Notes under the pieces: model-generated
Databases searched by the model: none
What the model was told of the DNA's origin: nothing
The model's input: the letters and a program-made list of their open reading frames with translations, nothing else
Shown here: positions 1 to 64,000 of the stretch, one piece after another
Position numbering within the stretch: position 1 is the stretch's first letter
How the letters are laid out: the number at the start of each line of letters is the position of its first letter
Made by a program: the position numbers and the translations under genes
Assembly (NCBI GenBank): GCA_902619815.1
Contig: CACNGH010000005.1
Location: 15,640-79,639, forward strand
From: an uncultured Pelagibacteraceae bacterium
GTDB lineage: Bacteria; Pseudomonadota; Alphaproteobacteria; Pelagibacterales; Pelagibacteraceae
Reading direction: 5' to 3'
Length of the DNA stretch: 64,000 nt

Positions 1-1
1 A

Positions 2-292
2 ACAATGATGGTGGATGCTAAATTAGTACTCCTTGATGAGGTAGGTGCAGGAGTTAATAGAACACTTTTAAAAGATCTAGGAAGTGCAATAGAAAAATTG
101 AATAAAGAAAAAGGATATACTTTTTGTATGATCGAACATGATATGGATTTTATTGGAAGATTATGTGACCCAGTAATTGTAATGGCTGAAGGTTCAGTTT
201 TATTTGAAGGCTCTGTGGAAGATGCAAAAAAAGATGAAAAGGTCATTGAGAGTTATCTTGGAAGAGGATCTAAAATTAAGGATCATAACTAA
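2..292 (+). CDS. livG: Branched-chain amino acid-type ABC transporter ATP-binding subunit (LivG-like), 5'-truncated by window
   Basis: Walker B LLDEVGAG, H-loop MIEHDM, C-terminal VIESYLG; directly upstream of LivF/H/M-like genes. Confidence 0.85.
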   Translation, partial: TMMVDAKLVLLDEVGAGVNRTLLKDLGSAIEKLNKEKGYTFCMIEHDMDFIGRLCDPVIVMAEGSVLFEGSVEDAKKDEKVIESYLGRGSKIKDHN

Positions 293-999
293 TGGCATAT
301 TTTGAGGGGATAGAAATGACAGGAGGTTATGGAAATGGTCCTGATATAATAAACTCATGTACAGTAAATGTTAACAGAGGCGAAATAGTATCAATTCTAG
401 GTCCTAATGGAGCAGGTAAGTCTACTGCTATGAAAGCTATGTTAGGCTTATTAAATTTAAAATCTGGATCAATTAAAATAAACGGTAAAGATATTTCTAA
501 TCTTTCTCCACAAGATAGAGTTAAAGAAGGTATTTCTTTTGTTCCTCAAAACAAAAATGTTTTTGCCGGCATGACAGTTGAAGAGAACTTAGAAATGGGA
601 GCATTTCTCTTAAATGAGAAAATAGAAAATATAATAGGGGAAATTTATGAATTATTCCCAATTTTAAAAGAAAAAAGAAACCAATTAGTGGGTGAACTAT
701 CAGGTGGTCAAAGACAACAGGTTGCACTTGGTAGAGCGCTTATGATTAAACCAACAGTTTTGATGCTTGATGAGCCTACTGCTGGTGTTTCACCAATTGT
801 AATGGATGAATTGTTTGATCATATAGTAAAAGTCAAAAGAAACGATGTAGCAATTCTAATGGTTGAACAAAATGCCAAACAAGCATTGAGCATTTCTGAT
901 AGAGGTTATGTTTTGGTAACCGGAGAAAATCGTTATTCAGGAACAGGTAATGAGTTATTAAACGATCCAAGAGTAAGAAGCTCTTTTTTAGGAGGTTGA
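292..999 (+). CDS. livF: Branched-chain amino acid-type ABC transporter ATP-binding subunit (LivF-like)
   Basis: Walker A GPNGAGKS, signature LSGGQRQ, LDEPTAG, VEQNA. Confidence 0.9.
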   Translation: MAYFEGIEMTGGYGNGPDIINSCTVNVNRGEIVSILGPNGAGKSTAMKAMLGLLNLKSGSIKINGKDISNLSPQDRVKEGISFVPQNKNVFAGMTVEENLEMGAFLLNEKIENIIGEIYELFPILKEKRNQLVGELSGGQRQQVALGRALMIKPTVLMLDEPTAGVSPIVMDELFDHIVKVKRNDVAILMVEQNAKQALSISDRGYVLVTGENRYSGTGNELLNDPRVRSSFLGG

Positions 1000-1000
1000 T

Positions 1001-2011
1001 GTGGATATATTAAATGCATTAATTCTTTTATTAAATTATATTTTTATACCTGCACTTACATATGGGTCTCAATTAGCTCTTGGAGCAATTTTTGTTACTT
1101 TAATTTATGGAATTTTAAGATTTGCTAATTTTGCAACTGGAGACATGATGTCTTTTGGGACCATGGTAACAATATTATTCACCTGGTATTTTCAGTCACT
1201 AGGAATTTCTTTAGGAGTGTTGCCAACTGCATTAATAGCTATTCCTTTTGGAATTTTATTTATGATAGTTTATATGCTTTCGATAGATAAATTTGTATTT
1301 AAATATTACAGAGTTAACAAAAGCCCCCCTGTGCAATTAGCCATGGTTAGCATTGGAGTTATGTTTGTTACTCAAGCAGTGGTTAGAATTATTATTGGAC
1401 CTTCAGACCAAAGATTTTTTGATGGAGAAAAATTTATAATTAAAGCTAGAGAATTTAAAGAAATGACAGGACTTAATGAAGGTCTAGCATTGAAATCAAC
1501 ACAAGTAATTACAGTATTAGTTACAATTGTATTAGTGTCTTTGTTGTTTTGGTTTTTAAATAAAACTAAAACTGGTAAAAGCATGAAAGCTTATTCGGAT
1601 AACGAAGACTTGGCTTTACTTTCAGGAATAGATCCTAAAAAAATTGTAATGATAACATGGATAATTGCTGGAATCTTGGCAACTATAGGTGGTGCTTTGT
1701 ATGGATTAGATAAAAGCTTTAAACCATTTACTTATTTTAACAATATGCTTCCAATATTTGCTGCTGCTATTGTTGGGGGAATTGGAAACCCATTTGGTGC
1801 TTTTTTAGGAGGATATGTCATAGCTTTTTCTGAGATATTTCTAACTTATGCATATAAGAAATTTTTTATGTATATGTTGCCTGAAAGTATGGAACCTGAG
1901 AGTTTAGTTCAGCTTTTATCTACAGATTATAAATTTGCAGTCTCATTTTCAATATTAGTAATTGTATTACTCTATAGACCATCTGGGATATTTAAAGGGA
2001 AGGTACTGTGA
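1001..2011 (+). CDS. livH: Branched-chain amino acid-type ABC transporter permease (LivH-like)
   Basis: Polytopic; TLIYGILRFANFATG, GKSMKAYSDN, AAIVGGIG, RPSGIFKG. Confidence 0.88.
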   Translation: MDILNALILLLNYIFIPALTYGSQLALGAIFVTLIYGILRFANFATGDMMSFGTMVTILFTWYFQSLGISLGVLPTALIAIPFGILFMIVYMLSIDKFVFKYYRVNKSPPVQLAMVSIGVMFVTQAVVRIIIGPSDQRFFDGEKFIIKAREFKEMTGLNEGLALKSTQVITVLVTIVLVSLLFWFLNKTKTGKSMKAYSDNEDLALLSGIDPKKIVMITWIIAGILATIGGALYGLDKSFKPFTYFNNMLPIFAAAIVGGIGNPFGAFLGGYVIAFSEIFLTYAYKKFFMYMLPESMEPESLVQLLSTDYKFAVSFSILVIVLLYRPSGIFKGKVL

Positions 2012-3378
2012 GAAAAAATTTAAATGTTATTGCTGCTTATAGCATAATGATGGTTTTAATTATTCTTGTTGGTGTTTTTCAATCTTGGAATATCGCATTA
2101 TCAATTTTCAATATGTGTTTAATCTCAGCTGTAATGACAATGGGTGCAAACATTCAGTGGGGTTATGCAGGATTAATTAATTTTGGAATTATGGGATATA
2201 CCGCGCTAGGTGGATTGGCTGCAGTTTTGATTTCTGTTGATCCTGTTCAAGAAGCTTGGAGTGCTGGAGGTTTTGATATCTTGATGTGTCTATGGCTTAT
2301 CATAGCATTAGTATTAATTATTCGATTTATTTTAAAGAATTTTCAAAAGTCAAAGGTGAGAACTTATAGTATTGCAGCTCTTATAATCTCAGGAATTATA
2401 CTAATAAGATTCACAGCAGAACCAGGTATTGAGGCAATTGAGGATATCAATCCAGCCAAAACAGGTTTTCTTGGCGGTTTTGGATTACCTATTATTTTTT
2501 CATGGATAGTTGGTGCTTTTTTTGCGGGAGGTTTAGCATTTATAGTTGGAAAAGTGGCTTTAGGGTTAAGAGCTGACTATTTAGCAATTGCTACTCTTTT
2601 AATTTCAGAAATTGTTATAGCAATTATAAAACATGAGGACTGGTTAACTAGAGGTGTTAAAAATGTAATTGGTCTTAAAAGACCAGCTCCTTATGAAGTA
2701 GATCTTCAATCAACAGACTGGTTTATAACTTTAGTTGAAAAATTTAATTCTGGAAAATTAGAAGTATTTTCTAATTTATCTGATCGACAAGCTGCATTAA
2801 ACCAACTTGTAATAGAAGGCTCTTCTATCTTTGTAAAACTTTGTTATTCAGGATTATTTTTAACAGTAGTAATTATTTTATTAATCTTGACACAAAAAGC
2901 TCTTTACTCTCCGTGGGGTAGAATGATGAGAGCTATCAGAGATAATGAAGAAGCAGCAAACGCTATGGGAAAAAATGTTGTTAAACAGCATTTGTTAATT
3001 TTTATTTTAGGATCAGCAATTGTTGGAATTGCAGGAGCAATGTTGGTTACGCAAGATGGATTGTTTACCCCAGGAAGTTATCGACCCATGAGATATACCT
3101 TTTTAATTTGGGTTATGGTTATAGTGGGCGGAAGTGGAAATAATTTTGGAGCTATATTAGGTGGTTTTGCAGTTTGGTTTTTATGGATAGAGGCTGCTCC
3201 AATTGCTTTATTTTTAATAAACTTTTTTACTGCAGGGATGTCAGAAACTCATGCTCTAAAACTACATTTAATAGAGAGTGTACCTTACTTTAGATTTTTA
3301 ATGATGGGATTAGGTTTGTTGCTGATAATGAGGTATCGACCAAAAGGTATACTTCCTGAAAAAATAGAAATAAAATAA
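2008..3378 (+). CDS. livM: Branched-chain amino acid-type ABC transporter permease (LivM-like)
   Basis: GYAGLINFG, LRADYLAIATL, SPWGRMMRAIRDNE, RPKGILPE; GTG start overlaps livH stop. Confidence 0.88.
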   Translation: MRKNLNVIAAYSIMMVLIILVGVFQSWNIALSIFNMCLISAVMTMGANIQWGYAGLINFGIMGYTALGGLAAVLISVDPVQEAWSAGGFDILMCLWLIIALVLIIRFILKNFQKSKVRTYSIAALIISGIILIRFTAEPGIEAIEDINPAKTGFLGGFGLPIIFSWIVGAFFAGGLAFIVGKVALGLRADYLAIATLLISEIVIAIIKHEDWLTRGVKNVIGLKRPAPYEVDLQSTDWFITLVEKFNSGKLEVFSNLSDRQAALNQLVIEGSSIFVKLCYSGLFLTVVIILLILTQKALYSPWGRMMRAIRDNEEAANAMGKNVVKQHLLIFILGSAIVGIAGAMLVTQDGLFTPGSYRPMRYTFLIWVMVIVGGSGNNFGAILGGFAVWFLWIEAAPIALFLINFFTAGMSETHALKLHLIESVPYFRFLMMGLGLLLIMRYRPKGILPEKIEIK

Positions 3379-3384
3379 GTTATT

Positions 3385-3453
3385 ATGAAATATATTATAT
3401 TAGGTGCCGCAATTGCTTGGGCCATGTACATGGCTGATAAGTATATGTTTTAA
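3385..3453 (+). CDS. Putative 22-aa hydrophobic small protein MKYIILGAAIAWAMYMADKYMF (not in ORF track)
   Basis: ATG 6 nt after livM stop, TAA directly before the terminator; one hydrophobic segment. Confidence 0.4.
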   Translation: MKYIILGAAIAWAMYMADKYMF

Positions 3454-3490
3454 AAAAAACCCCAATAACTTTAGCTATCGGGGTTTTTTA
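3454..3490. terminator. Intrinsic terminator between convergent livM and binding-protein genes, probably bidirectional
   Basis: Minus strand CCCCGATAGC-TAAA-GTTATTGGGG 10-bp stem (two G-U) with T-tract; the plus strand also ends in a T-tract. Confidence 0.85.
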
Positions 3491-3500
3491 TAGGTAAAAA

Positions 3501-4691
3501 TTATCTTTGTTTTTTAGTTTTAAACTTTCCACCTTTAATTTCTTGCTCTAAAAAAGAACCTTCAGCTTCACCAACTGCGGTAAAAGCTACTCCAGTTGCA
3601 CCTTCGTAGTTAATCTTTTTACCTTTAGCTAGTAAATCTAAACCTTTTTTTAGTTCACCTGGATAAATCTTTGTTCCAGGAGCATTAGCAACATCCATCA
3701 CATTTTTTGCAATAGAACCTCTGTCTGCAGAATTACCTGCTTGCATTGCTAAAACGATTAAAGCTGCTGCATCGTATGACTCGCCTGTATAAGGTCCAGA
3801 AGAGTCTATACCACTTGCTTTTGCAACATCAGCAAAAACACCAGCACCTTTTCCAGTAGAACCAGGCATAGATCCAAAAGATTTACTCAAATCTTTTCCA
3901 AATGCATCAACCAAAGATTGACCGATCATACCATCAGATAAAATAAATTTATCAAATGCACCAGAATCTAATGAAGCTTGGATAATTCCTTTTCCACCTT
4001 GGTCAAGATATCCAATTACAGCTACAGCGTCTCCACCAGCTGAAGCAAGTGTTGCAACTTCTGATGAATAGTCAGCTTTACCGTCTTCGTGAGCTGTTAC
4101 TGTTGTTACTTTAATGCCATGAGCTTTAACAGCTGCTTCGTATACGTCAGCTAAACCTTTTCCATAGTCATTATTAGTATAAGTAATAGCTACACTTTTA
4201 ACTTTTCTATCTTTTGTAATATCTGCAAGAATTTGACCACCTCTAGCATCTGATGGAGCAGTTCTAAAGAAATATCCATTATCATCTAAAGTAGTTAATC
4301 CTGGAGAGGTTGCTGAAGGTGAAATCATTACTACACCGTTTGGTACAGCAACGTTTGATGCAATAGCACCTGTAACACCTGAACAATCAGCTCCCATGAT
4401 AGCAGCTACACCTTGTGAAATAATTCCTTCAGCTGCTGCAGTTGCTGCTGCAGAGTCGACACAAGTTGAGTCTGCTCTTACTGGTTCAATTTTTTTTCCA
4501 CCTAATAGCGAACCTGAATCAGAAGCTTCTTTAAATGCAAGCTCTGCTGATGCTGCCATAGCTGGTGTAAGAGATTCGATAGGACCTGTGAATCCTAAAA
4601 TAATCCCCATCTTGATAGCATGTCCGTCTGCCATTACATTCGATCCGAAACTAGAAACAAACATAAATACAGCGATAAATAGTTTTCTCAT
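3501..4691 (-). CDS. ABC transporter substrate-binding protein, LivK/LivJ family
   Basis: Signal peptide; GIILGFTGP, MISPSATSP, FFRTAPSD, YDAAALI; SD GAGG upstream. Confidence 0.9.
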   Translation of the reverse strand: MRKLFIAVFMFVSSFGSNVMADGHAIKMGIILGFTGPIESLTPAMAASAELAFKEASDSGSLLGGKKIEPVRADSTCVDSAAATAAAEGIISQGVAAIMGADCSGVTGAIASNVAVPNGVVMISPSATSPGLTTLDDNGYFFRTAPSDARGGQILADITKDRKVKSVAITYTNNDYGKGLADVYEAAVKAHGIKVTTVTAHEDGKADYSSEVATLASAGGDAVAVIGYLDQGGKGIIQASLDSGAFDKFILSDGMIGQSLVDAFGKDLSKSFGSMPGSTGKGAGVFADVAKASGIDSSGPYTGESYDAAALIVLAMQAGNSADRGSIAKNVMDVANAPGTKIYPGELKKGLDLLAKGKKINYEGATGVAFTAVGEAEGSFLEQEIKGGKFKTKKQR

Positions 4692-4803
4692 TATCTTCCT
4701 CTATATTGTTAAAAATTTATAAAAACTAATTTAATTATGAATAATTTAAATATTCAATGACTAAATTATCGTGTTTTAAAGCAGTTTATCGCAGTAAATT
4801 GAT

Positions 4804-6285
4804 TTATCTAATTGAGAATGGATCTAATGAAGGTTCATCAGATGTATAAAACCAAGTTGTTTTTACTCTTGTATAATCTTTAATAGAATCTATGCCAGCT
4901 TCTTTGCCGTACCCACTGTCCTTTATACCTCCAAATGGAGCCGAAGGTGAAATTAGTCTGTAAGTATTAACAAAAGTAATTCCAGCTCTTATTGCCTTAG
5001 ATACTCTCATTCCTCTTGATAAATTGCTTGTATAAACACCTGAGGATAATCCATATTGATTATCATTCATTTTATTAATTACTTCCTCCTCTGTATCAAA
5101 TTTCATTACTGATAATATAGGCCCAAATAACTCATTTTCTGCAGTTGGCAGATTGTGATTATCACATTCTATAATTGTTGGTGGGAAGTAGTATCCTTTG
5201 TTTGAAAAGGAGTCTCTTTTACCACCACACTTAATTTTTCCACCTTGATCAACCGTATCTTTAATATTTTTTTCAATTGTCTCTAATTGTTTAAAACTAC
5301 TTAAAGGACCCATCTCTGTATCCAGATCCATTGGAGCTCCTATTTTTATTTTTGAAGCTCTACTAGAAAGCTTATCTAAAAATTCTTTATAAATTCCTTT
5401 TTGTATGTAAAGCCTTGAACCTGCAATACAGCTTTGTCCACTTGCTCCAAAAATTCCAGCAGTTATTCCATTCATTGCATTTTCTTGCTCCGCATCGTCA
5501 AATACAGCGACTGGACTTTTTCCACCAAGCTCTAAACTTACTTCAGAAAGATTTTCTGCTGAATTTTTAATAATACGTCTTGCAGTTTCTGGTCCTCCAG
5601 TAAATGCAATTTTCTCTACTAGATTATGTGTTGTTAAAGTTTTACCACAAGGATCGCCAAAACCTGTAATGACATTAACCACTCCTTTAGGTATGCCAGT
5701 TTTCTCAATAAGTTTTGCAAATTCAAACAAAACAGCAGGTGCAAGCTCTGAGGATTTTATAACCACAGTATTTCCCATTGCAAGGGCAGGGGCTAATTTA
5801 GTTGCTGTTAAGAACATTTGAGAGTTCCATGGAATGATTGCAGCAACAACTCCAATAGGTATTCTCGTTGTTATTGCTTGAACATTTGGTTTGTCTATTG
5901 GAAGAACTGTGCCTTCAACTTTATCAGCTAAACCCGCATAATAATCATAGTATTCTGCAATATAGTTTGCTTGTTGTTTCGTTTCTCTAAAAAGTTTTCC
6001 AGTATCTATGGTTTCAACCTTACCAAGCATCTCAGCATTTTTTCTTAACTGATCTCCAATTGCTCTTAAAAATTTAGCTCTATCTCTTGGAAGTAATTTT
6101 GGCCATTCACCTTCAAATGCTTTTTGTGCAGCTTTTACAGCTCTATCCACATCTTTTGTACTTGCCTCTGGCACAACTGCCCAAGGTTCATTATTTTCAG
6201 GATTTAAGGTTTCAAATGTTTTTTTACTTTCAGAGTCAACCCACTCCCCATCAATAAACATTTTATATTGTTTAAGTTTGCTCAT
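4804..6285 (-). CDS. NAD(P)-dependent aldehyde dehydrogenase (possibly TgnC-like)
   Basis: PWNSQ, FTGG, LELGGKSP, catalytic Cys in GQSCIAG, ELFGP, PFGG. Confidence 0.9.
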   Translation of the reverse strand: MSKLKQYKMFIDGEWVDSESKKTFETLNPENNEPWAVVPEASTKDVDRAVKAAQKAFEGEWPKLLPRDRAKFLRAIGDQLRKNAEMLGKVETIDTGKLFRETKQQANYIAEYYDYYAGLADKVEGTVLPIDKPNVQAITTRIPIGVVAAIIPWNSQMFLTATKLAPALAMGNTVVIKSSELAPAVLFEFAKLIEKTGIPKGVVNVITGFGDPCGKTLTTHNLVEKIAFTGGPETARRIIKNSAENLSEVSLELGGKSPVAVFDDAEQENAMNGITAGIFGASGQSCIAGSRLYIQKGIYKEFLDKLSSRASKIKIGAPMDLDTEMGPLSSFKQLETIEKNIKDTVDQGGKIKCGGKRDSFSNKGYYFPPTIIECDNHNLPTAENELFGPILSVMKFDTEEEVINKMNDNQYGLSSGVYTSNLSRGMRVSKAIRAGITFVNTYRLISPSAPFGGIKDSGYGKEAGIDSIKDYTRVKTTWFYTSDEPSLDPFSIR

Positions 6286-7060
6286 TAATATCTAAAAAAT
6301 TTTTAATAGTTAAATTTACTTCATCTGCACACTCAATACTACAAAGATGTTTGCCGTTTTCTATTATCTTCAATTTGCTGTTGTTGATTATTTGATTTAA
6401 TTCTTTTGCCATTTTAATTGTTGATCCCATATCAAGTTCACCAGTAATAATTAAAGTATTAACTTTTATTTTGTCAAAATCTTCATCATTTTTATGTTTA
6501 ACAAAAAGCTCATATAATTTTAGAAAATTTGTCATGTTATTTGACGAAATAATTGAGCTTATTTTTTCATACATATCTGGATTTTTTTCTAAATATTTGT
6601 CAGTAAACCATCTTTTAAGAGCTTGTTTCGAAAGCTTTAATTCTTTTTGAGCTTGCTCAAAACGTTGGTTTACAGTTTTTTGTTGTTCATCTGATCTTTT
6701 ATAAATTGAACCTATAAGTATTAATGATTTTAATCTTTGATTAAATCTCGATGCAAAATTCCTAGCAATCAAAGAACCGATCGAAAAGCCAATTAAGTGT
6801 AACTTTTGTATCCCAAGTTCATCTGTTAAGTCAATTATTTGGTCTGCAAGATCATCAAAAGATATGTTTTTTTTATTTAAAGAAGACTTACCGTGACCCA
6901 AAATATCGTAAGCAAGAACGGTTCGGTTTTTGAAAAAATCTAATTGGGGTTGCCAAATTTCGTAAGTTAAGCCAACACCATGAATAAACACGATGGGAAT
7001 ATCCTGCTCTTTTTTATTGAAGAAATAATGAGTTCCTGATGCAGTAGTTGCTATGGTCAT
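6272..7060 (-). CDS. Alpha/beta-fold hydrolase (possibly TgnD-like)
   Basis: FIHGVG, YDILGHGKS, nucleophile elbow GFSIG, GELD, C-terminal GKH. Confidence 0.88.
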   Translation of the reverse strand: MTIATTASGTHYFFNKKEQDIPIVFIHGVGLTYEIWQPQLDFFKNRTVLAYDILGHGKSSLNKKNISFDDLADQIIDLTDELGIQKLHLIGFSIGSLIARNFASRFNQRLKSLILIGSIYKRSDEQQKTVNQRFEQAQKELKLSKQALKRWFTDKYLEKNPDMYEKISSIISSNNMTNFLKLYELFVKHKNDEDFDKIKVNTLIITGELDMGSTIKMAKELNQIINNSKLKIIENGKHLCSIECADEVNLTIKNFLDINEQT

Positions 7061-7066
7061 TAAGTT

Positions 7067-7654
7067 TTACTTAGGCTCAATACCCATCTCTTTCATATCC
7101 TGATATCTATCACCTGTCCTTGCATGGGCTCTTCCACTTGAAGCACCTCCTATTGCGATCACAATCTCATCATCAAATGGTGCATCGTGAATAGTAAACT
7201 CATGAGTTAAATAATATGGCCTCAAACCCGAGTCTGTTTTGTGCATCATGGGAATTGATATTTTTGAACCAGCTGGACCCCTAGTATTTGTAAAACTTAA
7301 ATAAGATGTGCCGCCAACAGCATCTCTAAATTTATTCCCAAATCTTAAAGTATGTATAAACGCTGAGGCATGCTCTATCTCTCCGTTTAATCCAACAACT
7401 CCAGCTTTTCCATATGCTAGTATTTTATCAGGTGAACCCATCTCTTCAATTAATTCAGGCACAAGTAAATCTCCAAGTTTAGGAGCTAAATCCAAAATAG
7501 TTGGTCTAAGATCTTCAACAAAGCCTTGCCCGTGCCAAGGATTTTGAAAGACTGCAGCTACTGAAACTAATAAAACTGGTTCCTTAGCTTTCTTTCCACC
7601 TTCAATAAAAGTTTTGTCTACAAATTTTGTAAATTTCCTGATTTCTAATTTCAT
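7067..7654 (-). CDS. DUF1185 / 'amino acid synthesis family' protein
   Basis: AAVFQNPWHG, YGKAGVVGLNGEIEHASAFIH, IPMMHK, DAPFDDEIVIA, GRAHAR as recalled for this family. Confidence 0.8.
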   Translation of the reverse strand: MKLEIRKFTKFVDKTFIEGGKKAKEPVLLVSVAAVFQNPWHGQGFVEDLRPTILDLAPKLGDLLVPELIEEMGSPDKILAYGKAGVVGLNGEIEHASAFIHTLRFGNKFRDAVGGTSYLSFTNTRGPAGSKISIPMMHKTDSGLRPYYLTHEFTIHDAPFDDEIVIAIGGASSGRAHARTGDRYQDMKEMGIEPK

Positions 7655-8820
7655 TAACTTGCTTTTTCTATGTTGGAGCTATCTAAATTTATTTTAGGAA
7701 TTACTTCATCATTAAATAATTTAATACTTCTCATACAAGCCTCATGGTCTATTCCTGGAAAATTTGACCACACCTGAAGGTTTTGTAAATTCAACTCTGA
7801 TTTTAATTCATTGATCCTGTTAACAACATATTCTGGAGTACCAAATAATAAATTTCTTTTATGTAAAAATTCATAATTTAGCAATTCCAACTTATGTTTT
7901 GTTTCAGGTAATTCTTCACCTGGATCCATATGATTTCCTAAACCACGCCAATGACAAACCCATCTCATATAATTTATAATATGTTCACCAGCTAATTTTT
8001 CAGCTTCTTCCATAGTTTCAGCAACAAACATATCGCGTACTAAAGATATACCTTCACCCAAGGGAACTTCTCTATTCTCTGCTTTTGACTTTGCATCTTT
8101 GAAAATCTCAAATCTTTTCTTAAGAGCTTTAACTGTAGGTATCCACATAATAGTATTCAAACCGTTTTGTGCAGCCCATTCAATTGATCTCGCACCATCT
8201 ACTACTTGCCAAATTGGTGGATGTGGACTTTGTTTAGGCTTAGGGACAACACTAATTTTTTTTATTTCATTCGTCTCAATGTCCACAAACTCTTCATTAG
8301 GCGGGCTCATGTCGTGTTGCCACACAAAATTTGGAGATGGATAAGTATAGAATTCACCCTTATGACTAAAAAATTCCTCAGTCCATGCTTTTTTCATTAT
8401 TGTAAGAGACTCTTCAAACAATCTAAAATTTTTTGCTTGGTCCTTTAGATCGGCTTCTTTATTTAAATTCATTGCCTCTCTTCCATAAATTCCTCTGCCT
8501 ATACCAACTAGAGCTCTTCCGTTTGATAATTGATCTAATAAAGCAATGTCTTCAGCCAGTCTTAAAGGATTATGAAATGTAATGACATTGCATGCTTGTC
8601 CAATCTTTATTTGCTTAGTTCTTGCAGCAGCATCAACTCCCATCATTAATGGATTAGTACAAGACTCCATTCCCTCATGATTAAAATGATGCTCGGTATA
8701 CCAAATAGAGTCCCAATTATTTTCGTCACAATAAGTTGTTATCTCTTTTGTTTCATCTAGCAATTGATTGTAAGGTTTATGATCCCAATTAGTGGTGTTA
8801 CAAAAATATCCAAACTTCAT
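7654..8820 (-). CDS. Luciferase-like (LLM class) flavin-dependent monooxygenase
   Basis: WYTEHHF, NPLRLAEDIALLDQLSNGR, GIGRG, PKPKQSPHPPIW, GTPE, FNDEVIP; SD AAGGAGG. Confidence 0.92.
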   Translation of the reverse strand: MKFGYFCNTTNWDHKPYNQLLDETKEITTYCDENNWDSIWYTEHHFNHEGMESCTNPLMMGVDAAARTKQIKIGQACNVITFHNPLRLAEDIALLDQLSNGRALVGIGRGIYGREAMNLNKEADLKDQAKNFRLFEESLTIMKKAWTEEFFSHKGEFYTYPSPNFVWQHDMSPPNEEFVDIETNEIKKISVVPKPKQSPHPPIWQVVDGARSIEWAAQNGLNTIMWIPTVKALKKRFEIFKDAKSKAENREVPLGEGISLVRDMFVAETMEEAEKLAGEHIINYMRWVCHWRGLGNHMDPGEELPETKHKLELLNYEFLHKRNLLFGTPEYVVNRINELKSELNLQNLQVWSNFPGIDHEACMRSIKLFNDEVIPKINLDSSNIEKAS

Positions 8821-8908
8821 TCGAACCTCCTTAAATAATTAAATCTAAGACGATCGATCCCACTTTCGTAAATTTATGAATTTACCGACGAGTTATGTAT
8901 CGTTCTAT
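8821..8908 (-). ncRNA. Candidate cis-regulatory structured 5' leader (putative translational riboswitch) of the LLM operon
   Basis: SD-sequestering hairpin 8821-8857 competes with stem ACGAU/AUCGU (8899-8903 with 8850-8854), which encloses hairpin GUAAAUU-CAUA-AAUUUAC; hand folding only. Confidence 0.45.
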
Positions 8909-8914
8909 AAAAGA

Positions 8915-8943
8915 ACTCTATTATTAGTAATGTTTATATTCAA
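8915..8943 (-). promoter_or_regulatory. Putative sigma70 promoter of LLM operon
   Basis: TTGAAT (8938-8943) - 17 nt - TAGAGT (8915-8920) on minus strand. Confidence 0.5.
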
Positions 8944-9009
8944 TAAGTTTTATATATGGGTCTAATTCAAAAAATCTAATATTTACCTGTTGTTTGAAAC
9001 TTTATTAAA

Positions 9010-9471
9010 TTATTTTTTTAATTTAGAGGTAAATTGTAGATTTTGTGACGTAAAATTTGATTTATTATCTTTAATAAACTTATCCATAATTTCTAATTTT
9101 TCATTTTCAAATTCAGTTACTTTTCTTTTACTTAAATCAATATAAAGAGAAATCCATTCCATTGAGGCCGAAATTTCTTTTTTACCTTTTTTGATCATTT
9201 CCATTTTGACATGAAGTCTTTTAGTGTCATGATCAAAATAAGTCATTTGGATATCTACTTCTTCACCTAATCTTACTTCATTTAAATATTTAGTATTTGT
9301 TTCAACCACCATAGTTGTTCTATTTAAATTTTTAGCAGCGCTTTCTCCCATGTTAAATTTTTCAAGTGCAACTTCTAAAGCTTGATCAAATACAAGGACG
9401 TAGTATGCCATATTCATATGACTGTTGTAGTCTACCCATTCTTGCTTGACTTCAAAACTTTTTAATAACAT
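9010..9471 (-). CDS. Acyl-CoA thioesterase (4HBT-like hotdog fold)
   Basis: EWVDYNSHMNMAYY motif. Confidence 0.85.
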   Translation of the reverse strand: MLLKSFEVKQEWVDYNSHMNMAYYVLVFDQALEVALEKFNMGESAAKNLNRTTMVVETNTKYLNEVRLGEEVDIQMTYFDHDTKRLHVKMEMIKKGKKEISASMEWISLYIDLSKRKVTEFENEKLEIMDKFIKDNKSNFTSQNLQFTSKLKK

Positions 9472-9490
9472 TAAATATTAATAATTTTTA

Positions 9491-10357
9491 TTAAACTTCT
9501 TTTTTTTCATTTTTTGTAAATACAATTAAAATTACTCCAACTATAATTATTGCACCACCAATAAATAATTCTTGTGTTGGTTTTTCTCCTAATAGAAAAA
9601 TAGCTGCTAATAAACCAGTTGGTGGAATACCCATCGTTACAATTGGAAGTACTTTGTATAGAGGATTATTTTTTAAAACATAATAGAAACAGCCATATGT
9701 AATAGGTTGCATAATAAAACCAATATAAATTGCAATAATCCAATGTTCAAATTTTGCATTGCTTAAATAATTTATTGTATTGCCGTCTAACACTGCAGAA
9801 AAAACTATTAAAATAGGGGCTGAAAATAATGCTAACCACGCAACTAAAGCTAAAGGATTAATTTCTTTGCTCAATGGCTTAACTAAGACTTGACCGAGCG
9901 CCCAAGTCGCCGAACCTAGTATAGTAAGCCCAATACCAATAAACTTGCCTTCTAAATTAGGAGATCCTGTTAGTATATAAACGCCAACAAAAGCAATACT
10001 TATCCCAATCAAAGCTCTTAATGTTGGTTTTTCTTTTAACATAAAGTAAGCAAATATAACTCCAAACGGAACCTCTGTTTGAACAAGAAGAACTGCAGCA
10101 GAGGCATCAATTAAATTTAACCCAGAGTAAGTAATACTATATTGCAAAGTGTTTGCGATGAAGGATGCAATAAATATTTTTTTTAAATAACCTCTAGGTA
10201 TCGGAAACCACCAAATTAAAATAGAGGCAGCAAACATAAATCTTAATCCCATCAATAAAATAGGAGGAAAAGATTCAAATGCAGGTTTTGCAATAACGAA
10301 ACCAAAACCTAAAAATATAGGAACTAAAGATGCAACAAAGGTGTCTTTTATATTCAT
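9491..10357 (-). CDS. EamA/DMT family transporter
   Basis: About 10 TM helices, FPPILLMGLRF, repeated LKEKP/LGEKP. Confidence 0.88.
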   Translation of the reverse strand: MNIKDTFVASLVPIFLGFGFVIAKPAFESFPPILLMGLRFMFAASILIWWFPIPRGYLKKIFIASFIANTLQYSITYSGLNLIDASAAVLLVQTEVPFGVIFAYFMLKEKPTLRALIGISIAFVGVYILTGSPNLEGKFIGIGLTILGSATWALGQVLVKPLSKEINPLALVAWLALFSAPILIVFSAVLDGNTINYLSNAKFEHWIIAIYIGFIMQPITYGCFYYVLKNNPLYKVLPIVTMGIPPTGLLAAIFLLGEKPTQELFIGGAIIIVGVILIVFTKNEKKEV

Positions 10358-10417
10358 GTCGTTATTTTTAATATTAATGATTATTAAAGAACTTCTGATA
10401 TATTCACCTTTTAAAAT

Positions 10418-11164
10418 ATGAATTCAACAAAAATAGATCCTAAATATATCAGCAAATCAAATCCGAGAGTTGGGCTAATTGCACTTGCGAGCGATTTAAT
10501 GATTGAAAAGGATTTTATAAATGTAATTAAAGATAAAGATATAGATTTTTTTGTAAATCGAATTGAGTGTTATAATCCTCTAACAAAAGAAAACTTAATT
10601 AAAATGTCAGAAAAAGTAACAGAAGTTACAAAAGATATTTTACCAGATCAAGATTTAGATTGTGTAGTATATGGCTGTACCTCAGGAACTATTGCTGTTG
10701 GACATGCATCAATTGAAAAAAAAGTAAAGGCAGCAAAACCTAAAGCAGATGTGACCACACCAAGCACAGCTGCAATTACAGCACTTAAAAAAATGAATAT
10801 TAATAAAATTTGCCTATTTACTCCTTATAGCAAAAAACTAAATGATGAAGTTTTAGAGTATTTTAAAAGTGAGGGTTTCGATATTACATCGAATGCTTAT
10901 TTTGATATCGAGTCTGATCTTGATATTGGTAAAGTTGATCAAAATTATTTGTATGAAGTATTATCTAACATCGATTTAAATAATGCAGATGCTCTGTTTG
11001 TTTCATGTACAGCTCTTCCAGTTTTACCCATCATAGATAAATTAGAAAAGAAATTAAATACTATAGTTTTATCAAGCAACCAGGCATTGATTTGGGATAC
11101 CCTTGTTAAAATTAATAAAAATAATTCAGTAGAAGGATTTGGCAAATTATTCCAAATAAATTGA
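10418..11164 (+). CDS. eutA: Ectoine utilisation protein EutA-like (Asp/Glu racemase / maleate isomerase family)
   Basis: Two catalytic Cys in YGCTSG and FVSCTAL; FTPY, SSNQA; coupled to EutD-like gene. Confidence 0.7.
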   Translation: MNSTKIDPKYISKSNPRVGLIALASDLMIEKDFINVIKDKDIDFFVNRIECYNPLTKENLIKMSEKVTEVTKDILPDQDLDCVVYGCTSGTIAVGHASIEKKVKAAKPKADVTTPSTAAITALKKMNINKICLFTPYSKKLNDEVLEYFKSEGFDITSNAYFDIESDLDIGKVDQNYLYEVLSNIDLNNADALFVSCTALPVLPIIDKLEKKLNTIVLSSNQALIWDTLVKINKNNSVEGFGKLFQIN

Positions 11165-12333
11165 TGCTTTTTACAAAAGAAGAGTACAAACAAAGATTAA
11201 ATAAAGTTCAACGTATGATGCAAGAAAAAGGCATAGAACTTTTAATTTCTCATGATACCAATAACTTAAACTATTTAACAGGTTATGATGCCTGGTCATT
11301 TTATTATGCTCAGTGTGCGATTGTGCACGTCAATGCTGAGGAGCCCCTGTGTTTTGTCAGAGCTCAAGATGCAGGAGGTGCTTATTTAAAAACTTACTTA
11401 AAAAATGAAAATATTCTAGTTTATGATGAGTCTTATATTCATACGTGGCCAAAACATCCTTATGATTACTTGGTAAATATACTTAAAGACAGAAAGTGGG
11501 ATAAATTATCAATTGGTTTAGAGATGGATGCACATTATTTTACAGCATTTTGTTATGAAAAAATTAAATCTGGATTGCCTAATGCTAAACTTAAAGATAG
11601 CGATCGCCTAGTTAATTGGGCAAGATTGGTTAAGTCAGATCCTGAAATAACCTATATGAAAGCTGCTGCTAAAATTTCTGAAAGAGGAATGAAAACTGCC
11701 ATGGAAGTTATTAATCCAGGTGTAAGGCAATGTGATGCTGTTGGGGAAATTCAAAAATCATTATTTTATGGTACAGAAGAATTTGGAGGTGAATACGCAA
11801 GTATTGCAACATTGGTACCAACAGGGAAAGGAACCTCAGCATCTCATTTGACTGCTACCCAAGATAAATTTGCAGAAGGTGAAGCAACAATTGTTGAATT
11901 ATCAGGAACTTATAAGAGATATCATGCTCCAATAGCTCGAACAGTTTTATTAGGCAAACCTGATCAAAAAAAAATTGATACCATGAAGAAAACAATTGAA
12001 GCTCTGAATTCAGGTATTAGCGCGATCAAACCAGGTAATACAGCCGATGATGTAGCTCAAGCATTTTGGAAAATTTTAGATAAATATGGAATAGAAAAAA
12101 AATCTAGAACAGGATATTCGATTGGAATTGGTTATCCTCCAGATTGGGGAGAACACACTTTAAATATTTATAAAGGTGATATGACTGTGCTTAAACCAAA
12201 TGTCTGTTTTCATATGATCGCAGTAATGCAATTTGGTGATTGGGGGGTTGAAGCTTCTGAAGCGATTAGAGTTACTGAGAATGGCTCTGAATTATTCTGT
12301 GATTTTCCAAAAGAACTCCATATTAAGAGCTAA
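11164..12333 (+). CDS. eutD: Ectoine hydrolase EutD/DoeA (M24 peptidase fold)
   Basis: YLTGYDAWSFYYAQ, LVNWARLVKS, SASHLT, RTGYSIGIGYPPDWGEHT; ATG overlaps eutA stop (TGATG). Confidence 0.85.
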   Translation: MLFTKEEYKQRLNKVQRMMQEKGIELLISHDTNNLNYLTGYDAWSFYYAQCAIVHVNAEEPLCFVRAQDAGGAYLKTYLKNENILVYDESYIHTWPKHPYDYLVNILKDRKWDKLSIGLEMDAHYFTAFCYEKIKSGLPNAKLKDSDRLVNWARLVKSDPEITYMKAAAKISERGMKTAMEVINPGVRQCDAVGEIQKSLFYGTEEFGGEYASIATLVPTGKGTSASHLTATQDKFAEGEATIVELSGTYKRYHAPIARTVLLGKPDQKKIDTMKKTIEALNSGISAIKPGNTADDVAQAFWKILDKYGIEKKSRTGYSIGIGYPPDWGEHTLNIYKGDMTVLKPNVCFHMIAVMQFGDWGVEASEAIRVTENGSELFCDFPKELHIKS

Positions 12334-12378
12334 TTAGCTATTGAATTCTATTTCTACAAATGTTTTATATTCACCTTT

Positions 12379-13464
12379 ATGTCTAATAATCCAGAATTCG
12401 TTAAATTTGATAAAGTTGACAAAAGCTATGATGGTAAAGTTCTAGTTGTAAAAGATCTTCAGTTAGATATTGCGGAAGGTGAGTTCATTACTATGCTTGG
12501 TCCCTCTGGATCCGGCAAAACAACTTGTCTGATGATGCTTGCTGGCTTTGAAACTCCAACAAACGGAGAGATCTTGTTAGATGGAAATATAATTTCTAAT
12601 ATTCCACCTCACAAAAGAGGAATAGGAATGGTTTTTCAAAATTATGCACTTTTTCCTCATATGACTGTTTATGAAAATCTAGCTTTCCCTTTAAGAGTTA
12701 GAAAAATGGAAAAAGATGAAATTGATAAGAAAGTTGACAAAGCTTTATCAATGGTTTCACTAAATGGGTTTGAAACAAGAATGCCAGGACAACTTTCAGG
12801 AGGACAACAACAAAGGGTAGCTGTAGCTAGAGCTTTAGTTTTTGATCCTGCAGTGGTTTTGATGGACGAACCTTTAGGTGCGTTGGATAAAAATTTAAGA
12901 GAGAGTATGCAATATGAAATTAAACATATTCATGAAAGCATTGGAGTAACTGTAGTTTACGTTACTCATGATCAAAGTGAAGCTCTTACAATGTCGAATA
13001 GAATTGCAGTGTTTAATGATGGAAAAGTTCAACAGCTATCAAATCCTTCAGAGCTTTATGAAAAACCAGTAAATTCATTTGTCGCAGAGTTTATTGGTGA
13101 AAATAATACCTTTAATGGTGAGGTATCAGATATTTCAGGAGATGAATGTAAAGTTAAGCTGTCTAACGCAGAAATTATAGCTAGTGCTATTTCAGTAAAA
13201 TCTAAAGGTGAAAAAACAACAGTATCTTTGAGACCTGAGAGAGCTTTAATCGAACCAAGTGAAAAAATGGACAATATGTTTAGTGGCAAGATAGAAGAGG
13301 TAATTTATCATGGTGATCATACTAGAGTTCGAATTAATTTATTAGGAAACCCAGAATTTATTTTAAAGGTCCCAAACAGCACTTCCAATCTAGAACTTAA
13401 GGTCAAACAAGATATTAAAATCGGTTGGAATAGTTCTGATGCAAGAGCTTTAGACCCAAAATAA
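12379..13464 (+). CDS. potA: PotA-like ABC transporter ATP-binding protein
   Basis: GPSGSGKT, VFQNYALFPHM, LSGGQQQR, DEPLGALD, TOBE-like C-terminus. Confidence 0.88.
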   Translation: MSNNPEFVKFDKVDKSYDGKVLVVKDLQLDIAEGEFITMLGPSGSGKTTCLMMLAGFETPTNGEILLDGNIISNIPPHKRGIGMVFQNYALFPHMTVYENLAFPLRVRKMEKDEIDKKVDKALSMVSLNGFETRMPGQLSGGQQQRVAVARALVFDPAVVLMDEPLGALDKNLRESMQYEIKHIHESIGVTVVYVTHDQSEALTMSNRIAVFNDGKVQQLSNPSELYEKPVNSFVAEFIGENNTFNGEVSDISGDECKVKLSNAEIIASAISVKSKGEKTTVSLRPERALIEPSEKMDNMFSGKIEEVIYHGDHTRVRINLLGNPEFILKVPNSTSNLELKVKQDIKIGWNSSDARALDPK

Positions 13465-13511
13465 ACAATCCATACATTAAAGTATAACACTTATAAGAAC
13501 ATTATAAGCTG

Positions 13512-13540
13512 TTGACTCTTAATAGTCATTTTGGTGTAAT
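13512..13540 (+). promoter_or_regulatory. Internal sigma70 promoter for the PotD-like gene with overlapping inverted repeat
   Basis: TTGACT (13512-17) - 17 nt - TGTAAT (13535-40); TGACT-N6-AGTCA at 13513-13528. Confidence 0.55.
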
Positions 13541-13586
13541 TTACTTATATAAATTAATTTATATTAAACGTTTAAACGGAGGAATA

Positions 13587-14705
13587 ATGAGAAAAATAAG
13601 TAAATTGATACTTGCTCTTTCTTTTGTTGTATCTGTAACCTCTTCAGCCTTTGCTGTTACTGTAGCATCATGGGGTGGAGCTTATACAGACTCTCAAAAA
13701 CAAGGGTATGGTGATCCAACAGCAGCAGCTCTAGGTGTAGATATCAACTGGGTTGACTATTCTGGTGGACTATCAGAAATAAAAGCTCAAAAAGAAGCGG
13801 GTGCTATAACTTGGGATATTATCGATGTATTTGCATTTGATACTATCAATGGTTGTGACGAAGGTTTGTTTGTTAAATTTGATTTTGACAAAGACTTTCC
13901 AGCAGCTCCAGATGGAACACCAGCTAGTGAAGACTTTTTTGCTCCAATGCCAAGTGAATGTGCAGTAGGAAATATTCTGTACTCTTGGAATTATGCTTTT
14001 GACACAAGAGCATTTGATGGAAAAGAGCCTAAAACTATTAAAGACTTTTTTAACACTAAAAAATTTCCAGGTAAAAGAGCGATCTACAAAAGTGCTCTTA
14101 CAAATCTAGAAATCGCTTTAGCTGCTGACGGTGTAAATATGGGTAAAGGTGGAGAATTACTTTACAGAAAACTTGAAGAAGAAGGCGGTGTTGACAGAGC
14201 TATGAATAAAATTAAAGAACTTTGTACAGATCCAAATGGTGGATGTGTATTCTGGTCTGCAGGTGCTCAACCACCAGAATTATTAGTTGCTGGTGAAGTT
14301 GTAATGGCAACTGGTTGGAACGGAAGATTCTTTAACGCTGAAGTAGGTGAAGGCGCTCCAATTAAGCAAGTATGGCATGGTCAAGGTCTTGACTATGAGT
14401 ATTTTGCATTAGTTAAGGGTGGACCAGATGAAGCAAATGCTAAAAAAGCTTTAGCTATGATGACTAACACTGAGATGTTAGCTGGTAGTGCGAAGTACAT
14501 TGCATATGCTCCTTACAGATTATCATCTTTAGATATTATCAAAGCTAATGAGCCTTGGTACAAAGACGGTAAAACTGAAATGATGCCACAAATGCCTACA
14601 TCTCCTCAAAACACTAAGAAATATTTCTTAGTTGATCCTTTCTACTGGGCTGATAACGGAACAGAGATTGGTGAAAAATGGGAAGCAATGAAAGCAGGCC
14701 TATAA
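13587..14705 (+). CDS. potD: PotD/PotF-family substrate-binding protein (ligand uncertain)
   Basis: GGAGG SD before ATG 13587, signal peptide, SWGGAY, KKFPGKR, GWNGR. Confidence 0.8.
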   Translation: MRKISKLILALSFVVSVTSSAFAVTVASWGGAYTDSQKQGYGDPTAAALGVDINWVDYSGGLSEIKAQKEAGAITWDIIDVFAFDTINGCDEGLFVKFDFDKDFPAAPDGTPASEDFFAPMPSECAVGNILYSWNYAFDTRAFDGKEPKTIKDFFNTKKFPGKRAIYKSALTNLEIALAADGVNMGKGGELLYRKLEEEGGVDRAMNKIKELCTDPNGGCVFWSAGAQPPELLVAGEVVMATGWNGRFFNAEVGEGAPIKQVWHGQGLDYEYFALVKGGPDEANAKKALAMMTNTEMLAGSAKYIAYAPYRLSSLDIIKANEPWYKDGKTEMMPQMPTSPQNTKKYFLVDPFYWADNGTEIGEKWEAMKAGL

Positions 14706-14741
14706 TTTCAGTTTTAAACACTGAATTAATATAATATATTT

Positions 14742-14772
14742 AGGGCGGTTATTTACTAACCGCCCTTTTTTT
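14742..14772 (+). terminator. Intrinsic terminator / mRNA-stabilising hairpin after PotD-like gene
   Basis: AGGGCGGTTA-TTTAC-TAACCGCCCT perfect 10-bp stem plus T-tract. Confidence 0.85.
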
Positions 14773-16035
14773 ATGAGCTCAGAAACAAAACAAATTTTAA
14801 CTACTGACGGAATTCCACTTGAAGTCAGTCTAAAAAAGGCAGAAAAGAAGAATAAAATTAAAGCTTTTCTTCTAGTTGCTCCATTACTGTTATTTTTATT
14901 TATCACTTATGTTTTTCCAATCGGAGAAATGTTTACTAGAAGTGTAGATGATAGAATGGTTACTAACATGCTCCCTAAAACCTTTAAAGCAATGGAAAAA
15001 TGGGATGGAAAAGAATTACCTCCAGAGGAAGTCTTTGTAGGCTTTTACTCAGATTTCAAAGTTTTGGTGGAAAACCAAACTCAAGGGAAACTTGGCCAAA
15101 GATTAAATAAAGAAAAGAATGGTTTCAACTCCATTACCAAGAAATTAATGAGACAAATCAAAAGAAATAAAATTGATGAACGCCAAAGCATAAAAGAGCA
15201 AATTATGAAAGTCCATAAAAGATGGAGAGATGTCGAATATTGGCAAGCAATCAAACGAACTGCTCCTCCTTACACTATGGCAAAATATTTAAAAGGTATG
15301 GATATGTACTTTGCAGCGGATGGAAGTATTGCCCAGGTCGATGAAGACAGAAGAATTCATAGAATACTTTGGTTAAGAACCTTAGAAATAGCATTGTTTG
15401 TAACAATTTTCTGTTTTTTAATGGGTTATCCAATAGCTCACTTACTTGCAACATTGCCAATGAAATATAGCAATCTTTTAATGATATGTGTCCTATTACC
15501 TTTTTGGACCTCTCTACTAGTAAGAACTGCCAGTTGGATGATTTTACTGCAGCAACAAGGAATCGTGAACGATTTCTTTGTACTTATTGGTCTTGTCGCA
15601 GATAACAATAGACCAGAGATGATGTACAACAAAGTTGGAACCTATGTGGCAATGACACAAATATTATTACCTTTCATGGTACTACCACTCTATAGTGTTA
15701 TGAAAACAATATCTCCAAGTTTAATGAGAGCAGGGAAATCATTAGGTGGAACCCCATTTGTTGCTTTTTGGAAAGTTTATTTTCCATTAACTATTCCAGG
15801 CATTGGTGCAGGTTGCTTGTTAGTGTTTATTTTAGCAATTGGGTATTACATTACACCGGCATTAGTTGGAGGAGCCTCAGGTACTTTAATTAGTAATCAA
15901 ATTGCTTATCACATGAAATCAACATTAGATTGGAGTTTTGCATCAGCGATGGGTTTAATGCTGTTGTCAGGAGTATTGGTTATTTATTGGATTTATAACA
16001 AATTAGTTGGAGTAGATAATATTAAATTAGGATAA
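14773..16035 (+). CDS. potB: PotB-like ABC permease with large extracytoplasmic insertion
   Basis: LLPFWTSLLVR, LPFMVLPLY, AGKSLG EAA-like loop, YYITPALVGG. Confidence 0.88.
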   Translation: MSSETKQILTTDGIPLEVSLKKAEKKNKIKAFLLVAPLLLFLFITYVFPIGEMFTRSVDDRMVTNMLPKTFKAMEKWDGKELPPEEVFVGFYSDFKVLVENQTQGKLGQRLNKEKNGFNSITKKLMRQIKRNKIDERQSIKEQIMKVHKRWRDVEYWQAIKRTAPPYTMAKYLKGMDMYFAADGSIAQVDEDRRIHRILWLRTLEIALFVTIFCFLMGYPIAHLLATLPMKYSNLLMICVLLPFWTSLLVRTASWMILLQQQGIVNDFFVLIGLVADNNRPEMMYNKVGTYVAMTQILLPFMVLPLYSVMKTISPSLMRAGKSLGGTPFVAFWKVYFPLTIPGIGAGCLLVFILAIGYYITPALVGGASGTLISNQIAYHMKSTLDWSFASAMGLMLLSGVLVIYWIYNKLVGVDNIKLG

Positions 16036-16037
16036 TT

Positions 16038-16892
16038 ATGGCTTTACCAAGTTATACAGAAACACGTTATAGAATTTGGCATTATTTTTATGTTGCTATT
16101 TGTACGTTTGTATTTTTCTTTTTAATTGCACCTTTATTTGTAATTTTTCCTTTATCATTTAATGCAGAAGAGTTTTTAGTATTTTCAGAAGGAATGAAAA
16201 GACTTGATCCAGAAGCTTTCTCTTTTAGATGGTATCATGAAATGGTTTATGGAACTAAAAATCCATGGGGATTAGCTGCAAAAAATAGTTTTATAATTGC
16301 AATATTTGCAACGATTGGATCAATCATATTAGGAACACTTGCGGCCTTAGGACTTAGCAGTAGACATATGCCTTATAAAGGTTTGATTATGGCAGTTTTA
16401 ATTTCTCCCATGATTGTCCCATTAATTATATCTGGTGTAGCTATTTTCTTTTTTATGGCAAAAGTTGGTTTAGCGGCAACACATACAGGAATAGTTTTGG
16501 CTCATATTATATTAGGTACTCCTTTTGTAGTCATAACAGTTACCGCGACACTTTCAGGCTTTGATCATAGTGTTACTCGAGCAGCTTCAAGCTTAGGCAG
16601 TAATCCTGTTAACACATTTATGAAAATAACATTACCTTTAATACTTCCAGGAGTTATTTCAGGAGGATTGTTTGCATTTGTTACTTCATTTGATGAAGTG
16701 GTTGTTGTATTATTTTTAGCAGGATTAGAAAATACTACTATTCCAGTTCAAATGTGGACAGGTTTAAGAGAACAGTTGAGTCCAACTATTCTTGCCGTTG
16801 CAACATGCTTAATTATTTTATCTACTTTAATTTTAGTCACAGCAGAACTACTAAGAAGAAGATCTGAGAGATTAAGAGGAATAAATAGATAA
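16038..16892 (+). CDS. potC: PotC-like ABC permease
   Basis: SPMIVP, AASSLG, FVTSFDEVVV. Confidence 0.88.
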   Translation: MALPSYTETRYRIWHYFYVAICTFVFFFLIAPLFVIFPLSFNAEEFLVFSEGMKRLDPEAFSFRWYHEMVYGTKNPWGLAAKNSFIIAIFATIGSIILGTLAALGLSSRHMPYKGLIMAVLISPMIVPLIISGVAIFFFMAKVGLAATHTGIVLAHIILGTPFVVITVTATLSGFDHSVTRAASSLGSNPVNTFMKITLPLILPGVISGGLFAFVTSFDEVVVVLFLAGLENTTIPVQMWTGLREQLSPTILAVATCLIILSTLILVTAELLRRRSERLRGINR

Positions 16893-16928
16893 TTTACCTA
16901 AATATACTTTTCATATATAGAACTTAAG

Positions 16929-19151
16929 GTGGAAATTAAAAAAGTAGTTATTATTGGATCGGGCACTATGGGTAGTGGTATTGCTGCACATTTATGTAAC
17001 GCTAATGTACCAGTAACATTGTTAGATTTAACCACTGAAATCAGCACAAATGCGAGAGATAGAATTTTTAAATCAAGACCACCATTATTAATTGATAAAT
17101 CTAAAATTAATAACATCAAAGTAGGAAACATTTTGGATGATTTTGATATTGTTAAAGAGGCTGATTGGATAGTAGAAGCGGTTGTTGAGAGAATAGATAT
17201 TAAGCATCAAATATACGATAAAATATTTAAATTCAGAAAAGAGGGAGCTATTGTCTCCTCAAATACATCCTCAATTCCAATTAAAGTACTTTCACAAAAT
17301 CTAACCAACGAACAAAAAAAAGACTTTTGTATTACACACTTCTTTAATCCTGTTCGATACATGGGCTTGTTAGAAATCGTTAAAAATGAAAATAATGATT
17401 TAGAAAAAATAAATTCACTTCAAAAATTTTGTGAGATTGAACTTGGCAAAGGAGCAATAGTTTGTAACGATACTCCAGGTTTTTTAGGAAATAGGGTTGG
17501 TGTGTATGCTATGCAAATAGCAATGACCGAGGCCTTCAAAATGAAATTGACTGTTGAAGAAGCTGACGCAATTTTTGGAAGACCAATGGGAATTCCTAAA
17601 ACAGGAGTTTTTGGACTTTATGATTTAATTGGCATTGATTTAATGGCCGATGTACTAAAAAGTTTTATAAAAGAATTACCTAAAACTGATAAATTTCATG
17701 AGGTTGCACAAGAAATACCTCTAATTAAAAAACTAATTGAAACTGGTTATACTGGTCGAAAAGGTAAAGGTGGCTTTTTTAGAATAAATAAAGATGGGGG
17801 TGCAAAAATTTTAGAGGCACTAAATCTAGAAACAGGAGAGTATTCACCTAGCAAAAAAATTGATATTAAATCCGAAAAAGTTGATCTTAAAAAATTAATT
17901 AATCGAGATGACAAGTATGGAAAATATGCGTGGTCAGTAATTTCAAAAATAATAAAATATTCATCATCGTTGGTAACCGAAATTACAGATGAGTTTAACG
18001 ATATTGATGAAGCAATGAGACTTGGTTTTAATTGGTCTAAAGGACCTTTTGAGATGTTGGAAGAAATTGGAGTAGAAAACTTTTTTAGGAAAATAGATAA
18101 TTATGATGGAAATAAATTTTTAGAAAATCTTGCAAAATCAAAAAATGAAAATTTTTATGGAGAGAGACAAAAATATACAAAAATTGAAACTTTAGGAAAA
18201 GTTAAGAGAAAGGCCCAAAGTATAGATGGAAATAGCTCTGCACAAATTTATCAATTTAAAGACTACAATATTGTTGAGTTTACCACAAAAGCAAACGCCC
18301 TAGATTATGACTCTATGGATGCTCTAAAAAAAGCAACTGATAAACCTCTGATTATTATTAATGAAAGTATGCAATTTTCTGCAGGAGTAAATTTAAGTTA
18401 TACGATGGATTTTGCAAATAAAGGAGATTTTAAATCTATTGAAAAATTTATTAAATATTTTCAAGAAACGTGTAAAGAGCTTAAGTATTCAAAATATCCA
18501 GTAATATCTGCACCTTCAGGTTTAACTTTAGGAGGTGGCTTTGAAGTTCTTGTGCAAAGTAATTTTGTTGCATCGCACACAAATATTGTAATTGGTTTAG
18601 TTGAGACAATAGTAGGATTGATACCAGCTGGTGGTGGTTGCAAAGAAATGTTAGCAAGATGGCAGAATACCGAAGAAAGTAAAAAAGATCCTCATTTTGC
18701 TCCATTAAAAGTTTTTGACATTATTGGTTATGGTAAGACAGCAACTTCACCGGTAGAGGCAGAACCTTTAAAATACCTTAAGCCGGAAGACAAAAAAATA
18801 ATGAATAGAAATAGTTTGCTTGAAGCATCAAAACAAATCTTAGATGAAAACCGAGATTTTAACTCGCCATCCGAATTAGTATTCAATTTGCCAGGTGAGA
18901 GTGTTAGGGGCGAAATGTACAAAGTTTTAGATAAACTTTATAATGATAAAGTTATACAAGATCACGGTATGGAAGTTGCTAAGGAATTAGCATATGTACT
19001 AAGTGGTGGAGATACATCAATAGACAAACAACTTTCAGAAGATGATTTGTTTAAATTAGAGCTAGATGCTTTTATGAAGCTTATTGAAACTCCTAAAACT
19101 CAGGAAAGAATAAAGCATACCCTTGCAACTGGAAAGCCTTTAGTTAATTAA
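16929..19151 (+). CDS. 3-hydroxyacyl-CoA dehydrogenase / enoyl-CoA hydratase (FadN-like)
   Basis: GSGTMGSG, EAVVE, SSNTSS, HFFNP; crotonase motifs FSAGVNL, LGGGFE, GLIPAGGG. Confidence 0.9.
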   Translation: MEIKKVVIIGSGTMGSGIAAHLCNANVPVTLLDLTTEISTNARDRIFKSRPPLLIDKSKINNIKVGNILDDFDIVKEADWIVEAVVERIDIKHQIYDKIFKFRKEGAIVSSNTSSIPIKVLSQNLTNEQKKDFCITHFFNPVRYMGLLEIVKNENNDLEKINSLQKFCEIELGKGAIVCNDTPGFLGNRVGVYAMQIAMTEAFKMKLTVEEADAIFGRPMGIPKTGVFGLYDLIGIDLMADVLKSFIKELPKTDKFHEVAQEIPLIKKLIETGYTGRKGKGGFFRINKDGGAKILEALNLETGEYSPSKKIDIKSEKVDLKKLINRDDKYGKYAWSVISKIIKYSSSLVTEITDEFNDIDEAMRLGFNWSKGPFEMLEEIGVENFFRKIDNYDGNKFLENLAKSKNENFYGERQKYTKIETLGKVKRKAQSIDGNSSAQIYQFKDYNIVEFTTKANALDYDSMDALKKATDKPLIIINESMQFSAGVNLSYTMDFANKGDFKSIEKFIKYFQETCKELKYSKYPVISAPSGLTLGGGFEVLVQSNFVASHTNIVIGLVETIVGLIPAGGGCKEMLARWQNTEESKKDPHFAPLKVFDIIGYGKTATSPVEAEPLKYLKPEDKKIMNRNSLLEASKQILDENRDFNSPSELVFNLPGESVRGEMYKVLDKLYNDKVIQDHGMEVAKELAYVLSGGDTSIDKQLSEDDLFKLELDAFMKLIETPKTQERIKHTLATGKPLVN

Positions 19152-19792
19152 TTTTCTAATAACTGAAATTCTTTAATATAATCAGGCCGCAATACATAAT
19201 CTGTTTTATTACCAACTTTAATTTTTTTTAAAGCATTCAATCCAAAGATTACTTTACCAACTGGTGTATATTCTCCTTGGTATAATGGAATATCTTTTAA
19301 GATAATAAAGAATTCACTATCCTCAGTATCAAATTCTCCTCTAGCCATAGCAACAGTTCCTGCTTTAAATTCGTAATCGTTACTTAATTCTGATTTTAAT
19401 TTACCAAGCTTAGATCCACCACTTCCAACTTTAAAATAATTTATATTATCATGATAACCAAACTCAAGATCACCAGCTTGAACCAGAGTATTTTCTATTA
19501 CACGATAAAATGCTGAATTATTATACAAACCTGTATTAATAAAATATTTAAATCTTTCAACCGATTTAGGTGAAACTTGAGGATAAAGTTCAATTGCAAC
19601 TCTTCCACACTCAACATCCATAATAGCTAAATTTTTTGGATCACTAATTTTAAGTTTATCCAAATCAAGTTCTTTGACAAACAAACATTTATTCTTAATT
19701 AAATAAAAAGAACCAAAAGTAAAAACTGCTAATGAAATTAGAAAGATAAATAATATTTTTTCTGATAATGATGATTTAATTTTTTTAATCAT
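19148..19792 (-). CDS. Membrane-anchored cyclophilin-type peptidyl-prolyl isomerase (divergent)
   Basis: N-terminal TM; FYRVI, VQAGD, GTVAMAR, SEFFI, YTPVGKV. Confidence 0.8.
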   Translation of the reverse strand: MIKKIKSSLSEKILFIFLISLAVFTFGSFYLIKNKCLFVKELDLDKLKISDPKNLAIMDVECGRVAIELYPQVSPKSVERFKYFINTGLYNNSAFYRVIENTLVQAGDLEFGYHDNINYFKVGSGGSKLGKLKSELSNDYEFKAGTVAMARGEFDTEDSEFFIILKDIPLYQGEYTPVGKVIFGLNALKKIKVGNKTDYVLRPDYIKEFQLLEN

Positions 19793-20523
19793 TAAAATAC
19801 GAAGTCATCATCAATTAATTTTAAATTTTTTTCTAAATATTTTACTTTATTTTTTAAAATTAAATCATTCTCAATTTTTTTTTCTACTAATTTTTTATTG
19901 ATCATAAGAAAGGAAAAAATTTCAGCCATATCCTCTGAAGGAATAGATTTTGAATATTCTGTTAAAAATCCATCTGTATTTTTATACAGACTAAGATCAG
20001 TTCGATCTGAACAAGTTGAACATTCTGCATATTTAAAAGATGTTCTATTAAATTTAGACCATAAAGCTTCATCAAACATCCTATTATGCTTTGCTTGTAT
20101 CATATGAAAGAATTCATGATGGATCATTCTTTCAAAGTGGTTTTGATTGAAGTTAATGTCTAAGATTAATGACCTTTTAAGAATGTTAGGTACTCCTCCT
20201 GTGTTAATTGAAGAAACAGTCAGATTTTCGCATAAAATAATGAATTTGAGATTATTCTTAATTAAAAAGTCTGCTTTATATTTGTTTAAATTTTTTTCAA
20301 CAATTGGATATTTTTTATCTAATTCATTTTTTTTTGATTTATCACAAGAAATATTTTTTTTTAATCCTATTTTAAAGTTATTCTCAGCATATAAATATTT
20401 TAATCCATTTAAACTGTTTGTATTATAGATCTCTAGATTAGGGATTTTTAAAAGATTAAAAATTTCGTTCGCATTTACTGCTGAAATATTAAATATTAGT
20501 ATTATGGAAATTATATATTTCAT
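19792..20523 (-). CDS. Exported putative zinc metallopeptidase (zincin-like)
   Basis: Signal peptide; HEFFH (HExxH) and GFLTEYSKSIPSEDMAE. Confidence 0.7.
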   Translation of the reverse strand: MKYIISIILIFNISAVNANEIFNLLKIPNLEIYNTNSLNGLKYLYAENNFKIGLKKNISCDKSKKNELDKKYPIVEKNLNKYKADFLIKNNLKFIILCENLTVSSINTGGVPNILKRSLILDINFNQNHFERMIHHEFFHMIQAKHNRMFDEALWSKFNRTSFKYAECSTCSDRTDLSLYKNTDGFLTEYSKSIPSEDMAEIFSFLMINKKLVEKKIENDLILKNKVKYLEKNLKLIDDDFVF

Positions 20524-20577
20524 TAGATTATTATAGACGAATTAAGCTGGATAATATTAACTTAGTTTTAAAATAAA

Positions 20578-21537
20578 ATGAAAAAAGAAAAAAATAAAAA
20601 TCCAATTCAGCCTGTAAGTGGCACAAAAGTTCCAAGATATGCAGGCCCGTCTACATTTGCTAGATTGCCTGAATTAAGAGATGTTGAAAGCTGTGATGTT
20701 GCAATAGTGGGTGTGCCTTTTGATGCGGGAACAAGTTATAGACCTGGTGCGAGATTTGGACCACAAAGTATCCGTCAAGCTTCTAGACACTTAAGAACAA
20801 ATTATCATCCAAGTTATGATGTCGAGCCCTTTAAAATTCAACAGGTGGCTGATGCGGGTGATATAGCCTGTAATCCATTTAGTATCGATGAAGCAATAAA
20901 ACAAATTGAAGTAGGTGCTACAGATTTATTAAAAAAAGTAGGTGGTATAATTAGTCTAGGTGGAGACCACACTATTGCTGTACCTTTGTTAAGAGCAATA
21001 AATAAAAAAAATAAAGGTCCAGTATCATTAGTACATTTTGATGCTCACTTAGATACTTGGGATACATACTTTGGTGCACCATACACTCATGGAACTCCTT
21101 TTAGAAGAGCTAGAGAGGAAGGGTTATTTTTAGATGATGCTTCGATGCATGTTGGTATTCGAGGGCCACTTTATAGCAGAGATGATATTAAAAATGACAA
21201 AAGTTTTGGTTTCAAAATTATTCATTGTGATGAGTTTCAAACCGAAGGAACAGATAAAATAGCTGAGCGAATTAGAAAAAGAGTTGGAGACAATCCATTA
21301 TACCTTTCAATAGATATTGATGTATTAGATCCTGCTTTTGCTCCTGGAACGGGTACGCCTGAAATTGCAGGAATGACAACTAGGGAAATGGTAAATGTTT
21401 TAAGAGGCTTATCAGGCTTAAATCTTGTATCTGCTGATGTTGTTGAAGTTTCCCCAGCTTATGATCATGCAGAGGTCACGTCTCTAGCTGCAGCAACAAT
21501 AGTATATGAATTAACTAATTTGTTTGCAAAAACATAA
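20578..21537 (+). CDS. speB: Ureohydrolase: agmatinase or guanidinobutyrase
   Basis: GVPFD, PGARFGP, GGDHT, DAHLD, HGTPF, SIDIDVLDP, VEVSP. Confidence 0.85.
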   Translation: MKKEKNKNPIQPVSGTKVPRYAGPSTFARLPELRDVESCDVAIVGVPFDAGTSYRPGARFGPQSIRQASRHLRTNYHPSYDVEPFKIQQVADAGDIACNPFSIDEAIKQIEVGATDLLKKVGGIISLGGDHTIAVPLLRAINKKNKGPVSLVHFDAHLDTWDTYFGAPYTHGTPFRRAREEGLFLDDASMHVGIRGPLYSRDDIKNDKSFGFKIIHCDEFQTEGTDKIAERIRKRVGDNPLYLSIDIDVLDPAFAPGTGTPEIAGMTTREMVNVLRGLSGLNLVSADVVEVSPAYDHAEVTSLAAATIVYELTNLFAKT

Positions 21538-21557
21538 AGAGAGGATACTTTTCTCAA

Positions 21558-22991
21558 ATGCTAGAAAAAAGAAATTTTTATATTAATGGTTCATGGGTTG
21601 CTCCAAAAAAATCTAGTGATATTCAAGTTATTAATCCGGCAACAGAAAAAGCTTGTGCAGTAATTTCCCTTGGTAGTAAAGATGATGTTAATGATGCAGT
21701 GCTGTCTGCTAAAGAAGCATTTAAAACTTGGGGATATTCAACTAGAGAAGATAGAATTGCGCTATTAGAAACATTTTACACTTTATATAAGAAAAGATGG
21801 AATGATATAACAGATGCTATTATTCAAGAAATGGGGGCACCCAGAGATTTTGCATCAAAACTTCAAACAGGAACCGGCGCAAGTCATACTAAATCTTTTA
21901 TAAGATATCTAAAAGAGTTCGAATTTGAAAAACCATTAGGGGAGCATGCAAAAAATCAAAGATTGATATATGAGCCAAAAGGAGTTTGTGCTTTAATTAC
22001 TCCTTGGAACTGGCCAATGAACCAAGTCACTCTAAAGGTAATCCCCGCTTTAGCATCTGGTTGTACTATGATTTTAAAACCATCAGAACTAGCGCCGCTT
22101 TCAGCTATGATACTCGCAGAACTAATTGATGAAGCAAAATTTCCAAAAGGGGTGTTTAACTTAGTAAATGGCGATGGAGCTACAACTGGCGATGCTTTAA
22201 CAAGTCATCCAGATGTTAATATGATCTCATTTACAGGATCTACTAGAGCAGGTGCGTTGATATCTCAAAATGCCGCTAAAGACTTTAAAAGAGTTAGTTT
22301 AGAACTAGGGGGCAAGGGAGCAAATATTATCTTTAAAGATGCAGATCCTGAAGCCATCGAAAGAGGAGCTTTAAGATGTTTTAGAAATTCAGGTCAATCT
22401 TGTAATGCTCCAACAAGAATGTTGGTTGAAAAATCTATGTATGGTGAAGCAATAGAAAGACTAAAAAAATATACAAATGAATTTAAAGTGGATGATCCAA
22501 AAAAAGAAGGCGAACATATAGGCCCTGTAATTTCTGAAACTCAATATAATAAAATTCAAACATTAATTCAAAAAGGAATAGACGAGGGTGCAAAACTAGT
22601 CGCTGGAGGCCTCGGAAAACCAGAAGGTATGAATGATGGTTATTATGTAAAACCTACTGTATTTGCAGATGTAAACAACCAAATGGAAATTGCCAGGACT
22701 GAAATATTTGGTCCTGTTTTATCTGTAATACCATTTGAAACTGAGGAAGAGGCAATAGAAATTGCTAATGATACTGATTATGGTTTAACTAATTATATTC
22801 AAAGCCAAGACTCTGAAAAAATCAGAAGACTTGCTAGAAAACTAAGATCTGGAATGGTTGATGTAAATGGTGCAGGTATTGCTGTTGATGCACCCTTTGG
22901 TGGCTTTAAACATTCTGGTATTGGAAGAGAAGCAGGTAAAGAAGGTTTGCTTGAGTTCTTAGAAGTAAAATCAGTTGGTGGTTGGAGTTAA
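21558..22991 (+). CDS. Aldehyde dehydrogenase
   Basis: ITPWNWP, FTGST, LELGGKG, GQSCNAP, EIFGP. Confidence 0.9.
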   Translation: MLEKRNFYINGSWVAPKKSSDIQVINPATEKACAVISLGSKDDVNDAVLSAKEAFKTWGYSTREDRIALLETFYTLYKKRWNDITDAIIQEMGAPRDFASKLQTGTGASHTKSFIRYLKEFEFEKPLGEHAKNQRLIYEPKGVCALITPWNWPMNQVTLKVIPALASGCTMILKPSELAPLSAMILAELIDEAKFPKGVFNLVNGDGATTGDALTSHPDVNMISFTGSTRAGALISQNAAKDFKRVSLELGGKGANIIFKDADPEAIERGALRCFRNSGQSCNAPTRMLVEKSMYGEAIERLKKYTNEFKVDDPKKEGEHIGPVISETQYNKIQTLIQKGIDEGAKLVAGGLGKPEGMNDGYYVKPTVFADVNNQMEIARTEIFGPVLSVIPFETEEEAIEIANDTDYGLTNYIQSQDSEKIRRLARKLRSGMVDVNGAGIAVDAPFGGFKHSGIGREAGKEGLLEFLEVKSVGGWS

Positions 22992-24178
22992 TTTAAAGAA
23001 GATTTTTCTTTGATCCCATCGAGTAATTTTAAACATTTTTTTAATTCATCTAAAATTATAAATTCATCAATTTTGTGTGCTTGTTCAATAGAACCTGGGC
23101 CACAAACTACTGTACTTATTCCTATTTCTTGAAATAAGCCTGCTTCCGTTCCAAAAGAAACAACTTGTCTCGAGTTATCACCTGTTAAACTTGAAATTAA
23201 TTCACAGGCATCAGATTTATCCTTACGATCAAATCCAATTATTTCTCCAATAACTTTTTTTTCAATAGATGAACTGGAAAAAACTTTTTTCATTTCTGGT
23301 AATAAAACATCATTTGCATATTTATCTAATTCTTGATTTAGAAATATTGCATCTTCTTTAATCACTGGTCTTGTTTCCCAGTTGACATGACATTTATCTG
23401 CAATCACGTTGTGAGCAATTCCTCCAAATATCCCTCCTATCGAAAGAGTTGAATGTGGGGGTTCAAATATTGAGTCTTTAGGGGCTCTTTCTTTAAGTTT
23501 TTCCCTTAATTCAATCAATTTATTTACGTATCTTGAAGCGTATTCGACAGCGCTTACACCTTTATGCGGCGCTGAGCTATGACCCGCTAAACCCTTAAAA
23601 TATGTTGTATATTCGTAACATCCTTTATGAGCATCAATAATTTTCATGTTTGTAGGTTCTCCAACAATACAAATTCCATCTTTAATTTCTCTTTTTTTTA
23701 ACTCCTTAATGAGAATTGGCGCTCCTTGGCATGCAGTTTCTTCATCAAAAGTGAAAGAAAAATGAATATCTCTATCCAGATTAGATTTTGAATAAATTGG
23801 TGCAAAAGCTAATGAGCATGCAATAAATCCTTTCATATCACACGATCCTCTTCCATAAAGTTTATCACCTTTGATAGTTGCTTTGAAAGGATCTGTTGCC
23901 CAACCTTTGGATACAGGCACAACATCTGTATGTCCAGATAAGATTATAGGTTTTTTATTACTGGGTTTTTTAGATTTTATTGTTGCAAATAAATTAACTC
24001 TTTTTTTGTGCTCATCAAAAGTTCTAAAAGAAGTAGCTCCGAGTTTTTTTAATATATTATCACAATAATCAATTAGAGAATTGTTATCTTCTCCAGAGAT
24101 TGTTTTAAACGCTATTAAGTCAATTAAAATCTTAACTGAATTATCAAACAAAACTTCTAAATTATTTTCTGTACTCAT
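22988..24178 (-). CDS. argE: Acetylornithine deacetylase (M20 family)
   Basis: SGHTDVVP, GRGSCDMKG, DEE, GEPT, GHSS, GPGSIEQAH. Confidence 0.88.
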   Translation of the reverse strand: MSTENNLEVLFDNSVKILIDLIAFKTISGEDNNSLIDYCDNILKKLGATSFRTFDEHKKRVNLFATIKSKKPSNKKPIILSGHTDVVPVSKGWATDPFKATIKGDKLYGRGSCDMKGFIACSLAFAPIYSKSNLDRDIHFSFTFDEETACQGAPILIKELKKREIKDGICIVGEPTNMKIIDAHKGCYEYTTYFKGLAGHSSAPHKGVSAVEYASRYVNKLIELREKLKERAPKDSIFEPPHSTLSIGGIFGGIAHNVIADKCHVNWETRPVIKEDAIFLNQELDKYANDVLLPEMKKVFSSSSIEKKVIGEIIGFDRKDKSDACELISSLTGDNSRQVVSFGTEAGLFQEIGISTVVCGPGSIEQAHKIDEFIILDELKKCLKLLDGIKEKSSLN

Positions 24179-24205
24179 ATTTAGGTTTCATTATATATTA
24201 ATTAT

Positions 24206-24547
24206 ATGAAAGAACAAATAACCTACGATATTTTCGATAAAGTTGACATTAGAGTTGGCACTGTAATTTCAGTTCAAAAAAATGAAAAGGCAAGAAAACC
24301 ATCATTAGTCGTAAGTGTAGATTTTGGTAATGAAATTGGAATTAAACAATCTTCAGCTCAAATAACTCACTATTACAACGAGGAAAATTTAAAAGGAAAA
24401 CAGGTTATAGGAGTTTGTAATTTTCCTGAAAAAAATATTGCTGGTGTAGTTTCTCAGGTTCTTATTCTTGGATCAATTGATGCAGAAGGTAAAGTAATAC
24501 TAGTCCATCCATCTCAAAAATCTGAGAATGGTCTTCCTATAGCATAA
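24206..24547 (+). CDS. csaA: tRNA-binding protein / chaperone CsaA
   Basis: VDIRVGT, DFG, SSAQIT, NFPEKNIAG. Confidence 0.88.
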   Translation: MKEQITYDIFDKVDIRVGTVISVQKNEKARKPSLVVSVDFGNEIGIKQSSAQITHYYNEENLKGKQVIGVCNFPEKNIAGVVSQVLILGSIDAEGKVILVHPSQKSENGLPIA

Positions 24548-24549
24548 AA

Positions 24550-25143
24550 ATGCACCCAGAAATTTTATCTATCACATTGTTTGGAATTGTAGCTGCGTTC
24601 ACTCCTGGACCAAATAATTTTATAGCATTTTATTCTGGATTTAATTTTGGAATTAAAAGAACTATCCCACTTATAATTGGAGTTACTTTAGGTTTCCCCT
24701 TTCTTTTATTATGTGTTGCGCTGGGATTAATTAATATATTTAAGTTATATCCATTAATTCAAGAAATATTAAAATATTTAGGAACATTATTTTTAATTTA
24801 TTTGGCTTATAAGATTTCATTTTCAAAATCTACCAATATAGAAAATAAAGATAAAAATCCTGTGAAATTTATAAATACTTTTGTTTTTCAATTTTTAAAT
24901 CCAAAAGGGGTAATTGCATCTGTGATTGTTGTTTCGACTTATTTAAATCCAGGTGAAAATTTTGTTAATTTTACGACTCAAATTATTATTTTAGCGCTAA
25001 TCGTTTCAGTAACCAGCATCACTCTTTGGACATTCATGGGCAAATTTATAAGGAAATTTGCGACAAATCAGAAATATATTAATTATTTTAATTATGCTAT
25101 GTCACTGCTTCTTTTAATAAGCATAATAACTTTTTATTTATAA
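24550..25143 (+). CDS. LysE/RhtB family exporter
   Basis: TPGPNN, YLAYKI, FQFLNPK. Confidence 0.88.
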   Translation: MHPEILSITLFGIVAAFTPGPNNFIAFYSGFNFGIKRTIPLIIGVTLGFPFLLLCVALGLINIFKLYPLIQEILKYLGTLFLIYLAYKISFSKSTNIENKDKNPVKFINTFVFQFLNPKGVIASVIVVSTYLNPGENFVNFTTQIIILALIVSVTSITLWTFMGKFIRKFATNQKYINYFNYAMSLLLLISIITFYL

Positions 25144-25144
25144 C

Positions 25145-27814
25145 ATGACACCAGGAAACAAAAATTCGTACAATTCACTTAAACAAATTTCAGTAAATAA
25201 TAAAGATTACAAATATTACTCTCTAATTGAAGCTGAAAAAAATGGACTAAATGGCATATCTAAGTTGCCAAAATCTTTAAAGGTTCTTTTAGAAAATTTA
25301 TTAAGATATGAAGATGATCTATCAGTAAATAAAAACCAAATAGACTCTATTAAAAATTGGCTAGAAACAAAAAACTCAAATACGGAAATTGCCTATAGAC
25401 CCGCAAGAGTTTTACTTCAGGATTACACTGGTATTCCAGCTGTAGCAGACTTAGCTGCAATGAGAGAAGCAGTCAAAGATAAAAATAAAGATCCAAATAC
25501 AATTAATCCACTATCTTCTGTTGATCTTGTTATAGATCACTCAGTGCAAGTTGATCAATCTGCAAAAACAGATTCTTTTGAAAAAAATGTTGATATCGAA
25601 TTTGAACGAAACGCTGAGCGTTATTCTTTTTTAAAATGGGGACAACAAGCTTTTAATAACTTTAGAATAGTACCCCCTGGCACAGGTATTTGCCATCAAG
25701 TAAATTTAGAATATTTATCTAAAGTAGTTTGGTCAGAGAAATTTAAAAGTGATAATTATCTTTTTCCTGATACTTTAGTTGGAACAGATAGTCATACAAC
25801 TATGGTTAATGGATTATCAGTTTTGGGTTGGGGTGTTGGTGGTATTGAAGCAGAAGCTGGAATGCTAGGCCAACCTATTTCAATGTTAATTCCTGAAGTT
25901 ATAGGTTTTGAAGTTAAAAATAAAATGCCTGAAGGAACTACTGCAACAGATTTAGTCTTAACAGTTGTGAAGATGCTCAGAGATAAAGGAGTTGTTGGAA
26001 AATTTGTTGAATTTTATGGTGAAGGATTAAAAAATTTAACTCTTGCTGATAGAGCAACTATTGCAAATATGGCTCCTGAATATGGAGCAACATGTGGTTT
26101 TTTTCCAATAGATGATGAAACTTTAAAATATTTAAAATTCTCAGGAAGAGATCAACATACAGTTGATATAGTTGAGAAGTATGCAAAAGAGCAAGGACTA
26201 TGGGCAAGCAATGATATTGTTTTTACAGACACACTTACATTAGATATGTCTTCAATTGTACCTACTATATCAGGTCCTAAGAGGCCACAAGATAAAGTTT
26301 TATTAACAGATGCTCCAACGTCTTTTAAAAAAGTATTAGAGGAAGCAACTAACACAAAAGAAAAGTCGGTTGCAAAAGTTTCGAATTCTGATTTTGAAAT
26401 AAAAGACGGTTCAATACTTATTGCAGCAATAACTTCGTGTACAAATACTTCAAATCCAAATGTTTTAATTGGTGCTGGTTTGTTAGCTAAAAAAGCAGTC
26501 GAGCTTGGGTTAGAAGTTAAACCTTGGGTAAAAACCTCATTAGCACCAGGATCTCAGGTTGTAACAGATTATTTGGCTAAAGCAGGATTGAACACTTATT
26601 TAGATAAATTAGGTTTTAATTTAGTAGGTTATGGGTGCACAACTTGTATCGGTAACTCTGGACCATTAGCAGATAATATTGTTGAGGCTATTCAAAAAGA
26701 GAACATTTATGCGGTCTCAGTTTTATCGGGAAATAGAAACTTTGAAGGAAGAATCTCTCCTCATATCAAAGCTAATTATTTAGCATCACCACCTTTAGTT
26801 GTCGCTTATGCCCTAGCAGGTCATATGGAATTTGATTTATATAAAGATTCATTAGGAAAAGATAAGGATGGCAACGATGTCTTTTTAAAAGACATATGGC
26901 CTTCAAATGACGAAATTGAAAATACTTTAAAACAATCTTTAAATGCTGAAATGTTTATTAATAGATACTCAAATGTTTCTGAAGGACCAAGTCAATGGCA
27001 AAAAATTAAAACTGATCATACTAGTATTTATAATTGGGACAAAGGTTCAACGTATGTAAAAAAACCGCCATTTTTTGACTCTTTGCCAGATGAACCAGAA
27101 GGATTTAAAGAAATAAAAGATGCAAGACCTTTGCTTATATTAGGAGATATGGTTACAACGGATCACATTTCCCCAGCAGGAAGTATTCAAAAAGATAGTC
27201 CAACAGGGGAGTATTTTATGGAGCATCAGATTTTACCAAAAGATTATAACTCATATGGATCAAGAAGAGGAAACCATGAAGTAATGATGAGAGGAACTTT
27301 TGCTAATATTAGAATAAGAAATGAAATGGCCCCTGGAACAGAAGGTGGATTTACAAAATTATATCCAGAAGAAAAGGTTTTATCAGTTTATGATGCGGTA
27401 GTAGAATATAAAAAGAGAGGTACTGATTTAGTAGTAATAGGTGGCAAAGAATATGGAACTGGTTCCTCAAGGGATTGGGCCGCTAAAGGAACAAAATTAT
27501 TGGGTATTAAAGCAGTATTAGCTGAAAGTTTTGAGAGAATTCATAGGTCCAATTTGATTGGAATGGGGGTTTTACCTTTACAATTTATAAATGAAGTTAA
27601 TCGGAAAAATTTAAATTTAATTGGCTCAGAATTAATCAGTATTATTGATATTGAAAAAGGAATTAATCCATCTGATGAAGTGATGGTAGAGATAAAATAT
27701 GCATCTGGCGAAATGAAGAAAGTAAAAACTTTGTGTAGAATAGATACCAAAAATGAGCTGGAGTATTATAAAAATGGTGGGATATTACAGTATGTGTTAA
27801 GGAACATGATTTAA
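25145..27814 (+). CDS. acnA: Aconitate hydratase A
   Basis: DHSVQVD, GTDSHTT, ITSCTNTSNP, GCTTCIGNSG, DHISPAG, GSSRDWAAKG. Confidence 0.97.
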   Translation: MTPGNKNSYNSLKQISVNNKDYKYYSLIEAEKNGLNGISKLPKSLKVLLENLLRYEDDLSVNKNQIDSIKNWLETKNSNTEIAYRPARVLLQDYTGIPAVADLAAMREAVKDKNKDPNTINPLSSVDLVIDHSVQVDQSAKTDSFEKNVDIEFERNAERYSFLKWGQQAFNNFRIVPPGTGICHQVNLEYLSKVVWSEKFKSDNYLFPDTLVGTDSHTTMVNGLSVLGWGVGGIEAEAGMLGQPISMLIPEVIGFEVKNKMPEGTTATDLVLTVVKMLRDKGVVGKFVEFYGEGLKNLTLADRATIANMAPEYGATCGFFPIDDETLKYLKFSGRDQHTVDIVEKYAKEQGLWASNDIVFTDTLTLDMSSIVPTISGPKRPQDKVLLTDAPTSFKKVLEEATNTKEKSVAKVSNSDFEIKDGSILIAAITSCTNTSNPNVLIGAGLLAKKAVELGLEVKPWVKTSLAPGSQVVTDYLAKAGLNTYLDKLGFNLVGYGCTTCIGNSGPLADNIVEAIQKENIYAVSVLSGNRNFEGRISPHIKANYLASPPLVVAYALAGHMEFDLYKDSLGKDKDGNDVFLKDIWPSNDEIENTLKQSLNAEMFINRYSNVSEGPSQWQKIKTDHTSIYNWDKGSTYVKKPPFFDSLPDEPEGFKEIKDARPLLILGDMVTTDHISPAGSIQKDSPTGEYFMEHQILPKDYNSYGSRRGNHEVMMRGTFANIRIRNEMAPGTEGGFTKLYPEEKVLSVYDAVVEYKKRGTDLVVIGGKEYGTGSSRDWAAKGTKLLGIKAVLAESFERIHRSNLIGMGVLPLQFINEVNRKNLNLIGSELISIIDIEKGINPSDEVMVEIKYASGEMKKVKTLCRIDTKNELEYYKNGGILQYVLRNMI

Positions 27815-27815
27815 T

Positions 27816-28460
27816 ATGGACGAAGACGTATCAATAATAAACACAAACACTAGAAACGAAAAAATAAAAAATTTTTTTCTAAATAATAAAAATAAATTAA
27901 TTTTTGGAATTATTATTATACTGGTAGGAATTGTTGCAGTTTATGGTTTTGATAAATATCAGACAAATAAAAAACAACAAATCTCAGACAATTATAATTT
28001 AATCACAATTGAATATTCAGAAAACAATAAAGAAAAAACGACTAATAAGTTGATTGAAATAGTAAATGCAAAAGATCCAACTTATTCTCCGTTGTCGCTT
28101 TATTTTATTATTGATAATAAACTTCTTTCTGATCAAAAACAGATAAATGAGTTATTTGATATTTTAATTAATCAGACACCATTAGATGATGAAATTAATA
28201 ATTTAATTATTTACAAAAAAGCTTTATTTAATGCAGATCAATATCCCGAGGGAGATATGTTAAATATTCTAAATCCACTAATTAACTCTAAAAGTGTTTG
28301 GAAATCGCATGCCTTATATTTAATGGCAGAGTATTTTTATGCCAAAGAACAAAATCAGAAGGCAAAAGAGTTTTTCAATCAAATAATCAGTTCAGAAAAC
28401 CCGAATCCAGATATAAGGTTACAAGCAGAGAAAAGATTGAATAGAGATTTGAGTGAATAG
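27816..28460 (+). CDS. YfgM-like membrane-anchored TPR protein
   Basis: Single N-terminal TM, helical TPR-like C-terminus, located upstream of bamB-like gene. Confidence 0.65.
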   Translation: MDEDVSIINTNTRNEKIKNFFLNNKNKLIFGIIIILVGIVAVYGFDKYQTNKKQQISDNYNLITIEYSENNKEKTTNKLIEIVNAKDPTYSPLSLYFIIDNKLLSDQKQINELFDILINQTPLDDEINNLIIYKKALFNADQYPEGDMLNILNPLINSKSVWKSHALYLMAEYFYAKEQNQKAKEFFNQIISSENPNPDIRLQAEKRLNRDLSE

Positions 28461-29751
28461 ATTAGTTATTTTATTAATTGCTCTTTTTTTCATAAACAAT
28501 TGTTCATTTAACGAAAATTCAAAAATATGGAAAGATAAAGAGAAAGAGATTTCAACTAAATCAAAGTTAAAAAAAGTATTTGCAGAAGAACAGTTAGAAG
28601 TTCAAGAATTTAATCAAAGTTTAAATTTAGATTTATCAGGCATTAAAACAAATAATAAATTTATTGATAATCAAAATAATTTTGGCTCACAAAATTATAA
28701 AGGAAAACTAGGTAAAATCGGAAGTTATAAATTTTCCAAGTTAGAGGAATTAAACCAAATTAATTTCAAACCACTATTTATTAAAAATGATATCGTATTT
28801 TTTGACAAAAAAGGATCAATTACAAGATATGATGAAAAGCGAAAAGCTATTTGGAAAAAAAACCATTATTCTAAGGCTGAAAAAAAATTATATCCAAAAT
28901 TAAATTTTATTTTACATGAAGAAAGTATTTTGGTTAGCGACAGTATAGCAAAATATTATTCAATTAATGCAAATAATGGTGAATTGAATTGGTCTAAAAA
29001 TAATACCTATCCTTTTAACTCAGAGATTAAAAAATATAAAAATAAATTTTTTGTTATCGATTATAAAAATACACTCAGATGTTATAAAATAGAGGATGGA
29101 TCAGAATGCTGGAATTTACAAACAGAAGATTCTTTTACAATATCAAACTCTAAGTATTCATTAATTATAATCGGTGACATGATTGTTTTTAGTAATTCAA
29201 TTGGCGACATAACAGCTGTCGATGTTGATAGTGGTCTGATTATTTGGCAATTACCCACTCAAAGTAGCAGTATTATAAATGAAACTTATAATTTCAAAAC
29301 TTCAAAACTTGTTTCTGACGGTAATTCTATTTTTATTTCAAATAATAAAAATGAATTTTATTCAATTGATGTAAAAACAGGTACCACAAACTGGATAAGT
29401 GATATTAATTCTAATATTACGCCACTGATAACTGGAAATTTAATATTTACAGTTTCAAATAAAGGCTATTTGTATGCAATAGAAAAGAATAAAGGAAATA
29501 TAATTAGAGTAACCGATCTTTTTAAAATTTATAAAAAGAAAAAAAGAAAAAATATTTACCCAGTAGGATTTGCAATAGGTAATAAAAATTTATATTTAAC
29601 AAATTCAGACGGTAAAATGATTGTAGTAGATTTACAAAATAGTAACATTCTCAAAACAGAAAAAGTTTCTTCTAACCTTGTCTCAAGGCCATTTATATTT
29701 AATAATAAATTATTTTTAGTCAGAAATGGATCTATCATCCAGTTTAATTAG
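28453..29751 (+). CDS. PQQ-like beta-propeller lipoprotein (BamB-like)
   Basis: Lipobox-like FINNC; repeated blades NGELNW, DGSECW, SGLIIW, TGTTNW. Confidence 0.75.
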   Translation: MNRLVILLIALFFINNCSFNENSKIWKDKEKEISTKSKLKKVFAEEQLEVQEFNQSLNLDLSGIKTNNKFIDNQNNFGSQNYKGKLGKIGSYKFSKLEELNQINFKPLFIKNDIVFFDKKGSITRYDEKRKAIWKKNHYSKAEKKLYPKLNFILHEESILVSDSIAKYYSINANNGELNWSKNNTYPFNSEIKKYKNKFFVIDYKNTLRCYKIEDGSECWNLQTEDSFTISNSKYSLIIIGDMIVFSNSIGDITAVDVDSGLIIWQLPTQSSSIINETYNFKTSKLVSDGNSIFISNNKNEFYSIDVKTGTTNWISDINSNITPLITGNLIFTVSNKGYLYAIEKNKGNIIRVTDLFKIYKKKKRKNIYPVGFAIGNKNLYLTNSDGKMIVVDLQNSNILKTEKVSSNLVSRPFIFNNKLFLVRNGSIIQFN

Positions 29752-29753
29752 GT

Positions 29754-30182
29754 ATGATCTTAAAATTTTTAGATAAGATCGGCAGAAAAAAAGTTGTATT
29801 AGATAGAGGGCCTTCCCATCCTAAATTTAGTGAAGCAAAGCCCTGGATGAACCGATATTATGTTTTAATGAGGCACCGACCCAAGTGGTTTCCATTTAAT
29901 ATATTAATTCATGAGATGCTCGCTGATGATCACGGTGATGGCGTGCACAATCACACTTTTCCTTATATAACAATAGTATTAAGAGGTGGTTATTGGGAGA
30001 CCTTGAGTACAGGCAAATTCTGGAGACCACCTGGTTATATTGGCTTCAGATCAGCAAATAATCTACATAGAGTAGATCTTAAGCCAGGAACAAGACCATT
30101 AACTATATTTATATCAGGTCCATTTGGATTACGTAAAGGACCAAGATCAGAATATGGTATTGATTTTAAAACAAAAAAATGA
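29754..30182 (+). CDS. Cupin-like hypothetical protein
   Basis: VHNHTFPYITIVLRGGYWE and HRVDL metal-binding cupin pattern. Confidence 0.6.
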   Translation: MILKFLDKIGRKKVVLDRGPSHPKFSEAKPWMNRYYVLMRHRPKWFPFNILIHEMLADDHGDGVHNHTFPYITIVLRGGYWETLSTGKFWRPPGYIGFRSANNLHRVDLKPGTRPLTIFISGPFGLRKGPRSEYGIDFKTKK

Positions 30183-31231
30183 ATTTAGAAAATCTTTTCA
30201 AAAATTTTTGTAAAAAAAATAATTTAGAAATAAATGTTTATCAATTAGCAATTATTGATCAGCTCAAAAGTTTTTACAAATTAAATTTTAATCAATCAAT
30301 TTTTAATAAATTATTTTCTAAAATTGATTTAAAACCAGCCTTTTATTTATATGGTGGTGTTGGTGTTGGAAAAACTATGATCCTAAATTTTTTTTTTAAT
30401 TTAGTAGAGGATAAAAAATTAAGACAGCATTTCAATGAGTTTATGCTTAGCTTTCATGATTTTGCGCATGAAAGAAAAGAAAAAAATGAGGAAAATGTAA
30501 TAAATCAATTTGTAAAAGACTTAAAATCTAAAACAAAATTAATTTATTTTGATGAGTTTCAAGTAACCAATATAGTTGATGCAATGATTTTAGGAAAGTT
30601 ATTTGAACAAATATTCAAAGAAAATATTAAAATTATTTTAACTTCTAATACAAAAATTTCTGAACTTTATAAAGATGGCCTTCAAAGAGATCAGTTTAAA
30701 CCTTTTATAAAAATTATGGAGGAACAATGTACTGAGCTTGAACTCAAAATAGAAGACGATTATAGAAAATCAAATGAAAACCAAAAACAAAGATATTTTT
30801 ATCCTCTTAACCAAGAAACAAATTTTAAAATAAATAAATTTTTTAGAACTATTACAAAAGATAAAAAGCATTTATCGAAAATAATTAATGTTAAAGGAAG
30901 AGAATTTAAAATAAAAAATTTTTATGAGGGAGTGGCTAGATTTGATTTCGATGATCTATGTAATCAAAATCTTGGAGCAGAAGATTATTTAGAAATAATT
31001 AAAAACTGTAAATTTATTACTCTTGATAATATTCCACAATTTAATGATGTTAATTCTAATCAACAACAGAGATTTATAACTTTAATTGATGTCCTGTATG
31101 ATAAAGATATCCCTTTAGCAGTAACTGCTGAAAAAAATATAGATCAGTTTACCTCGTCGAGATTATTAGAAAATCCGTTTAAACGGACTGTCAGTCGATT
31201 ATATGAATTAACCTCTGTGGAAATGAACTAA
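30179..31231 (+). CDS. zapE: Cell division ATPase ZapE (AFG1 family)
   Basis: YLYGGVGVGKT, HFNEFM, FDEFQVTNIVDAMIL, TSN, RFITLIDVLYD, FKRTVSRL. Confidence 0.9.
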   Translation: MNLENLFKNFCKKNNLEINVYQLAIIDQLKSFYKLNFNQSIFNKLFSKIDLKPAFYLYGGVGVGKTMILNFFFNLVEDKKLRQHFNEFMLSFHDFAHERKEKNEENVINQFVKDLKSKTKLIYFDEFQVTNIVDAMILGKLFEQIFKENIKIILTSNTKISELYKDGLQRDQFKPFIKIMEEQCTELELKIEDDYRKSNENQKQRYFYPLNQETNFKINKFFRTITKDKKHLSKIINVKGREFKIKNFYEGVARFDFDDLCNQNLGAEDYLEIIKNCKFITLDNIPQFNDVNSNQQQRFITLIDVLYDKDIPLAVTAEKNIDQFTSSRLLENPFKRTVSRLYELTSVEMN

Positions 31232-31650
31232 TGAAGCAAGAATTTTTCAATCTTAAAATAAATACTGTTGGTCAAAGGTTATATGAATTCACTGATCAAA
31301 CTATTCAATGGATCAACAAAAATAATCTTAAAAATGGAATGATTAATATAAGTATTCAACACACTAGTGCATCTTTAATTGTACAAGAGAATGCTGATCA
31401 AGATGTTCAAACAGATTTAATAAATTATTTTGATAAATTAGTTCCTATGGACAATAAATTGTATGTACACACTACAGAGGGAAAAGATGATATGCCTGCC
31501 CATATAAAGTCTGTATTAACTAACAATCAAATCTCTCTTAGTATTAAGGATAGCGAATTATTACTTGGAACTTGGCAAGGATTATATTTATTTGAACATC
31601 GTTTAGAGCCACAAGATAGAACGATTATTATGCATTTTATTGGGGAATAA
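31231..31650 (+). CDS. yjbQ: YjbQ/UPF0047 family protein
   Basis: HTSASL, ENAD, DDMPAHIKS, LGTWQG. Confidence 0.9.
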   Translation: MKQEFFNLKINTVGQRLYEFTDQTIQWINKNNLKNGMINISIQHTSASLIVQENADQDVQTDLINYFDKLVPMDNKLYVHTTEGKDDMPAHIKSVLTNNQISLSIKDSELLLGTWQGLYLFEHRLEPQDRTIIMHFIGE

Positions 31651-31655
31651 AGCAT

Positions 31656-33074
31656 TTATTTCTTTAGTGACTGAAATGCCTCTAGAGCTGCCGCTCTTGC
31701 TTTTTCGTGGATCACAATAGGTTTAGGATAATCTTTGCCTATTATAGTTTTTATCGCCTCTTGGTACTTGAGTTCCATTTCCCAAGGTTTATGAATGTAT
31801 TTATTAGGTACTTTGCTCAATTCAGGAACCCATTTCCTCACATATAGTCCTTCTTTATCAAATTTTTCTCCCTGCAAAATCGGATTAAATATTCTAAAGT
31901 AAGGTGCAGCATCAGCTCCACAACCAGCAACCCATTGCCATTGAGCTACGTTATTTGCTTTATTAAAGTCTAACAAACAATTTCTGAAATATTTTTCACC
32001 CTCTGTCCAATTTATTCTTAAATGTTTTACAAGAAAAGAACCAACTACCATTCTAATTCGATTATGCATCCATCCAGTTTCATATAATTCTCTCATTCCA
32101 GCATCCACAATTGGATAACCTGTCATTCCAGATTTCCATGCTTTTAGAAACTTTTCGTTTTTTACCCAAGGAAATCGATCAAATTCTTTTCTGTAATTTC
32201 CTTTTAAAAATTCTGGAAAATAATTTATTAAGCTATGTGAAAATTCACGCCAACCTAATTCGTTGATATATTTTCTGTAGCCAATTCCTTTTGATTTAAT
32301 TTCATTACATTTTTGCCAAATAGTACTTACATGAATTTGGCCATGTTTTATGAATGGAGATAATTTTGATGTACCTTCGATTGATGGATAATCTCTAGCT
32401 GTTCCATAATCTTTAATTCTTTTTTCAATTAAATTATTAAGAACTTTTTTCGACTCGTTTTCAGAAACCTTCCAATATTTCTCAAATTTTTTATACCAAT
32501 TTTTTTTAGGTAAAATATTTTTAGGCTCAATACTATTTTTAAAAAAAGAAATTGATTTTATTTTTTTTTTAACAATATAATTTTTGCTTGGGGGAAGACC
32601 AAGATATTTCTCTTCAGCATTTCTCCAAAATGGACTAAATACTTTAAAGGGGGTTCCGTCGTTTTTAGTTACTTCTTGATATTCATTTAGAATATTTCCC
32701 TTAAAATATTTAAACTCAATTTCATTTTTCAAAAAAGCATCTCTTATTTGTTTACCCTTAGCAATTACATCTGGTTCATAAATTTTATTCCAATATACTG
32801 AAATATTATCTTTTTTTTTTATTTTTGATAATATATGTAGCTCATCTCCCTCTAATATTTGAAGATTGATTTTATATTTAGATAATTCTGATTTAAATTC
32901 CTCTAAAGATTTATACAACCACCATTTTTGTGCTTCGCGTTTTTTATCAAAATCAGATTTGTTATAAATAAATATTGCAATAACGTTATCATGGTTTTGA
33001 CTTGCATAAGATAGTGCTGGATTATGTTCAATTCTAAAATCCTCCCTAATCCAAAATATTGCATTTTTTGTCAT
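31656..33074 (-). CDS. phrB: Deoxyribodipyrimidine photolyase (class I CPD-type)
   Basis: WIREDFRIEHN, TSKLSP, GWREF, TGYPIVDAGMREL, WMHNRIRM, WQWVAGCG, YFRIFNP. Confidence 0.93.
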   Translation of the reverse strand: MTKNAIFWIREDFRIEHNPALSYASQNHDNVIAIFIYNKSDFDKKREAQKWWLYKSLEEFKSELSKYKINLQILEGDELHILSKIKKKDNISVYWNKIYEPDVIAKGKQIRDAFLKNEIEFKYFKGNILNEYQEVTKNDGTPFKVFSPFWRNAEEKYLGLPPSKNYIVKKKIKSISFFKNSIEPKNILPKKNWYKKFEKYWKVSENESKKVLNNLIEKRIKDYGTARDYPSIEGTSKLSPFIKHGQIHVSTIWQKCNEIKSKGIGYRKYINELGWREFSHSLINYFPEFLKGNYRKEFDRFPWVKNEKFLKAWKSGMTGYPIVDAGMRELYETGWMHNRIRMVVGSFLVKHLRINWTEGEKYFRNCLLDFNKANNVAQWQWVAGCGADAAPYFRIFNPILQGEKFDKEGLYVRKWVPELSKVPNKYIHKPWEMELKYQEAIKTIIGKDYPKPIVIHEKARAAALEAFQSLKK

Positions 33075-33079
33075 TGTAC

Positions 33080-34213
33080 TTATCTTCTGCCTTTAGATAG
33101 CAGTTGTTTGTAAAGTTTTACATCTGCATTACCTTCGCATCCAATTACTAAAACATTAGATTTTTCGTTAAGTTCAATCAGTTTTTTAGCACTGGAATTA
33201 TTACAAATGCCTATTAGGCCTATAATTCCAGGTGTAGAGCACTCTCCACCAATTATTGAATTTTTACTGAGCTTTTTGTCTTTTAACATAGCTACAGTTT
33301 TGGCAACATTTCGATCACTTACAGATACACAACAATTGCTCGCTTTTTTTAATATTTGCCAAGGAATATACGACATTTCATTACATGACATACCTCCCAT
33401 GATACTTTCTTTTTTGATCTTAATTTTTTTAAGTTTATTATTTTTAATACTCTGAAGCACACAATCAGCTCTATCAGGCTCAACAATTATAATTTTTGGA
33501 ATTCTTTTAAAATATTTTGCAACGCCAGCTACAACACCAGCAGCCATGCCCCCCACACCAGCTTGTAAGAAAATATGAGTTATATATTGATTAGTTTGCT
33601 TAGATATTTCTCTTATCATTATGGAATATCCTGCCATTGTAAGTTGGGGGACTAATTTGTAGTTTCTTGTCGCAACATCTTGAACAATTTTCCAATTATT
33701 CTTTTTTGATAATTTTTTGCATTCATTAAGTGAATTTTCGTAATCCCCCTTAACTCGTAGTACTTCAGCTCCAAATTTTTTAATTTCTTTAACTCTAGAA
33801 TCGCTTACGTATTGACTAACAAAGATTTTACATTTTAAACCTAATCTTTTGGCACCCCATGCAACAGATCTTCCATGATTTCCGGCTGTTGCTGATGAAA
33901 TAATTATATTTTTTTTTCCTTTAGATATTTTTTCTACAGCATATGCACCCCCTAAAGCTTTAAAGGATTTTAAATGAAATCTTTTTGATTCATCTTTATA
34001 AAAAATATTATTTAGTTTTAAATTTTTTTTTAATTTATCAAGTTTTATTAGGGGTGTAGCCCTATAATTTTTCCAATTGGAAATTGATGTAAAAGCGTTT
34101 GTTAAAAACAAAGATGGAACAAATTTTAAAACATATTCTCTTTTAAAACTAAAATTATTATTTTTTAAAGATTTTGTAAGTGTCCAGTTCTTAATACTTT
34201 TTAAACTCTTCAC
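33080..34213 (-). CDS. dpaL: Diaminopropionate ammonia-lyase family PLP enzyme
   Basis: KDESKRFHLKSFKALGG (PLP Lys), ATAGNHGRSVAW, QAGVGGMA, MGGMSC, GCEG. Confidence 0.82.
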   Translation of the reverse strand: MKSLKSIKNWTLTKSLKNNNFSFKREYVLKFVPSLFLTNAFTSISNWKNYRATPLIKLDKLKKNLKLNNIFYKDESKRFHLKSFKALGGAYAVEKISKGKKNIIISSATAGNHGRSVAWGAKRLGLKCKIFVSQYVSDSRVKEIKKFGAEVLRVKGDYENSLNECKKLSKKNNWKIVQDVATRNYKLVPQLTMAGYSIMIREISKQTNQYITHIFLQAGVGGMAAGVVAGVAKYFKRIPKIIIVEPDRADCVLQSIKNNKLKKIKIKKESIMGGMSCNEMSYIPWQILKKASNCCVSVSDRNVAKTVAMLKDKKLSKNSIIGGECSTPGIIGLIGICNNSSAKKLIELNEKSNVLVIGCEGNADVKLYKQLLSKGRR

Positions 34214-34214
34214 T

Positions 34215-35540
34215 TTAACAGTCTAAAGTATTCTGTCTTTCCCATTTTGTTACAGGTTTTGACTTATCAAATTTTTCTTTATTATCAAATTCTTTAATTT
34301 CTGAGTTTCTAAGTTTAATATAACTATTAATTGTTTCTTCTCCAAAAGCTTCACTCATCTCATTGTTATTTTTCAAAAGTTCTAGAGAATCTTGGAGTTC
34401 GTTTGGTAATTTAGGTAAGTTAGGATATTTCTCATAATCTGTGTACATATTGCAAGTCAGAGGCTCTCCTGGATCAATTTTATTTTTTAATCCATAAAGA
34501 CCAGCAGCTAATATACTTGCTTGTAATAAATATGGATTTGCAGATCCATCCATCAATCTCAGTTCAAATCTACCAGGATCTGGAATTCTTATCATATGTG
34601 TCCTGTTATTGCCTGTATAAGATATGCTACTTGGCGACCACGATGCTCCAGATTTTGTTGGTGGTGCATTAATTCTTCTATAGCTGTTAATTGTTGGATT
34701 AAAGAAAGCAGACAAAGATGAAGCATTTTTAATTACACCTCCTAAGAAATTATAAGCCATTTTACTAAGTCCAAGTTTGTCTGATTTATCTAAAAATTTA
34801 TTTTTCTTTTTATCCCAAACTGATATGTGGGCATGACAACCATTACCTGTTAAGTTTTCAAATGGTTTAGGCATAAATGTTGCTCTTAAGCCATGTTTTT
34901 CTGCTAATGTTTTAACCATATACTTAAAAAAAGTATGTCTATCAGCTGTTTTTAAACAATCATCATAGTCCCAATTCATCTCAAATTGCCCATTGGCGTC
35001 TTCATGATCATTTTGATATGGACCCCATCCCATCTCAATCATGCAATCACAAATTTCTTTTATTAAGTCGTATCTACGCATTAGCGCTGATTGATCATAA
35101 CAAGGTTTAGATTGAGTATCTCTTGGATCGGCAATTGAATTTCCATCTGGTGAGATTAAAAAGTATTCACACTCTACACCTGATTTCATTGTTAAATTTT
35201 GTTTTTTTAATTTCTTAATTTGATTTTTTAACATTATTCTTGGAGAGGCTTCTACAGGCTTACCATTCATCCATAAGTCCGATGCAAGCCATCCGACTTC
35301 TTTATTCCAAGGCAATTGAATTAAACTATCTGGATCAGGAATACCAAACATATCACTATCTGCAGGAGACATATCTAGCCAAGCTGCAAAACCAGCAAAC
35401 CCTGCTCCAGCAGTTTGCATTTCTTTAATAGCATGCGCCGGAACTAGTTTTGATCTAAGAACACCAAAAAGATCAACAAAGCTTATTAAGAAATATTTTA
35501 TTTTTTTTTGTTTTGCTATTTTGAACAAGTTTTTAGCCAT
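34215..35540 (-). CDS. gmaS: Gamma-glutamylmethylamide synthetase (type III glutamate-ammonia ligase, GlnT)
   Basis: RSKLVP, GAGFAGFA, KPCYDQ, YQNDHEDANGQFEMN, SGASWSP, NNRTHMIR; inside methylamine cluster. Confidence 0.88.
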   Translation of the reverse strand: MAKNLFKIAKQKKIKYFLISFVDLFGVLRSKLVPAHAIKEMQTAGAGFAGFAAWLDMSPADSDMFGIPDPDSLIQLPWNKEVGWLASDLWMNGKPVEASPRIMLKNQIKKLKKQNLTMKSGVECEYFLISPDGNSIADPRDTQSKPCYDQSALMRRYDLIKEICDCMIEMGWGPYQNDHEDANGQFEMNWDYDDCLKTADRHTFFKYMVKTLAEKHGLRATFMPKPFENLTGNGCHAHISVWDKKKNKFLDKSDKLGLSKMAYNFLGGVIKNASSLSAFFNPTINSYRRINAPPTKSGASWSPSSISYTGNNRTHMIRIPDPGRFELRLMDGSANPYLLQASILAAGLYGLKNKIDPGEPLTCNMYTDYEKYPNLPKLPNELQDSLELLKNNNEMSEAFGEETINSYIKLRNSEIKEFDNKEKFDKSKPVTKWERQNTLDC

Positions 35541-35557
35541 TGCCTAGGCTATCACAA

Positions 35558-35710
35558 TTATTTAAAAAATGAAAAGATAGTTTCTTTATACAAAATAAAA
35601 TTTACTACTACTATTAAGATAATTGCAAGAATTACACCATACTTCGCTTTTGGAAAAGCAACCCCCCTCATTTTGGTTGGTCTTAGCTCGTTGTTTTTAT
35701 TTTCACTCAT
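35558..35710 (-). CDS. 50-aa single-TM small protein
   Basis: ATG 35710 lies downstream of the terminator; MSENK...GVAFPKAKYGVILAIILIVVVNFILY. Confidence 0.55.
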   Translation of the reverse strand: MSENKNNELRPTKMRGVAFPKAKYGVILAIILIVVVNFILYKETIFSFFK

Positions 35711-35724
35711 TATAGTAAGATTAT

Positions 35725-35755
35725 AAAAAAAGGGCGCTACATTCAAGTAGCGCCC
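35725..35755 (-). terminator. Intrinsic terminator of amt operon
   Basis: Minus strand GGGCGCTAC-TTGAAT-GTAGCGCCC followed by T7. Confidence 0.88.
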
Positions 35756-35769
35756 AAATTTCCTTTTAA

Positions 35770-36000
35770 TTACCAATCGGTAATATTGCTTTTATGATCG
35801 TTTGCACCGTGTCTTTTTCTAGATAATCTATCAAGTTCTTCTCTCTCAGATTTATCTGTGATGACACTCCATCCAATCCACACAGCAATTAACAATAGGA
35901 CTAGTATAAATTCACTAGATCCTGCTCCAGGATAAACCGATCCAGCAACCTCTTCTGCAGGTTTATTTAGATGATCTATCCAGTTTGATACTGTAGCCAT
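35770..36000 (-). CDS. 76-aa single-TM protein co-transcribed with Amt
   Basis: SD AAGGAG overlapping the amt stop region; VYPGAGSSE then TM FILVLLLIAVWIGW. Confidence 0.75.
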   Translation of the reverse strand: MATVSNWIDHLNKPAEEVAGSVYPGAGSSEFILVLLLIAVWIGWSVITDKSEREELDRLSRKRHGANDHKSNITDW

Positions 36001-36011
36001 ATTTTTCTCCT

Positions 36012-37412
36012 TTACCTGGTTGCTGATGAAACTGCTTTTTCGTCATCTTTTGCAGTCTCCATCATTTCATAGTCTAGTCCTGCTATCTCAACTTCACGTG
36101 GGATTCTTAATTTACCCATTCCGTTAAGAACTCTAGCAATTATATATCCTGGTATAAGCCCTAGAACAAAGAACATTATTATTGCTCCTATAAATTGACC
36201 CAATGGATTAATTGTTGCGTAAGTTGTTCCATCAAACATAGCTCCTACGCTATATCCAGATGAAGGATAACCATTCAAAACAAATCCACAGATTACAAGT
36301 CCAATAAAACCAGCATAACCATGTACAGCTACTGCTCCAACCGCATCATCAATTTTGAACTTTCGCTCAACCCAATAATGAAGTTTGTAGGAAATCACAA
36401 CTCCAATCATACCAATAATTAAAGCTTGAATTGGATGATATAAGTCATTTCCAGCTGAGGCACATATTATACCTGCTAGTCCACTTGAGTAAGTCCAGAA
36501 AGGATCACCTTTTGCAATAACATATCCAGCTAATAATCCACCTGATAATGACATTAAGAAGTTCATAGTTATTCCACTTAATGTAGTAGGTGTTAAGTAA
36601 ATGTTTGTTGCTGTCCAGAATGTTACTCCTTCCATTCCATACTCAGGTCCAAGGTCATATATCGGAACATTACATGCCGCATAAAATCCCCAAAAACCAG
36701 TATAAATTAAAAATAATCCAATAGTAACTAGCCAAGGATTTCTTGGTCCTATATTTCTTGGTTCACCACTTGATGAAAATTTTCCAATTCTTGGTCCTAA
36801 AACCATAAGAACACCTAGTGCAAATCCACCTGCTATTGCGTGAATAACACCTGATGCATACGCATCGTGATATCCTAAAATTTTAAGCATCCATCCATCA
36901 AAGTGCCATCCCCATGAAGCATCTATCGACCAAAAAACAGATCCAATCGCAATTGCTAAAACTCCAAATGCAAAAGTTGTTATCCTTTCAATAATAGCCC
37001 CAGAAACGATAGAAGCAGCAGTCCATGAAAATAATAAGAACGCCGCCCAAAAAACACCCATTATATGATCGTTAAGATTAACTGCCATAAGAGCATTAGT
37101 TGGATTAGCAAGATCATTTCCTCCAAATCCACCACTTAAAACGAGTCCGGTGCTTTCTGTCATTATTGATGGAGCTAGTCCAGGTCCTGTTGGAAAAGCC
37201 CAATAAATCCACCAACCAAATAAAAACCAAGTTACTGTTACCAAAGGTATAAGCATTGTGTTTTTCATTAAGGTATGTTGGTGGTGTTTGTATCTTGACG
37301 CTCCAACTTCATACATACAGAAACCGACGTGAATTAAAAACATCAGTACCACTGTTACCCAGTAGTAAAACTCTGTAAATATAGTAGTAAGAGCACCTAA
37401 CTGATCAGTCAT
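36012..37412 (-). CDS. amt: Amt/Rh family transporter, divergent (putative methylammonium transporter)
   Basis: About 11 TM; IVSGAIIER, twin His (GVIHAIAG, AVAVHG), LGPRIG, KIDDAVGA. Confidence 0.88.
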   Translation of the reverse strand: MTDQLGALTTIFTEFYYWVTVVLMFLIHVGFCMYEVGASRYKHHQHTLMKNTMLIPLVTVTWFLFGWWIYWAFPTGPGLAPSIMTESTGLVLSGGFGGNDLANPTNALMAVNLNDHIMGVFWAAFLLFSWTAASIVSGAIIERITTFAFGVLAIAIGSVFWSIDASWGWHFDGWMLKILGYHDAYASGVIHAIAGGFALGVLMVLGPRIGKFSSSGEPRNIGPRNPWLVTIGLFLIYTGFWGFYAACNVPIYDLGPEYGMEGVTFWTATNIYLTPTTLSGITMNFLMSLSGGLLAGYVIAKGDPFWTYSSGLAGIICASAGNDLYHPIQALIIGMIGVVISYKLHYWVERKFKIDDAVGAVAVHGYAGFIGLVICGFVLNGYPSSGYSVGAMFDGTTYATINPLGQFIGAIIMFFVLGLIPGYIIARVLNGMGKLRIPREVEIAGLDYEMMETAKDDEKAVSSATR

Positions 37413-37439
37413 TTTTTTACCCCCATATTTGTTTAAGAA

Positions 37440-37468
37440 ATCTTATGAAATTTTTAAGGGTGTGACAA
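37440..37468 (-). promoter_or_regulatory. Putative sigma70 promoter of amt
   Basis: TTGTCA - 17 nt - TAAGAT on minus strand; GGGGG SD downstream. Confidence 0.5.
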
Positions 37469-37537
37469 ACAAAACAAATCTAAAAAACCTACTGTGGACA
37501 ATAGATTTACAAATAAAATCAACTCTTGATTGTGATA

Positions 37538-37951
37538 TTAAAACTTTAAATAGGCTTTTTTCAAATCAACAAGTGGATGTTTAGGAGACATTTGAAATTT
37601 AACTAACAGTTCTCTAGCTATCATATCTCTGTCTTGTTGATTGTTAGGTAGCTTAATTGATTTTGGAATAGTAACCCACCCGTTAGCATTTCTACAAAAT
37701 ACTGCTGGTCTATCTTCTTCGTAACCCATATGAACATCTTCTAGCCAATTAAGATCATCCCATCCCATAGCTTCAATATACTTCTTTAAAAATGGAGTTA
37801 TCTTTTTGTAATCAGGAAGTAAGTTAACATCATATCTATAACCAATATGTTGACCAATTAATTTTTCTCTTGCAGTTTCCTTAAAAGTACTAAGCTTGTC
37901 TTTTTTTGGTTTACCTTTAGATTTTATTTTTTTTGTTTTTTTCTTTGGCAT
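37538..37951 (-). CDS. Hypothetical protein (137 aa) in mgs operon
   Basis: ATG 37951, 7 nt after mgsC-like stop; Lys-rich N-terminus; DDLNWLEDVHMGYEEDRPAVF core. Confidence 0.75.
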   Translation of the reverse strand: MPKKKTKKIKSKGKPKKDKLSTFKETAREKLIGQHIGYRYDVNLLPDYKKITPFLKKYIEAMGWDDLNWLEDVHMGYEEDRPAVFCRNANGWVTIPKSIKLPNNQQDRDMIARELLVKFQMSPKHPLVDLKKAYLKF

Positions 37952-37958
37952 AATTAAT

Positions 37959-39380
37959 TTATATTTTGTGATAATTATCAACTCCAACAGTATAATTAGT
38001 TCCAGCTAAAGGAACTTTTGCTAAAGCAGATGCCTCAGATGTTAATGCCGCTAAATCTTCAGGCTCTAGTGAGTGGATATTTGTTTTACCACAAGCTCTA
38101 GCTAGTAATTGAGCTTCTAAAGTCATTGAATGCAAATAATTATAAACTCTTAAAGCAGCATCATCAGGATTTAATCTTGCTCTTAATTTTGGATCTTGCG
38201 TAGCAACTCCTACTGGGCAACGACCTGTGTGACAGTGGTAGCATTCTCCAGCTTTTACACCCATTTCTTTTTCAAAATCAGCTTCAGGAATATCTTTGTT
38301 ACAGTTTAGCGCAATCATTGATCCTGTACCAATTGCAATTGCATCAGCTCCTAATGCTAGAGCTTTTGCCATATCAGCACCATCTCTTACTCCACCTGCA
38401 TAAATTAGAGTTACTTTCCCAGTTTTACCAACATCATCAATCGCTCTTCTGGCCTCTCTAATAGCAGCAATTCCAGGTATTCCAGTATTTGCAGCAGCAA
38501 TGTGTGGTCCTGCTCCAGTTGATCCTTCCATTCCATCTAGATAAATTGAGTCAGGATCACATTTTGCAGCCATACGCACATCATCATATACTTTTGATGC
38601 TCCTAATTTTAATTGAATTGGAACTTTATTTTTAGTTAATTGTCTTAACTCTTCAACCTTCAAAGCTAAATCATCAGGACCTAACCAGTCGGGGTGTCTA
38701 GCAGGTGATCTTTGGTCAATACCTGAAGGTAGTGATCTCATTTCAGCAACTTGGTCAGTTACTTTTTGTCCCATAAGGTGGCCGCCCATTCCAACTTTTT
38801 GACCTTGTCCAATAAAAACTTCTATTCCATCAGCTAACTGAGCATGATGAGGATTAAAACCATATCTTGATTGAATACATTGATAGTACCATTTTTCAGA
38901 ATATCTTCTTTCATCCGGAATCATTCCACCTTCACCTGAACAAGTAGCGCTGCCAGCCATAGTTGCTCCTCTTGCTAAAGCAGTTTTAGCTTCATAAGAT
39001 AATGCACCAAAACTCATCCCAGTAATATAAACTGGAATATCTAATTCAATTGGGTTTTCACATCTTGGACCAATTACTGTTTTGGTCTCACATTTTTCTC
39101 TATAACCTTCAATTACAAATCTTGTTAATGTTCCTGGTAAGAAAACTAAATCATCAAATGTTGGAATTTTTTTCATTAATGCCATTCCACGCATTCTGTA
39201 TCTTCCTAACTGTGCTTTAATATGTATGTCGTCGATTACTTCAGGAGTGAAGATAGCGTTATGCCCTAATAAACTTTTATTTCTTTTTCCATCTTCGTGT
39301 GCATGAACGTCAGCTTTTCCACCAACTCCTTTTCCATTTGATTTTACTTTTCCATTTTTTTTACTTTTTTTCTTAGGCAT
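37959..39380 (-). CDS. mgsC: FMN-binding glutamate synthase-like subunit (N-methylglutamate synthase C / GlxD)
   Basis: GMSFGALS, SGEGG, GQGQKVGMGG, SPARHPD, GGVRDGAD, CHTGRCPVGVATQ. Confidence 0.8.
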   Translation of the reverse strand: MPKKKSKKNGKVKSNGKGVGGKADVHAHEDGKRNKSLLGHNAIFTPEVIDDIHIKAQLGRYRMRGMALMKKIPTFDDLVFLPGTLTRFVIEGYREKCETKTVIGPRCENPIELDIPVYITGMSFGALSYEAKTALARGATMAGSATCSGEGGMIPDERRYSEKWYYQCIQSRYGFNPHHAQLADGIEVFIGQGQKVGMGGHLMGQKVTDQVAEMRSLPSGIDQRSPARHPDWLGPDDLALKVEELRQLTKNKVPIQLKLGASKVYDDVRMAAKCDPDSIYLDGMEGSTGAGPHIAAANTGIPGIAAIREARRAIDDVGKTGKVTLIYAGGVRDGADMAKALALGADAIAIGTGSMIALNCNKDIPEADFEKEMGVKAGECYHCHTGRCPVGVATQDPKLRARLNPDDAALRVYNYLHSMTLEAQLLARACGKTNIHSLEPEDLAALTSEASALAKVPLAGTNYTVGVDNYHKI

Positions 39381-40234
39381 TAAATTGCTCCCTTCTTCTC
39401 TGTAGGTTCTAAATTATCATAATTCCAAAGTTTTTTACCAGCTACAATTTTTTTCATTTTGCTAACGTCAAAATCTTCACCTATTTCTGCAACCTTTAGT
39501 TTTCGTCTTAACCAATCTTGATCACTAGAAGTTAATTCTGCATCCACAGCATCACTACCATATGACCCAATTTCTCCACCTACGAAAATTGTCCCATCGT
39601 ACATAGAGTCTCCTAAATTTATTCCAACATCTCCAAGGATAATTATTCTTCCTCTTTGCATCATAAAACCAGTAAATGCTCCAGCATCTCCACCGATAAT
39701 AATCGTTCCACCTTTCATATCGATACCAGTTCTTGCACCAACACTACCTTTGCAAATTAAATCTCCACCTCTTATTGCGGCTCCAAAACAAGAACCTGCA
39801 TTTTTTTCAATAACAACTTTTCCAGCCATTAAATTTTCTGCACATGACCAACCAACTCTGCCACTGATTCTAACTATTGGACCATCACAAGATCCCATTC
39901 CAAAATAACCTAAACTTCCTTCAAAAATTAAATTTAGTTTATTCAAAATACCAACACCTAAACTATGTTTTCCTTGTGGATTTTTAATTACTATTGTCCC
40001 ATATCCTTGGCTCATTAAGTTGTCTATTTCTTTATTAGCTTCAGGTGCTGACATATTCATTACGTCTAAGTCTGTTCTTTTATTGAAGTCAACATCGTAA
40101 GTTCCAAAATAATAAAAGTTTTCAGCTTCATCAGGGTTAAAAAACTTTTGCTGAGTTCTTCCTGTTAATACCTCTGTATGCATTCCCATTGATTGGGCTT
40201 TGGACTTTTTCTCGCTAGTTTTTATATTTGCCAT
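39380..40234 (-). CDS. mgsB: GXGXG-domain subunit (N-methylglutamate synthase B / GlxC)
   Basis: Beta-helix repeats GSLGYF, AENLMAG, GIDMKGG, LGDSMYDG. Confidence 0.8.
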   Translation of the reverse strand: MANIKTSEKKSKAQSMGMHTEVLTGRTQQKFFNPDEAENFYYFGTYDVDFNKRTDLDVMNMSAPEANKEIDNLMSQGYGTIVIKNPQGKHSLGVGILNKLNLIFEGSLGYFGMGSCDGPIVRISGRVGWSCAENLMAGKVVIEKNAGSCFGAAIRGGDLICKGSVGARTGIDMKGGTIIIGGDAGAFTGFMMQRGRIIILGDVGINLGDSMYDGTIFVGGEIGSYGSDAVDAELTSSDQDWLRRKLKVAEIGEDFDVSKMKKIVAGKKLWNYDNLEPTEKKGAI

Positions 40235-41166
40235 ACTTTTACCTCTCCATCAAAAGGATCATAAGTATCAATTTCGTGTGGTAACACAGATCTGATCGCA
40301 ATCTCTTCTGATCCCATTGCAACTAAATCATCCGATTCATAAAGCACCAAAGGTTTTGCTGCCATTGTATCTTTTGCCATACCTAAAGAGTCTTTTGTTG
40401 CTACAAAATAAGTAAAAACACCATCAAGCCCAGATAGAGAGTCTTTCATTCCTTCTTCAAGACTTGCTCCCTCTCTCATTTTTTGTGCTATATAAACCGC
40501 TATCAATTCTGAGTCACATTCTGACATAAATCTCATACCTTTATTTTCCAAAACTCTTCTGTTGTTCCAATAATTTGTAAGCTGTCCATTATGAACAACT
40601 GACACATCACTAAAAGGATAACCCCAGAAAGGGTGGGCTGATTTTATATCTACACCAGACTCAGTTGCCATTCTTGCATGACCTATAGCGTGTGTTCCAA
40701 CAAGTTTATCTAAACTATATCTGTCACACACCATTTTTGCGTTCCCTAGATCTTTGATTACCTCTAAAGATTTTCCCATAGATAATATTTCTACTCCAGG
40801 AATACTTTCAATTCTTTGAGAAAAATCTAATAAATCTTTAGTTTCATAATCAACTTCATATCTTAATGAGTAGGGAAGAGTTCTTTCCTCTTTGATAATT
40901 TTTGCACCCATCTCAGATAGAGTCTGATCAACGATTTTTTTTCTTTCATCGTAGACCGAAACATCTTCCATAACTGAAGAACTACCTTCTCCAACATTTT
41001 CTCCAACCTTAAAACGCATGATAAAATTTTTACCATCCGTATCTCCGTATAAAGCATAGCCCGTTGAATCTTCACCTCTATGTTTTAATGCTTGAAGCAT
41101 ACCCTGAAGCTCACTTCCAACATTTGAAGATTTTCCTCTATGAATTAAACCTGCAATACCACACAT
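40222..41166 (-). CDS. mgsA: Class II glutamine amidotransferase subunit (N-methylglutamate synthase A / GlxB)
   Basis: N-terminal MCGI, HRGEDS, GHARMATES, HNGQL, CDSE. Confidence 0.8.
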   Translation of the reverse strand: MCGIAGLIHRGKSSNVGSELQGMLQALKHRGEDSTGYALYGDTDGKNFIMRFKVGENVGEGSSSVMEDVSVYDERKKIVDQTLSEMGAKIIKEERTLPYSLRYEVDYETKDLLDFSQRIESIPGVEILSMGKSLEVIKDLGNAKMVCDRYSLDKLVGTHAIGHARMATESGVDIKSAHPFWGYPFSDVSVVHNGQLTNYWNNRRVLENKGMRFMSECDSELIAVYIAQKMREGASLEEGMKDSLSGLDGVFTYFVATKDSLGMAKDTMAAKPLVLYESDDLVAMGSEEIAIRSVLPHEIDTYDPFDGEVKVWQI

Positions 41167-41194
41167 ATTTTATACCCTTCTTTTATTTTAAGAC

Positions 41195-42664
41195 CTATGG
41201 AAGACAATCTAGATAAGTATCCAGATCCCATTGAGTTGTTGCACCTAAAAATCTTTCCCATTCATCATTTTTATACCAATGGAAAATTTTATACATTTCA
41301 TCAGGCATAGCAGATTGTATTACTTTATCTTCTGCCAATCTGTCCAAAGCTTCACCTAAACTTAAAGGTAATTTTTTAACATCCTTTCCTGCTTTTTGAG
41401 CCTCATATATATTTCTAGACTCAGGCTTACCTGGATCTATGTTGTTTGTTAGTCCATCATCAAATGCTTTTAACAATGATGCTCCCATTAAATAAGGATT
41501 ATGCATAGAGTCTACCGATCGGTACTCAAATCTACCAGGAGCAGATACTCTTAAACCACAAGTTCTGTTTTGATAACCCCAGTCAGCATAAACAGGAGCC
41601 CAGAAACCTTGATCCCATAATCTTCTATAAGAATTAACTGTGGATGATCCAATAGCAGTTAAAGCAGGAAGGTGTTTCATAACACCACCAATAGATTTTA
41701 ATCCAATCTTACCTGGTAACTGAACATCTTTAGTGTCTGGCATGAATGTATTTGTTCCACCTTCAACATAACTAAACACTTCATCCATTCCAGGAAGAGA
41801 TTTATGACCCAATTTGTTTACTTTGTCTTTTCCGCCTGTCCATAAAGACATATTGGTATGACATCCACTTGCAGAAACACCCATAAAAGGTTTTGTCATA
41901 AAGCAAGCAATTAAATTAAACTCTCTAGCAACTTGTGCACAAATTTGTCTGTAAGTTGATAATCTGTCTGCATTTCTTAAAACATCATCAAACATCCAGT
42001 TTAATTCTAACTGACCTGGAGCATCTTCATGGTCTCCTTGAATCATATCAAAACCCATAGCTCTTGCGTATTCCATTACCCTCATAAACACTGGTCTTAA
42101 TGACTCGAATTGGTCAATATGATAACAATATGGTTTCGAGAAACCCTTTCCAGTAGGAGTTCCATCCTCATTTCTTGTTAACCACATCATCTCAGGCTCT
42201 GTTCCAACTCTTAACTGATAACCATGCTTTTTCTTAAATTCCTTAGCTATAATTCTTAAGTTACCCCTACAATCAGACGTAAGATGACCACCTGGATTTT
42301 CTCTCTCTTCTCTGTTTCTAAAACATGTTACAAAAACTCTCGCAACTTTTTTATCCCAAGGTAACTGACAAAAAGTTTCAGGATCTGGTATTCCAACAAG
42401 TTCTTTAGCTTCAGGTCCATAACCTATGTAGTTATTGTGACGATCCAAGAAAAGGTTTGCTGTTGCACCATAAACTAATTGAAAACCTTTTTCGCAAGTT
42501 CTTTCCCAATGGTCTGCAGGTATTCCTTTACCCACAACTCTTCCAGTAACAGATATGAACTGAAAAAAAATATAATCAATTTTAAGTTCATTAATTTTAG
42601 CTCTAACCTGTTTTACTAGTTTATCTCTTCCAGGTTGGTTAACATGTTTTTCTAAATCAGTCAT
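41195..42664 (-). CDS. Glutamine synthetase-like gamma-glutamyl:amine ligase (second paralog)
   Basis: GTEPEM, DHEDAPGQLELN, FMTKP, SGCHTN, NSYRRL, NRTCGLR, RFEYR, NPYL. Confidence 0.85.
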   Translation of the reverse strand: MTDLEKHVNQPGRDKLVKQVRAKINELKIDYIFFQFISVTGRVVGKGIPADHWERTCEKGFQLVYGATANLFLDRHNNYIGYGPEAKELVGIPDPETFCQLPWDKKVARVFVTCFRNREERENPGGHLTSDCRGNLRIIAKEFKKKHGYQLRVGTEPEMMWLTRNEDGTPTGKGFSKPYCYHIDQFESLRPVFMRVMEYARAMGFDMIQGDHEDAPGQLELNWMFDDVLRNADRLSTYRQICAQVAREFNLIACFMTKPFMGVSASGCHTNMSLWTGGKDKVNKLGHKSLPGMDEVFSYVEGGTNTFMPDTKDVQLPGKIGLKSIGGVMKHLPALTAIGSSTVNSYRRLWDQGFWAPVYADWGYQNRTCGLRVSAPGRFEYRSVDSMHNPYLMGASLLKAFDDGLTNNIDPGKPESRNIYEAQKAGKDVKKLPLSLGEALDRLAEDKVIQSAMPDEMYKIFHWYKNDEWERFLGATTQWDLDTYLDCLP

Positions 42665-42695
42665 TTTTCCCCTTAATGAATTATAAATTTTATAA

Positions 42696-42724
42696 AGCGT
42701 AGCTGAAAAATTTATTTGTGTCTA
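42696..42724 (-). promoter_or_regulatory. Putative internal promoter of GS-like/mgs operon
   Basis: TAGACA - 17 nt - TACGCT on minus strand; AAGGGG SD downstream. Confidence 0.4.
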
Positions 42725-42734
42725 GGCTTGAAGT

Positions 42735-44060
42735 TTAACTCCAAGGGAACGGACTGTTCGAAGTAGGGTGAAGTTCACCTTTCTCGTAACGGTTGAATCT
42801 AAACGGTTTCAATAAATCACTTTCAGTACCCAGAATTTCTTTTGCAACAAGTTCACCTACACCAATCATTTTATATCCATGATTAGCATCAGCAATCATA
42901 TAAACATTTTCTAAAAATCTATCAAAGATAGGAAATGAATCTGGTGTCATGCATCCAAGACCACCTGATGGTCCTTTTCTATATAAACCAGATTTTCCCT
43001 CAAATCTTTTTTGACAATGTGCTAGAGCTGAACACCACATATCATTAAATGCTTCTGTTGTTTGGTATTCAGGAGACTCCACTCCGTACGGGTCAACATT
43101 AACTTGATCAAAATGTTTATCAACTATGTAAGGAGATGTCCCGCCCTGTACACCTAATCCTTCAATGTCTGGCTTGTAATAAATTCCCCAAATTTTATCG
43201 GTAATTAGTTTTTTTGTTGAGTCAGAATATAATGGAGCTGTAGAGTCGACATGAATCACAGGGGGTTGTTTGCCATTATTCATTTTTAAAAAATCTGGCT
43301 CAACACCTAGAACACCTTCTTGCAGCATCCAGTATTTCCACATGTCTGTTTTATGAAACTTACCATCTTTATCTTTAATATTTGCAGTCTTTGGAAGTTC
43401 TAACATGTTCCAGAAATCTCTTACCCAAGGACCTGCACCAACTACTACTTGTTCGCATTCAATAGTACCTTTATCAGTTTCTACACCGGTTACAGCTTTA
43501 CTGTTACTTCCTCTTTTAAATCCAGTTACTTTAACTTCTTTAAATACGTTCACTCCGTTTGATGTTGATTTTTTTTCAAGCGCTTTTATAGAGTCCATAT
43601 TAAATGCGTAACCACCTTTTTTTTCATGCAAAATAGAAGTTATGCCTTTAGCTTGCCAATCATCGAACATACCTTTCATATAATTCGTACAATCTTTTTC
43701 ACCTTCTATAAATTCTGAATCATAACCAATTGCTTTTTGCTGCTCATAAATTGAAGCTACGTCTTCATGCATAACTTCAGGCGAAATTTGTAAATATCCA
43801 ACTGCATTATACTTGAAAGCATCTGGATCACTTTCCCATATAGAAACTGAATGTGCCATTAATTCTCTCATTGCTGGCTGAAAATAATTATTTCTTACAA
43901 CACCACATGCAATGCCACTTGCACCTGCAGCAGTATCTTTTTTTTCTAGAACAACTATGTCTCCAGGATTTTTATATGTTTCTGATAGTTTCCATGCGGT
44001 ACTTAAACCGTGTATTCCACCACCTATAATGACTACTTTTGCTTTTGTGGGTAATGACAT
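42735..44060 (-). CDS. FAD-dependent oxidoreductase, DAO/sarcosine oxidase-beta-like
   Basis: IIGGGIHG, GASGIACG, GAGPW, TPDSFP, NHGYKM. Confidence 0.85.
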   Translation of the reverse strand: MSLPTKAKVVIIGGGIHGLSTAWKLSETYKNPGDIVVLEKKDTAAGASGIACGVVRNNYFQPAMRELMAHSVSIWESDPDAFKYNAVGYLQISPEVMHEDVASIYEQQKAIGYDSEFIEGEKDCTNYMKGMFDDWQAKGITSILHEKKGGYAFNMDSIKALEKKSTSNGVNVFKEVKVTGFKRGSNSKAVTGVETDKGTIECEQVVVGAGPWVRDFWNMLELPKTANIKDKDGKFHKTDMWKYWMLQEGVLGVEPDFLKMNNGKQPPVIHVDSTAPLYSDSTKKLITDKIWGIYYKPDIEGLGVQGGTSPYIVDKHFDQVNVDPYGVESPEYQTTEAFNDMWCSALAHCQKRFEGKSGLYRKGPSGGLGCMTPDSFPIFDRFLENVYMIADANHGYKMIGVGELVAKEILGTESDLLKPFRFNRYEKGELHPTSNSPFPWS

Positions 44061-44162
44061 TATGAAACCTTATTTTTTACAAAGTAGAATTAATATAATT
44101 ATTTTTAGAACTAAAAAGTATATATATAAAATATACACTTTAAACTTAACAGAAATATTTGC

Positions 44163-44513
44163 TTAATAGCTTATATTTTTAAGAGTAGTCAAATATTCAT
44201 TAAACTCTTTGATAAAAGAGTCACTTGGCTTAATATTTTTAATTCTTTGATCTGTTGAAGTTTTTTCTAATAAGAAGAATCCTTTTTCGCAAGCTTCATT
44301 AATGATTAAAGCCGATTTTGGCCTCGATGTTTTGAATAGTTTAGTTTTTAGTTGTTCAACAGATAATTTTTTATTTTCTTTGTAGGCAGACATTACTAAT
44401 AACATCATATGATAATGAGAAGGTGATTTTCTAAAAAAATAGTTACTTGAGGTATGAGATTGTCTCATTTGATCTTCCCAGAAATTTAATAGAGTTTTTT
44501 TGTCTTTTGGCAT
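44163..44513 (-). CDS. Small winged-helix (MarR-like) protein
   Basis: HTH-like SRPKSALIINEACEKGF and wing STDQRIKNIKP (DxR). Confidence 0.55.
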   Translation of the reverse strand: MPKDKKTLLNFWEDQMRQSHTSSNYFFRKSPSHYHMMLLVMSAYKENKKLSVEQLKTKLFKTSRPKSALIINEACEKGFFLLEKTSTDQRIKNIKPSDSFIKEFNEYLTTLKNISY

Positions 44514-44518
44514 TTAAT

Positions 44519-46864
44519 TTATGATCTTACTCTAGACTTAGTTGGGTCATAAAAAGGAAAGACAACTACTTTGGCAGCTATTCTTTTTTGATGACCATCA
44601 ATTTTACCAACTTCAACCTCAGTCCCAATCTCTGAATACTGCATATCAATTCTACACAATGCTATATTTTTATTTAAAGTTGATGATAGGCATCCACTTG
44701 TAACCACACCAACTTGAGATCTTCCAATATGAACACAGTCACCATGACCAGCAATTTCTTTACCAGCTAATTCCAACCCAACAAGTTTTTTTTGAGGGTT
44801 ATTTTTTCTTTTTATTAATTCTTCTTTACCAATAAAATCCTCTTCTTTTGTTTTCAAAGGAACAGCAAAACCAATTCCTGCTTCAAAAGGATCTTGTTGA
44901 CCATCAAATTCATTACCAAATAAAATTAATCCTGCTTCAATTCTAAGTTTGTCTAAAGCTCCAAATCCTGCAGGAATCAAACCATCTTCTTTTCCTGCTT
45001 CCATTAATTTATCCCAGACTTCAGGAGCATGTTTAGGGTGACACCAAATTTCATAACCTAACTCACCAGTATAACCAGTTCTAGAAACAATCAATGGTAT
45101 TCCTTGCAACTCTTCTATTCTACAAATGCTAAATCTAAACCAACCAAGTTCATCTATGGAAGGTTGAGTTGGAGGTGTAAAAATTATCTTTTTTAAAATT
45201 TCCCGACTTTTTGGTCCTTGTAATGAAACGTTACTTATTTGGTCTGTTGAATTTTTAATGTTTGCATTAAAATTTTTCTTTTTTGCAATTTCTTTTAACC
45301 ATTCGCCGCCATATTCATCTCCACAAATCCATCTAAAACCAGTCTCACTTAATCGTAAAAGAGTACCATCATCAAACATCATTCCATTTTCGTAGCACAT
45401 CGCAGAATACACAACTTGACCTACCGATAATTTTTTAATGTTTCTTGTAAGTGTATAATTTAATAACTCTTCTGCATCAGGGCCAATAATTTCAAATTTT
45501 CTTAACGAGGATAAGTCAATTAAAACCGCATCATTTCTGCAAGCGTTGTACTCATTAACAAGCCCATGTTTTGTGTAATCATTTGGAAGCCAAAAACCTC
45601 TGGCATCTATAAAATTTCTAGTTAGCCTGGATGTTCTTTCATAAAAGCCAGAATTTCTTGTGAGTTTTTTTTCAGAGTCTGTTTTCATCCTAAATGCAAA
45701 TGATTTAGTAAATTCTTTTTTTTTGTCATATGTTCTAACAAAAATATTAGTTGGATTCCATGAATTACAAGGATCTATATCACTTGGACACGCTGTTGTG
45801 CCAATAGTTAAATCTTTTAACGCTCTAAACATGACATAATCTCCAGGACGAGAATAAGATTCATCGGAAATGACTGAGTTTAAACCACCTTCAGAGGTAT
45901 TAAAAAATAAATTGATTGCGTGCCAGCCTTTTTGTTTTTGAAGACCATACTTAGACATACTTTCTGTAAGATTATCTGAGCAATTTGCATGGCCAAAATA
46001 ACCAGCATCCTCATAGTACTTTGAAGTACAGGCAAGATTAAACGTATCATGTTTACCAACGGTATCTCTAATTACTTCTACCAAAGGCTCATGGTCAGTA
46101 TCATAAAATTTAGAAAATAATCCTGGACCTGGAAATGTATTTCCCATGAAAGTTCTAGTTGTTTGCCAATCTAAACCTTTCTCAATTCCTTTTTCTAATT
46201 TCTTTGTGTCAAATGCCACAAAGTCTGAACATTGTCTTCCAGTTGGACTTATCACTTGAATGTAGTCACCTTCTTTAACTTCATAAGATATACTACTTGC
46301 TTTTTTTATATTCTCCTCGTGCGATGGTTCAAAGACAGGGTTTGGAATAACATTTAATTCTTTGTAATCAATAATATTTGCTCTTTTAATATAAATAATT
46401 AAATCTGTAGGAGGATTTTGCTTTGTAACATCCATGTCTTGTCCAGGAGCTGCAAATATTGCAAAACAATTATCTTTAGACTTTAATTTAATTTTTTCGC
46501 CAATTTGACTATCAATATCAAATACGATTGAGGATTTTGAATTTGAAATATTTAAATTTAGTTTTTTAAGTTGATAATTGGTTGCTAGAATACTCTCATC
46601 TTTTTTACTTAAGATATCTCTAATAAAATTTTTATTATTGTTACTTTTAAGGTTTAAAATACCTACATCTGATTTTCCATCTTTATTGAAACATATAATT
46701 TCACAAATTTGATTTCCATCGTTATTAATAATCTCTATTTCATCATCAGGAAAAATATAAAAAGCAGTAAGGCCACCACCATTTACAATATGTCTTTCAA
46801 CTCCTGGTGGTAAAATATTTAGTCCTGGATATTTTATTTCTTTACTAGTTCCTAACATCTTCAA
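44519..46864 (-). CDS. tdm: Trimethylamine N-oxide demethylase (DUF1989 + GcvT domains)
   Basis: GRQCSDF, HDTFNLAC...GHANC, TACPSDID; GcvT part DLSSLRK, SRTGYTGELGYE, LRIEAG; next to TMAO transporter and tmm. Start is TTG 46864 or ATG 46858. Confidence 0.88.
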   Translation of the reverse strand: MKMLGTSKEIKYPGLNILPPGVERHIVNGGGLTAFYIFPDDEIEIINNDGNQICEIICFNKDGKSDVGILNLKSNNNKNFIRDILSKKDESILATNYQLKKLNLNISNSKSSIVFDIDSQIGEKIKLKSKDNCFAIFAAPGQDMDVTKQNPPTDLIIYIKRANIIDYKELNVIPNPVFEPSHEENIKKASSISYEVKEGDYIQVISPTGRQCSDFVAFDTKKLEKGIEKGLDWQTTRTFMGNTFPGPGLFSKFYDTDHEPLVEVIRDTVGKHDTFNLACTSKYYEDAGYFGHANCSDNLTESMSKYGLQKQKGWHAINLFFNTSEGGLNSVISDESYSRPGDYVMFRALKDLTIGTTACPSDIDPCNSWNPTNIFVRTYDKKKEFTKSFAFRMKTDSEKKLTRNSGFYERTSRLTRNFIDARGFWLPNDYTKHGLVNEYNACRNDAVLIDLSSLRKFEIIGPDAEELLNYTLTRNIKKLSVGQVVYSAMCYENGMMFDDGTLLRLSETGFRWICGDEYGGEWLKEIAKKKNFNANIKNSTDQISNVSLQGPKSREILKKIIFTPPTQPSIDELGWFRFSICRIEELQGIPLIVSRTGYTGELGYEIWCHPKHAPEVWDKLMEAGKEDGLIPAGFGALDKLRIEAGLILFGNEFDGQQDPFEAGIGFAVPLKTKEEDFIGKEELIKRKNNPQKKLVGLELAGKEIAGHGDCVHIGRSQVGVVTSGCLSSTLNKNIALCRIDMQYSEIGTEVEVGKIDGHQKRIAAKVVVFPFYDPTKSRVRS

Positions 46865-46909
46865 TGTTTTATTATAATTTTATTGTGACCATATTATACT
46901 GAAAACGAG

Positions 46910-46938
46910 TTGACTATACCTTTAAATCAGAACATACT
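46910..46938 (+). promoter_or_regulatory. Putative sigma70 promoter of tmoX
   Basis: TTGACT (46910-15) - 17 nt - CATACT (46933-38). Confidence 0.55.
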
Positions 46939-46971
46939 TTGACATTAATATTAATAATCGAGGGGAAAAAA

Positions 46972-47919
46972 ATGAAAAAAATAATATCATTATTATCTGC
47001 TCTTATAATTTCTGTAGTTAGTTTTGCAGGAATTTCTAATGCTGCAGATAGCAAAAAACCCATCGTAATCCCAACTCATAACTGGTCAAGCCAAATTGTA
47101 ATGGCGTATGTTATTGGTGGAATTTTCGAAAGCATGGGTAACAATGTTAAATATGTAAATGCTGACTCACAAGCAGTTTACGAGTCAATCAGAATTGGAG
47201 ATGTAACTATATCTCACGAAGTATGGGAATCTGCATTTGGTAAATCATTTACAACAGCTCTAGACAAAGGTGGCTTACTTGATTGGGGAGACCATGAAGC
47301 AAGAACACTTGAAGATATGGGATATCCTAACTGGGTTACAGATAAAGGATTATGCCCTGGTCTTCCAGACTGGACAGCTTTAAAAAATCCTGACTGTGCT
47401 AAAAACTTCACAACACCTGACTCACCAAATGGAAAAGGAAGAATGTTGGAAGGTCCACAAACTTGGCATGGTGATTTAATACCTCAAAGGGTTGACGCTT
47501 TAGGTTTAGGTGACCTTTGGTGGGTAAAATTTGCTGGAAGTGCAGATGCGCTTTGGGCTGAATTAGCAGCTGCTGAAAAAGAAGGAAGAGGTACAATAAT
47601 TTTCAATTGGACACCAAACTTTACTGATGGTGCTGGTTTTACATTTATTGACTTTCCTCCATACACCGCAGGTTGCAGACCAGAAGATGGTGGAGATGGA
47701 AAATGCGGTTCTCCAGATGGTTATCTGAAAAAAGCAGTTAATGAGGATTTTCCAAAAACTCATCCAAATGCAGCTAAAGCATTTAAAAAAATGTCATTTT
47801 CTACAAGTCAAATTGGAGCAATGGCAGCTTTAGTTGATTTAGATAAGATGACTCATGAAGACGCAGCTAAAAAATGGTTAGCTGATAATAAGTCAGTTTG
47901 GCAAGCTTTTACTAAATAG
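46972..47919 (+). CDS. tmoX: TMAO ABC transporter substrate-binding protein (ProX/OpuAC family)
   Basis: GAGGGG SD, signal peptide, HNWSSQ, HEVWE, CPGLPDW, FNWTPNF; flanked by tdm and tmm. Confidence 0.82.
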   Translation: MKKIISLLSALIISVVSFAGISNAADSKKPIVIPTHNWSSQIVMAYVIGGIFESMGNNVKYVNADSQAVYESIRIGDVTISHEVWESAFGKSFTTALDKGGLLDWGDHEARTLEDMGYPNWVTDKGLCPGLPDWTALKNPDCAKNFTTPDSPNGKGRMLEGPQTWHGDLIPQRVDALGLGDLWWVKFAGSADALWAELAAAEKEGRGTIIFNWTPNFTDGAGFTFIDFPPYTAGCRPEDGGDGKCGSPDGYLKKAVNEDFPKTHPNAAKAFKKMSFSTSQIGAMAALVDLDKMTHEDAAKKWLADNKSVWQAFTK

Positions 47920-47938
47920 GGATAAAAGTTAAATTTAG

Positions 47939-47973
47939 AGTCTCCCCCACATTGTTGGGGGGGATTTTTTTTT
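47939..47973 (+). terminator. Intrinsic terminator after tmoX
   Basis: AGTCTCCCCCA-CATTGT-TGGGGGGGATT stem followed by T-tract. Confidence 0.8.
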
Positions 47974-47998
47974 ATTTGATTTTGTGTAAAATAAATTC

Positions 47999-48376
47999 AT
48001 GAAAAAAATTCCCATATTATTACTTCTAACTTTTTTTATCGTTACTGCAGTTTTTGCCCGAAGCACCGGATGTAAAGAGGGAAATTGTGAAAATGGATAT
48101 GGAAAATGGGTTTATACAGATAAAACCACTTATGAAGGTGAGTGGGTTGCAACAAAAAAGCAAGGGCAGGGAGTAGAAACTTGGCCTAATGGATATATCT
48201 ATAAAGGTGAATTTGAAAATAGCGTATGGAGTGGGCAGGGAATTTTAACATTCCCAGATGGCTCTACATACGATGGAGAGTGGGCTAATGGTTTCATGAA
48301 TGGTCAGGGAACATTTACTTGGGCAGATGGAAAACAAAAATCAGGAATTTGGAAAAACGGAAAATTACAGGAATAA
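47999..48376 (+). CDS. Exported MORN-repeat protein
   Basis: Signal peptide, CKEGNCENGYG, repeats YEGEW...QGQG, YKGEF...GQG, YDGEW...GQG. Confidence 0.85.
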   Translation: MKKIPILLLLTFFIVTAVFARSTGCKEGNCENGYGKWVYTDKTTYEGEWVATKKQGQGVETWPNGYIYKGEFENSVWSGQGILTFPDGSTYDGEWANGFMNGQGTFTWADGKQKSGIWKNGKLQE

Positions 48377-48927
48377 TGTCTCAACAAAATTATTTTACTA
48401 AATTAAAAGAATTACCAGAGTCTGTTAGACAGTTTGGGGGATTAGTAATTATTACATTAATTATAATCTTATCTTTTTTTATCTTAAATAATATTTTTGG
48501 TGAAGGTGAAGATTTAGTTAAAAGGATGAAAATAGAAGAGGAAAGAATTGCAGAAGAGAGAAAATTAAATGAATTAATTTCAACTCTGCCATCTGGAATT
48601 TTGGTTACTTTTGATGGAACTGATCATTATAGATTATCTGACGAGGTTTATGAAAAAGTCTGCAAAGCTACAAAACTTATCCCTCAAAGAGCAATAATGG
48701 GAGCTAATTTCCTCAATTTTAGAGCACATGAAATTTATACAATTAATGGCAATAAAATTGATGAGACATTTGTTGAGTGGGACGAAGAAAAAAATAAATG
48801 TTTTGCAGGTTTTACAGTAAGTGGAAATAATGTTGGGGTTGATGAAAAAATCACAGTAAGTGGGGAGGCATTAAGTTTTTTGAGCACTGGCATTGATACT
48901 AGAATTTATTACATCAAAAATTTTTAA
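48376..48927 (+). CDS. Membrane-anchored hypothetical protein
   Basis: ATG overlaps MORN stop (TAATG); one TM, coiled segment, two Cys in the soluble domain. Confidence 0.7.
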   Translation: MSQQNYFTKLKELPESVRQFGGLVIITLIIILSFFILNNIFGEGEDLVKRMKIEEERIAEERKLNELISTLPSGILVTFDGTDHYRLSDEVYEKVCKATKLIPQRAIMGANFLNFRAHEIYTINGNKIDETFVEWDEEKNKCFAGFTVSGNNVGVDEKITVSGEALSFLSTGIDTRIYYIKNF

Positions 48928-48993
48928 TTAAGGAGAAACAATTATTATATAGATATTAATTCAATTAATTTTCGTATAACTTATTAATAATTT

Positions 48994-50025
48994 ATGTCTG
49001 AAGCAGTTATTAAATGTGAGTCAGTTTATAAAATTTTTGGAGAAAATGCCGAAAAAATGCTTCAAAAAGCCAATGGAAACGTTGACGCAAAAACTTTTCA
49101 AGAAAATGGATGTATAGTCGGAGTTAACAATGCTTCTTTTGAAGTAGCAAAAGGAGAAATGTTGGTTGTTATGGGTTTATCTGGATCAGGCAAATCAACA
49201 TTACTTAGATGTATTTCAAGATTGACAGATGCAACAGGTGGAAAAATTTTTATAGAGGGTCAAGATTTATTAGAGTTAAACAACAAAGAATTAATTGATC
49301 TTAGAAGAAATAAAATGGGAATGGTTTTTCAGAGCTTTGCACTGTTACCACACAAAACTGTTGTAGAAAATATAGCATTTCCACTGCAAATTAAGGGAAT
49401 TAATACTGACGATAGCATTAGTAAGGCAATGGATATGGTTAAGTTAGTTGGACTAGATGGAAGAGAAAATTATTTTCCAAGAGAACTTTCAGGCGGACAA
49501 CAACAAAGAGTTGGTATTGCAAGATCCTTAGCTGTTGAACCAGATATTTGGTTTTTAGATGAGCCTTTTTCAGCATTAGATCCTTTGATTCGAAAAGAAA
49601 TGCAGGATGAATTTTTAAGACTTCAAGACAAACTTCAAAAAACTATAATGTTTATTACTCACGATTTTGATGAGGCTTTAAAACTAGCAGACCGAATAGC
49701 AATTATGAAGGATGGTATAATTGAACAATTAGATACACCTGCCAAAATAGTTTTAAATCCCGCAACTGAATATGTTAGGAAATTTACTGAAGAAGTTCCT
49801 AGAGAAAAGGTTTTATTAATTGAAGATGTAATGGAACAATCCACTGGTGATAATTTAGGAGATTTAAGAGTTTCAAAACATGAGATTATAGAAAACGTTG
49901 CTGAAAAAATTCTAACTCAAGATAAAACTGTAGGAGTAATAGATAAGAATAATAAAGTTATAGGCTCTATCAACCCCACAAAGATAATCAATACAGTCTT
50001 TGGTGGAAGGAAAAATGGAAATTAA
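48994..50025 (+). CDS. ProV-like ABC ATPase of TMAO transporter
   Basis: GLSGSGKS, FQSFALLPH, LSGGQQQR, DEPFSALDPLIR, degenerate CBS-like tail. Confidence 0.88.
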   Translation: MSEAVIKCESVYKIFGENAEKMLQKANGNVDAKTFQENGCIVGVNNASFEVAKGEMLVVMGLSGSGKSTLLRCISRLTDATGGKIFIEGQDLLELNNKELIDLRRNKMGMVFQSFALLPHKTVVENIAFPLQIKGINTDDSISKAMDMVKLVGLDGRENYFPRELSGGQQQRVGIARSLAVEPDIWFLDEPFSALDPLIRKEMQDEFLRLQDKLQKTIMFITHDFDEALKLADRIAIMKDGIIEQLDTPAKIVLNPATEYVRKFTEEVPREKVLLIEDVMEQSTGDNLGDLRVSKHEIIENVAEKILTQDKTVGVIDKNNKVIGSINPTKIINTVFGGRKNGN

Positions 50026-50028
50026 CCA

Positions 50029-52182
50029 ATGGAATTTTTAAAAAAAAATCCAAAAATATTTCAATGGTTATTTTTATTAATTGTTTTTTTTGCATTATGT
50101 TTTGCAATCGAAGTTCCTGAAACATATAAATTTATAAGAGGTCAGGCAGAGTTTATTAAAGACCCCAATCAAAGCACCTTTGTTTTTGCTGGTAAGGAGG
50201 TGAGATATTATGCTTTCGATGTGTTTTGGAGATTGCCTCCATTACTTGGTTGGTTGCCCATTTGGATAAATGACTCACTATTTTTTTTAATGAACGATTG
50301 GATGCCAATGGAGTTCTGGAATGAAGATACTCAAGAATTTAAAACTAGACCTCTTCTTTTACAAATTAGTAGAAATTTAACAGGTTTCATGACTTTTATA
50401 ATTGAATTAATTAGAGAGATTTTATTAGGCGGACTGGAAACTATTGTTGCATTTACAAGTTGGGATTTTATTGATGCCAATCCATGGGCCGAACTTCCAG
50501 GCTTACCATGGACCATAGTTGCTGCGGGTGCAACAATATTATCTTACAAATTGAGTGGCAAAGGTTTAGCTATCTTTGCTGGTTTGACTATGGTTTACAT
50601 TTCTATTTTTGGTCAATGGAAACCATCGATGCAAACTTTATCATTTATATTAGTTGCAGCACCATTATCATTTATATTTGGTCTAGGCCTTGGAATATCT
50701 GCATTTAAAAGTAAACGTGTTGAAAAAGCTTTATATCCAATACTTTTAGTGATGCAAACTATGCCACAATATGCGGTTTTAGTTCCTGCATTAGTTCTAT
50801 TTGGAGTTGGTGATCATGCAGCAGTGATTATAACTATGATAGTTGCCATTCCACCAATGATATTATTAACTTTATTAGGATTAAGAGCCATACCTCCTGA
50901 AGTAATCGAGGCTGGCAAAATGAGTGGATGTAATAATTGGCAACTAATGTTCAAAGTATTAATTCCTACAGCTAGAAGAGATATACTGATCGGAGTAAAC
51001 CAGGTGATTATGGTTTGTTTTTCAATGGCGGTTATCTCAGCTTTTATTGGAGCGAAGGGTTTAGGTTTTAATTTATTGTTAGCTCTTAATCAGCTTAATA
51101 TTGGATTAGCTCTAGAGGCAGGTTTATGCATCAGTCTAATTGCAATATTATTAGATAAAATGTCTTTGGCATGGGCAAATAAACAAACAGATTATTTTGG
51201 CAATCTTTCATTCTTTGAAAGAAATAAAAACACTATATTTTTTATTGGAGCATTTATAATAGGAATTGTGCTTGCTTATATAGGAACTTTTTTATTCAAA
51301 GATACATTTAATTACTTATTTGAAATTCCTCATAATAAAGGAATATCAACTGCTGACTTTTGGAATAAAGGAGTTGACTGGATCTTTGATACATTCTTTG
51401 TTTATATAAAAGCATTTAATACATGGTTAATTCAAGATGTACTGCAGCCAATGCGAGCACTCTATTTAAGAATGCCTGCTATTGCTACTATAGTTTTAGT
51501 AGTTGGGGCTGGTTATTTAATTGGTGGAATTAGATCAGCGTTAGTAGTATGCGGATTAACTTTGTTCATAGCTCTTAGTCCATGGTGGGATAGAGCATTG
51601 GTTACAACATACATGGCAACTTTTGGAGTTATAGTTTCGTGTTTGATTGGTTTTACAGTTGGAACCTTGTGTTTTCAAAGCAAAAGTGCAGCGAAATTTA
51701 TGTTAGGAGTTTGTGATATATTTCAAACCTTTCCATCGTTTGTATATTTAATTCCGGTAATGATGTTATTTGGAATAACAGACACATCAGTTTTAATTGC
51801 TGTAATAGTTTACGCAACAATTCCTGCAACAAGATATACAATTGAAGGTCTTAGAAGTGTTCCAGTAGGTTTACATGAAGCTGCAACGATGTCTGGTGTA
51901 AATAAGTTTCAAAGATTAACAAAAATTGAATTCCCATTAGCTTTTCCTCACATGATGCTTGGTTTAAATCAAACAATAGTTTTTGCTTTATTTATGGTAA
52001 TTATCGGGGCATTCATTGGCACTGAAGATTTGGGGCAATATATTTTAAAAGCTTTGTCTGATAAAAATGGTGCAGGTATAGGCCTGACATTAGGAATTTG
52101 TGTAGCATTTATAGGGTTAATCTTTGATAATTTGATAAGAACTTGGGTCGATAAAAGAAAGAAACACTTAGGAATAGCCTAA
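50029..52182 (+). CDS. ProW-like ABC permease of TMAO transporter, two fused TMD modules
   Basis: Two modules: MQTMPQY/EAGKMSG/GVNQ and FQTFPSFVY/EAATMSG/GLNQ. Confidence 0.88.
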   Translation: MEFLKKNPKIFQWLFLLIVFFALCFAIEVPETYKFIRGQAEFIKDPNQSTFVFAGKEVRYYAFDVFWRLPPLLGWLPIWINDSLFFLMNDWMPMEFWNEDTQEFKTRPLLLQISRNLTGFMTFIIELIREILLGGLETIVAFTSWDFIDANPWAELPGLPWTIVAAGATILSYKLSGKGLAIFAGLTMVYISIFGQWKPSMQTLSFILVAAPLSFIFGLGLGISAFKSKRVEKALYPILLVMQTMPQYAVLVPALVLFGVGDHAAVIITMIVAIPPMILLTLLGLRAIPPEVIEAGKMSGCNNWQLMFKVLIPTARRDILIGVNQVIMVCFSMAVISAFIGAKGLGFNLLLALNQLNIGLALEAGLCISLIAILLDKMSLAWANKQTDYFGNLSFFERNKNTIFFIGAFIIGIVLAYIGTFLFKDTFNYLFEIPHNKGISTADFWNKGVDWIFDTFFVYIKAFNTWLIQDVLQPMRALYLRMPAIATIVLVVGAGYLIGGIRSALVVCGLTLFIALSPWWDRALVTTYMATFGVIVSCLIGFTVGTLCFQSKSAAKFMLGVCDIFQTFPSFVYLIPVMMLFGITDTSVLIAVIVYATIPATRYTIEGLRSVPVGLHEAATMSGVNKFQRLTKIEFPLAFPHMMLGLNQTIVFALFMVIIGAFIGTEDLGQYILKALSDKNGAGIGLTLGICVAFIGLIFDNLIRTWVDKRKKHLGIA

Positions 52183-52191
52183 TTTATAAAT

Positions 52192-53151
52192 ATGAAAAAT
52201 ATATTGATTATTGGATCAGGGGCAATGGGAGCAGCCTTTTCTATTCCTTTGATAGAAAACAAACATAAAGTAACATTATCAGAGCCGCATAATATTAAGT
52301 TAATTAATAAATTAAATCTTAAAAAAAAATTTCATCCATCTTTAAAAATTAATCTACCAAAACAAATAATAACAAAAAAATTTGTTCCAGAAATGTTAAA
52401 TTTAAAATGGAATCTTATAGTTGTGGCTGTAAGTTCGGTTGGGATAGATATCATCAGCAAATATTTAACGCATTTTAAAAGTAAAACTCCCATTTTGGTT
52501 CTTACAAAAGGACTAAAGTTAGATAAAACAAAAAAAATTATTACTATGTCTGAACAGCTTAATAAAACTAATAACAAACTAAATGTATCAGTTTTAAAAG
52601 GACCATGCTTAGCAAAAGAGCTGGCTCGAAAGATAAAAAGTTACACTGTAATTGGGAACAAAAAACTCAAGGTTGCAAAAGATATTGGAAAAATGATATC
52701 CACAAGTTATTACAAAACAGAACATACAACTGATGTTAGAGGAGTAGAGTTCTCATCAGCAATTAAAAATATATATTCTATGATAATTGGATCAGGCCAA
52801 GGCGAGAATACATCCTCAGCTTTATTTAGAAAATCAATTGATGAAATGGATTATTTAATAAAACATTTTAAGGGAAAAAAAGAAACTGTTTATGGACTTG
52901 CTGGTATAGGTGATCTATATGTAAGTGCAGTTGGCGGCAGAAATAGTAAAATGGGTGATTATCTTGGTAAAGGATTTACTTTTAGATCGGCTAAAAGAAA
53001 ATTTATGAAAGATGATACTGTTGAAGGTGCTGATTTGGCCTTCGAAATAGCTCCATATATTTTAAAGAAACTCAATCGTAAAAAAATCCCTTTAATGATT
53101 GCATTATTAAACGCAATCACAAAAAATAAAAAATTAAAAATAAAATATTAA
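52192..53151 (+). CDS. gpsA: NAD(P)H-dependent glycerol-3-phosphate dehydrogenase (divergent)
   Basis: GSGAMG, LTKG, KGP, AIKNIY, GIGDL, GRN, VEG. Confidence 0.7.
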   Translation: MKNILIIGSGAMGAAFSIPLIENKHKVTLSEPHNIKLINKLNLKKKFHPSLKINLPKQIITKKFVPEMLNLKWNLIVVAVSSVGIDIISKYLTHFKSKTPILVLTKGLKLDKTKKIITMSEQLNKTNNKLNVSVLKGPCLAKELARKIKSYTVIGNKKLKVAKDIGKMISTSYYKTEHTTDVRGVEFSSAIKNIYSMIIGSGQGENTSSALFRKSIDEMDYLIKHFKGKKETVYGLAGIGDLYVSAVGGRNSKMGDYLGKGFTFRSAKRKFMKDDTVEGADLAFEIAPYILKKLNRKKIPLMIALLNAITKNKKLKIKY

Positions 53152-53154
53152 ATT

Positions 53155-54486
53155 TTATTTATTTAGAAAAGTTTTCATAGAATCGTCCATTGCTTTTTCC
53201 CAAGGCGTATGATGGATTGGAGCAATAGAACCAGTCACAGGTGAAGAAAAGGATTTATTTCTATAAGTTAGAATATCTTCAACTTTATGATGCTCCCACT
53301 CTTTGAAATGTTTTCTAATTAATTCAAAATCTATCTTAGGATAATCTGACATTTCATGAAGTTCTTTGGTATACTCTGTTTGAAAATCTATCATTTGATC
53401 TGGATTTTCTAATTTTTCTTCCATTCCAACCCACTTGTTAATATCTTTTTCTATCTCATCATTACTAGGCATCTTGATTTTGCCCATAATAACATCCCGT
53501 GCATACCAAGCTTGGCAATCGAACATATTAAAAGTATGAAATTGATCCTGCATTCCTAGATATAAAACTTTATGATTATCTTGCCATACAATCCCTTTAT
53601 ATAATTTTGGTGGATATAATCTGTTGTGAGTTTTTAATTTTATACTTTCTTCTAAGAATGGAAAATGATGAAGATAACCAGTACATAAAATTATTACATC
53701 AGCCTCTTGTTTTGTGCCATCTTTGAAAATGGCATTTTTACCATCAAGCTTATCTAAATAGTGAACTTCCTTCATACCTTTGGGCCATCTAAATCCCATT
53801 GGATTGTGTCTAAAGCCAATAGTAACACTTTTAGCTCCATATTTATTACACTGTAGTGCAACATCTTCTGCAGAATAGCTACTGCCAAGAACAATTACAT
53901 TTTTGTCTCTAAATTCTTCAGCATCTCTAAAGTCATGAGAATGCATAATCCTTCCAGGAAAGGAATTCATTCCCTCATATTCTGGGATAAAAGGCACAGA
54001 AAAATGACCAGTCGAAATAACCAAATAATCAAAATTTTCGGTTAAAATTTTATTATTAGCTTTATCTTGATAGCTAATTTCAAACTTGTCATTTTTAAAT
54101 GATGTATTTGTAACTCGAGTATTAAATTTAATTTTATGTTTTAAATTACCTTTGCTTACTCTTCCAACTATATAGTCATATAGAACTTCTCTAGGAGGAA
54201 AAGATGGTATTGGTTTACCAAAGTGTTCGTCAAAAGAATAATCAGCAAACTCCAAACATTCTTTAGGACCGTTTGACCACAAATATCTGTACATGCTGTT
54301 TGGTACTGGATCTCCATATTGGTCAGAACCTGTTCTCCAGCTATAATTCCAAAGTCCACCCCAGTTATCTTGTTTTTCGAAACAAACTATTTCTGGTATT
54401 TTTTCTCCTTTATTTTCCAAATGTTCAAACGCTCTCAACATTGAAAGACCACATGGACCCGCACCTATAATCGCTACTTTAGACAT
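53155..54486 (-). CDS. tmm: Trimethylamine monooxygenase (bacterial FMO)
   Basis: GAGPCG, WGGLWNY, SMYRYLWSNGPKECLEF, FMO fingerprint FPGRIMHSHDFR, GSSYSAED. Confidence 0.93.
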   Translation of the reverse strand: MSKVAIIGAGPCGLSMLRAFEHLENKGEKIPEIVCFEKQDNWGGLWNYSWRTGSDQYGDPVPNSMYRYLWSNGPKECLEFADYSFDEHFGKPIPSFPPREVLYDYIVGRVSKGNLKHKIKFNTRVTNTSFKNDKFEISYQDKANNKILTENFDYLVISTGHFSVPFIPEYEGMNSFPGRIMHSHDFRDAEEFRDKNVIVLGSSYSAEDVALQCNKYGAKSVTIGFRHNPMGFRWPKGMKEVHYLDKLDGKNAIFKDGTKQEADVIILCTGYLHHFPFLEESIKLKTHNRLYPPKLYKGIVWQDNHKVLYLGMQDQFHTFNMFDCQAWYARDVIMGKIKMPSNDEIEKDINKWVGMEEKLENPDQMIDFQTEYTKELHEMSDYPKIDFELIRKHFKEWEHHKVEDILTYRNKSFSSPVTGSIAPIHHTPWEKAMDDSMKTFLNK

Positions 54487-54562
54487 CTAAATTTTCCTAT
54501 CATTAATAATTCTATAAATATATCTTACTAACAAAAAAAGAAAAATAAAATTATAATTTACT

Positions 54563-55720
54563 ATGAATCATAATTGGAATTACCCAACTTTGATGTGGGT
54601 AGGTGAAAATAGGATCAAAAATTTATTTGATGCCTGTCAAGAATTAAAAATATCAAATCCATTATTCGTTACTGACAAAGATCTAATTAATCTGGATATG
54701 ATTAAGCAAATTATACAGGATTTGAAAAAAAAATTTAATAATTTAGAAATTTTTTCAAATTTTTCAGGAAACCCAATAGGCGAAAATGTAGAAGAAGGTG
54801 TAAAAGTTTATAACAAAACTAACTGCGATGGTGTAATAGCAATTGGTGGTGGTAGCGCACTCGACGTAGGTAAGGCCGTAGCACTTATGTGTGGTCAAGA
54901 AAGGCCAATTTGGGATTTTGAAGATATTGGTGACTATTGGAAAAGAGCTGCTAGTTCTAAAATCCCAAGTATTATTGCAATACCCACAACTGCTGGTACA
55001 GGCTCAGAAACTGGAAGAGCTTCTGCAATTATTAATAAAGATACAGGTGTTAAAAAAATTATTTTTCATCCAAAATTGTTGCCATCAATTGTTATTTTAG
55101 ATCCCATTTTAACTTTAGATCTTTCACCTAAATTAACAGCAGCAACAGGTATGGATGCATTAGCACATAACCTGGAAGCATTTTGTGCACCAGGCTTCCA
55201 TCCAATGGCAAATGGTATTGCAATAGAAGGTATTAAATTAATTAAAAAATATTTAATTACCGCCTATAAAGATGGAAAAAATATCGAAGCAAGAATGAGT
55301 TTACTTTCTGCTTCATCGATGGGCTCAACTGCATTCCAAAAAGGTCTTGGAGCAATACATTCTTTAAGTCATCCGGTTAATTCAAAGTTTAATATTCATC
55401 ATGGTTTATCAAATGCAATATTTATGCCTTATGTCTTATCATTTAATAGAAATGAAATAGAACACAAGATTATTGAAATTTGTGATTATTTAAATTTAAA
55501 TAAAAGTTTTGATAGTTTTTTAGAGTGGATTTTAGAATTGAGAAAAAATTTGAACATTCCTCACAAACTATCAGATGTTATGGACTGTAATAATATTAAT
55601 CTTGATGAACTTTCTATAATGGCGTTTGAAGATCCGTCCACTGGTGGAAACCCAAAAAAAATTAATCAAAAGGATTTAAAAGAAATGTATGAAAAAAGCA
55701 TTTCTGGAAATTTGTTTTAA
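54563..55720 (+). CDS. Iron-containing alcohol dehydrogenase
   Basis: GGGSALD, PTTAGTGSE, GMDALAH, HSLSH, HHGLSNA. Confidence 0.9.
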   Translation: MNHNWNYPTLMWVGENRIKNLFDACQELKISNPLFVTDKDLINLDMIKQIIQDLKKKFNNLEIFSNFSGNPIGENVEEGVKVYNKTNCDGVIAIGGGSALDVGKAVALMCGQERPIWDFEDIGDYWKRAASSKIPSIIAIPTTAGTGSETGRASAIINKDTGVKKIIFHPKLLPSIVILDPILTLDLSPKLTAATGMDALAHNLEAFCAPGFHPMANGIAIEGIKLIKKYLITAYKDGKNIEARMSLLSASSMGSTAFQKGLGAIHSLSHPVNSKFNIHHGLSNAIFMPYVLSFNRNEIEHKIIEICDYLNLNKSFDSFLEWILELRKNLNIPHKLSDVMDCNNINLDELSIMAFEDPSTGGNPKKINQKDLKEMYEKSISGNLF

Positions 55721-56508
55721 TGAAAAAAATATTGATTGTTGAAGGAAATTTGAGAGAAGAAAATCAACATTTTTCATCTGCAGGTATTCAAACGCATACT
55801 GAAAGTTTGAAGGATAGTCTTAGTTTTTTCACAAAAGATTTAACTACAGATGTTGTTAATCCTTCATCAGATGAAAATATATTTAAAAATATAGACGATC
55901 TAAAAAGTTATGATGGACTTATTTGGGGTGGTAGTAGTTTAAATATTTATAATGATACACCTGAAATTAGAAGACAGATTCAGTTTATGAAAGAGTGTCA
56001 AAAAAAAATTAAAAAAATCTTAGCAATATGTTGGGGTATGCAAGTAGCAGTCACAGCAGCTGGAGGTGAAGTTAAAAAGGGTACCAAAGGTTCACATAAA
56101 GGAATTGCTGTTGATGTTGAAATAAATGAAACAGGATTAGATCATCCACTTTATAAGAATAAACAAAAAAAATTTAATACGCCTGCATTTAATTTTGATG
56201 AAGTAGTAACTATGCCACAAAATTCTGTGTTGTTAGCCTCAAATCCAATTAATAAAGTTCAAGGTTTAAATTTTAAAGTAAATGATTGTGATATTTGGGG
56301 GCTCCAATATCATCCAGAAATTACCTATAATAAAATGGTTAATATTATTGTTTTTAGAAAAGAGAGGCTTTTAAAAAAAGGAGCTTTTAGTGATGAGAAA
56401 GAAATTAATAGTCATATACAGTATATCGAAACTGAAAATACTAAGCTTGATAAAATTTCTAGGATGAGGGAATTAGAAAATTGGTTAAATTATCTTAACC
56501 TAGAATAA
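55720..56508 (+). CDS. Class I glutamine amidotransferase-like (possible gamma-glutamyl amide hydrolase)
   Basis: Catalytic triad ICWGMQ ... QYHPE. Confidence 0.82.
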
Positions 56509-58185
56509 TCCTTCGATTTCACCTTTTTCATTTAGCTTTATAGAGTCTGCTGCAGGAACACGTGGAAGTCCTGGCATAGTCATAATTGCTCCACAAACAA
56601 CAACAATAAATTCTGCACCTGACGATAATTTTATTTCTCTCACAGGTAAAACGTGACCAATTGGTGCGCCTTTCAAATTTGGATCAGTTGAAAAACTGTA
56701 TTGTGTTTTTGCTACACAAATAGGTAGTTCTCCGTATCCAGCTTCTTCAAAACTTTTTAATTGATCTCTTATTTTTGTATCGGCAATTACTTCATCAGCT
56801 CTGTATATTTCTTTAGCAATTATCTCTATTTTTTTAAACAAAGGCGTTTTACTTTCATAAAGAAAATTAAACTTAGCATCTTTTTTTTCACACAAATCAG
56901 CAACATGTGCTGCTAGTTCTTTTGTTCCTTCACCACCATTTGCCCAGTGAGTGCATAAACTTGCTTTAACTCCTAGGCTATCACAAAAATCAATTAAAGC
57001 TTTAACTTCACTGTCTGTATCTTTAATAAAATGATTTACCGCAATTGCTACAGGTAATCCAAATTTTTTAACATTTTCTATGTGTCGCTCAAGATTGACT
57101 AGGCCTTTTTTTAAAGCCTCAACATTTTCATTTTTTAAGTCATCTTTTGCAACGCCACCATGCATTTTTAAAGCTCTAATGGTTGCAACAATGACTACAC
57201 AATTCGGTTTTAAGTTAGATTTTCTGCACTTTATATCTAAAAACTTTTCTGCTCCAAGGTCTGCACCAAAACCAGCTTCTGTTACAACATAGTCTGCGAG
57301 TTTTAATCCAGTTTTAGTTGCTATAACCGAGTTACATCCATGTGCAATATTTGCAAAAGGACCACCATGAATAATTGCAGGATTATTTTCTAATGTTTGA
57401 GTTACATTTGGTCTGATTGCATCTTTTAATAATACAGTCATTGGACCGTGTGCTTTCAAGTCTTTTGCATAAACAGGTTTTTTATCTCTGGTATAAGCAA
57501 TTGTTATATTACCAATTCTTTTTTCTAAATCTTCCAAATCATTTGATAAGCAGAAAATTGCCATGATTTCTGAAGCAACTGTAATGTCAAATCCATCTTC
57601 TCTTGGAAAACCATTTGCTACTCCACCTAAATTTATATTTATTGATCTTAATGAACGGTCGTTCATATCCATAACTCTTTTCCAAACAATCCGTCTTACA
57701 TCTATATCTAATTTATTGCCCCAATAGATATGATTATCTATTAATGCTGATAATAGATTATGAGCTGAAGTAATTGCATGAAAATCTCCAGTAAAATGTA
57801 AATTAATTTGTTCCATTGGAACAACTTGAGCGTAACCTCCTCCAGCTGCACCACCTTTCATCCCAAAGGAAGGTCCGAGACTTGGCTCTCTTAAACAAAC
57901 TATAGATTTTTTTCCAATTTTATTTAATCCATCATTTAAACCAACTGAAGTAGTTGTTTTACCTTCACCAGCAGGTGTAGGTGTAATTGCAGTGACTAAA
58001 ATTAGTTTTCCTTCTGGTTTATCTTGTAATGTATCTAAATATTCTAAGTTAATTTTTGCAATATGTCGTCCCATTGGACTGAAAGCAGTACTCTCATCTG
58101 GAACATTTATCTTTGCCAATACCTCATTTATTGGCTGCATTTTTGCTTCTCTTGCTATTTGGATATCTGATTTAACATCGCTCAT
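56500..58185 (-). CDS. fhs: Formate--tetrahydrofolate ligase
   Basis: [47 protein letters not shown]. Confidence 0.97.
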
Positions 58186-58313
58186 AATTAATACTATAAA
58201 TTAAATGTTGTCGTTGCAGACTTCTTATCCTTTTTTGTCATATTTGGAAACTTCTAAAAAATATATATAAAAAAAATAAGAACTATTTATATTCTTTGTT
58301 ATAAAATTAATGG

Positions 58314-59570
58314 ATGCAAAAATATTCTATATTCAATTTAGTTAAAAACGCGTTTTCTAATCATGAAAACTGGGATTTAGCTTGGAAAGATCCAACCCCA
58401 AAAGAGGAATATGATGTAGTTATTATTGGTGGTGGAGGCCATGGACTTGCCACTGCATATTACCTTGCAAAAGAACATAATATTACCAAGGTAGCAATTA
58501 TTGAAAAAGGTTGGATAGGTGGTGGAAACGTTGGAAGAAACACAACGATAATTAGATCAAATTACATGCATGATGAAAACGCTCTCTTTAGTGAGTTTGG
58601 AATGGATCTGTGGAGAAAAATGAGCCAAGATTTAAATTATAATGTGATGTTTTCTCCAAGAGGAATTATCAATCTTGCACACTCAGATGCACAAATGAAT
58701 GCCTATGCAAGACGAGGAAATTCAATGAGATTAAACGGGATTGATGCAGTCTTATTAAACCGTGAACAAGTAAAAGAAATAATTCCAATGGCTGACTTTT
58801 CCGAAAACGTAAGGTTTCCAATTTTTGGTGGATTAATGCAACCAAGCGCAGGAACAGCAAGACACGATGCAGTTGCTTGGGGATACGCACGTCAAGCAGA
58901 CTCGATGGGTGTAGATATAATTCAAAATTGTGAAGTTACTGGTTTTGATGTTACAGCGGGCAAGATTAATGGCATAAGAACATCTCGAGGAAATATAAAA
59001 ACAAAAAAAGTTGGTTTATGTGTTGCTGGAAGTACAAATATTTTAGCCGAAAAGTTAAATATGACTTTACCTATAGAAACACACCTTCTTCAAGCGTGTG
59101 TATCAGAGCCAGTTAAACCAATTTTAGATAGAGTAGTAACTTTTGGTGCTGGTCATTTTTACATTAGTCAATCTGATAAAGGAGAAATGGTGATGGGTGG
59201 AGATCTTGATGGATATAACAGCTACGCTCAAAGAGGAAATTTACCAACTCTCCAACATGTTTTGACCGAGGGAATAGCAATGATGCCTTTTTTAAGTAAA
59301 TTGAAAATGCTCAGAACTTGGGGTGGTATAATGGATATGTCAATGGATGGTTCGCCTATAATTGACAAAACACATATTGATGGTTTGTATTTGAACTGTG
59401 GTTGGTGTTACGGAGGTTTCAAAGCAACACCAGCATCTGGTTGGACATTTGCACACACAATTGCTCAAGATAGAGTTCATGAATTAAATGCTGGACTTAG
59501 TTTAAATCGATTTAGCACAGGCCACTTAATTGATGAAAAAGGACTTGGTACGAAGACCTGGATATCTTAA
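58314..59570 (+). CDS. soxB: Heterotetrameric sarcosine oxidase beta subunit / N-methylglutamate dehydrogenase MgdA
   Basis: GGGGHG, GRNTTIIRSNY, GTARHDAVAWG, GWCYGGFKATP. Confidence 0.9.
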   Translation: MQKYSIFNLVKNAFSNHENWDLAWKDPTPKEEYDVVIIGGGGHGLATAYYLAKEHNITKVAIIEKGWIGGGNVGRNTTIIRSNYMHDENALFSEFGMDLWRKMSQDLNYNVMFSPRGIINLAHSDAQMNAYARRGNSMRLNGIDAVLLNREQVKEIIPMADFSENVRFPIFGGLMQPSAGTARHDAVAWGYARQADSMGVDIIQNCEVTGFDVTAGKINGIRTSRGNIKTKKVGLCVAGSTNILAEKLNMTLPIETHLLQACVSEPVKPILDRVVTFGAGHFYISQSDKGEMVMGGDLDGYNSYAQRGNLPTLQHVLTEGIAMMPFLSKLKMLRTWGGIMDMSMDGSPIIDKTHIDGLYLNCGWCYGGFKATPASGWTFAHTIAQDRVHELNAGLSLNRFSTGHLIDEKGLGTKTWIS

Positions 59571-59840
59571 ATGCTTCATATTAAATGTCCTTATTGTGGG
59601 ATGAGATCGCAAAATGAATTTTCTTACGGTGGAGATGCAAGCGTAAAAAGACCTGAACTTAACAAAGAAATCTCTGATCAAGAATGGGATAGTTTTGTAT
59701 ACAATCGAAAAAGTTTAAGAGGTAAGCACTTAGAGTTGTGGCAGCATCTATCTGGATGTAGGCAATGGATTAAGGTAGAGAGAGATACTGCTACTCACGA
59801 AATATTTAATACACATAAAGCAGACGAGGAAATTTCTTAA
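59571..59840 (+). CDS. soxD: Sarcosine oxidase delta subunit / MgdB
   Basis: CPYCG, EFSYGG, HLSGCRQW, RDTATH. Confidence 0.92.
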   Translation: MLHIKCPYCGMRSQNEFSYGGDASVKRPELNKEISDQEWDSFVYNRKSLRGKHLELWQHLSGCRQWIKVERDTATHEIFNTHKADEEIS

Positions 59841-62836
59841 TGACTCAAGCATTTAGATTAGAAAATGGTGGACTGATAAATAGGGATAAAAAGTTATCAT
59901 TCAAATTTAATGGAAAAACATACTATGGTTATGAAGGAGATACTTTAGCATCTGCATTAATTGCGAATGGAGTTCATTTAGTAGGTAGAAGCTTTAAGTA
60001 TCACAGACCAAGAGGCTTTTTCGGAGCTGGGGTAGATGAGCCTTATGCAATTGTTCAGCTTTATAGAAATAATGAAACAGAACCAAATGTTAAAGCTACT
60101 GAACAAGAACTTTTTGAGGGATTAGAAGCTAAAAGTGTAAATTGTTGGCCAAGTGTAAATTTTGATATTGGTGCAATAAATAATTTTTTAAAAATTTTTC
60201 TACCTGCAGGATTTTATTATAAGACCTTTATGTGGCCTAAAAGTTTTTGGTATAGAGTTTACGAACCTTTTATTAGAAAAGCAGCAGGTTTAGGTGTTGC
60301 CTCGACCAAACACGATAAGGAGAGGTATGAGCATAAATATGAATACTGTGATTTATTAATTGCTGGTTCTGGTCCATCAGGTTTAGCAAGTGCTTATGCA
60401 GCAGCAAAAAATGGTGCAAGAGTAATTTTAGCTGAGGATAAACCAAGATTTGGAGGATCCCTATTAACTAGTGATGTAAATATTGGAAACCAATCTGGTG
60501 AGGATTGGGCAAATAGTATTATTGCTGAGCTGAAAGAAATGCCAAATGTAGTTGTTAAAAATAGATCCCAAGTTTTTGGTTACTACGACCATAACATGTT
60601 AGTGATGTCAGAAAAAGTTAGCGATCATCTCCCAAAAACAAAAAAGTATCATCCAAAACAAAGACTTTGGTATATTAGGGCAAAAGAGGTTTTAATTTCT
60701 TCAGGATCAATTGAAAGGCCATTGGTTTTTGGCAATAATGATACTCCCGGTGTAATGTTGTCCTCAGCAGCAAAAGAATATTTAAAAGTATATGGTGTAT
60801 TAGTTGGTAAAAACCCATTAGTTTTTACAAATAATGATAGTGGATATGAGACAGCAATTGAGTTTAAGAAAAACGGAATTAATCCAATCATCTTAGACTC
60901 TAGAGTTAATCCACAATCAGAAATAATTAATGAAGCAATAAATCTTGGTATTAACATTAAATTTTCATACGTTGTTGTTGCTGCACAGGGATATAAAAAA
61001 GTAAATTCAGCTGATATAGCAAAAATTTCAGATAATAAAAAGCAACTTGGTACAGTTGAAAATATTAAGTGTGATTGCATTTGTGTTTCAGGCTTTTGGA
61101 CGCCAACTATTCATTTAGCATCACAATCAGGCAATAAAACTAAATTTAAAGAAGAAATTGATGCTTTTGTACCTGGAACGTCTAAGCAAAATGAAACAAC
61201 TTTAGGTGCCGCTAATGGGATTTTTACATTAGAAGAAACTTTAAAAGACTCTTTCACTGCTGGTCAAGATCTATCGAAAAAGATTACAAATAATGACAAT
61301 AAAATTTCGTTTCCTAACGTTGTTGAAAAAAAATCTTCTCAACATGACAAGTTTTGGTGTGTTCCTTTGCCTGAAGGAAAAAATTATAAAAGATTTTTAG
61401 ATTTTCAAAATGATGTTTCTGTATCAGATATTGAAATAGCTTTAAAAGAGGGTTATCGATCTATAGAGCATGTTAAAAGGTATACAACTCTTGGAATGGC
61501 AACTGATCAAGGCAAAACAAGTAATTTGAATGGATTACAATTAGTTTCTGATATTGAAAATAAAGTAGTACCAGCAGTAGGCCATACAACTTTTAGACCT
61601 CCATATACACCAATATCTATTGGAGCAATCGTAGGTAGAGAAGTTGGAAAACATTCTAAACCTACTCGTAAATCTCCAATGCATTCTTGGCATGAAAAAA
61701 ACAATGCTGTATTTGTTGATGCTGGAGTTTGGTTAAGACCAAGATATTATAAACAAGGGAATGAAACTCTTTTCGAAGCATCAAAGCGAGAAGCTAAAAA
61801 TGTAAGAACAAATGTTGGAGTTTGTGATGTTACTACCTTGGGAAAAATTGATATAAAGGGTCCTGATGCAGCAGAACTGCTTAATAGAGTATATACAAAT
61901 GCTTGGTTAAAACTACCAGTTGGTAAAGCAAGATATGGAGTGATGCTTAGAGAAGATGGAATTGTTATGGATGATGGAACCACGACTAGGATTTCCGAAA
62001 ATCATTATCATATGACAACCACTACAGCACAAGCAGCAAATGTTCTTTCACATTTAGAATATTATTTACAACTCGTTTGGCCTGAATTGAATGTTAATGT
62101 AGTTTCTACAACCGAACAATGGGCTGGAGCAGCTATAGCAGGACCAAAATCTAGAAAGTTATTAGAAAAATTATTTCCTAACAATGATGTTTCAAATGAG
62201 GGACTGCCTTTTATGGGATATATGGAGTCAGATCTGTTTGGAGTTAAAGCTAGAATTTTCAGAATCTCATTTTCAGGTGAATTAGCTTATGAGGTAAATG
62301 TAGAGTCTGATAATGGAAACTTTATGTGGGAAAAAATCATTAAGTTAGGTCAAGAGTTTCAAGTTCAACCATATGGAACAGAAGCATTATCCACATTGAG
62401 AATTGAAATGGGACATGTAGCGGGATCAGAACTTGATGGAAGAACTATTCCTTACGACACTTCATTAGATGGATTAGTAAGTAAAAAGAAAGATTTTATC
62501 GGTAAAAGGTCATTAAATAGAGAAGCTTTTACCTCAGAAGATAGGCAAAAGATTGTTGGAGTTGTTCCTTTAGATAAAAAAACAAGTATACCAGAGGGCT
62601 CTCATTTGGTTAAAGACGCTAAGGCTCCTTTACCAAATAAAAAATTAGGACACATATCTGCCTCATGTTGGAGTGTAGAGCACGATAATCCTTTTTCACT
62701 TGCAATTTTGAAAGATGGAAAAAATATGATCGGGGAAAAATTATTTGTAATGTCTCCATTAAAAAATAAAGTAATTCCAGTAGAAATAGTTTCATCGCAT
62801 TATGTAGATCCAAAAGGGGAAAGAGTTAGATCATGA
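59840..62836 (+). CDS. soxA: Sarcosine oxidase alpha subunit / MgdC
   Basis: [32 protein letters not shown], GcvT-like C-terminus [11 protein letters not shown]. Confidence 0.93.
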
Positions 62837-63420
62837 GTTCAATTTCAGCTTTAGAAAATATCCATCAAAAAGGAAAATTTGGTGACTGTGAAGAAAAAAA
62901 TGAAAACAATTTAATAAAAATTTCAGAGATAAAAAATTTATTAATTACTCAGATTGTTCAATTCAAAAGTTCTAACGTTGTTTGTGAAGAAATTAAAATA
63001 GACAACCTTAACCTAAGTTCAAAACCATTATCTGTAGTAAACAATGAAAATACTCGAATTCTCTGGAATGGGCCACGAAATTGGTTAGTTATTACATCTA
63101 AAAAAGAAACTTTCACTGAAATTGATGAAAAATTTAAAGAAGATGATTTTGCAGTTACTGATATTTCTCATTCAAAATCAATTATTGAGCTAGAAGGTGA
63201 TCAGGCAAAAGAAGTCTTAAAAAAAGGCTGCCCGTTTAATTTTAACGAATTCTATAAAAATAATTGCCTGAATTCTACATTTAATGGAATGTCAATAATT
63301 GTTGATATGATTAATGATAATCCAGATACATTTAGAATATTTGCCTTAAGAAGTTTTGGAGAGTCTCTTTATCATTCAATAACAGATTCGTCTTTAGAAT
63401 TTGGCTATATAGGAAAATAA
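62833..63420 (+). CDS. soxG: Sarcosine oxidase gamma subunit / MgdD
   Basis: [28 protein letters not shown]; follows soxA. Confidence 0.85.
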
Positions 63421-63421
63421 T

Positions 63422-64000
63422 TTAATCTCTTGTAGCTATATAAACACCAATCGTTGCAATTAAAAAACCTAAAAGATCTAAATTACTAAGGTTCTCGTTT
63501 AAAAAAAGCCAAGCCATAAATGCAGAGGTAGGTGGAACTAAAAAGAAAATAGAAACTGTTTTACTTGCAGAATTTTTTTTTATTAAAAACATTAAAATTG
63601 TAAAAGCACCAAAGGACACTAAAAAAATTTGGTGGCTCATTGCAATTATAAAATTAGTTGAGAAATTAATGTAAGGTTTTGCAAAAAGAATAATAATTAT
63701 AATATGAAAAATAAATCCACCTAAAGCTTGGTTCATATTATTGACTGATAAAGGTAAATTATTACTTAATTTTTTTTGCCAAATAGTTGATGTTGTTATA
63801 GCTATTAATGCAACTACTGTTGCTACTAATCCAATAGTGGGAATCTCAGTACCAATATCAAAACCTAAGACCATGACTGCACCAGAAAAACCCAACAGAA
63901 CCCCTATCCATTGTTTTAGAGAAACTTTTTCATTTAAAATTGGTCCACTTAATGCATTTGTGAGTATGGGTTGTAGAGTTACTATGAGTGCCGCAATTCC
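63422..64000 (-). CDS. DMT/EamA family transporter, 5' part outside window
   Basis: Frame open to window end (GIAALIVTLQPILT...NEKVS); FFLVPP, LNENL. Confidence 0.85.
   Translation of the reverse strand, partial: GIAALIVTLQPILTNALSGPILNEKVSLKQWIGVLLGFSGAVMVLGFDIGTEIPTIGLVATVVALIAITTSTIWQKKLSNNLPLSVNNMNQALGGFIFHIIIIILFAKPYINFSTNFIIAMSHQIFLVSFGAFTILMFLIKKNSASKTVSIFFLVPPTSAFMAWLFLNENLSNLDLLGFLIATIGVYIATRD

What the first reader, a model, noticed from the sequence alone, without database searches (positions are those of the whole stretch)
4804..8820. LLM monooxygenase-DUF1185-hydrolase-ALDH operon: probable pyridine-betaine (trigonelline/homarine) catabolism feeding the C1 cluster
Seen: four co-directional genes with 1-nt overlap, 6-nt gap and 14-nt overlap; no flavin reductase or regulator adjacent. 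Established, from memory: the Acinetobacter baylyi trigonelline (Tgn) pathway uses a luciferase-like oxygenase, an ALDH, an alpha/beta-hydrolase and a small accessory protein, and releases methylamine, formate and succinate. Inference: this is a minimal version of such a pathway. Its products would be consumed by GmaS/Mgs/Mgd and Fhs encoded 26-55 kb away in this window, linking algal N-methylpyridinium osmolytes to C1 metabolism. The reductase must be supplied in trans.
Basis: partly seen in the sequence, partly recalled or inferred. Interest (0 to 1): 0.7.

Follow-up and report, generated by a model that had tools for sequence, protein, structure and literature searches.

The report
SAR11 trigonelline-like ring-opening gene cassette
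This is a real four-gene operon of the ocean bacterium Pelagibacter (SAR11) that shares two, perhaps three, of its four enzymes with the known trigonelline breakdown pathway but uses an unrelated ring-opening oxygenase, so it probably degrades trigonelline or a similar small nitrogen-ring compound that is still unidentified.

Summary
Four minus-strand genes (LLM monooxygenase, DUF1185/AA_synth, alpha/beta hydrolase, ALDH) have exactly the stated overlaps and no adjacent reductase or regulator.

The genome is a Pelagibacter (SAR11). The genes form a fixed-order accessory cassette, found in 75 of 116 same-genus species genomes. It sits as an insertion between an eutA/doeA-like operon and the core liv binding-protein gene.

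The trigonelline reading is partly supported:
- The DUF1185 protein and the ALDH fall in the same well-supported clades as those of rhizobial tgn-type clusters (57% and 50% identity).
- The oxygenase does not: 27% identity, and dozens of other LLM lineages lie between the two.
- The hydrolase is inconclusive at 24% identity.
- No PF01613 flavin reductase exists in this or five complete cassette-bearing SAR11 genomes. No bona fide succinate-semialdehyde dehydrogenase was found.

The published homarine genes (homA about 700 nt, homB about 1,700 nt) do not fit this cassette.

Most SAR11 species carry a five-gene form with an extra thiamine-dependent enzyme; this window has the minority four-gene form. 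A conserved, riboswitch-like leader precedes the operon and occurs once per genome.

The substrate is unproven. Trigonelline is the leading single candidate. The C1 genes 26-55 kb away are real, but nothing links them specifically to the cassette.

This scan already reported the same operon, with the same reading, in at least six other SAR11 windows.

The parts
7654..8820 (-). Luciferase-like (LLM) flavin-dependent monooxygenase, 388 aa; the presumed ring-opening oxygenase, of a lineage distinct from TgnB
   Evidence: PF00296 at 147 bits, with no NCBIfam family over its cut-off. The nearest solved structures are FMN-dependent luciferase and 3,6-diketocamphane monooxygenase. It is 27% identical to the rhizobial tgn-type LLM. 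It falls in a separate clade with 99% support, together with SAR11 family 2 and the G500/G356 paralogues.
7067..7654 (-). DUF1185 / AA_synth protein, 195 aa; TgnF-like accessory protein, inferred to handle an enamine/imine
   Evidence: PF06684 at 217 bits. It is 57% identical to the Ensifer cluster protein. It lies inside the 26-row clade (100% support) that holds every AA_synth found beside an LLM, hydrolase or ALDH. RidA replaces it in sister clusters.
6272..7060 (-). Alpha/beta-fold hydrolase, 262 aa, with a GFSIG nucleophile motif; possible TgnD counterpart
   Evidence: PF00561 at 95 bits. Its best NCBIfam neighbours are the PcaD/PcaDC enol-lactonases, the same as for the Ensifer hydrolase. 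It is only 24% identical to the Ensifer protein. It evolves fast: 46-49% identity between SAR11 strains whose LLMs are 81-90% identical.
4804..6285 (-). NAD(P)-dependent aldehyde dehydrogenase, 493 aa; TgnC-like
   Evidence: PF00171 at 532 bits. It is 50% identical to the ALDH beside the Ensifer LLM but 36% to the cluster's SSADH. A 25-row clade (100% support) holds only ALDHs of tgn-type, SAR11-type and RidA/hydrolase clusters, plus two rows without such a neighbour in the stretch fetched. The 18 next-best stand-alone ALDHs form a separate clade.
8821..8903 (-). Conserved 5' leader. P1 pairs 8903-8899 with 8854-8850. The invariant core is ACATAACTC...RAAGYGGGATC (8898-8856) with a variable hairpin inside. 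An AT-rich hairpin abuts the Shine-Dalgarno sequence (8832-8826).
   Evidence: The alignment of 27 leaders from two SAR11 families has 25 invariant columns within otherwise variable AT-rich DNA. For the named P1 and P2 helices, 94% of cells are paired and 3 pairs change on both sides. The motif occurs once per genome, always at this operon. There is no Rfam match. RNAalifold alone predicted nothing.

Best explanation
This is an accessory SAR11 catabolic operon for the oxidative ring opening of a small nitrogen heterocycle. The substrate is most likely a pyridinium or pyridine carboxylate, and trigonelline is the leading single candidate.

Inferred mechanism, by analogy with Tgn:
1. The LLM enzyme takes reduced FMN from a generic cellular reductase and opens the ring to an N-formyl enamine aldehyde.
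2. The TgnC-like ALDH oxidises the aldehyde to the acid.
3. The alpha/beta hydrolase removes the formyl group.
4. The DUF1185 protein helps to resolve the resulting enamine or imine, as RidA does elsewhere. This releases an amine (methylamine if the substrate is N-methylated) and a C4/C5 acid for central metabolism.

Shown here: the gene set, its conservation as a unit, orthology of the DUF1185 protein and the ALDH with tgn-type clusters, non-orthology of the oxygenase, and the lack of a dedicated reductase or protein regulator. Inferred: the chemistry, the substrate, and control by the conserved leader RNA.
For: - A tgn-type cluster with the same four families plus a reductase, GntR and SSADH sits beside noeAB on an Ensifer symbiotic plasmid and on a Rhizobium plasmid.
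- Identities to the Ensifer proteins: DUF1185 57%, ALDH 50%.
- In the AA_synth tree, all cluster-associated members, SAR11 included, form one long-branch clade with 100% support, apart from 87 others.
- In the ALDH tree, a 25-row clade with 100% support joins the SAR11, tgn-type and RidA/hydrolase-cluster ALDHs. The next-best ALDHs are separate.
- The two hydrolases share the same profile neighbours, PcaD-like.
- The LLM's nearest solved relatives are FMN-dependent two-component oxygenases.
- Four of the 12 tgn-type clusters sampled also lack an adjacent reductase, and PF03358 FMN-reductase-family genes exist in all SAR11 genomes checked.
- The cassette behaves as one unit. It keeps a fixed order in 80 species. 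It is present in 75 of 116 same-genus and 16 of 60 second-family genomes. It is a clean presence/absence insertion next to a core gene.
- From the literature: TgnB is an LLM and TgnA/TgnB open the trigonelline ring.
Against: - The oxygenase is not TgnB-like, so the substrate cannot be transferred by homology.
- The hydrolase is only 24% identical to the tgn-type one.
- No SSADH reaches the TIGR01780 cut-off (best 490 bits against 646) in this 87%-complete genome.
- Most SAR11 cassettes carry an extra Xsc/acetolactate-synthase-like thiamine-dependent enzyme that has no role in the Tgn scheme.
- The A. baylyi Tgn proteins themselves could not be compared, and the Perchat 2018 paper is not held. 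The rhizobial cluster therefore served as a proxy.
- There is no biochemical or expression evidence.
Confidence: 0.55

Rival explanations
1. The substrate is not a nitrogen heterocycle. On this reading the LLM acts as a Baeyer-Villiger-type or other oxygenase on a cyclic ketone, lactone or similar carbon skeleton. The PcaD-like hydrolase opens an (enol-)lactone or ester, and the ALDH finishes the oxidation. The resemblance to Tgn would then reflect a reusable 'hydrolase + ALDH + small trimeric protein' module.
For: - The best full-length solved relative of the LLM is 3,6-diketocamphane monooxygenase, a Baeyer-Villiger enzyme.
- The hydrolase's best profiles are 3-oxoadipate enol-lactonases.
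- The ALDH scores highly against ring-fission semialdehyde dehydrogenases such as HpaE.
- The module combines with different oxygenases and extra enzymes in other alphaproteobacteria, for example an amidohydrolase, an aldo-keto reductase, a cupin and ThDP enzymes.
Against: - The only characterised pathway using this DUF1185 + ALDH clade is trigonelline catabolism.
- RidA, an enamine/imine deaminase family, substitutes for DUF1185 in sister clusters. This points to nitrogen-bearing intermediates.
- All profile scores are far below the family cut-offs.
Confidence: 0.2
2. This is a straightforward trigonelline pathway. It would be a minimal tgn operon with the same chemistry and the same products (methylamine, formate, CO2, succinate semialdehyde) that feed the GmaS/Mgs/Mgd and Fhs genes in the window.
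For: - The four families are the same, and the DUF1185 protein and ALDH are orthologous.
- Methylamine and formate genes are present in the window.
- Trigonelline is a common marine metabolite (paper read).
Against: - The oxygenase is non-orthologous.
- There is no SSADH over the cut-off.
- The commoner SAR11 form includes a ThDP enzyme that Tgn chemistry does not need.
- The C1 genes are at least 25 kb away, and no test here tied them to the cassette.
Confidence: 0.2
3. This is a homarine (N-methylpicolinate) pathway, either the published one or a second route.
For: - Homarine is abundant and SAR11 is reported to degrade it.
- The reported hom intermediate C7H9NO5 has, by my calculation, the same formula as the Tgn intermediate MFMS (its structure recalled from memory), so similar lower-pathway chemistry is conceivable.
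Against: - The published homA is about 700 nt with an FAD-binding motif and homB about 1,700 nt of unclear function. Here the first two genes are a 1,167-nt LLM and a 588-nt DUF1185 gene.
- The hom route ends in N-methylglutamate, not in an amine plus an acid.
- The hom sequences were not on hand, so this rests on sizes and domain descriptions only.
Confidence: 0.04

Closest known systems
Trigonelline degradation cluster tgn of Acinetobacter baylyi ADP1 (Perchat et al. 2018, PNAS; paper not held, details from memory). Represented here by the homologous clusters on Ensifer canadensis pT173b and Rhizobium sp. TH2 pTH2a.
   Same: The four protein families are the same: LLM oxygenase, DUF1185, alpha/beta hydrolase and ALDH. 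The DUF1185 protein (57% identity) and the ALDH (50%) lie in the same clades. Both hydrolases are PcaD-like. The genes form a tight operon.
   Different: - The oxygenase belongs to another LLM lineage (27% identity).
- There is no PF01613 reductase anywhere in the genome.
- There is no GntR regulator; a conserved RNA leader is present instead.
- There is no linked SSADH or dedicated transporter.
- Most SAR11 versions add a ThDP enzyme.
- The gene order differs: LLM first here, against F-D-A-B-C in the rhizobial clusters.
Homarine operon homABCDER (Ferrer-Gonzalez et al. 2026, Nat Microbiol, PMC13236597)
   Same: It is a pathway for an N-methylpyridinium carboxylate. It is reported in SAR11. 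It includes a hydrolase/peptidase-like HomC and an ALDH-like HomD. The methyl group is kept through ring opening.
   Different: HomA (about 700 nt, FAD motif) and HomB (about 1,700 nt) do not correspond to an LLM and a DUF1185 protein. The product is N-methylglutamate, which is processed by Mgd.
Rut pyrimidine pathway (RutA LLM, RutB, RutC RidA-family, RutD alpha/beta hydrolase, RutF reductase); established knowledge
   Same: The logic is the same: an LLM opens an N-heterocycle, followed by a hydrolase and a RidA-fold protein that handles an enamine. The reductase can be replaced in trans.
   Different: RutA is not among the 25 best NCBIfam matches listed for the LLM (26 matched in all). RutD scores 83 bits against a cut-off of 238. 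There is no RutB or RutC, and an ALDH is present in place of RutE.

Membership tests
Tgn trigonelline cluster | Oxygenase component orthologous to TgnB (LLM) | tested here: not met
   27% identity to the tgn-type LLM. That LLM type is not among the 150 best 50%-identity clusters for the SAR11 LLM. The two clades are separated by branches with 99% support, with 35 and 50 other LLM clusters on either side (FastTree). The proxy was the rhizobial cluster, not the ADP1 protein.
Tgn trigonelline cluster | Dedicated flavin reductase TgnA (PF01613) in the cluster | tested here: not met
   None adjacent. There is no PF01613 match in G000 (87% complete) or in 5 complete cassette-bearing SAR11 genomes. 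Note that 4 of the 12 tgn-type clusters sampled also lack it.
Tgn trigonelline cluster | TgnC-type aldehyde dehydrogenase | tested here: met
   50% identity to the ALDH beside the tgn-type LLM, against 36% to the SSADH. They share a 25-row clade with 100% support, distinct from the next-best ALDHs.
Tgn trigonelline cluster | TgnD-type alpha/beta hydrolase | tested here: inconclusive
   24% identity. Both have the same PcaD-like profile neighbours. An intermediate form exists in L121, 37% identical to the tgn type and 32% to SAR11. No outgroup-rooted tree was made.
Tgn trigonelline cluster | TgnF, a DUF1185/PF06684 protein of the cluster-associated clade | tested here: met
   57% identity. It lies in the 26-row clade with 100% support, although outside the tgn-type subclade (97% support).
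Tgn trigonelline cluster | Succinate-semialdehyde dehydrogenase TgnE | tested here: not met
   Not in the cassette. The best TIGR01780 score in G000 is 490 bits against a cut-off of 646. The genome is 87% complete.
Tgn trigonelline cluster | GntR-type regulator TgnR | tested here: not met
   No regulator gene lies beside the cassette. A conserved leader RNA is present instead.
Tgn trigonelline cluster | Turnover of trigonelline to methylamine, formate, CO2 and succinate semialdehyde | not testable with these tools
   This needs enzyme assays or labelled-substrate experiments.
hom homarine operon | Adjacent homA (about 700 nt, FAD motif) and homB (about 1,700 nt) | tested here: not met
   Gene sizes and domains here are 1,167 nt (LLM) and 588 nt (DUF1185), against the description read.
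Rut pyrimidine pathway | RutA and RutD equivalogs | tested here: not met
   RutA is not among the 25 best NCBIfam matches listed for the LLM (26 matched in all). RutD scores 83 bits against a cut-off of 238.5.
Known riboswitch classes (Rfam 15) | Leader matches a curated covariance model | tested here: not met
   No match at E<=1 in 8821-9009.

The most novel reading that the evidence does not exclude
The cassette and its dedicated leader RNA form a riboswitch-controlled pathway for an abundant marine nitrogen-ring compound that is not trigonelline and has no known degradation route. The SAR11-type LLM would be a new ring-opening oxygenase. DUF1185 would be a functional equivalent of the RidA enamine/imine deaminases. 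The optional thiamine-dependent enzyme would decarboxylate a 2-oxo acid produced by the pathway.
Probability: 0.3. Interest if true: 0.75.

Novelty: new variant of a known kind. Interest (0 to 1): 0.55.

Why it matters
SAR11 is the most abundant bacterial group in the surface ocean and has very few accessory catabolic operons. This one is present in about two thirds of the Pelagibacter species sampled. Close homologues are very numerous in metagenomes, with single 90%-identity clusters holding up to 2,852 sequences.

Identifying the substrate would add a defined carbon and nitrogen flux, possibly from algal N-methylpyridinium osmolytes, to models of ocean dissolved organic matter. It would also give a function to an LLM lineage and clarify the role of DUF1185. 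If the leader is a riboswitch, its ligand would name the substrate directly. No paper in the held library describes this operon.

Tried and rejected
- **Liv-type ABC transporter as part of the pathway: rejected.** The genes are the SBP at 3501-4691 and livFHM at 292-3378. The SBP is kept at 91-92% identity in five complete SAR11 genomes that lack the cassette, and the cassette is an insertion beside it.
- **Identity with the hom operon: rejected** on gene sizes and domains.
- **A hidden hom-like or ThDP+ALDH pair elsewhere in the genome (G000:C1): rejected.** It is an inositol-type sugar cluster.
- **Rfam scan of the leader and operon:** nothing relevant.
- **RNAalifold on the leader alignment:** no structure predicted. 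Only a hand-named structure could be counted.
- **Promoter and terminator scan:** no more sites than in shuffled sequence.
- **The single genome-contig scan** returned only Pelagibacter loci. Named Acinetobacter baylyi or Ruegeria loci could therefore not be fetched.
- **Perchat et al. 2018** is not held.
- **The supplementary tables of the homarine paper** are not held.
- **IQ-TREE for the LLM set** did not finish in the time limit, so FastTree was used. The AA_synth tree shown is the quick IQ-TREE search.
- **Two SAR11 proteome papers** do not mention these genes in their main text.
- **NCBIfam annotation of the extra genes in locus L121** (isochorismatase-family protein, cupin, aldo-keto reductase) gave no substrate clue.


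Full report
**Observation.** The four minus-strand ORFs are exactly as described: 8820..7654, 7654..7067, 7060..6272 and 6285..4804. This gives a 1-nt overlap, a 6-nt gap and a 14-nt overlap. Pfam assigns them to Bac_luciferase (LLM), AA_synth (PF06684, the former DUF1185), alpha/beta hydrolase and Aldedh. No NCBIfam equivalog is reached by any of them. The ALDH keeps the catalytic Cys/Glu motifs and the hydrolase a GFSIG nucleophile elbow, both visible in the alignments. Neighbours on the same strand are a 4HBT thioesterase and an EamA transporter upstream and a Liv-type binding protein downstream. None of the flanking genes scanned is a reductase or a regulator.

**Organism and unit of inheritance.** The window lies in a 1.13-Mb, 87%-complete genome. 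The 80 closest loci found with the DUF1185 query, at 91-97% identity, are all Pelagibacter or Pelagibacteraceae. PF06684 occurs in 75 of 116 same-genus species genomes and in 16 of 60 genomes of a second SAR11 family.

Across the Pelagibacter loci the order LLM-(ThDP enzyme)-AA_synth-hydrolase-ALDH never changes, while the flanks do (4HBT, EamA, arginase-family gene, eutA-like gene). Complete SAR11 genomes without the cassette keep the Liv binding protein at 91-92% identity. In them the eutA/doeA-like operon lies directly next to it, or separated by only an EamA gene. The cassette is therefore a clean accessory insertion, and the adjacent ABC transporter is a core gene rather than part of the pathway.

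**Two forms.** About 61 of the 88 or so loci classified carry a 565-aa thiamine-diphosphate enzyme between the LLM and DUF1185 genes. It is closest to sulfoacetaldehyde acetyltransferase and acetolactate synthase but well below their cut-offs. This window has the minority four-gene form, and its genome has no close copy of that enzyme elsewhere (best 30% identity). A DMT/EamA transporter gene often follows the ALDH in other strains but not here.

**Comparison with trigonelline clusters.** A tblastn search of plasmids found, beside noeA/noeB on Ensifer canadensis pT173b, the cluster GntR - AA_synth - alpha/beta hydrolase - flavin reductase - LLM - ALDH - NIPSNAP - ABC transporter - SSADH. A near-identical set lies on a Rhizobium plasmid. 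This matches what I recall of the A. baylyi tgn cluster. The held literature confirms only that TgnB is an LLM and that TgnA/TgnB open the trigonelline ring. The original paper is not held.

| SAR11 protein | Identity to Ensifer counterpart |
|---|---|
| DUF1185 | 57% |
| ALDH | 50% (36% to the cluster's SSADH) |
| LLM | 27% |
| Hydrolase | 24% |

**Phylogeny.** I fetched every PF06684 locus from a sample of 400 alphaproteobacterial genomes and classified the neighbours.

- *AA_synth tree.* All copies that sit beside an LLM, hydrolase or ALDH form one long-branch clade of 26 rows with 100% support. It contains a tgn-type subclade (97% support) and the SAR11 group (99%). The other 87 copies, mostly tandem pairs of the BB2672/SPO0826 type, lie outside it.
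- *ALDH tree.* A 25-row clade with 100% support unites the SAR11, tgn-type and related cluster ALDHs. The 18 next-best ALDHs (43-49% identity), none of which has such neighbours, form a separate clade.
- *LLM tree.* The result is the opposite. The tgn-type LLM is not among the 150 best 50%-identity clusters for the SAR11 protein. In a FastTree phylogeny the two types sit on opposite sides of branches with 99% support, with dozens of unrelated LLM clusters on each side.

The SAR11-type LLM is rare elsewhere. It was found at E<=1e-40 in 13 of 401 genomes (G000 included), with 46% identity at best. One unnamed alphaproteobacterium (locus L121) combines two such LLMs with an ALDH (53% identity), a DUF1185 protein (60%) and a hydrolase (32%).

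**What the module does.** In five other loci the same ALDH clade and a related hydrolase are paired with a RidA/L-PSP protein. Four of these lack DUF1185 (L222, L225, L226, L227) and one has both (L200). [quoted passage not shown] From established knowledge, RidA/YjgF proteins have a similar fold and hydrolyse enamines and imines. I therefore infer that DUF1185 handles the enamine or imine left after deformylation of a ring-fission product.

The hom pathway intermediates reported for homarine include C7H9NO5. By my own calculation this has the same formula as the Tgn intermediate MFMS, whose structure I give from memory. That suggests 'oxygenase, ALDH, deformylating hydrolase, enamine resolution' is a general scheme for N-methylpyridinium carboxylates, with a different oxygenase for each substrate. 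This is inference, not a result.

**Reductase and end product.**
- PF01613 is absent from this genome and from five complete cassette-bearing SAR11 genomes.
- PF03358-family genes are present in all genomes checked. In this genome the gene is at G000:C6:58535-59122 and is AzoR-like at low score.
- Four of the 12 tgn-type clusters sampled also lack an adjacent reductase, so its absence is not decisive.
- No ALDH in the genome reaches the SSADH cut-off. This weakens a literal transfer of the Tgn end steps.

**Homarine.** The published hom genes (homA about 700 nt with an FAD motif, homB about 1,700 nt, a peptidase-like HomC and an ALDH-like HomD, ending in N-methylglutamate) do not fit the first two genes here.

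**Regulation.** The 189-nt upstream spacer holds a motif conserved in both SAR11 families, even though their LLM proteins are only about 54% identical. The motif is ACGAU/GCGAU, then ACAUAACUC, a hairpin of variable length, RAAGYGGGAUC, and AUCGU/GUCGU. An AT-rich hairpin follows and ends at the Shine-Dalgarno sequence. The two named helices are 94% paired, and three pairs change on both sides, mostly between the two families, so independent events are few. The motif occurs once per genome, only here, and matches no Rfam family. RNAalifold on its own predicted nothing. It looks like a dedicated cis-regulator, possibly a riboswitch. This is suggestive, not shown.

**C1 link.** GmaS-type, Mgs-like, Tdm and Fhs genes are present at the stated distances. 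They lie at least 25 kb from the cassette, and no test here tied them to it. They would accept methylamine and formate if these are produced, but they give no specific evidence.

**Verdict.** The operon is real, conserved and widespread. It is a variant of the trigonelline-type ring-cleavage scheme with a non-orthologous oxygenase, no dedicated reductase or protein regulator, and an RNA leader. The substrate is unknown, with trigonelline the best single guess.

**Earlier reports.** Earlier reports of this scan on other SAR11 genomes reached the same reading. I read them after my own comparison with the rhizobial clusters, and they are not independent evidence. New here are:
- the presence/absence insertion structure beside the core liv gene;
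- the ALDH clade test;
- the substitution of RidA for DUF1185;
- the reductase-less tgn-type clusters;
- the exclusion of hom by gene size.

Noticed in passing
window 8821-8903 (minus strand): A conserved leader motif upstream of the LLM gene is shared by two SAR11 families. It occurs once per genome and matches no Rfam family. It looks like a riboswitch, but covariation support is modest.
   Followed up: partly
L022:8301-10004; L215:7761-9458: Most SAR11 versions of the cassette (about 61 of 88 loci) carry a 565-aa thiamine-dependent enzyme between the LLM and DUF1185 genes. It is Xsc/acetolactate-synthase-like but below the family cut-offs. This window lacks it, and the genome has no close copy elsewhere.
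   Followed up: partly
L222, L225, L226, L227, L200 (unnamed alphaproteobacteria): The same ALDH clade, with an alpha/beta hydrolase beside it in L222, L226 and L200, is paired with a RidA/L-PSP gene. In four loci RidA stands in place of DUF1185, and in L200 both are present. This hints that DUF1185 has a RidA-like role.
   Followed up: partly
window 6272-7060 compared with L219-L221: The hydrolase is only 46-49% identical between SAR11 strains whose LLM, DUF1185 and ALDH proteins are 78-92% identical. It is closer (median 61%) to hydrolases of the five-gene form. This suggests fast evolution or recombination within the cassette.
   Followed up: no
window 10418-16892 (plus strand): An eutA-like (Asp/Glu racemase family) gene and a doeA/eutD-like M24 hydrolase gene lie with an ABC transporter. 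Both score below the ectoine equivalog cut-offs (202 against 318, and 455 against 613). This may be a pathway for an ectoine-like compound rather than ectoine itself.
   Followed up: no
window 20578-24178: An arginase-family gene, a second ALDH and an M20 peptidase gene lie together. This may be a guanidino-compound or N-acyl amino acid catabolic set.
   Followed up: no
L121 (G500:C116:1-20000): An unnamed alphaproteobacterium has two SAR11-type LLM genes around one ALDH/DUF1185/hydrolase set. The locus also holds an aldo-keto reductase, a cupin, an isochorismatase-family hydrolase, a TetR-like regulator and two transporters. It could be a useful cultivable model if the organism can be identified.
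   Followed up: partly
L187 (G537:C2:54000-73500): A genome of 1.4 Mb from another alphaproteobacterial family carries a tgn-type cluster (LLM 57% identical to the Ensifer LLM) without an adjacent flavin reductase. It shows that reductase loss also occurs in the canonical type.
   Followed up: no
L244:7040-10419 (G000:C1:133039-136418): An IolD-like ThDP enzyme, an ALDH, GFO/IDH/MocA and 2-hydroxyacid dehydrogenases and a sugar-type ABC transporter lie together. This is an inositol-like catabolic cluster in the same genome, unrelated to the finding.
   Followed up: no

What the first reader, a model, noticed from the sequence alone, without database searches (positions are those of the whole stretch)
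8821..8943. Candidate novel translational ON riboswitch heading a regulator-less catabolic operon
Seen (minus strand): promoter TTGAAT-N17-TAGAGT puts the transcript start near 8908, giving an ~88-nt leader, long for this genome. Its core (8850-8903) is 21/54 G+C in otherwise very AT-rich intergenic DNA. The RNA reads AGAACGAUACAUAACUCGUCGGUAAAUUCAUAAAUUUACGAAAGUGGGAUCGAUCGUCUUAGAUUUAAUUAUUUAAGGAGGUUCGA-AUG. Fold A: UCGAUCGUCUUAGAU pairs with AUUUAAGGAGGUUCGA (~14 bp with G-U pairs, one mismatch, one bulge), burying the whole AAGGAGG SD up to the AUG. Fold B: ACGAU pairs with AUCGU, the core of that anti-SD strand, closing a domain with an internal loop (ACAUAA/AUCG), a CUCG/UGGG helix and hairpin GUAAAUU-CAUA-AAUUUAC. 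The two folds are mutually exclusive. Established: this is the layout of ligand-activated translational riboswitches, and SAR11-type genomes are known to use riboswitches. Inference: the operon's substrate (possibly a pyridine betaine) or a pathway product stabilises fold B, replacing the transcription factor that similar operons carry elsewhere.
Basis: partly seen in the sequence, partly recalled or inferred. Interest (0 to 1): 0.85.

Follow-up and report, generated by a model that had tools for sequence, protein, structure and literature searches.

The report
Orphan riboswitch candidate in SAR11
The 88-base leader in front of a ring-cleaving monooxygenase operon of the ocean bacterium Pelagibacter (SAR11) is a conserved folded RNA that matches no described RNA family. 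It most likely acts as a small-molecule switch that uncovers the ribosome-binding site when the operon's still unidentified substrate is present.

Summary
Promoter, leader and both folds are at the stated coordinates; the only slip is 20/54 G+C, not 21/54. The window's sequence alone folds no better than shuffles (z -0.68). The case is comparative.

- All 18 LLM orthologs found by protein search (54-93% aa identity, two families) carry the same domain of about 60 nt.
- In 151 Pelagibacterales genomes the motif (75) and the LLM gene (76) occur in the same genomes. The one exception is an LLM cut by a contig end. The motif ends 20-30 nt before the start codon.
- P1 and P2b covary. P2b varies from 11 to 40 nt.
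- The junctions ACAUAA, AAG and GGGAUC did not vary in the sequences read.
- The 3' strand of P1 and its extension also pairs with the ribosome-binding region. Forcing the aptamer fold raises predicted Shine-Dalgarno accessibility in 64 of 71 platform variants.

No Rfam 15 family matches, and the SAR11 RNA surveys I could read do not describe it. Related DUF1185-hydrolase clusters in other Proteobacteria carry a GntR or LysR regulator instead.

Best reading: a new translational ON riboswitch class. The ligand is unknown and may be trigonelline-like. Binding is untested. This scan had already flagged the same motif on other SAR11 genomes.

The parts
8938..8943 (-). -35-like hexamer TTGAAT
   Evidence: Read. 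Comparable -35/-10 pairs lie at the same distance in many unrelated upstream contexts.
8915..8920 (-). -10-like hexamer TAGAGT after a 17-nt spacer; predicted transcript start near 8908
   Evidence: The -10 ends 16 nt before ACAUAA, which is the modal distance among 62 distinct upstream contexts. The start is not mapped experimentally.
8850..8903 (-). Aptamer-like domain (core): P1, J1/2, P2a, P2b hairpin, AAG bulge, J2/1
   Evidence: CM R1 scores it 75.7 bits, E 3e-14, and it is the only hit in the own genome. Structure is supported.
8899..8903 (-). P1 5' strand ACGAU (possible extension to about 8908)
   Evidence: Pairs with 8850-8854. P1 columns show GC/CG/AU and UG/UA/CG exchanges.
8893..8898 (-). 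J1/2 ACAUAA, unvaried junction
   Evidence: Identical in all 18 protein-anchored orthologs, down to 54% aa identity.
8889..8892 (-). P2a 5' strand CUCG
   Evidence: Pairs with UGGG 8859-8862. The fourth pair varies GU/AU/GC.
8866..8888 (-). P2b stem and variable hairpin
   Evidence: Basal pairs switch UA to CG and GC to AU. 70 distinct versions of 11-40 nt; 66 of them fold with at least 4 bp.
8863..8865 (-). AAG bulge between P2b and P2a, unvaried
8859..8862 (-). P2a 3' strand UGGG
8855..8858 (-). J2/1 AUCG (AUC unvaried, then 1-3 purines)
8850..8854 (-). P1 3' strand AUCGU, shared with the anti-SD helix
8843..8857 (-). 5' strand of the SD-sequestering helix (UCGAUCGUCUUAGAU); overlaps J2/1 and P1 3' strand
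   Evidence: MFE fold. In 67 of 71 platform variants the MFE pairs the ribosome-binding region with the P1 3' strand or its extension.
8821..8836 (-). 3' strand of the sequestering helix, containing the Shine-Dalgarno AAGGAGG (8826-8832)
7654..8820 (-). Luciferase-like monooxygenase gene, first gene of the controlled operon
   Evidence: PF00296, E 8e-43. Nearest solved structures are luciferase and 3,6-diketocamphane monooxygenase.
3501..7654 (-). Rest of the operon: DUF1185/AA_synth (7067-7654), alpha/beta hydrolase (6272-7060), aldehyde dehydrogenase (4804-6285), LivK-type binding protein (3501-4691)
   Evidence: The gene order is conserved in relatives.

Best explanation
The leader is an undescribed riboswitch candidate that controls translation of the LLM-DUF1185-hydrolase-ALDH(-binding protein) operon. 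The transcript starts a few bases before the domain.

In the default state, the 3' strand of P1 and the CUU-rich bases after it pair with the Shine-Dalgarno region and the spacer before AUG. This hides the ribosome-binding site.

When a small molecule binds the pocket formed by the unvaried junctions (ACAUAA, AAG bulge, GGGAUC), P1 and its extension are stabilised. That withdraws the anti-SD strand and opens the Shine-Dalgarno sequence, so translation is switched on.

The ligand is most likely the substrate taken up and oxidised by the operon, an N-heterocycle of the trigonelline type.

Shown here: conservation, covariation, strict gene association, the overlap of the two folds, and the absence of a match to any known family. 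Inferred: that a small molecule binds, the direction of the switch, and the ligand.
For: (1) Conservation. All 18 LLM orthologs found by protein search, down to 54% aa identity in a second family, carry the domain although their upstream DNA is unrelated.

(2) Gene association. In the same 151 Pelagibacterales genomes the motif is in 75 and the LLM in 76. The only discordant genome has its LLM cut by a contig end. The own genome has a single copy.

(3) Structure. On a MAFFT alignment of 89 distinct aptamers, 90.2% of cells pair and 9 pairs change on both sides. 0 of 500 shuffles reach the observed values, and slid controls reach at most 49%. On the model-fitted alignment 96% pair. RNAalifold finds the same helices. 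P2b is a hairpin of variable length.

(4) Expression platform. There are 72 distinct platform sequences. The predicted SD unpaired probability is 0.27 free, 0.59 with core P1 forced, and 0.73 with extended P1 forced. It rises in 64 of 71 variants. Sequestering helices differ in sequence between lineages but keep the pairing.

(5) Promoter-like boxes lie at a constant distance. The leader has no AUG before the start codon, so no upstream ORF.

(6) No adjacent regulator among the neighbouring genes examined. Related clusters elsewhere have GntR or LysR genes.

(7) No Rfam match.
Against: - No binding, probing, reporter or transcript-start data exist.
- The window's fold alone is unremarkable (z -0.68).
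- Covariation rests on few independent events among close kin. The blocks ACAUAACUC and AAGYGGGAUC were fixed by the pattern used to collect most sequences, so their invariance is shown only by the 18 protein-anchored cases. The 75 model hits were not read base by base.
- Complementarity between the P1 3' strand and the ribosome-binding region beats shuffles only moderately (mean z -1.65; 26 of 71 variants at 5% or below).
- In a few lineages the sequester helix stays closed when only the 5-bp core P1 is forced (L032, L038, L050). Whether the extended P1 opens it in these three was not checked.
- Some leaders lack a clear SD (L137).
- The enforced aptamer costs 3.8-6.3 kcal/mol in the model.
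Confidence: 0.62

Rival explanations
1. The same conserved structured leader is bound by a protein or a small RNA rather than a metabolite. It would then be a protein-dependent translational operator, as in ribosomal-protein leaders or PyrR and BglG-type systems.
For: Conserved unpaired bases and a helix that competes with an SD sequester fit protein binding as well as metabolite binding. No ligand has been shown.
Against: No RNA-binding regulator gene travels with the operon in any locus examined. The motif occurs once per genome, so a dedicated trans factor would serve a single target. SAR11 genomes are known to use metabolite riboswitches (PMC2704228).
Confidence: 0.15
2. It is a riboswitch but works the other way (OFF), or it senses a pathway product or cofactor rather than the substrate.
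For: In some lineages a long sequestering hairpin can coexist with the 5-bp core P1 (L032, L038, L050). A residual 7-bp hairpin still covers the first SD bases in the aptamer-forced fold of the window.
Against: The P1 3' strand and its extension are the anti-SD strand, not the SD itself. Forcing P1 raises SD accessibility in 64 of 71 variants and lowers it in 3. Catabolic operons are usually induced by their substrate (general knowledge).
Confidence: 0.1
3. It is a ligand-independent element: an RNA thermometer, or a leader that only sets mRNA stability and translation level.
For: The SD is masked by an AU-rich hairpin of the kind thermometers use. A SAR11 groES thermometer candidate has been described (supplement of PMC6429828).
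Against: A thermometer does not need about 25 unvaried unpaired bases, a covarying P1 and P2b, or a closing helix that competes with the masking hairpin.
Confidence: 0.06
4. The conservation acts at the DNA level, as an operator for a transcription factor or an integrase attachment site, and the RNA folds are incidental.
For: Extra copies of the element flank inserted DNA, and one copy is followed by an integrase-family gene.
Against: Compensatory changes keep the pairing. The hairpin tip varies freely in length. The orientation relative to the LLM gene is fixed. The element lies downstream of the promoter-like boxes. Integrases typically exploit sequences that are already conserved, such as tRNA genes.
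Confidence: 0.04

Closest known systems
add adenine riboswitch of Vibrio vulnificus (translational ON purine riboswitch; from my own knowledge)
   Same: The logic is the same. The 3' strand of the closing helix P1 is also part of the helix that masks the Shine-Dalgarno sequence, so ligand-stabilised P1 turns translation on for a gene that consumes the ligand.
   Different: The purine aptamer is a three-way junction with loop-loop contacts. This domain is an unbranched hairpin with two internal loops. No Rfam purine model matches it.
THF-II riboswitch (folE motif, Rhizobiales; PMC6800512)
   Same: A small (about 55-60 nt) unbranched P1-bulge-P2 aptamer in Alphaproteobacteria that acts on translation. 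It has highly conserved unpaired bases and a strict association with one gene.
   Different: In THF-II the ribosome-binding site is the right shoulder of P1, so the ligand turns expression off. Here P1 holds the anti-SD strand. The sequences are unrelated, there is no Rfam hit, and the gene is catabolic rather than folE.
Orphan riboswitch candidates of SAR11 strain HIMB5 (TIGR03647, fcbT1-I/II and RS05825 motifs; PMC6429828)
   Same: Same clade, same kind of evidence, and confined to SAR11 and marine metagenomes. All are translational platforms.
   Different: The gene associations differ (symporter subunit, TRAP transporter, unknown protein) and so do the architectures. The conserved words of this motif are absent from that paper's held supplements.
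Trigonelline catabolic cluster tgn of Acinetobacter baylyi ADP1 with its regulator (Perchat et al. 2018; paper not held, recalled from memory; TgnB is a luciferase-like enzyme per PMC11354265)
   Same: Same enzyme set: luciferase-like oxygenase, DUF1185 protein, alpha/beta hydrolase and aldehyde dehydrogenase. DUF1185 proteins 55-58% identical to the SAR11 one lie next to a hydrolase (and in two loci an ALDH) in other Proteobacteria.
   Different: Those clusters carry a GntR/FCD or LysR regulator and no such leader. The LLM beside them is only 27% identical to the SAR11 LLM (L263). No flavin reductase is adjacent here. The substrate may therefore differ.

Membership tests
Riboswitch (cis-acting metabolite-sensing mRNA leader), generic | Conserved aptamer with a secondary structure supported by covariation | tested here: met
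   90-96% of cells paired, 5-9 pairs with changes on both sides, shuffles and slid controls far lower.
Riboswitch (cis-acting metabolite-sensing mRNA leader), generic | Constant position in the 5' leader of a consistent gene or pathway | tested here: met
   motif and LLM in the same 75 genomes, 20-30 nt apart. Extra copies occur only beside inserted DNA.
Riboswitch (cis-acting metabolite-sensing mRNA leader), generic | Expression platform that shares bases with the aptamer | tested here: met
   (thermodynamic models only). Complementarity against shuffles is moderate.
Riboswitch (cis-acting metabolite-sensing mRNA leader), generic | Direct, selective binding of a small molecule without protein | not testable with these tools
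   Needs in-line probing, ITC or a similar assay.
Riboswitch (cis-acting metabolite-sensing mRNA leader), generic | Ligand-dependent change of gene expression | not testable with these tools
   Needs reporters or cultures.
Any Rfam 15 family (4227 models) | Score at or near the family's gathering threshold | tested here: not met
   no hit on the motif, even at E<=10, in the window and ten diverse homologs.
THF-II riboswitch (folE motif) | RBS forms the 3' shoulder of P1; association with folE | tested here: not met
   Here the SD lies 18 nt downstream of P1 and pairs with the P1 3' strand. The gene is an LLM. The family description was read.
Purine-type ON riboswitch (add) | Three-way junction aptamer | tested here: not met
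   The model has no branch point and RNAalifold gives one unbranched hairpin.
Tgn-type trigonelline catabolic operon | Co-occurrence of DUF1185, alpha/beta hydrolase and ALDH genes | tested here: met
Tgn-type trigonelline catabolic operon | TgnB-orthologous oxygenase with a TgnA flavin reductase | tested here: inconclusive
   The LLM beside a related DUF1185-hydrolase pair is only 27% identical (L263). No reductase is adjacent in the window.
RNA thermometer (fourU/ROSE-like) | The SD-masking hairpin alone accounts for the conserved element | tested here: not met
   The conserved, covarying domain lies upstream of the masking hairpin and competes with it.

The most novel reading that the evidence does not exclude
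This is the first riboswitch class for a phytoplankton-derived pyridine betaine (trigonelline or a close N-methylated heterocycle). It would replace the GntR or LysR regulator of related operons, letting the ocean's most abundant heterotroph switch on ring-cleavage catabolism without any protein sensor. Its sequence is conserved enough that genomic islands use it as an attachment site and rebuild it on insertion.
Probability: 0.25. Interest if true: 0.85.

Novelty: new member of a known kind. Interest (0 to 1): 0.72.

Why it matters
SAR11 cells are among the most numerous organisms in the sea and have very few transcription factors. How they decide which dissolved compounds to consume is therefore largely unknown.

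A new riboswitch class present in about half of the sampled Pelagibacterales genomes would add a sensor for an unidentified dissolved organic compound. Its aptamer would be a direct biochemical handle: find what binds the 65-nt RNA and the substrate of an abundant, uncharacterised ring-cleavage pathway is known. LLM clusters with thousands of member sequences occur in marine metagenomes.

It would also add a small ON-type aptamer to the short list of catabolic riboswitches.

Tried and rejected
- Rfam at gathering thresholds and at E<=10, on the window and ten homologous loci: nothing on the motif.
- Single-sequence folding significance: not significant.
- Generic promoter and terminator scan: it lists neither the proposed promoter nor any terminator, so transcription attenuation was dropped.
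- Literature. No paper links a riboswitch with trigonelline or with an LLM in SAR11. The SAR11 RNA surveys describe other motifs (PMC2704228; PMC6429828). The 26- and 50-genome surveys do not cover it. The homarine hom operon has a different gene set (FAD protein, HomB, peptidase, ALDH, HomR), so it is not this operon. The Tgn paper PMC5948990 is not held.
- The search for homologous proteins with the LLM returned only SAR11 relatives and no informative names.
- The search for related loci returned only relatives at 90% identity or more.
- Seven exact pattern matches outside the SAR11-like lineages (Bifidobacteriaceae, Desulfomonile, Flavobacteriaceae, Eudoraea, Cloacimonetes, an unclassified alphaproteobacterial MAG, Acidobacteriota) lack P1 and the LLM. 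They were treated as chance.
- A P1 extension without a bulge fits less well than one with a single bulged base (86.5% against 90.2% paired).

Full report
**What is in the window**

- TTGAAT (8943-8938), a 17-nt spacer and TAGAGT (8920-8915) predict a start near 8908 and an 88-nt leader.
The rest of the spacer is 21% G+C.
- The LLM is followed by a DUF1185/AA_synth protein, an alpha/beta hydrolase, an aldehyde dehydrogenase and a LivK-type binding protein. None of the neighbouring genes examined is a regulator.

**The two folds**

This fold is no better than shuffles (z -0.68). The single sequence therefore proves nothing.

Enforcing P1 (ACGAU 8903-8899 with AUCGU 8854-8850) and P2a gives fold B at a modelled cost of about 3 kcal/mol.

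**Comparative evidence**

A protein search found LLM orthologs in 18 relatives from two families (54-93% aa identity). All 18 have the same element directly upstream, although the DNA further upstream is unrelated. The element reads, 5' to 3':
- P1 5' strand (usually GCGAU)
- ACAUAA
- CUC plus one base (P2a)
- P2b hairpin
- AAG
- Y-GGG (P2a)
- AUC plus 1-3 purines
- P1 3' strand (usually GUCGU)

An exact-pattern scan of one genome per species returned 120 stretches. Nearly all are Pelagibacteraceae. A few are records titled HIMB59, MarineAlpha5 or a 'Gammaproteobacteria' bin, and seven are evident chance hits.

From 89 distinct aptamers (alignment A2) RNAalifold predicts P1, P2a and P2b on its own.

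Pair counts:

| Alignment and structure | Cells paired | Pairs changed on both sides | Controls |
|---|---|---|---|
| A2 (MAFFT), P1 extended with one bulged base | 90.2% | 9 | 0 of 500 shuffles reach it; slid partners at most 49% |
| A2 (MAFFT), P1 extended without a bulge | 86.5% | 7 | slid partners at most 44.6% |
| A3 (model-fitted), core structure | 96% | 5 | slid partners at most 45% |

Clear compensations include:
- GCGAU/GUCGU to GAAGAC/GUUUUC (L004)
- UA to CG and GC to AU at the base of P2b
- AU to UA in the P1 extension

P2b exists in 70 versions of 11-40 nt, and 66 of them fold with at least 4 bp.

Caveats: the sequences are close kin, so independent events are few. The two conserved blocks were fixed by the search pattern. 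Their invariance rests on the protein-anchored set, since the model hits were not read base by base.

**Gene association**

Covariance model R1 finds one copy in the window's own genome. It finds matches in 75 of 151 sampled Pelagibacterales genomes. The LLM is in 76 of the same 151. The single discordant genome has its LLM cut at a contig end. The motif ends 20-30 nt before the start codon. The downstream gene order is conserved, sometimes with a TPP-dependent enzyme inserted after the LLM.

**Expression platform**

There are 72 distinct sequences between the aptamer and the start codon. The masking helix differs in sequence between lineages but is kept:
- UCUUAGAU/AUUUAAGG in the window
- UCUUUAAA/UUUAAAGG in most of the genus
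- CUUUUUAUU/AAUAAAAGG in the second family
- CUUAA/UUAAG plus GUCGAC/GUUGAU in another group

In 67 of 71 variants the free fold pairs the ribosome-binding region with the P1 3' strand or its extension.

| State modelled | Mean SD unpaired probability | Variants up / down / unchanged |
|---|---|---|
| Free ensemble | 0.27 | - |
| Core P1 forced | 0.59 | 60 / 2 / 9 |
| Extended P1 forced | 0.73 | 64 / 3 / 4 |

Direct complementarity between the two strands beats shuffles only moderately (mean z -1.65). A few lineages keep a long hairpin closed when only the core P1 is forced (L032, L038, L050). The ON logic is therefore well supported, not proven.

No terminator is present. The window's leader has no AUG before the start codon.

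Promoter-like boxes end at a modal 16 nt before ACAUAA across 62 different upstream contexts. The transcript would then begin at the foot of P1.

**Known families**

- No Rfam 15 family matches, even at E<=10, in the window or ten diverse homologs.
- The SAR11 surveys describe other motifs, and later surveys do not cover this one.
- In architecture the nearest is THF-II, which has the opposite logic.
- In mechanism the nearest is the add adenine ON switch (my own knowledge).

**Ligand**

The enzyme set matches what I recall of the trigonelline (Tgn) pathway. TgnB is luciferase-like (PMC11354265).
- DUF1185 proteins 55-58% identical to the SAR11 one sit beside a hydrolase, and in two loci an ALDH, in other Proteobacteria. 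The LLM next to them is only 27% identical.
- 8 of 10 such loci carry a divergent GntR/FCD or LysR regulator.
- The SAR11 LLM is closest to luciferase and to a type II Baeyer-Villiger monooxygenase among solved structures.

The substrate is therefore probably a trigonelline-like ring compound, but it is not established. The hom (homarine) operon described in 2026 has a different gene set.

**Earlier notes of this scan**

The same motif was flagged on other SAR11 genomes (e1-5451722, e1-5282416). My results agree with those notes and were obtained independently here.

**Verdict**

This is a real, conserved, cis-acting structured RNA (about 95% sure). It is most likely a new small-molecule ON riboswitch class (about 60-65%). 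The ligand is unknown; a trigonelline-like compound is about 25-30% likely.

Noticed in passing
L250 (G179:C1:1009500-1024000): aptamer copies at 1984-2062, 6351-6431, 8150-8229, 12827-12907; L251 copies at 1469-1536 and 11110-11177; L085; L069; L100: Some Pelagibacter genomes have 2-4 direct copies of the aptamer within 2-20 kb. Only the last copy adjoins the LLM. The DNA between copies carries unrelated cargo: TPR proteins fused to radical-SAM/SPASM or methyltransferase domains, NifU and CBS proteins. In nBUS_29 a 535-aa protein with a Phage_integrase domain (E 8e-7) follows the first copy. The copies differ in their P2b loops and share the conserved blocks. This looks like islands that integrate into the riboswitch sequence and bring a replacement copy, as tRNA-targeting islands do. 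Several upstream copies have a broken P1. Seen.
   Followed up: partly
L005, L036, L126, L237, L239, L241, L249 upstream of the aptamer: One group of upstream contexts shares a TGnTAnnnT (extended -10-like) box 19-25 nt before ACAUAA instead of the TTGAAT-N17 type. This may be a promoter delivered with inserted DNA.
   Followed up: no
L016:2673-4150, L100:3929-5626, also L031, L032, L068, L104: In the second family and in several lineages of the genus, a thiamine-diphosphate-dependent enzyme (TPP_enzyme_N/M/C) is inserted between the LLM and the DUF1185 gene. The window lacks it.
   Followed up: partly
L088:7543-7921 (minus strand): One single-cell genome has the aptamer followed by the first codons of the LLM (MKF), joined to what reads as the C-terminal end of the aldehyde dehydrogenase, judged by eye. 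This looks like a deletion that removed most of the operon.
   Followed up: no
L137:4293-4371 and L088: These divergent leaders keep the aptamer but have no recognisable Shine-Dalgarno sequence or masking hairpin before AUG (the platform is almost pure A/U). If they regulate at all, the mechanism must differ.
   Followed up: no
window 10418-12333 (+): Divergently placed genes resemble the ectoine-utilisation proteins EutA (Asp/Glu racemase-type, 202 bits, below the curated cut-off) and the DoeA/EutD hydrolase (455 bits, below the cut-off). They are followed by a PotA-type ABC transporter. This may be another osmolyte-catabolism module beside this operon.
   Followed up: no
L263, L261, L270, L271, L273, L274, L279, L280: In other Proteobacteria, DUF1185 genes 55-58% identical to the SAR11 one are followed by an alpha/beta hydrolase and preceded by a divergent GntR/FCD (6 loci) or LysR (2 loci) regulator.
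   Followed up: yes
window 9010-9471 versus L008, L009, L011-L013, L100:178-1143: The gene upstream of the leader differs among genomes: a 4HBT thioesterase here, a 2OG-Fe(II) oxygenase in many relatives, a DAO-type oxidoreductase or others elsewhere. The leader travels with the LLM, not with its upstream neighbour.
   Followed up: partly

Follow-up and report, generated by a model that had tools for sequence, protein, structure and literature searches.

The window, the whole stretch of 64,000 nucleotides that was analysed, comes from a SAR11 (Pelagibacteraceae) genome whose assembly of 1.13 Mb is 87% complete. A row on its minus strand comprises tdm, a 116-aa open reading frame (ORF), a DAO-family flavoprotein, a second glutamine-synthetase-like ligase (GS2), mgsA-, mgsB- and mgsC-like genes, a 137-aa protein, amt and gmaS, with Tmm, TmoXWV and SoxBDAG-like genes elsewhere in the window:

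58314 to 63420: SoxBDAG-like genes (true SoxBDAG)
53155 to 54486: Tmm (NF058570, 740 bits)
46939 to 52182: TmoXWV
44519 to 46864, minus strand: tdm, the DMA-forming TMAO demethylase, heading the co-directional row (NF053776, 1079 bits; DUF1989, GCV_T and GCV_T_C domains)
44163 to 44513, minus strand: 116-aa ORF between tdm and the flavoprotein, family-less
42735 to 44060, minus strand: DAO-family flavoprotein, 441 aa, accessory first gene of the module (PF01266)
41195 to 42664, minus strand: GS2, 489 aa, predicted GmaS-like gamma-glutamyl-amine ligase of the SAR11_1305 family (Gln-synt_C, 265 bits)
40222 to 41166, minus strand: MgsA2, Ntn (Cys2) amidotransferase subunit (GATase_6/7; MCGIAG N terminus kept)
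39380 to 40234, minus strand: MgsB2, GXGXG subunit (PF01493)
37959 to 39380, minus strand: MgsC2, FMN/Glu_synthase subunit (PF01645, 298 bits)
37538 to 37951, minus strand: 137-aa conserved protein, its start taken at the ATG at residue 13 of the listed ORF
36012 to 37412, minus strand: Amt-family transporter (PF00909), a recurrent neighbour of the module
35541 to 35557, no strand: site at which the canonical mgsA1B1C1 (2.9 kb) is absent relative to related SAR11 (alignment to locus L104)
34215 to 35540, minus strand: canonical GmaS, without mgsABC of its own (TIGR03105, 620 bits, cut-off 470; RhGmaS 7cql, 572 bits)

Family profile matches bear out the setting described in the original prediction, with Tmm, Tdm, GmaS and SoxBDAG-like genes in one window, and the flavoprotein and GS2 ORFs have the positions given there, on the minus strand. 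Neither a dimethylamine (DMA) monooxygenase nor a DMA dehydrogenase had been seen in the window, and this absence extends to the 87%-complete assembly. PF11927 (HODM/DmmC) has zero matches in its 1.13 Mb, where the identical search detects DmmC in other genomes, and PF00724 (the TMA/DMA dehydrogenase fold) also has zero, with a positive control in 13 of 14 genomes. SAR11 has been reported to lack dmmDABC (PMC5520151), and 'Ca. Pelagibacter ubique' HTCC1062 grows with TMAO as sole nitrogen source (PMC8918994). In that strain the gene corresponding by place to the window's flavoprotein is SAR11_1304 ('monomeric sarcosine oxidase'), which immediately follows the tdm homologue SAR11_1303, precedes glnT (SAR11_1305) and has a function that its authors called 'uncertain' (PMC3160333, PMC3870248). 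SAR11_1304 was the second most induced protein under nitrogen limitation, unlike SAR11_1305 and SAR11_1308, which were not induced (PMC3870248). The 116-aa ORF upstream of the flavoprotein, with no match in Pfam or NCBIfam, occupies the identical place in the SAR11 loci spanning that spot and is possibly a small regulator.

The motifs on which GS2 had been proposed to glutamylate an amine are present in its translation (GFQLVYGATANLF and DQGFWAP, corresponding to AGFAGFAAW and GASWSP in GmaS): Trp stands in for the flap Glu (GFWAP), and QLVYGAT occupies the Asp50′ region. GS2 falls below the cut-offs of the models for GmaS (TIGR03105, 295.8 bits against 469.6, with the window's GmaS at 620.2), for GlnA (TIGR00653, 236 against 429) and for the gamma-glutamylputrescine synthetase PuuA (NF045547, 209.9 against 650). 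It is 31% identical to the window's own GmaS, about 50 aa longer, and carries an N-terminal extension and inserts. With residue numbering transferred through the GmaS–7cql alignment (PMC7948447), GS2 and its orthologues keep the catalytic Asp177, Glu186 and Arg312 of RhGmaS as well as its amine-pocket residues Tyr147, Gln175, Glu179, Asn188 and Lys30′ (alignment A2). The RhGmaS flap residue Trp300 is also kept, within altered surroundings of the Asp50′ loop and flap and alongside an insert of about 27 aa. The amine-pocket residues are those of GmaS, and no enlargement for a secondary amine is visible. As predicted, GS2 is probably a GmaS-like amine-glutamylating ligase that is neither a glutamine synthetase nor a GmaS orthologue. 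Canonical RhGmaS handles DMA poorly (Km of 16 mM, against 27 µM for monomethylamine (MMA); PMC7948447), so a dedicated DMA ligase makes sense.

The flavoprotein passes the Pfam DAO model PF01266 (117.3 bits, threshold 27.9) over residues 8–220 only, and scores far below the models for the SoxB/MgdA beta subunit (TIGR01373, 81.5 bits against a cut-off of 529) and monomeric sarcosine oxidase (TIGR01377, 37 bits against 480). The closest folds to its AF2 model (pLDDT 83.6), which resembles solely N-methyl-amino-acid oxidases, are SoxB-beta, MSOX, DMGDH and DMGO (TM 0.68–0.73). It shares fold, FAD motif and carboxylate-binding Arg/Tyr/Lys with the sarcosine oxidase family (SoxB/MgdA, MSOX, dimethylglycine oxidase/dehydrogenase), but identity is below 20%, the substrate domain contains inserts, and both the folate-binding domain and the alpha, gamma and delta partners are missing. 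Its neighbours are the 116-aa ORF and GS2, with no alpha, gamma or delta subunit genes adjoining; it is a lone SoxB/MSOX-like enzyme, in keeping with its earlier description as a stand-alone DAO/SoxB-like flavoprotein. Cys369, at the position of the covalent-flavin Cys of MSOX, is not conserved and is Ala in several family members. In family alignment A1, K397 shows no variation and R56 and Y59 almost none; R56 and K397 match the Arg and Lys of SoxB. In the Sox family, the triad Arg52/Tyr55/Lys348 salt-bridges the substrate carboxylate (PMC12582975); R56/Y59/K397 would be its counterpart, a match drawn from alignment and fold rather than from a superposed ligand. Because these carboxylate-binding residues are kept, an N-methylated glutamate is the more likely substrate than free DMA. 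The triad favours an N-methylated amino acid formed after an Mgs-like step, and it argues against the oxidation of free DMA or of the nitrogen of a gamma-glutamyl amide that had been envisaged for this enzyme.

In a search of genome contigs, proteins at the same place that are 85–100% identical to the window's flavoprotein were found at 80 loci in 80 genomes, only in Pelagibacteraceae. Two distant relatives, P0249 and P0253, sit on short contigs with uninformative neighbours. In JGI annotation some family members carry the name 'methylglutamate dehydrogenase subunit A', and SAR11_1304 has been suggested as a candidate 'general amine oxidase' (PMC5520151).

MgsA2, MgsB2 and MgsC2 have the three-subunit MgsABC architecture and the Cys2 nucleophile, and their sequences form a distinct paralogous set; N-methylglutamate synthase MgsABC has no curated family model. 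MgsA2 is 34–36% identical to canonical MgsA1, MgsB2 is 60–67% identical across taxa, and MgsC2 is 76–80% identical across taxa and 52–54% identical to canonical MgsC1. An Fe–S motif in MgsC2, C-x2-C-x4-C-P, was considered as a distinguishing mark and rejected, as canonical MgsC1 has the same motif. The original prediction had placed these genes in the ordinary methylamine pathway; they are instead tied to GS2 and are the genome's only Mgs set, MgsC2 being its only MgsC-like gene apart from GltB. Window positions 37600–35558 align to 10930–12951 of L104 and positions 35540–33345 to 15869–18069, and the canonical mgsABC has been lost in 45 of the 62 SAR11 loci examined, with GmaS and GS2 kept. 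With no other Mgs set in the genome, MgsA2B2C2 must also accept gamma-glutamylmethylamide from canonical GmaS. The retention of two ligases in streamlined SAR11, while canonical mgsABC is mostly lost, argues that GmaS and GS2 are non-redundant. The 137-aa gene follows mgsC2 at every locus examined; its product (64–92% identity, 69 invariant columns) has no family in Pfam (E up to 10) or the protein atlas, and its AF2 model (mean pLDDT 57.9) is too low for a fold search. Modelled as a complex with MgsB2 and MgsC2, the 137-aa protein gave a non-specific score, a control with MgsC2 swapped also being high.

These genes belong together. The flavoprotein and GS2 had been proposed as a functional pair, but the real unit is six genes, of which they are the first two and which also include the window's sole mgsABC and the 137-aa protein: a conserved module that duplicates the methylamine-to-glutamate pathway in diverged form. 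Its order is [regulator]–DAO–GS2–MgsA2–MgsB2–MgsC2–137-aa protein, usually with Amt alongside, which adjoins it at several of the loci examined. GS2, MgsA2B2C2 and the 137-aa protein occur together in all genomes checked, at 65–83% identity across families; GS2 (at least 800 bits) and MgsC2 (at least 760 bits) were found together in 24 of 24 Tdm-bearing genomes. Across SAR11 loci the order from GS2 to the small protein is invariant, and unrelated genomes show it too, including ones in which flavoprotein identity falls to 37%. The flavoprotein is a dispensable member, joining the module in 27 of the 37 GS2-bearing genomes. Canonical GmaS, above the TIGR03105 cut-off, also accompanies GS2 in 27 of 37, and the module thus does not replace the methylamine pathway; the other 10 module-bearing genomes lack a TIGR03105-type GmaS, which fits a module able to handle monomethylamine itself. 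SoxB/MgdA-type enzymes were present in all 10 module genomes tested.

The module is a sister of the N-methylglutamate pathway (GmaS, MgsABC and MgdABCD; Methylocella silvestris, Methyloversatilis universalis, Ruegeria pomeroyi) and shares enzyme families and gene order with it, including the GS-like ligase, the Cys-Ntn amidotransferase, the GXGXG and FMN subunits, the GmaS catalytic residues and the MgsC Cys motif. It differs in its extra 137-aa protein, in a lone flavoprotein where that pathway has a four-subunit dehydrogenase, in its coexistence, in most genomes, with the canonical genes, and in a phyletic pattern complementary to that of Dmm. The Puu pathway of E. coli also pairs a gamma-glutamylating GS-like ligase (PuuA) with a DAO-family oxidase (PuuB). 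PuuB, however, oxidizes the distal primary amine of gamma-glutamylputrescine, and the pathway has no glutamate-synthase-like subunits.

Co-occurrence with tdm, suggested earlier as a check, shows as an enrichment across genomes: the module is present in 24 of 33 Tdm-bearing genomes and 13 of 368 without Tdm, a difference of about 20-fold (73% against 3.5%). It adjoins tdm in SAR11 and in genomes G064, G355 and L001, and tdm, tmm or tmoXWV are linked to it across several unrelated lineages. The 13 of 37 module-bearing genomes without Tdm indicate its independence from TMAO demethylation. Among 43 Tdm-bearing genomes, 23 carried GS2 without DmmC, 16 DmmC without GS2, one both and three neither (Fisher p = 5.6e-8). 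Counted per family, the same classes numbered 15, 7, 1 and 0 (p = 3e-5). The sample comprises only about 23 families of related genomes, all but two genomes being Alphaproteobacteria, and part of the complementarity could therefore reflect lineage or lifestyle. Weak PF11927 matches (51–59 bits) in two genomes of 1.4 Mb each, G030 and G339, were not counted as Dmm, and the long-read ENA genomes L001 and L090 were outside the Dmm scoring. Canonical GmaS occurs in both the module-bearing and the Dmm-bearing Tdm-positive groups. DmmDABC, with its haem-dependent oxidative N-demethylase (PF11927), occupies the position in the TMA–TMAO–DMA–MMA pathway that is proposed for the module, and lies near tdm in Tdm-bearing genomes, but its haem-PAS, reductase and GcvT-like subunits are unrelated to the module's proteins, with which they almost never co-occur. 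A Ruegeria pomeroyi dmm mutant is unable to use DMA (PMC5520151). Because, among Tdm-bearing bacteria, it is found almost exclusively in those without Dmm, the module is the best candidate for SAR11 DMA breakdown. The complementarity lends solid comparative backing to the link first drawn to the DMA gap, though the unit concerned is the module rather than the ligase–flavoprotein pair.

We propose that the module carries DMA, made by Tdm or imported, into a glutamate-bound form independently of Dmm, a candidate function suggested by sequence comparison to which we assign a probability of roughly 45%. As a Dmm-independent DMA route the module is a strong candidate; beyond its observed composition, conservation, complementarity with Dmm and conserved residues, we infer the substrate and all chemical steps. 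GS2 would couple DMA to glutamate with ATP, yielding gamma-glutamyl-dimethylamide. Within an MgsA2B2C2 complex, the Cys-Ntn amidotransferase MgsA2 would free the amine and the FMN subunit MgsC2 would fix it on a 2-oxoglutarate skeleton as N,N-dimethylglutamate. The flavoprotein or, in its absence, a SoxBDAG/MgdABCD-type enzyme would strip one methyl to give N-methylglutamate, and MgdABCD the second to give glutamate. That the module forms this complete pathway, with the SAR11_1304-type flavoprotein as N,N-dimethylglutamate demethylase, we regard as a tentative and rather doubtful extension. We know of no precedent for an enzyme resembling N-methylglutamate synthase that fixes a secondary amine reductively, nor, to our knowledge, are gamma-glutamyl-dimethylamide and N,N-dimethylglutamate known as metabolites in biology. 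Within the set of papers covered, a literature search found no characterization of the module.

The original prediction offered an independently acquired second N-methylglutamate module as its alternative. This describes the resemblance correctly; as a function it is the main rival, though on balance an unlikely one. GS2 would then be a second gamma-glutamylmethylamide synthetase and MgsA2B2C2 a second N-methylglutamate synthase, with the flavoprotein acting as a one-subunit oxidase or dehydrogenase for N-methylglutamate, giving a self-contained MMA-to-glutamate route, for example one of high affinity or different regulation, and Tdm-bearing bacteria without Dmm would excrete DMA, as Lidbury et al. 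proposed. Such a role agrees with the GmaS-identical pocket of GS2, with the 13 genomes lacking Tdm and the 10 lacking canonical GmaS, with a sole Mgs set that must process the GmaS product here and in most SAR11 loci examined, with a carboxylate triad suited to N-methylglutamate, with the JGI name of some flavoproteins and with the 'metabolic bottleneck' view (PMC5520151). It leaves unexplained, however, the mutual exclusion of module and Dmm in Tdm-bearing genomes, where canonical GmaS is found on either side, and the retention of two MMA ligases by streamlined SAR11. HTCC1062 also grows with TMAO as its only source of nitrogen despite lacking Dmm (PMC8918994), and a further N-methylglutamate oxidase would be redundant beside the SoxB/MgdA-type enzymes found in every module genome tested.

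It is improbable that the module serves another small amine, such as ethylamine, ethanolamine or one imported by Amt, its place beside tdm in SAR11 reflecting island clustering. Many amines have a known GS-like ligase of this type (RhGmaS has a Km of 58 µM for ethylamine; PMC7948447), 13 of the module-bearing genomes have no Tdm, and the Amt neighbour points only to a small cationic amine, but the Tdm enrichment, the complementarity with Dmm and the linkage to tdm, tmm or tmoXWV in unrelated lineages all speak against this reading. More improbable still is that the flavoprotein alone oxidizes free DMA to methylamine and formaldehyde, the methylamine then passing to GS2 and Mgs2. Its gene directly downstream of tdm, its strong induction under nitrogen limitation independently of GS2 (PMC3870248), the earlier suggestion that it is a candidate 'general amine oxidase' (PMC5520151) and its presence in 17 of the 23 Tdm-positive, Dmm-negative module genomes would suit such a role. 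However, it is missing from the other six, which keep the rest of the module and include the complete genome G064; it occurs in two Dmm-bearing genomes, G344 and G353, the G344 copy adjoining a Rieske oxygenase and reductase and no amine genes; it keeps the Arg/Tyr/Lys triad for a substrate carboxylate (PMC12582975); and its structural neighbours all act on amino acids.

SAR11 and many other marine bacteria convert TMAO to DMA yet lack the only known aerobic DMA-degrading enzyme, a gap that has been interpreted as a bottleneck feeding DMA-derived aerosols (PMC5520151). A conserved and seemingly expressed module that takes the place of Dmm in the genomes of Tdm-bearing bacteria provides specific, clonable candidates: a ligase, a three-subunit synthase with a small protein, and a flavoprotein. 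If the proposed DMA route is correct, it would supply the 'missing DMA step' for SAR11 and for the majority of the other marine bacteria with Tdm, and the view of them as a dead end venting DMA to the atmosphere would be overturned. Marker genes for DMA turnover in the sea would have to include the module, which is far commoner in the ocean than dmm, and estimates of DMA flux and of the nitrogen available to SAR11 would change.

All four seawater RNA libraries span the whole of 37500–46900, in coverage whose contig depth cannot rank genes and to which DNA carry-over may contribute. A scan of 37400–47000 for promoters and terminators gave site counts not above those of shuffled sequence, with no terminator-like site between the DAO gene and GS2. 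The spacer between these two genes contains a promoter-like site at 42709–42680, a consensus match only.

The genes from tdm, which encodes the TMAO demethylase that makes dimethylamine (DMA), to a diaminopropionate-ammonia-lyase-like gene form one co-directional row on the minus strand of the window (G+C content about 32%), with tmoXWV, tmm and soxBDAG-like genes to its right:

44519-46864, minus strand: tdm
44163-44513, minus strand: ORF of 116 aa without family assignment, separating tdm from the flavoprotein gene
42735-44060, minus strand: DAO-family flavoprotein, 441 aa
41195-42664, minus strand: glutamine synthetase (GS)-like ligase, 489 aa (GS2)
40222-41166, minus strand: GATase, glutamate-synthase-like subunit (MgsA2)
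39380-40234, minus strand: GXGXG, glutamate-synthase-like subunit (MgsB2)
37959-39380, minus strand: FMN, glutamate-synthase-like subunit (MgsC2)
37538-37987, minus strand: small ORF
36012-37412, minus strand: amt
34215-35540, minus strand: GmaS, TIGR03105-type
within 33080-35540, after gmaS, minus strand: diaminopropionate-ammonia-lyase-like PLP gene (ygeX; NF006058, 372 bits)

The HTCC1062 equivalents are SAR11_1303 (tdm), SAR11_1304 ('monomeric sarcosine oxidase'), SAR11_1305 (glnT), SAR11_1306-1308 (a glx-like set), SAR11_1310 (amt), SAR11_1313-1315 (glxBCD, the canonical mgsABC), SAR11_1316 (glnT, here GmaS) and SAR11_1317 (ygeX) (PMC3160333, PMC3870248). Published work lists SAR11_1304 as a possible amine oxidase whose function is uncertain (PMC3870248, PMC5520151), and 'an isoenzyme of DmmDABC' has been called for in SAR11 (PMC8918994); our literature search found no paper characterising GS2, MgsA2B2C2 or the small protein. 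The 116-aa ORF (44163-44513) holds a constant position across SAR11 loci and may be a small regulator, since a GntR/FCD regulator heads the module at this place in other taxa. The ygeX-like gene follows canonical gmaS in nearly all SAR11 loci reaching past gmaS. A short ORF comes after Amt (76 aa, noted in the original prediction; region 35770-37412), and short ORFs of 55-74 aa likewise trail the module-linked Amt in two unrelated genomes. Two further ORFs separate tmoX from tmoV (47999-48927): one, of 125 aa, encodes a MORN-repeat protein, and the other, of 202 aa, has no family.

The window had been said to carry no dimethylamine monooxygenase or dehydrogenase, and a search of the whole assembly gave the same result. 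In the window's own assembly (1.13 Mb, 25 contigs, 87% complete), profile searches returned no match to PF11927 (haem-dependent oxidative N-demethylase, DmmC) or to PF00724, the fold of TMA/DMA dehydrogenases, in agreement with a published finding that all SAR11 lack dmmDABC (PMC5520151). The PF11927 search recovers DmmC in other genomes, flanked there by a Fer2/FAD/DmmA-like reductase, and the PF00724 positive control was found in 13 of 14 genomes.

We surveyed 401 evenly drawn Alphaproteobacteria, 33 of which encode Tdm, at score cut-offs of at least 800 bits for GS2, 760 for MgsC2, 540 for the flavoprotein orthologue and 146 for DmmC. GS2 occurs in 24 of the 33, with MgsC2 alongside in every case; the flavoprotein orthologue is found in 19 and DmmC in 7. 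GS2 and DmmC co-occur in a single genome, G353, and GS2 is present in 23 of the 26 genomes without DmmC. The three genomes with neither comprise one that is 75% complete, one whose Tdm match falls below cut-off and one, 94% complete, with a weak PF11927 match. Sampling at phylum level contributed a further 18 genomes with Tdm, from four families, two of them not in this class: GS2 is in none of the 18, and DmmC (at least 222 bits) is in all ten tested, which span all eight genera, mostly 2-20 kb from tdm. Combined, one genome has both, 23 have GS2 only, 16 have Dmm only and three have neither (Fisher p = 5.6e-8). Because kinship inflates such tests, one vote per family gives the fairer figure (GS2 only 15, Dmm only 7, both 1, neither 0; p = 3e-5). 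GS2 is also about 20-fold enriched with Tdm (24/33 Tdm-positive versus 13/368 Tdm-negative genomes); none of the 13 has DmmC, and the flavoprotein directly adjoins GS2 in nine. Canonical GmaS scores above cut-off in both the GS2 and the Dmm group, including 27 of 37 GS2 genomes, and the module is therefore not merely a local version of the methylamine pathway.

The ligase and flavoprotein had been proposed as a functional pair; both genes are real, but they belong to a larger conserved unit. In unrelated, much larger genomes, GS2 homologues with 69-80% identity invariably have four genes after them, for a GATase (about 311 aa), a GXGXG protein (about 280 aa), an FMN subunit (about 447 aa) and a small protein (about 130 aa). 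Across these taxa the FMN subunit (MgsC2) retains 76-80% identity and the small protein 64-68%, with 69 invariant columns. The order GntR-DAO-GS2-GATase-GXGXG-FMN-small recurs with a flavoprotein relative of 37% identity, and module composition is identical in every SAR11 locus whose contig covers it. MgsA2 retains the N-terminal Cys nucleophile, and MgsC2 shares a Cys motif with canonical MgsC1. What takes the place of Dmm in genomes is the invariant core: GS2, MgsA2B2C2 and the small protein.

MgsABC had originally been assigned to the ordinary methylamine pathway. The assembly contains a single MgsC-like gene besides GltB, and comparison with a same-genus genome shows that precisely the 2.9 kb holding canonical mgsA1B1C1 is cleanly gone between 35558 and 35540; the window's set thus belongs to the second module, which must also serve canonical GmaS here. 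Among the 62 SAR11 loci showing what comes after amt, gmaS follows directly in 45, intact in each, and mgsA1B1C1 is kept in 17.

The motifs originally cited for the GS-like proteins are present in the translations. GS2 is, by sequence, distinct from GmaS. On TIGR03105 its score of 296 bits falls below the cut-off of 470 (the other GS-like protein scores 620); it shares 31% identity with the window's GmaS, and its matches to solved structures are similarly weak for GS and for GmaS (162-186 bits), versus 572 bits for the window's GmaS against RhGmaS, the structurally solved reference. GS2 nevertheless keeps all RhGmaS residues assigned structurally to catalysis and the amine pocket (PMC7948447), namely Tyr147, Gln175, Asp177, Glu179, Glu186, Asn188, Lys30' and Arg312, and the Trp in place of the GS flap Glu. 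It is therefore a predicted gamma-glutamyl-amine ligase, although which amine it takes is not readable from sequence. It differs in the Asp50'-loop region, a roughly 27-aa insert ahead of the NSYRR motif and an N-terminal extension. RhGmaS itself has a Km of 16 mM for DMA versus 27 uM for methylamine (PMC7948447). Several genomes already holding GS2 carry second GS2-like paralogues of 55-60% identity (G084:C104, G340:C5, G210:C1:2285933, G342:C1:351243, G048:C1:2636227). A third GS-like type (G253:C1:1644831, G258:C1:192988; about 237 bits on TIGR03105) adjoins a canonical-type MgsC in genomes without TIGR03105 GmaS; more than one clade probably provides the GmaS function.

The flavoprotein has 85-100% identity to genes in 80 Pelagibacteraceae genomes, which identifies the window as SAR11 DNA. 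The predicted model of the flavoprotein (pLDDT 83.6) matches SoxB-beta, proline dehydrogenase beta, MSOX, glycine oxidase, DMGDH/DMGO, MTOX and NikD at TM 0.6-0.73, and R56/Y59/K397, invariant or nearly so across the family, correspond to the Sox-family carboxylate triad Arg52/Tyr55/Lys348 (PMC12582975). The protein is missing from six Tdm-positive, Dmm-negative genomes that keep the remaining module, a complete genome among them, and SoxB/MgdA-type enzymes are present in 10 of 10 module genomes tested. Most plausibly it is a frequent accessory that demethylates N-methylated glutamate. At L095 (G344:C23, 9271-13068), in a genome with Dmm and without GS2, a 60%-identical orthologue neighbours a Rieske ring-hydroxylating-type oxygenase, a Fer2/DmmA-like_N reductase and a LysR regulator, a neighbourhood suggesting that the family also serves other N-demethylation routes. 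In the 37%-identical relative at locus L090 (8001-9365) the dinucleotide-binding motif is degenerate (GSAVIHSVPTAW), and no Pfam DAO match is recorded for it; the gene may be a decayed copy or reflect long-read errors. In P0007, a 666-aa ENA protein, the flavoprotein (94% identity) is fused to a Gln-synt_C part, which may result from read-through or from a faulty gene call where the DAO and GS2 genes meet.

The most economical chemistry would follow the methylamine route with one extra methyl group on the amine: DMA would be converted to gamma-glutamyl-dimethylamide, this to N,N-dimethylglutamate, and two successive steps would then yield N-methylglutamate and finally glutamate. The main rival reading, a second route for monomethylamine in which a monomeric enzyme oxidises N-methylglutamate, agrees with the conserved residues and with the module's presence in genomes lacking Tdm or GmaS, but leaves unexplained why module and Dmm exclude each other, why streamlined SAR11 keeps two ligases and how HTCC1062 grows on TMAO nitrogen (PMC8918994). 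Least supported is direct oxidation of DMA by the flavoprotein, whose fold matches act on amino acids in every case.

In N-limited HTCC1062, SAR11_1304 was the second most induced protein and SAR11_1305 and SAR11_1308 were uninduced (PMC3870248), which suggests that the flavoprotein is controlled separately. The whole of 37500-46900 is covered by contigs from four seawater metatranscriptomes, a result that indicates no more than presence in RNA libraries. In two studies RNA-library contigs start at 42698, within the 70-nt DAO-GS2 spacer, which a contig from a third run spans; the shared start hints weakly at a transcript boundary or internal promoter.
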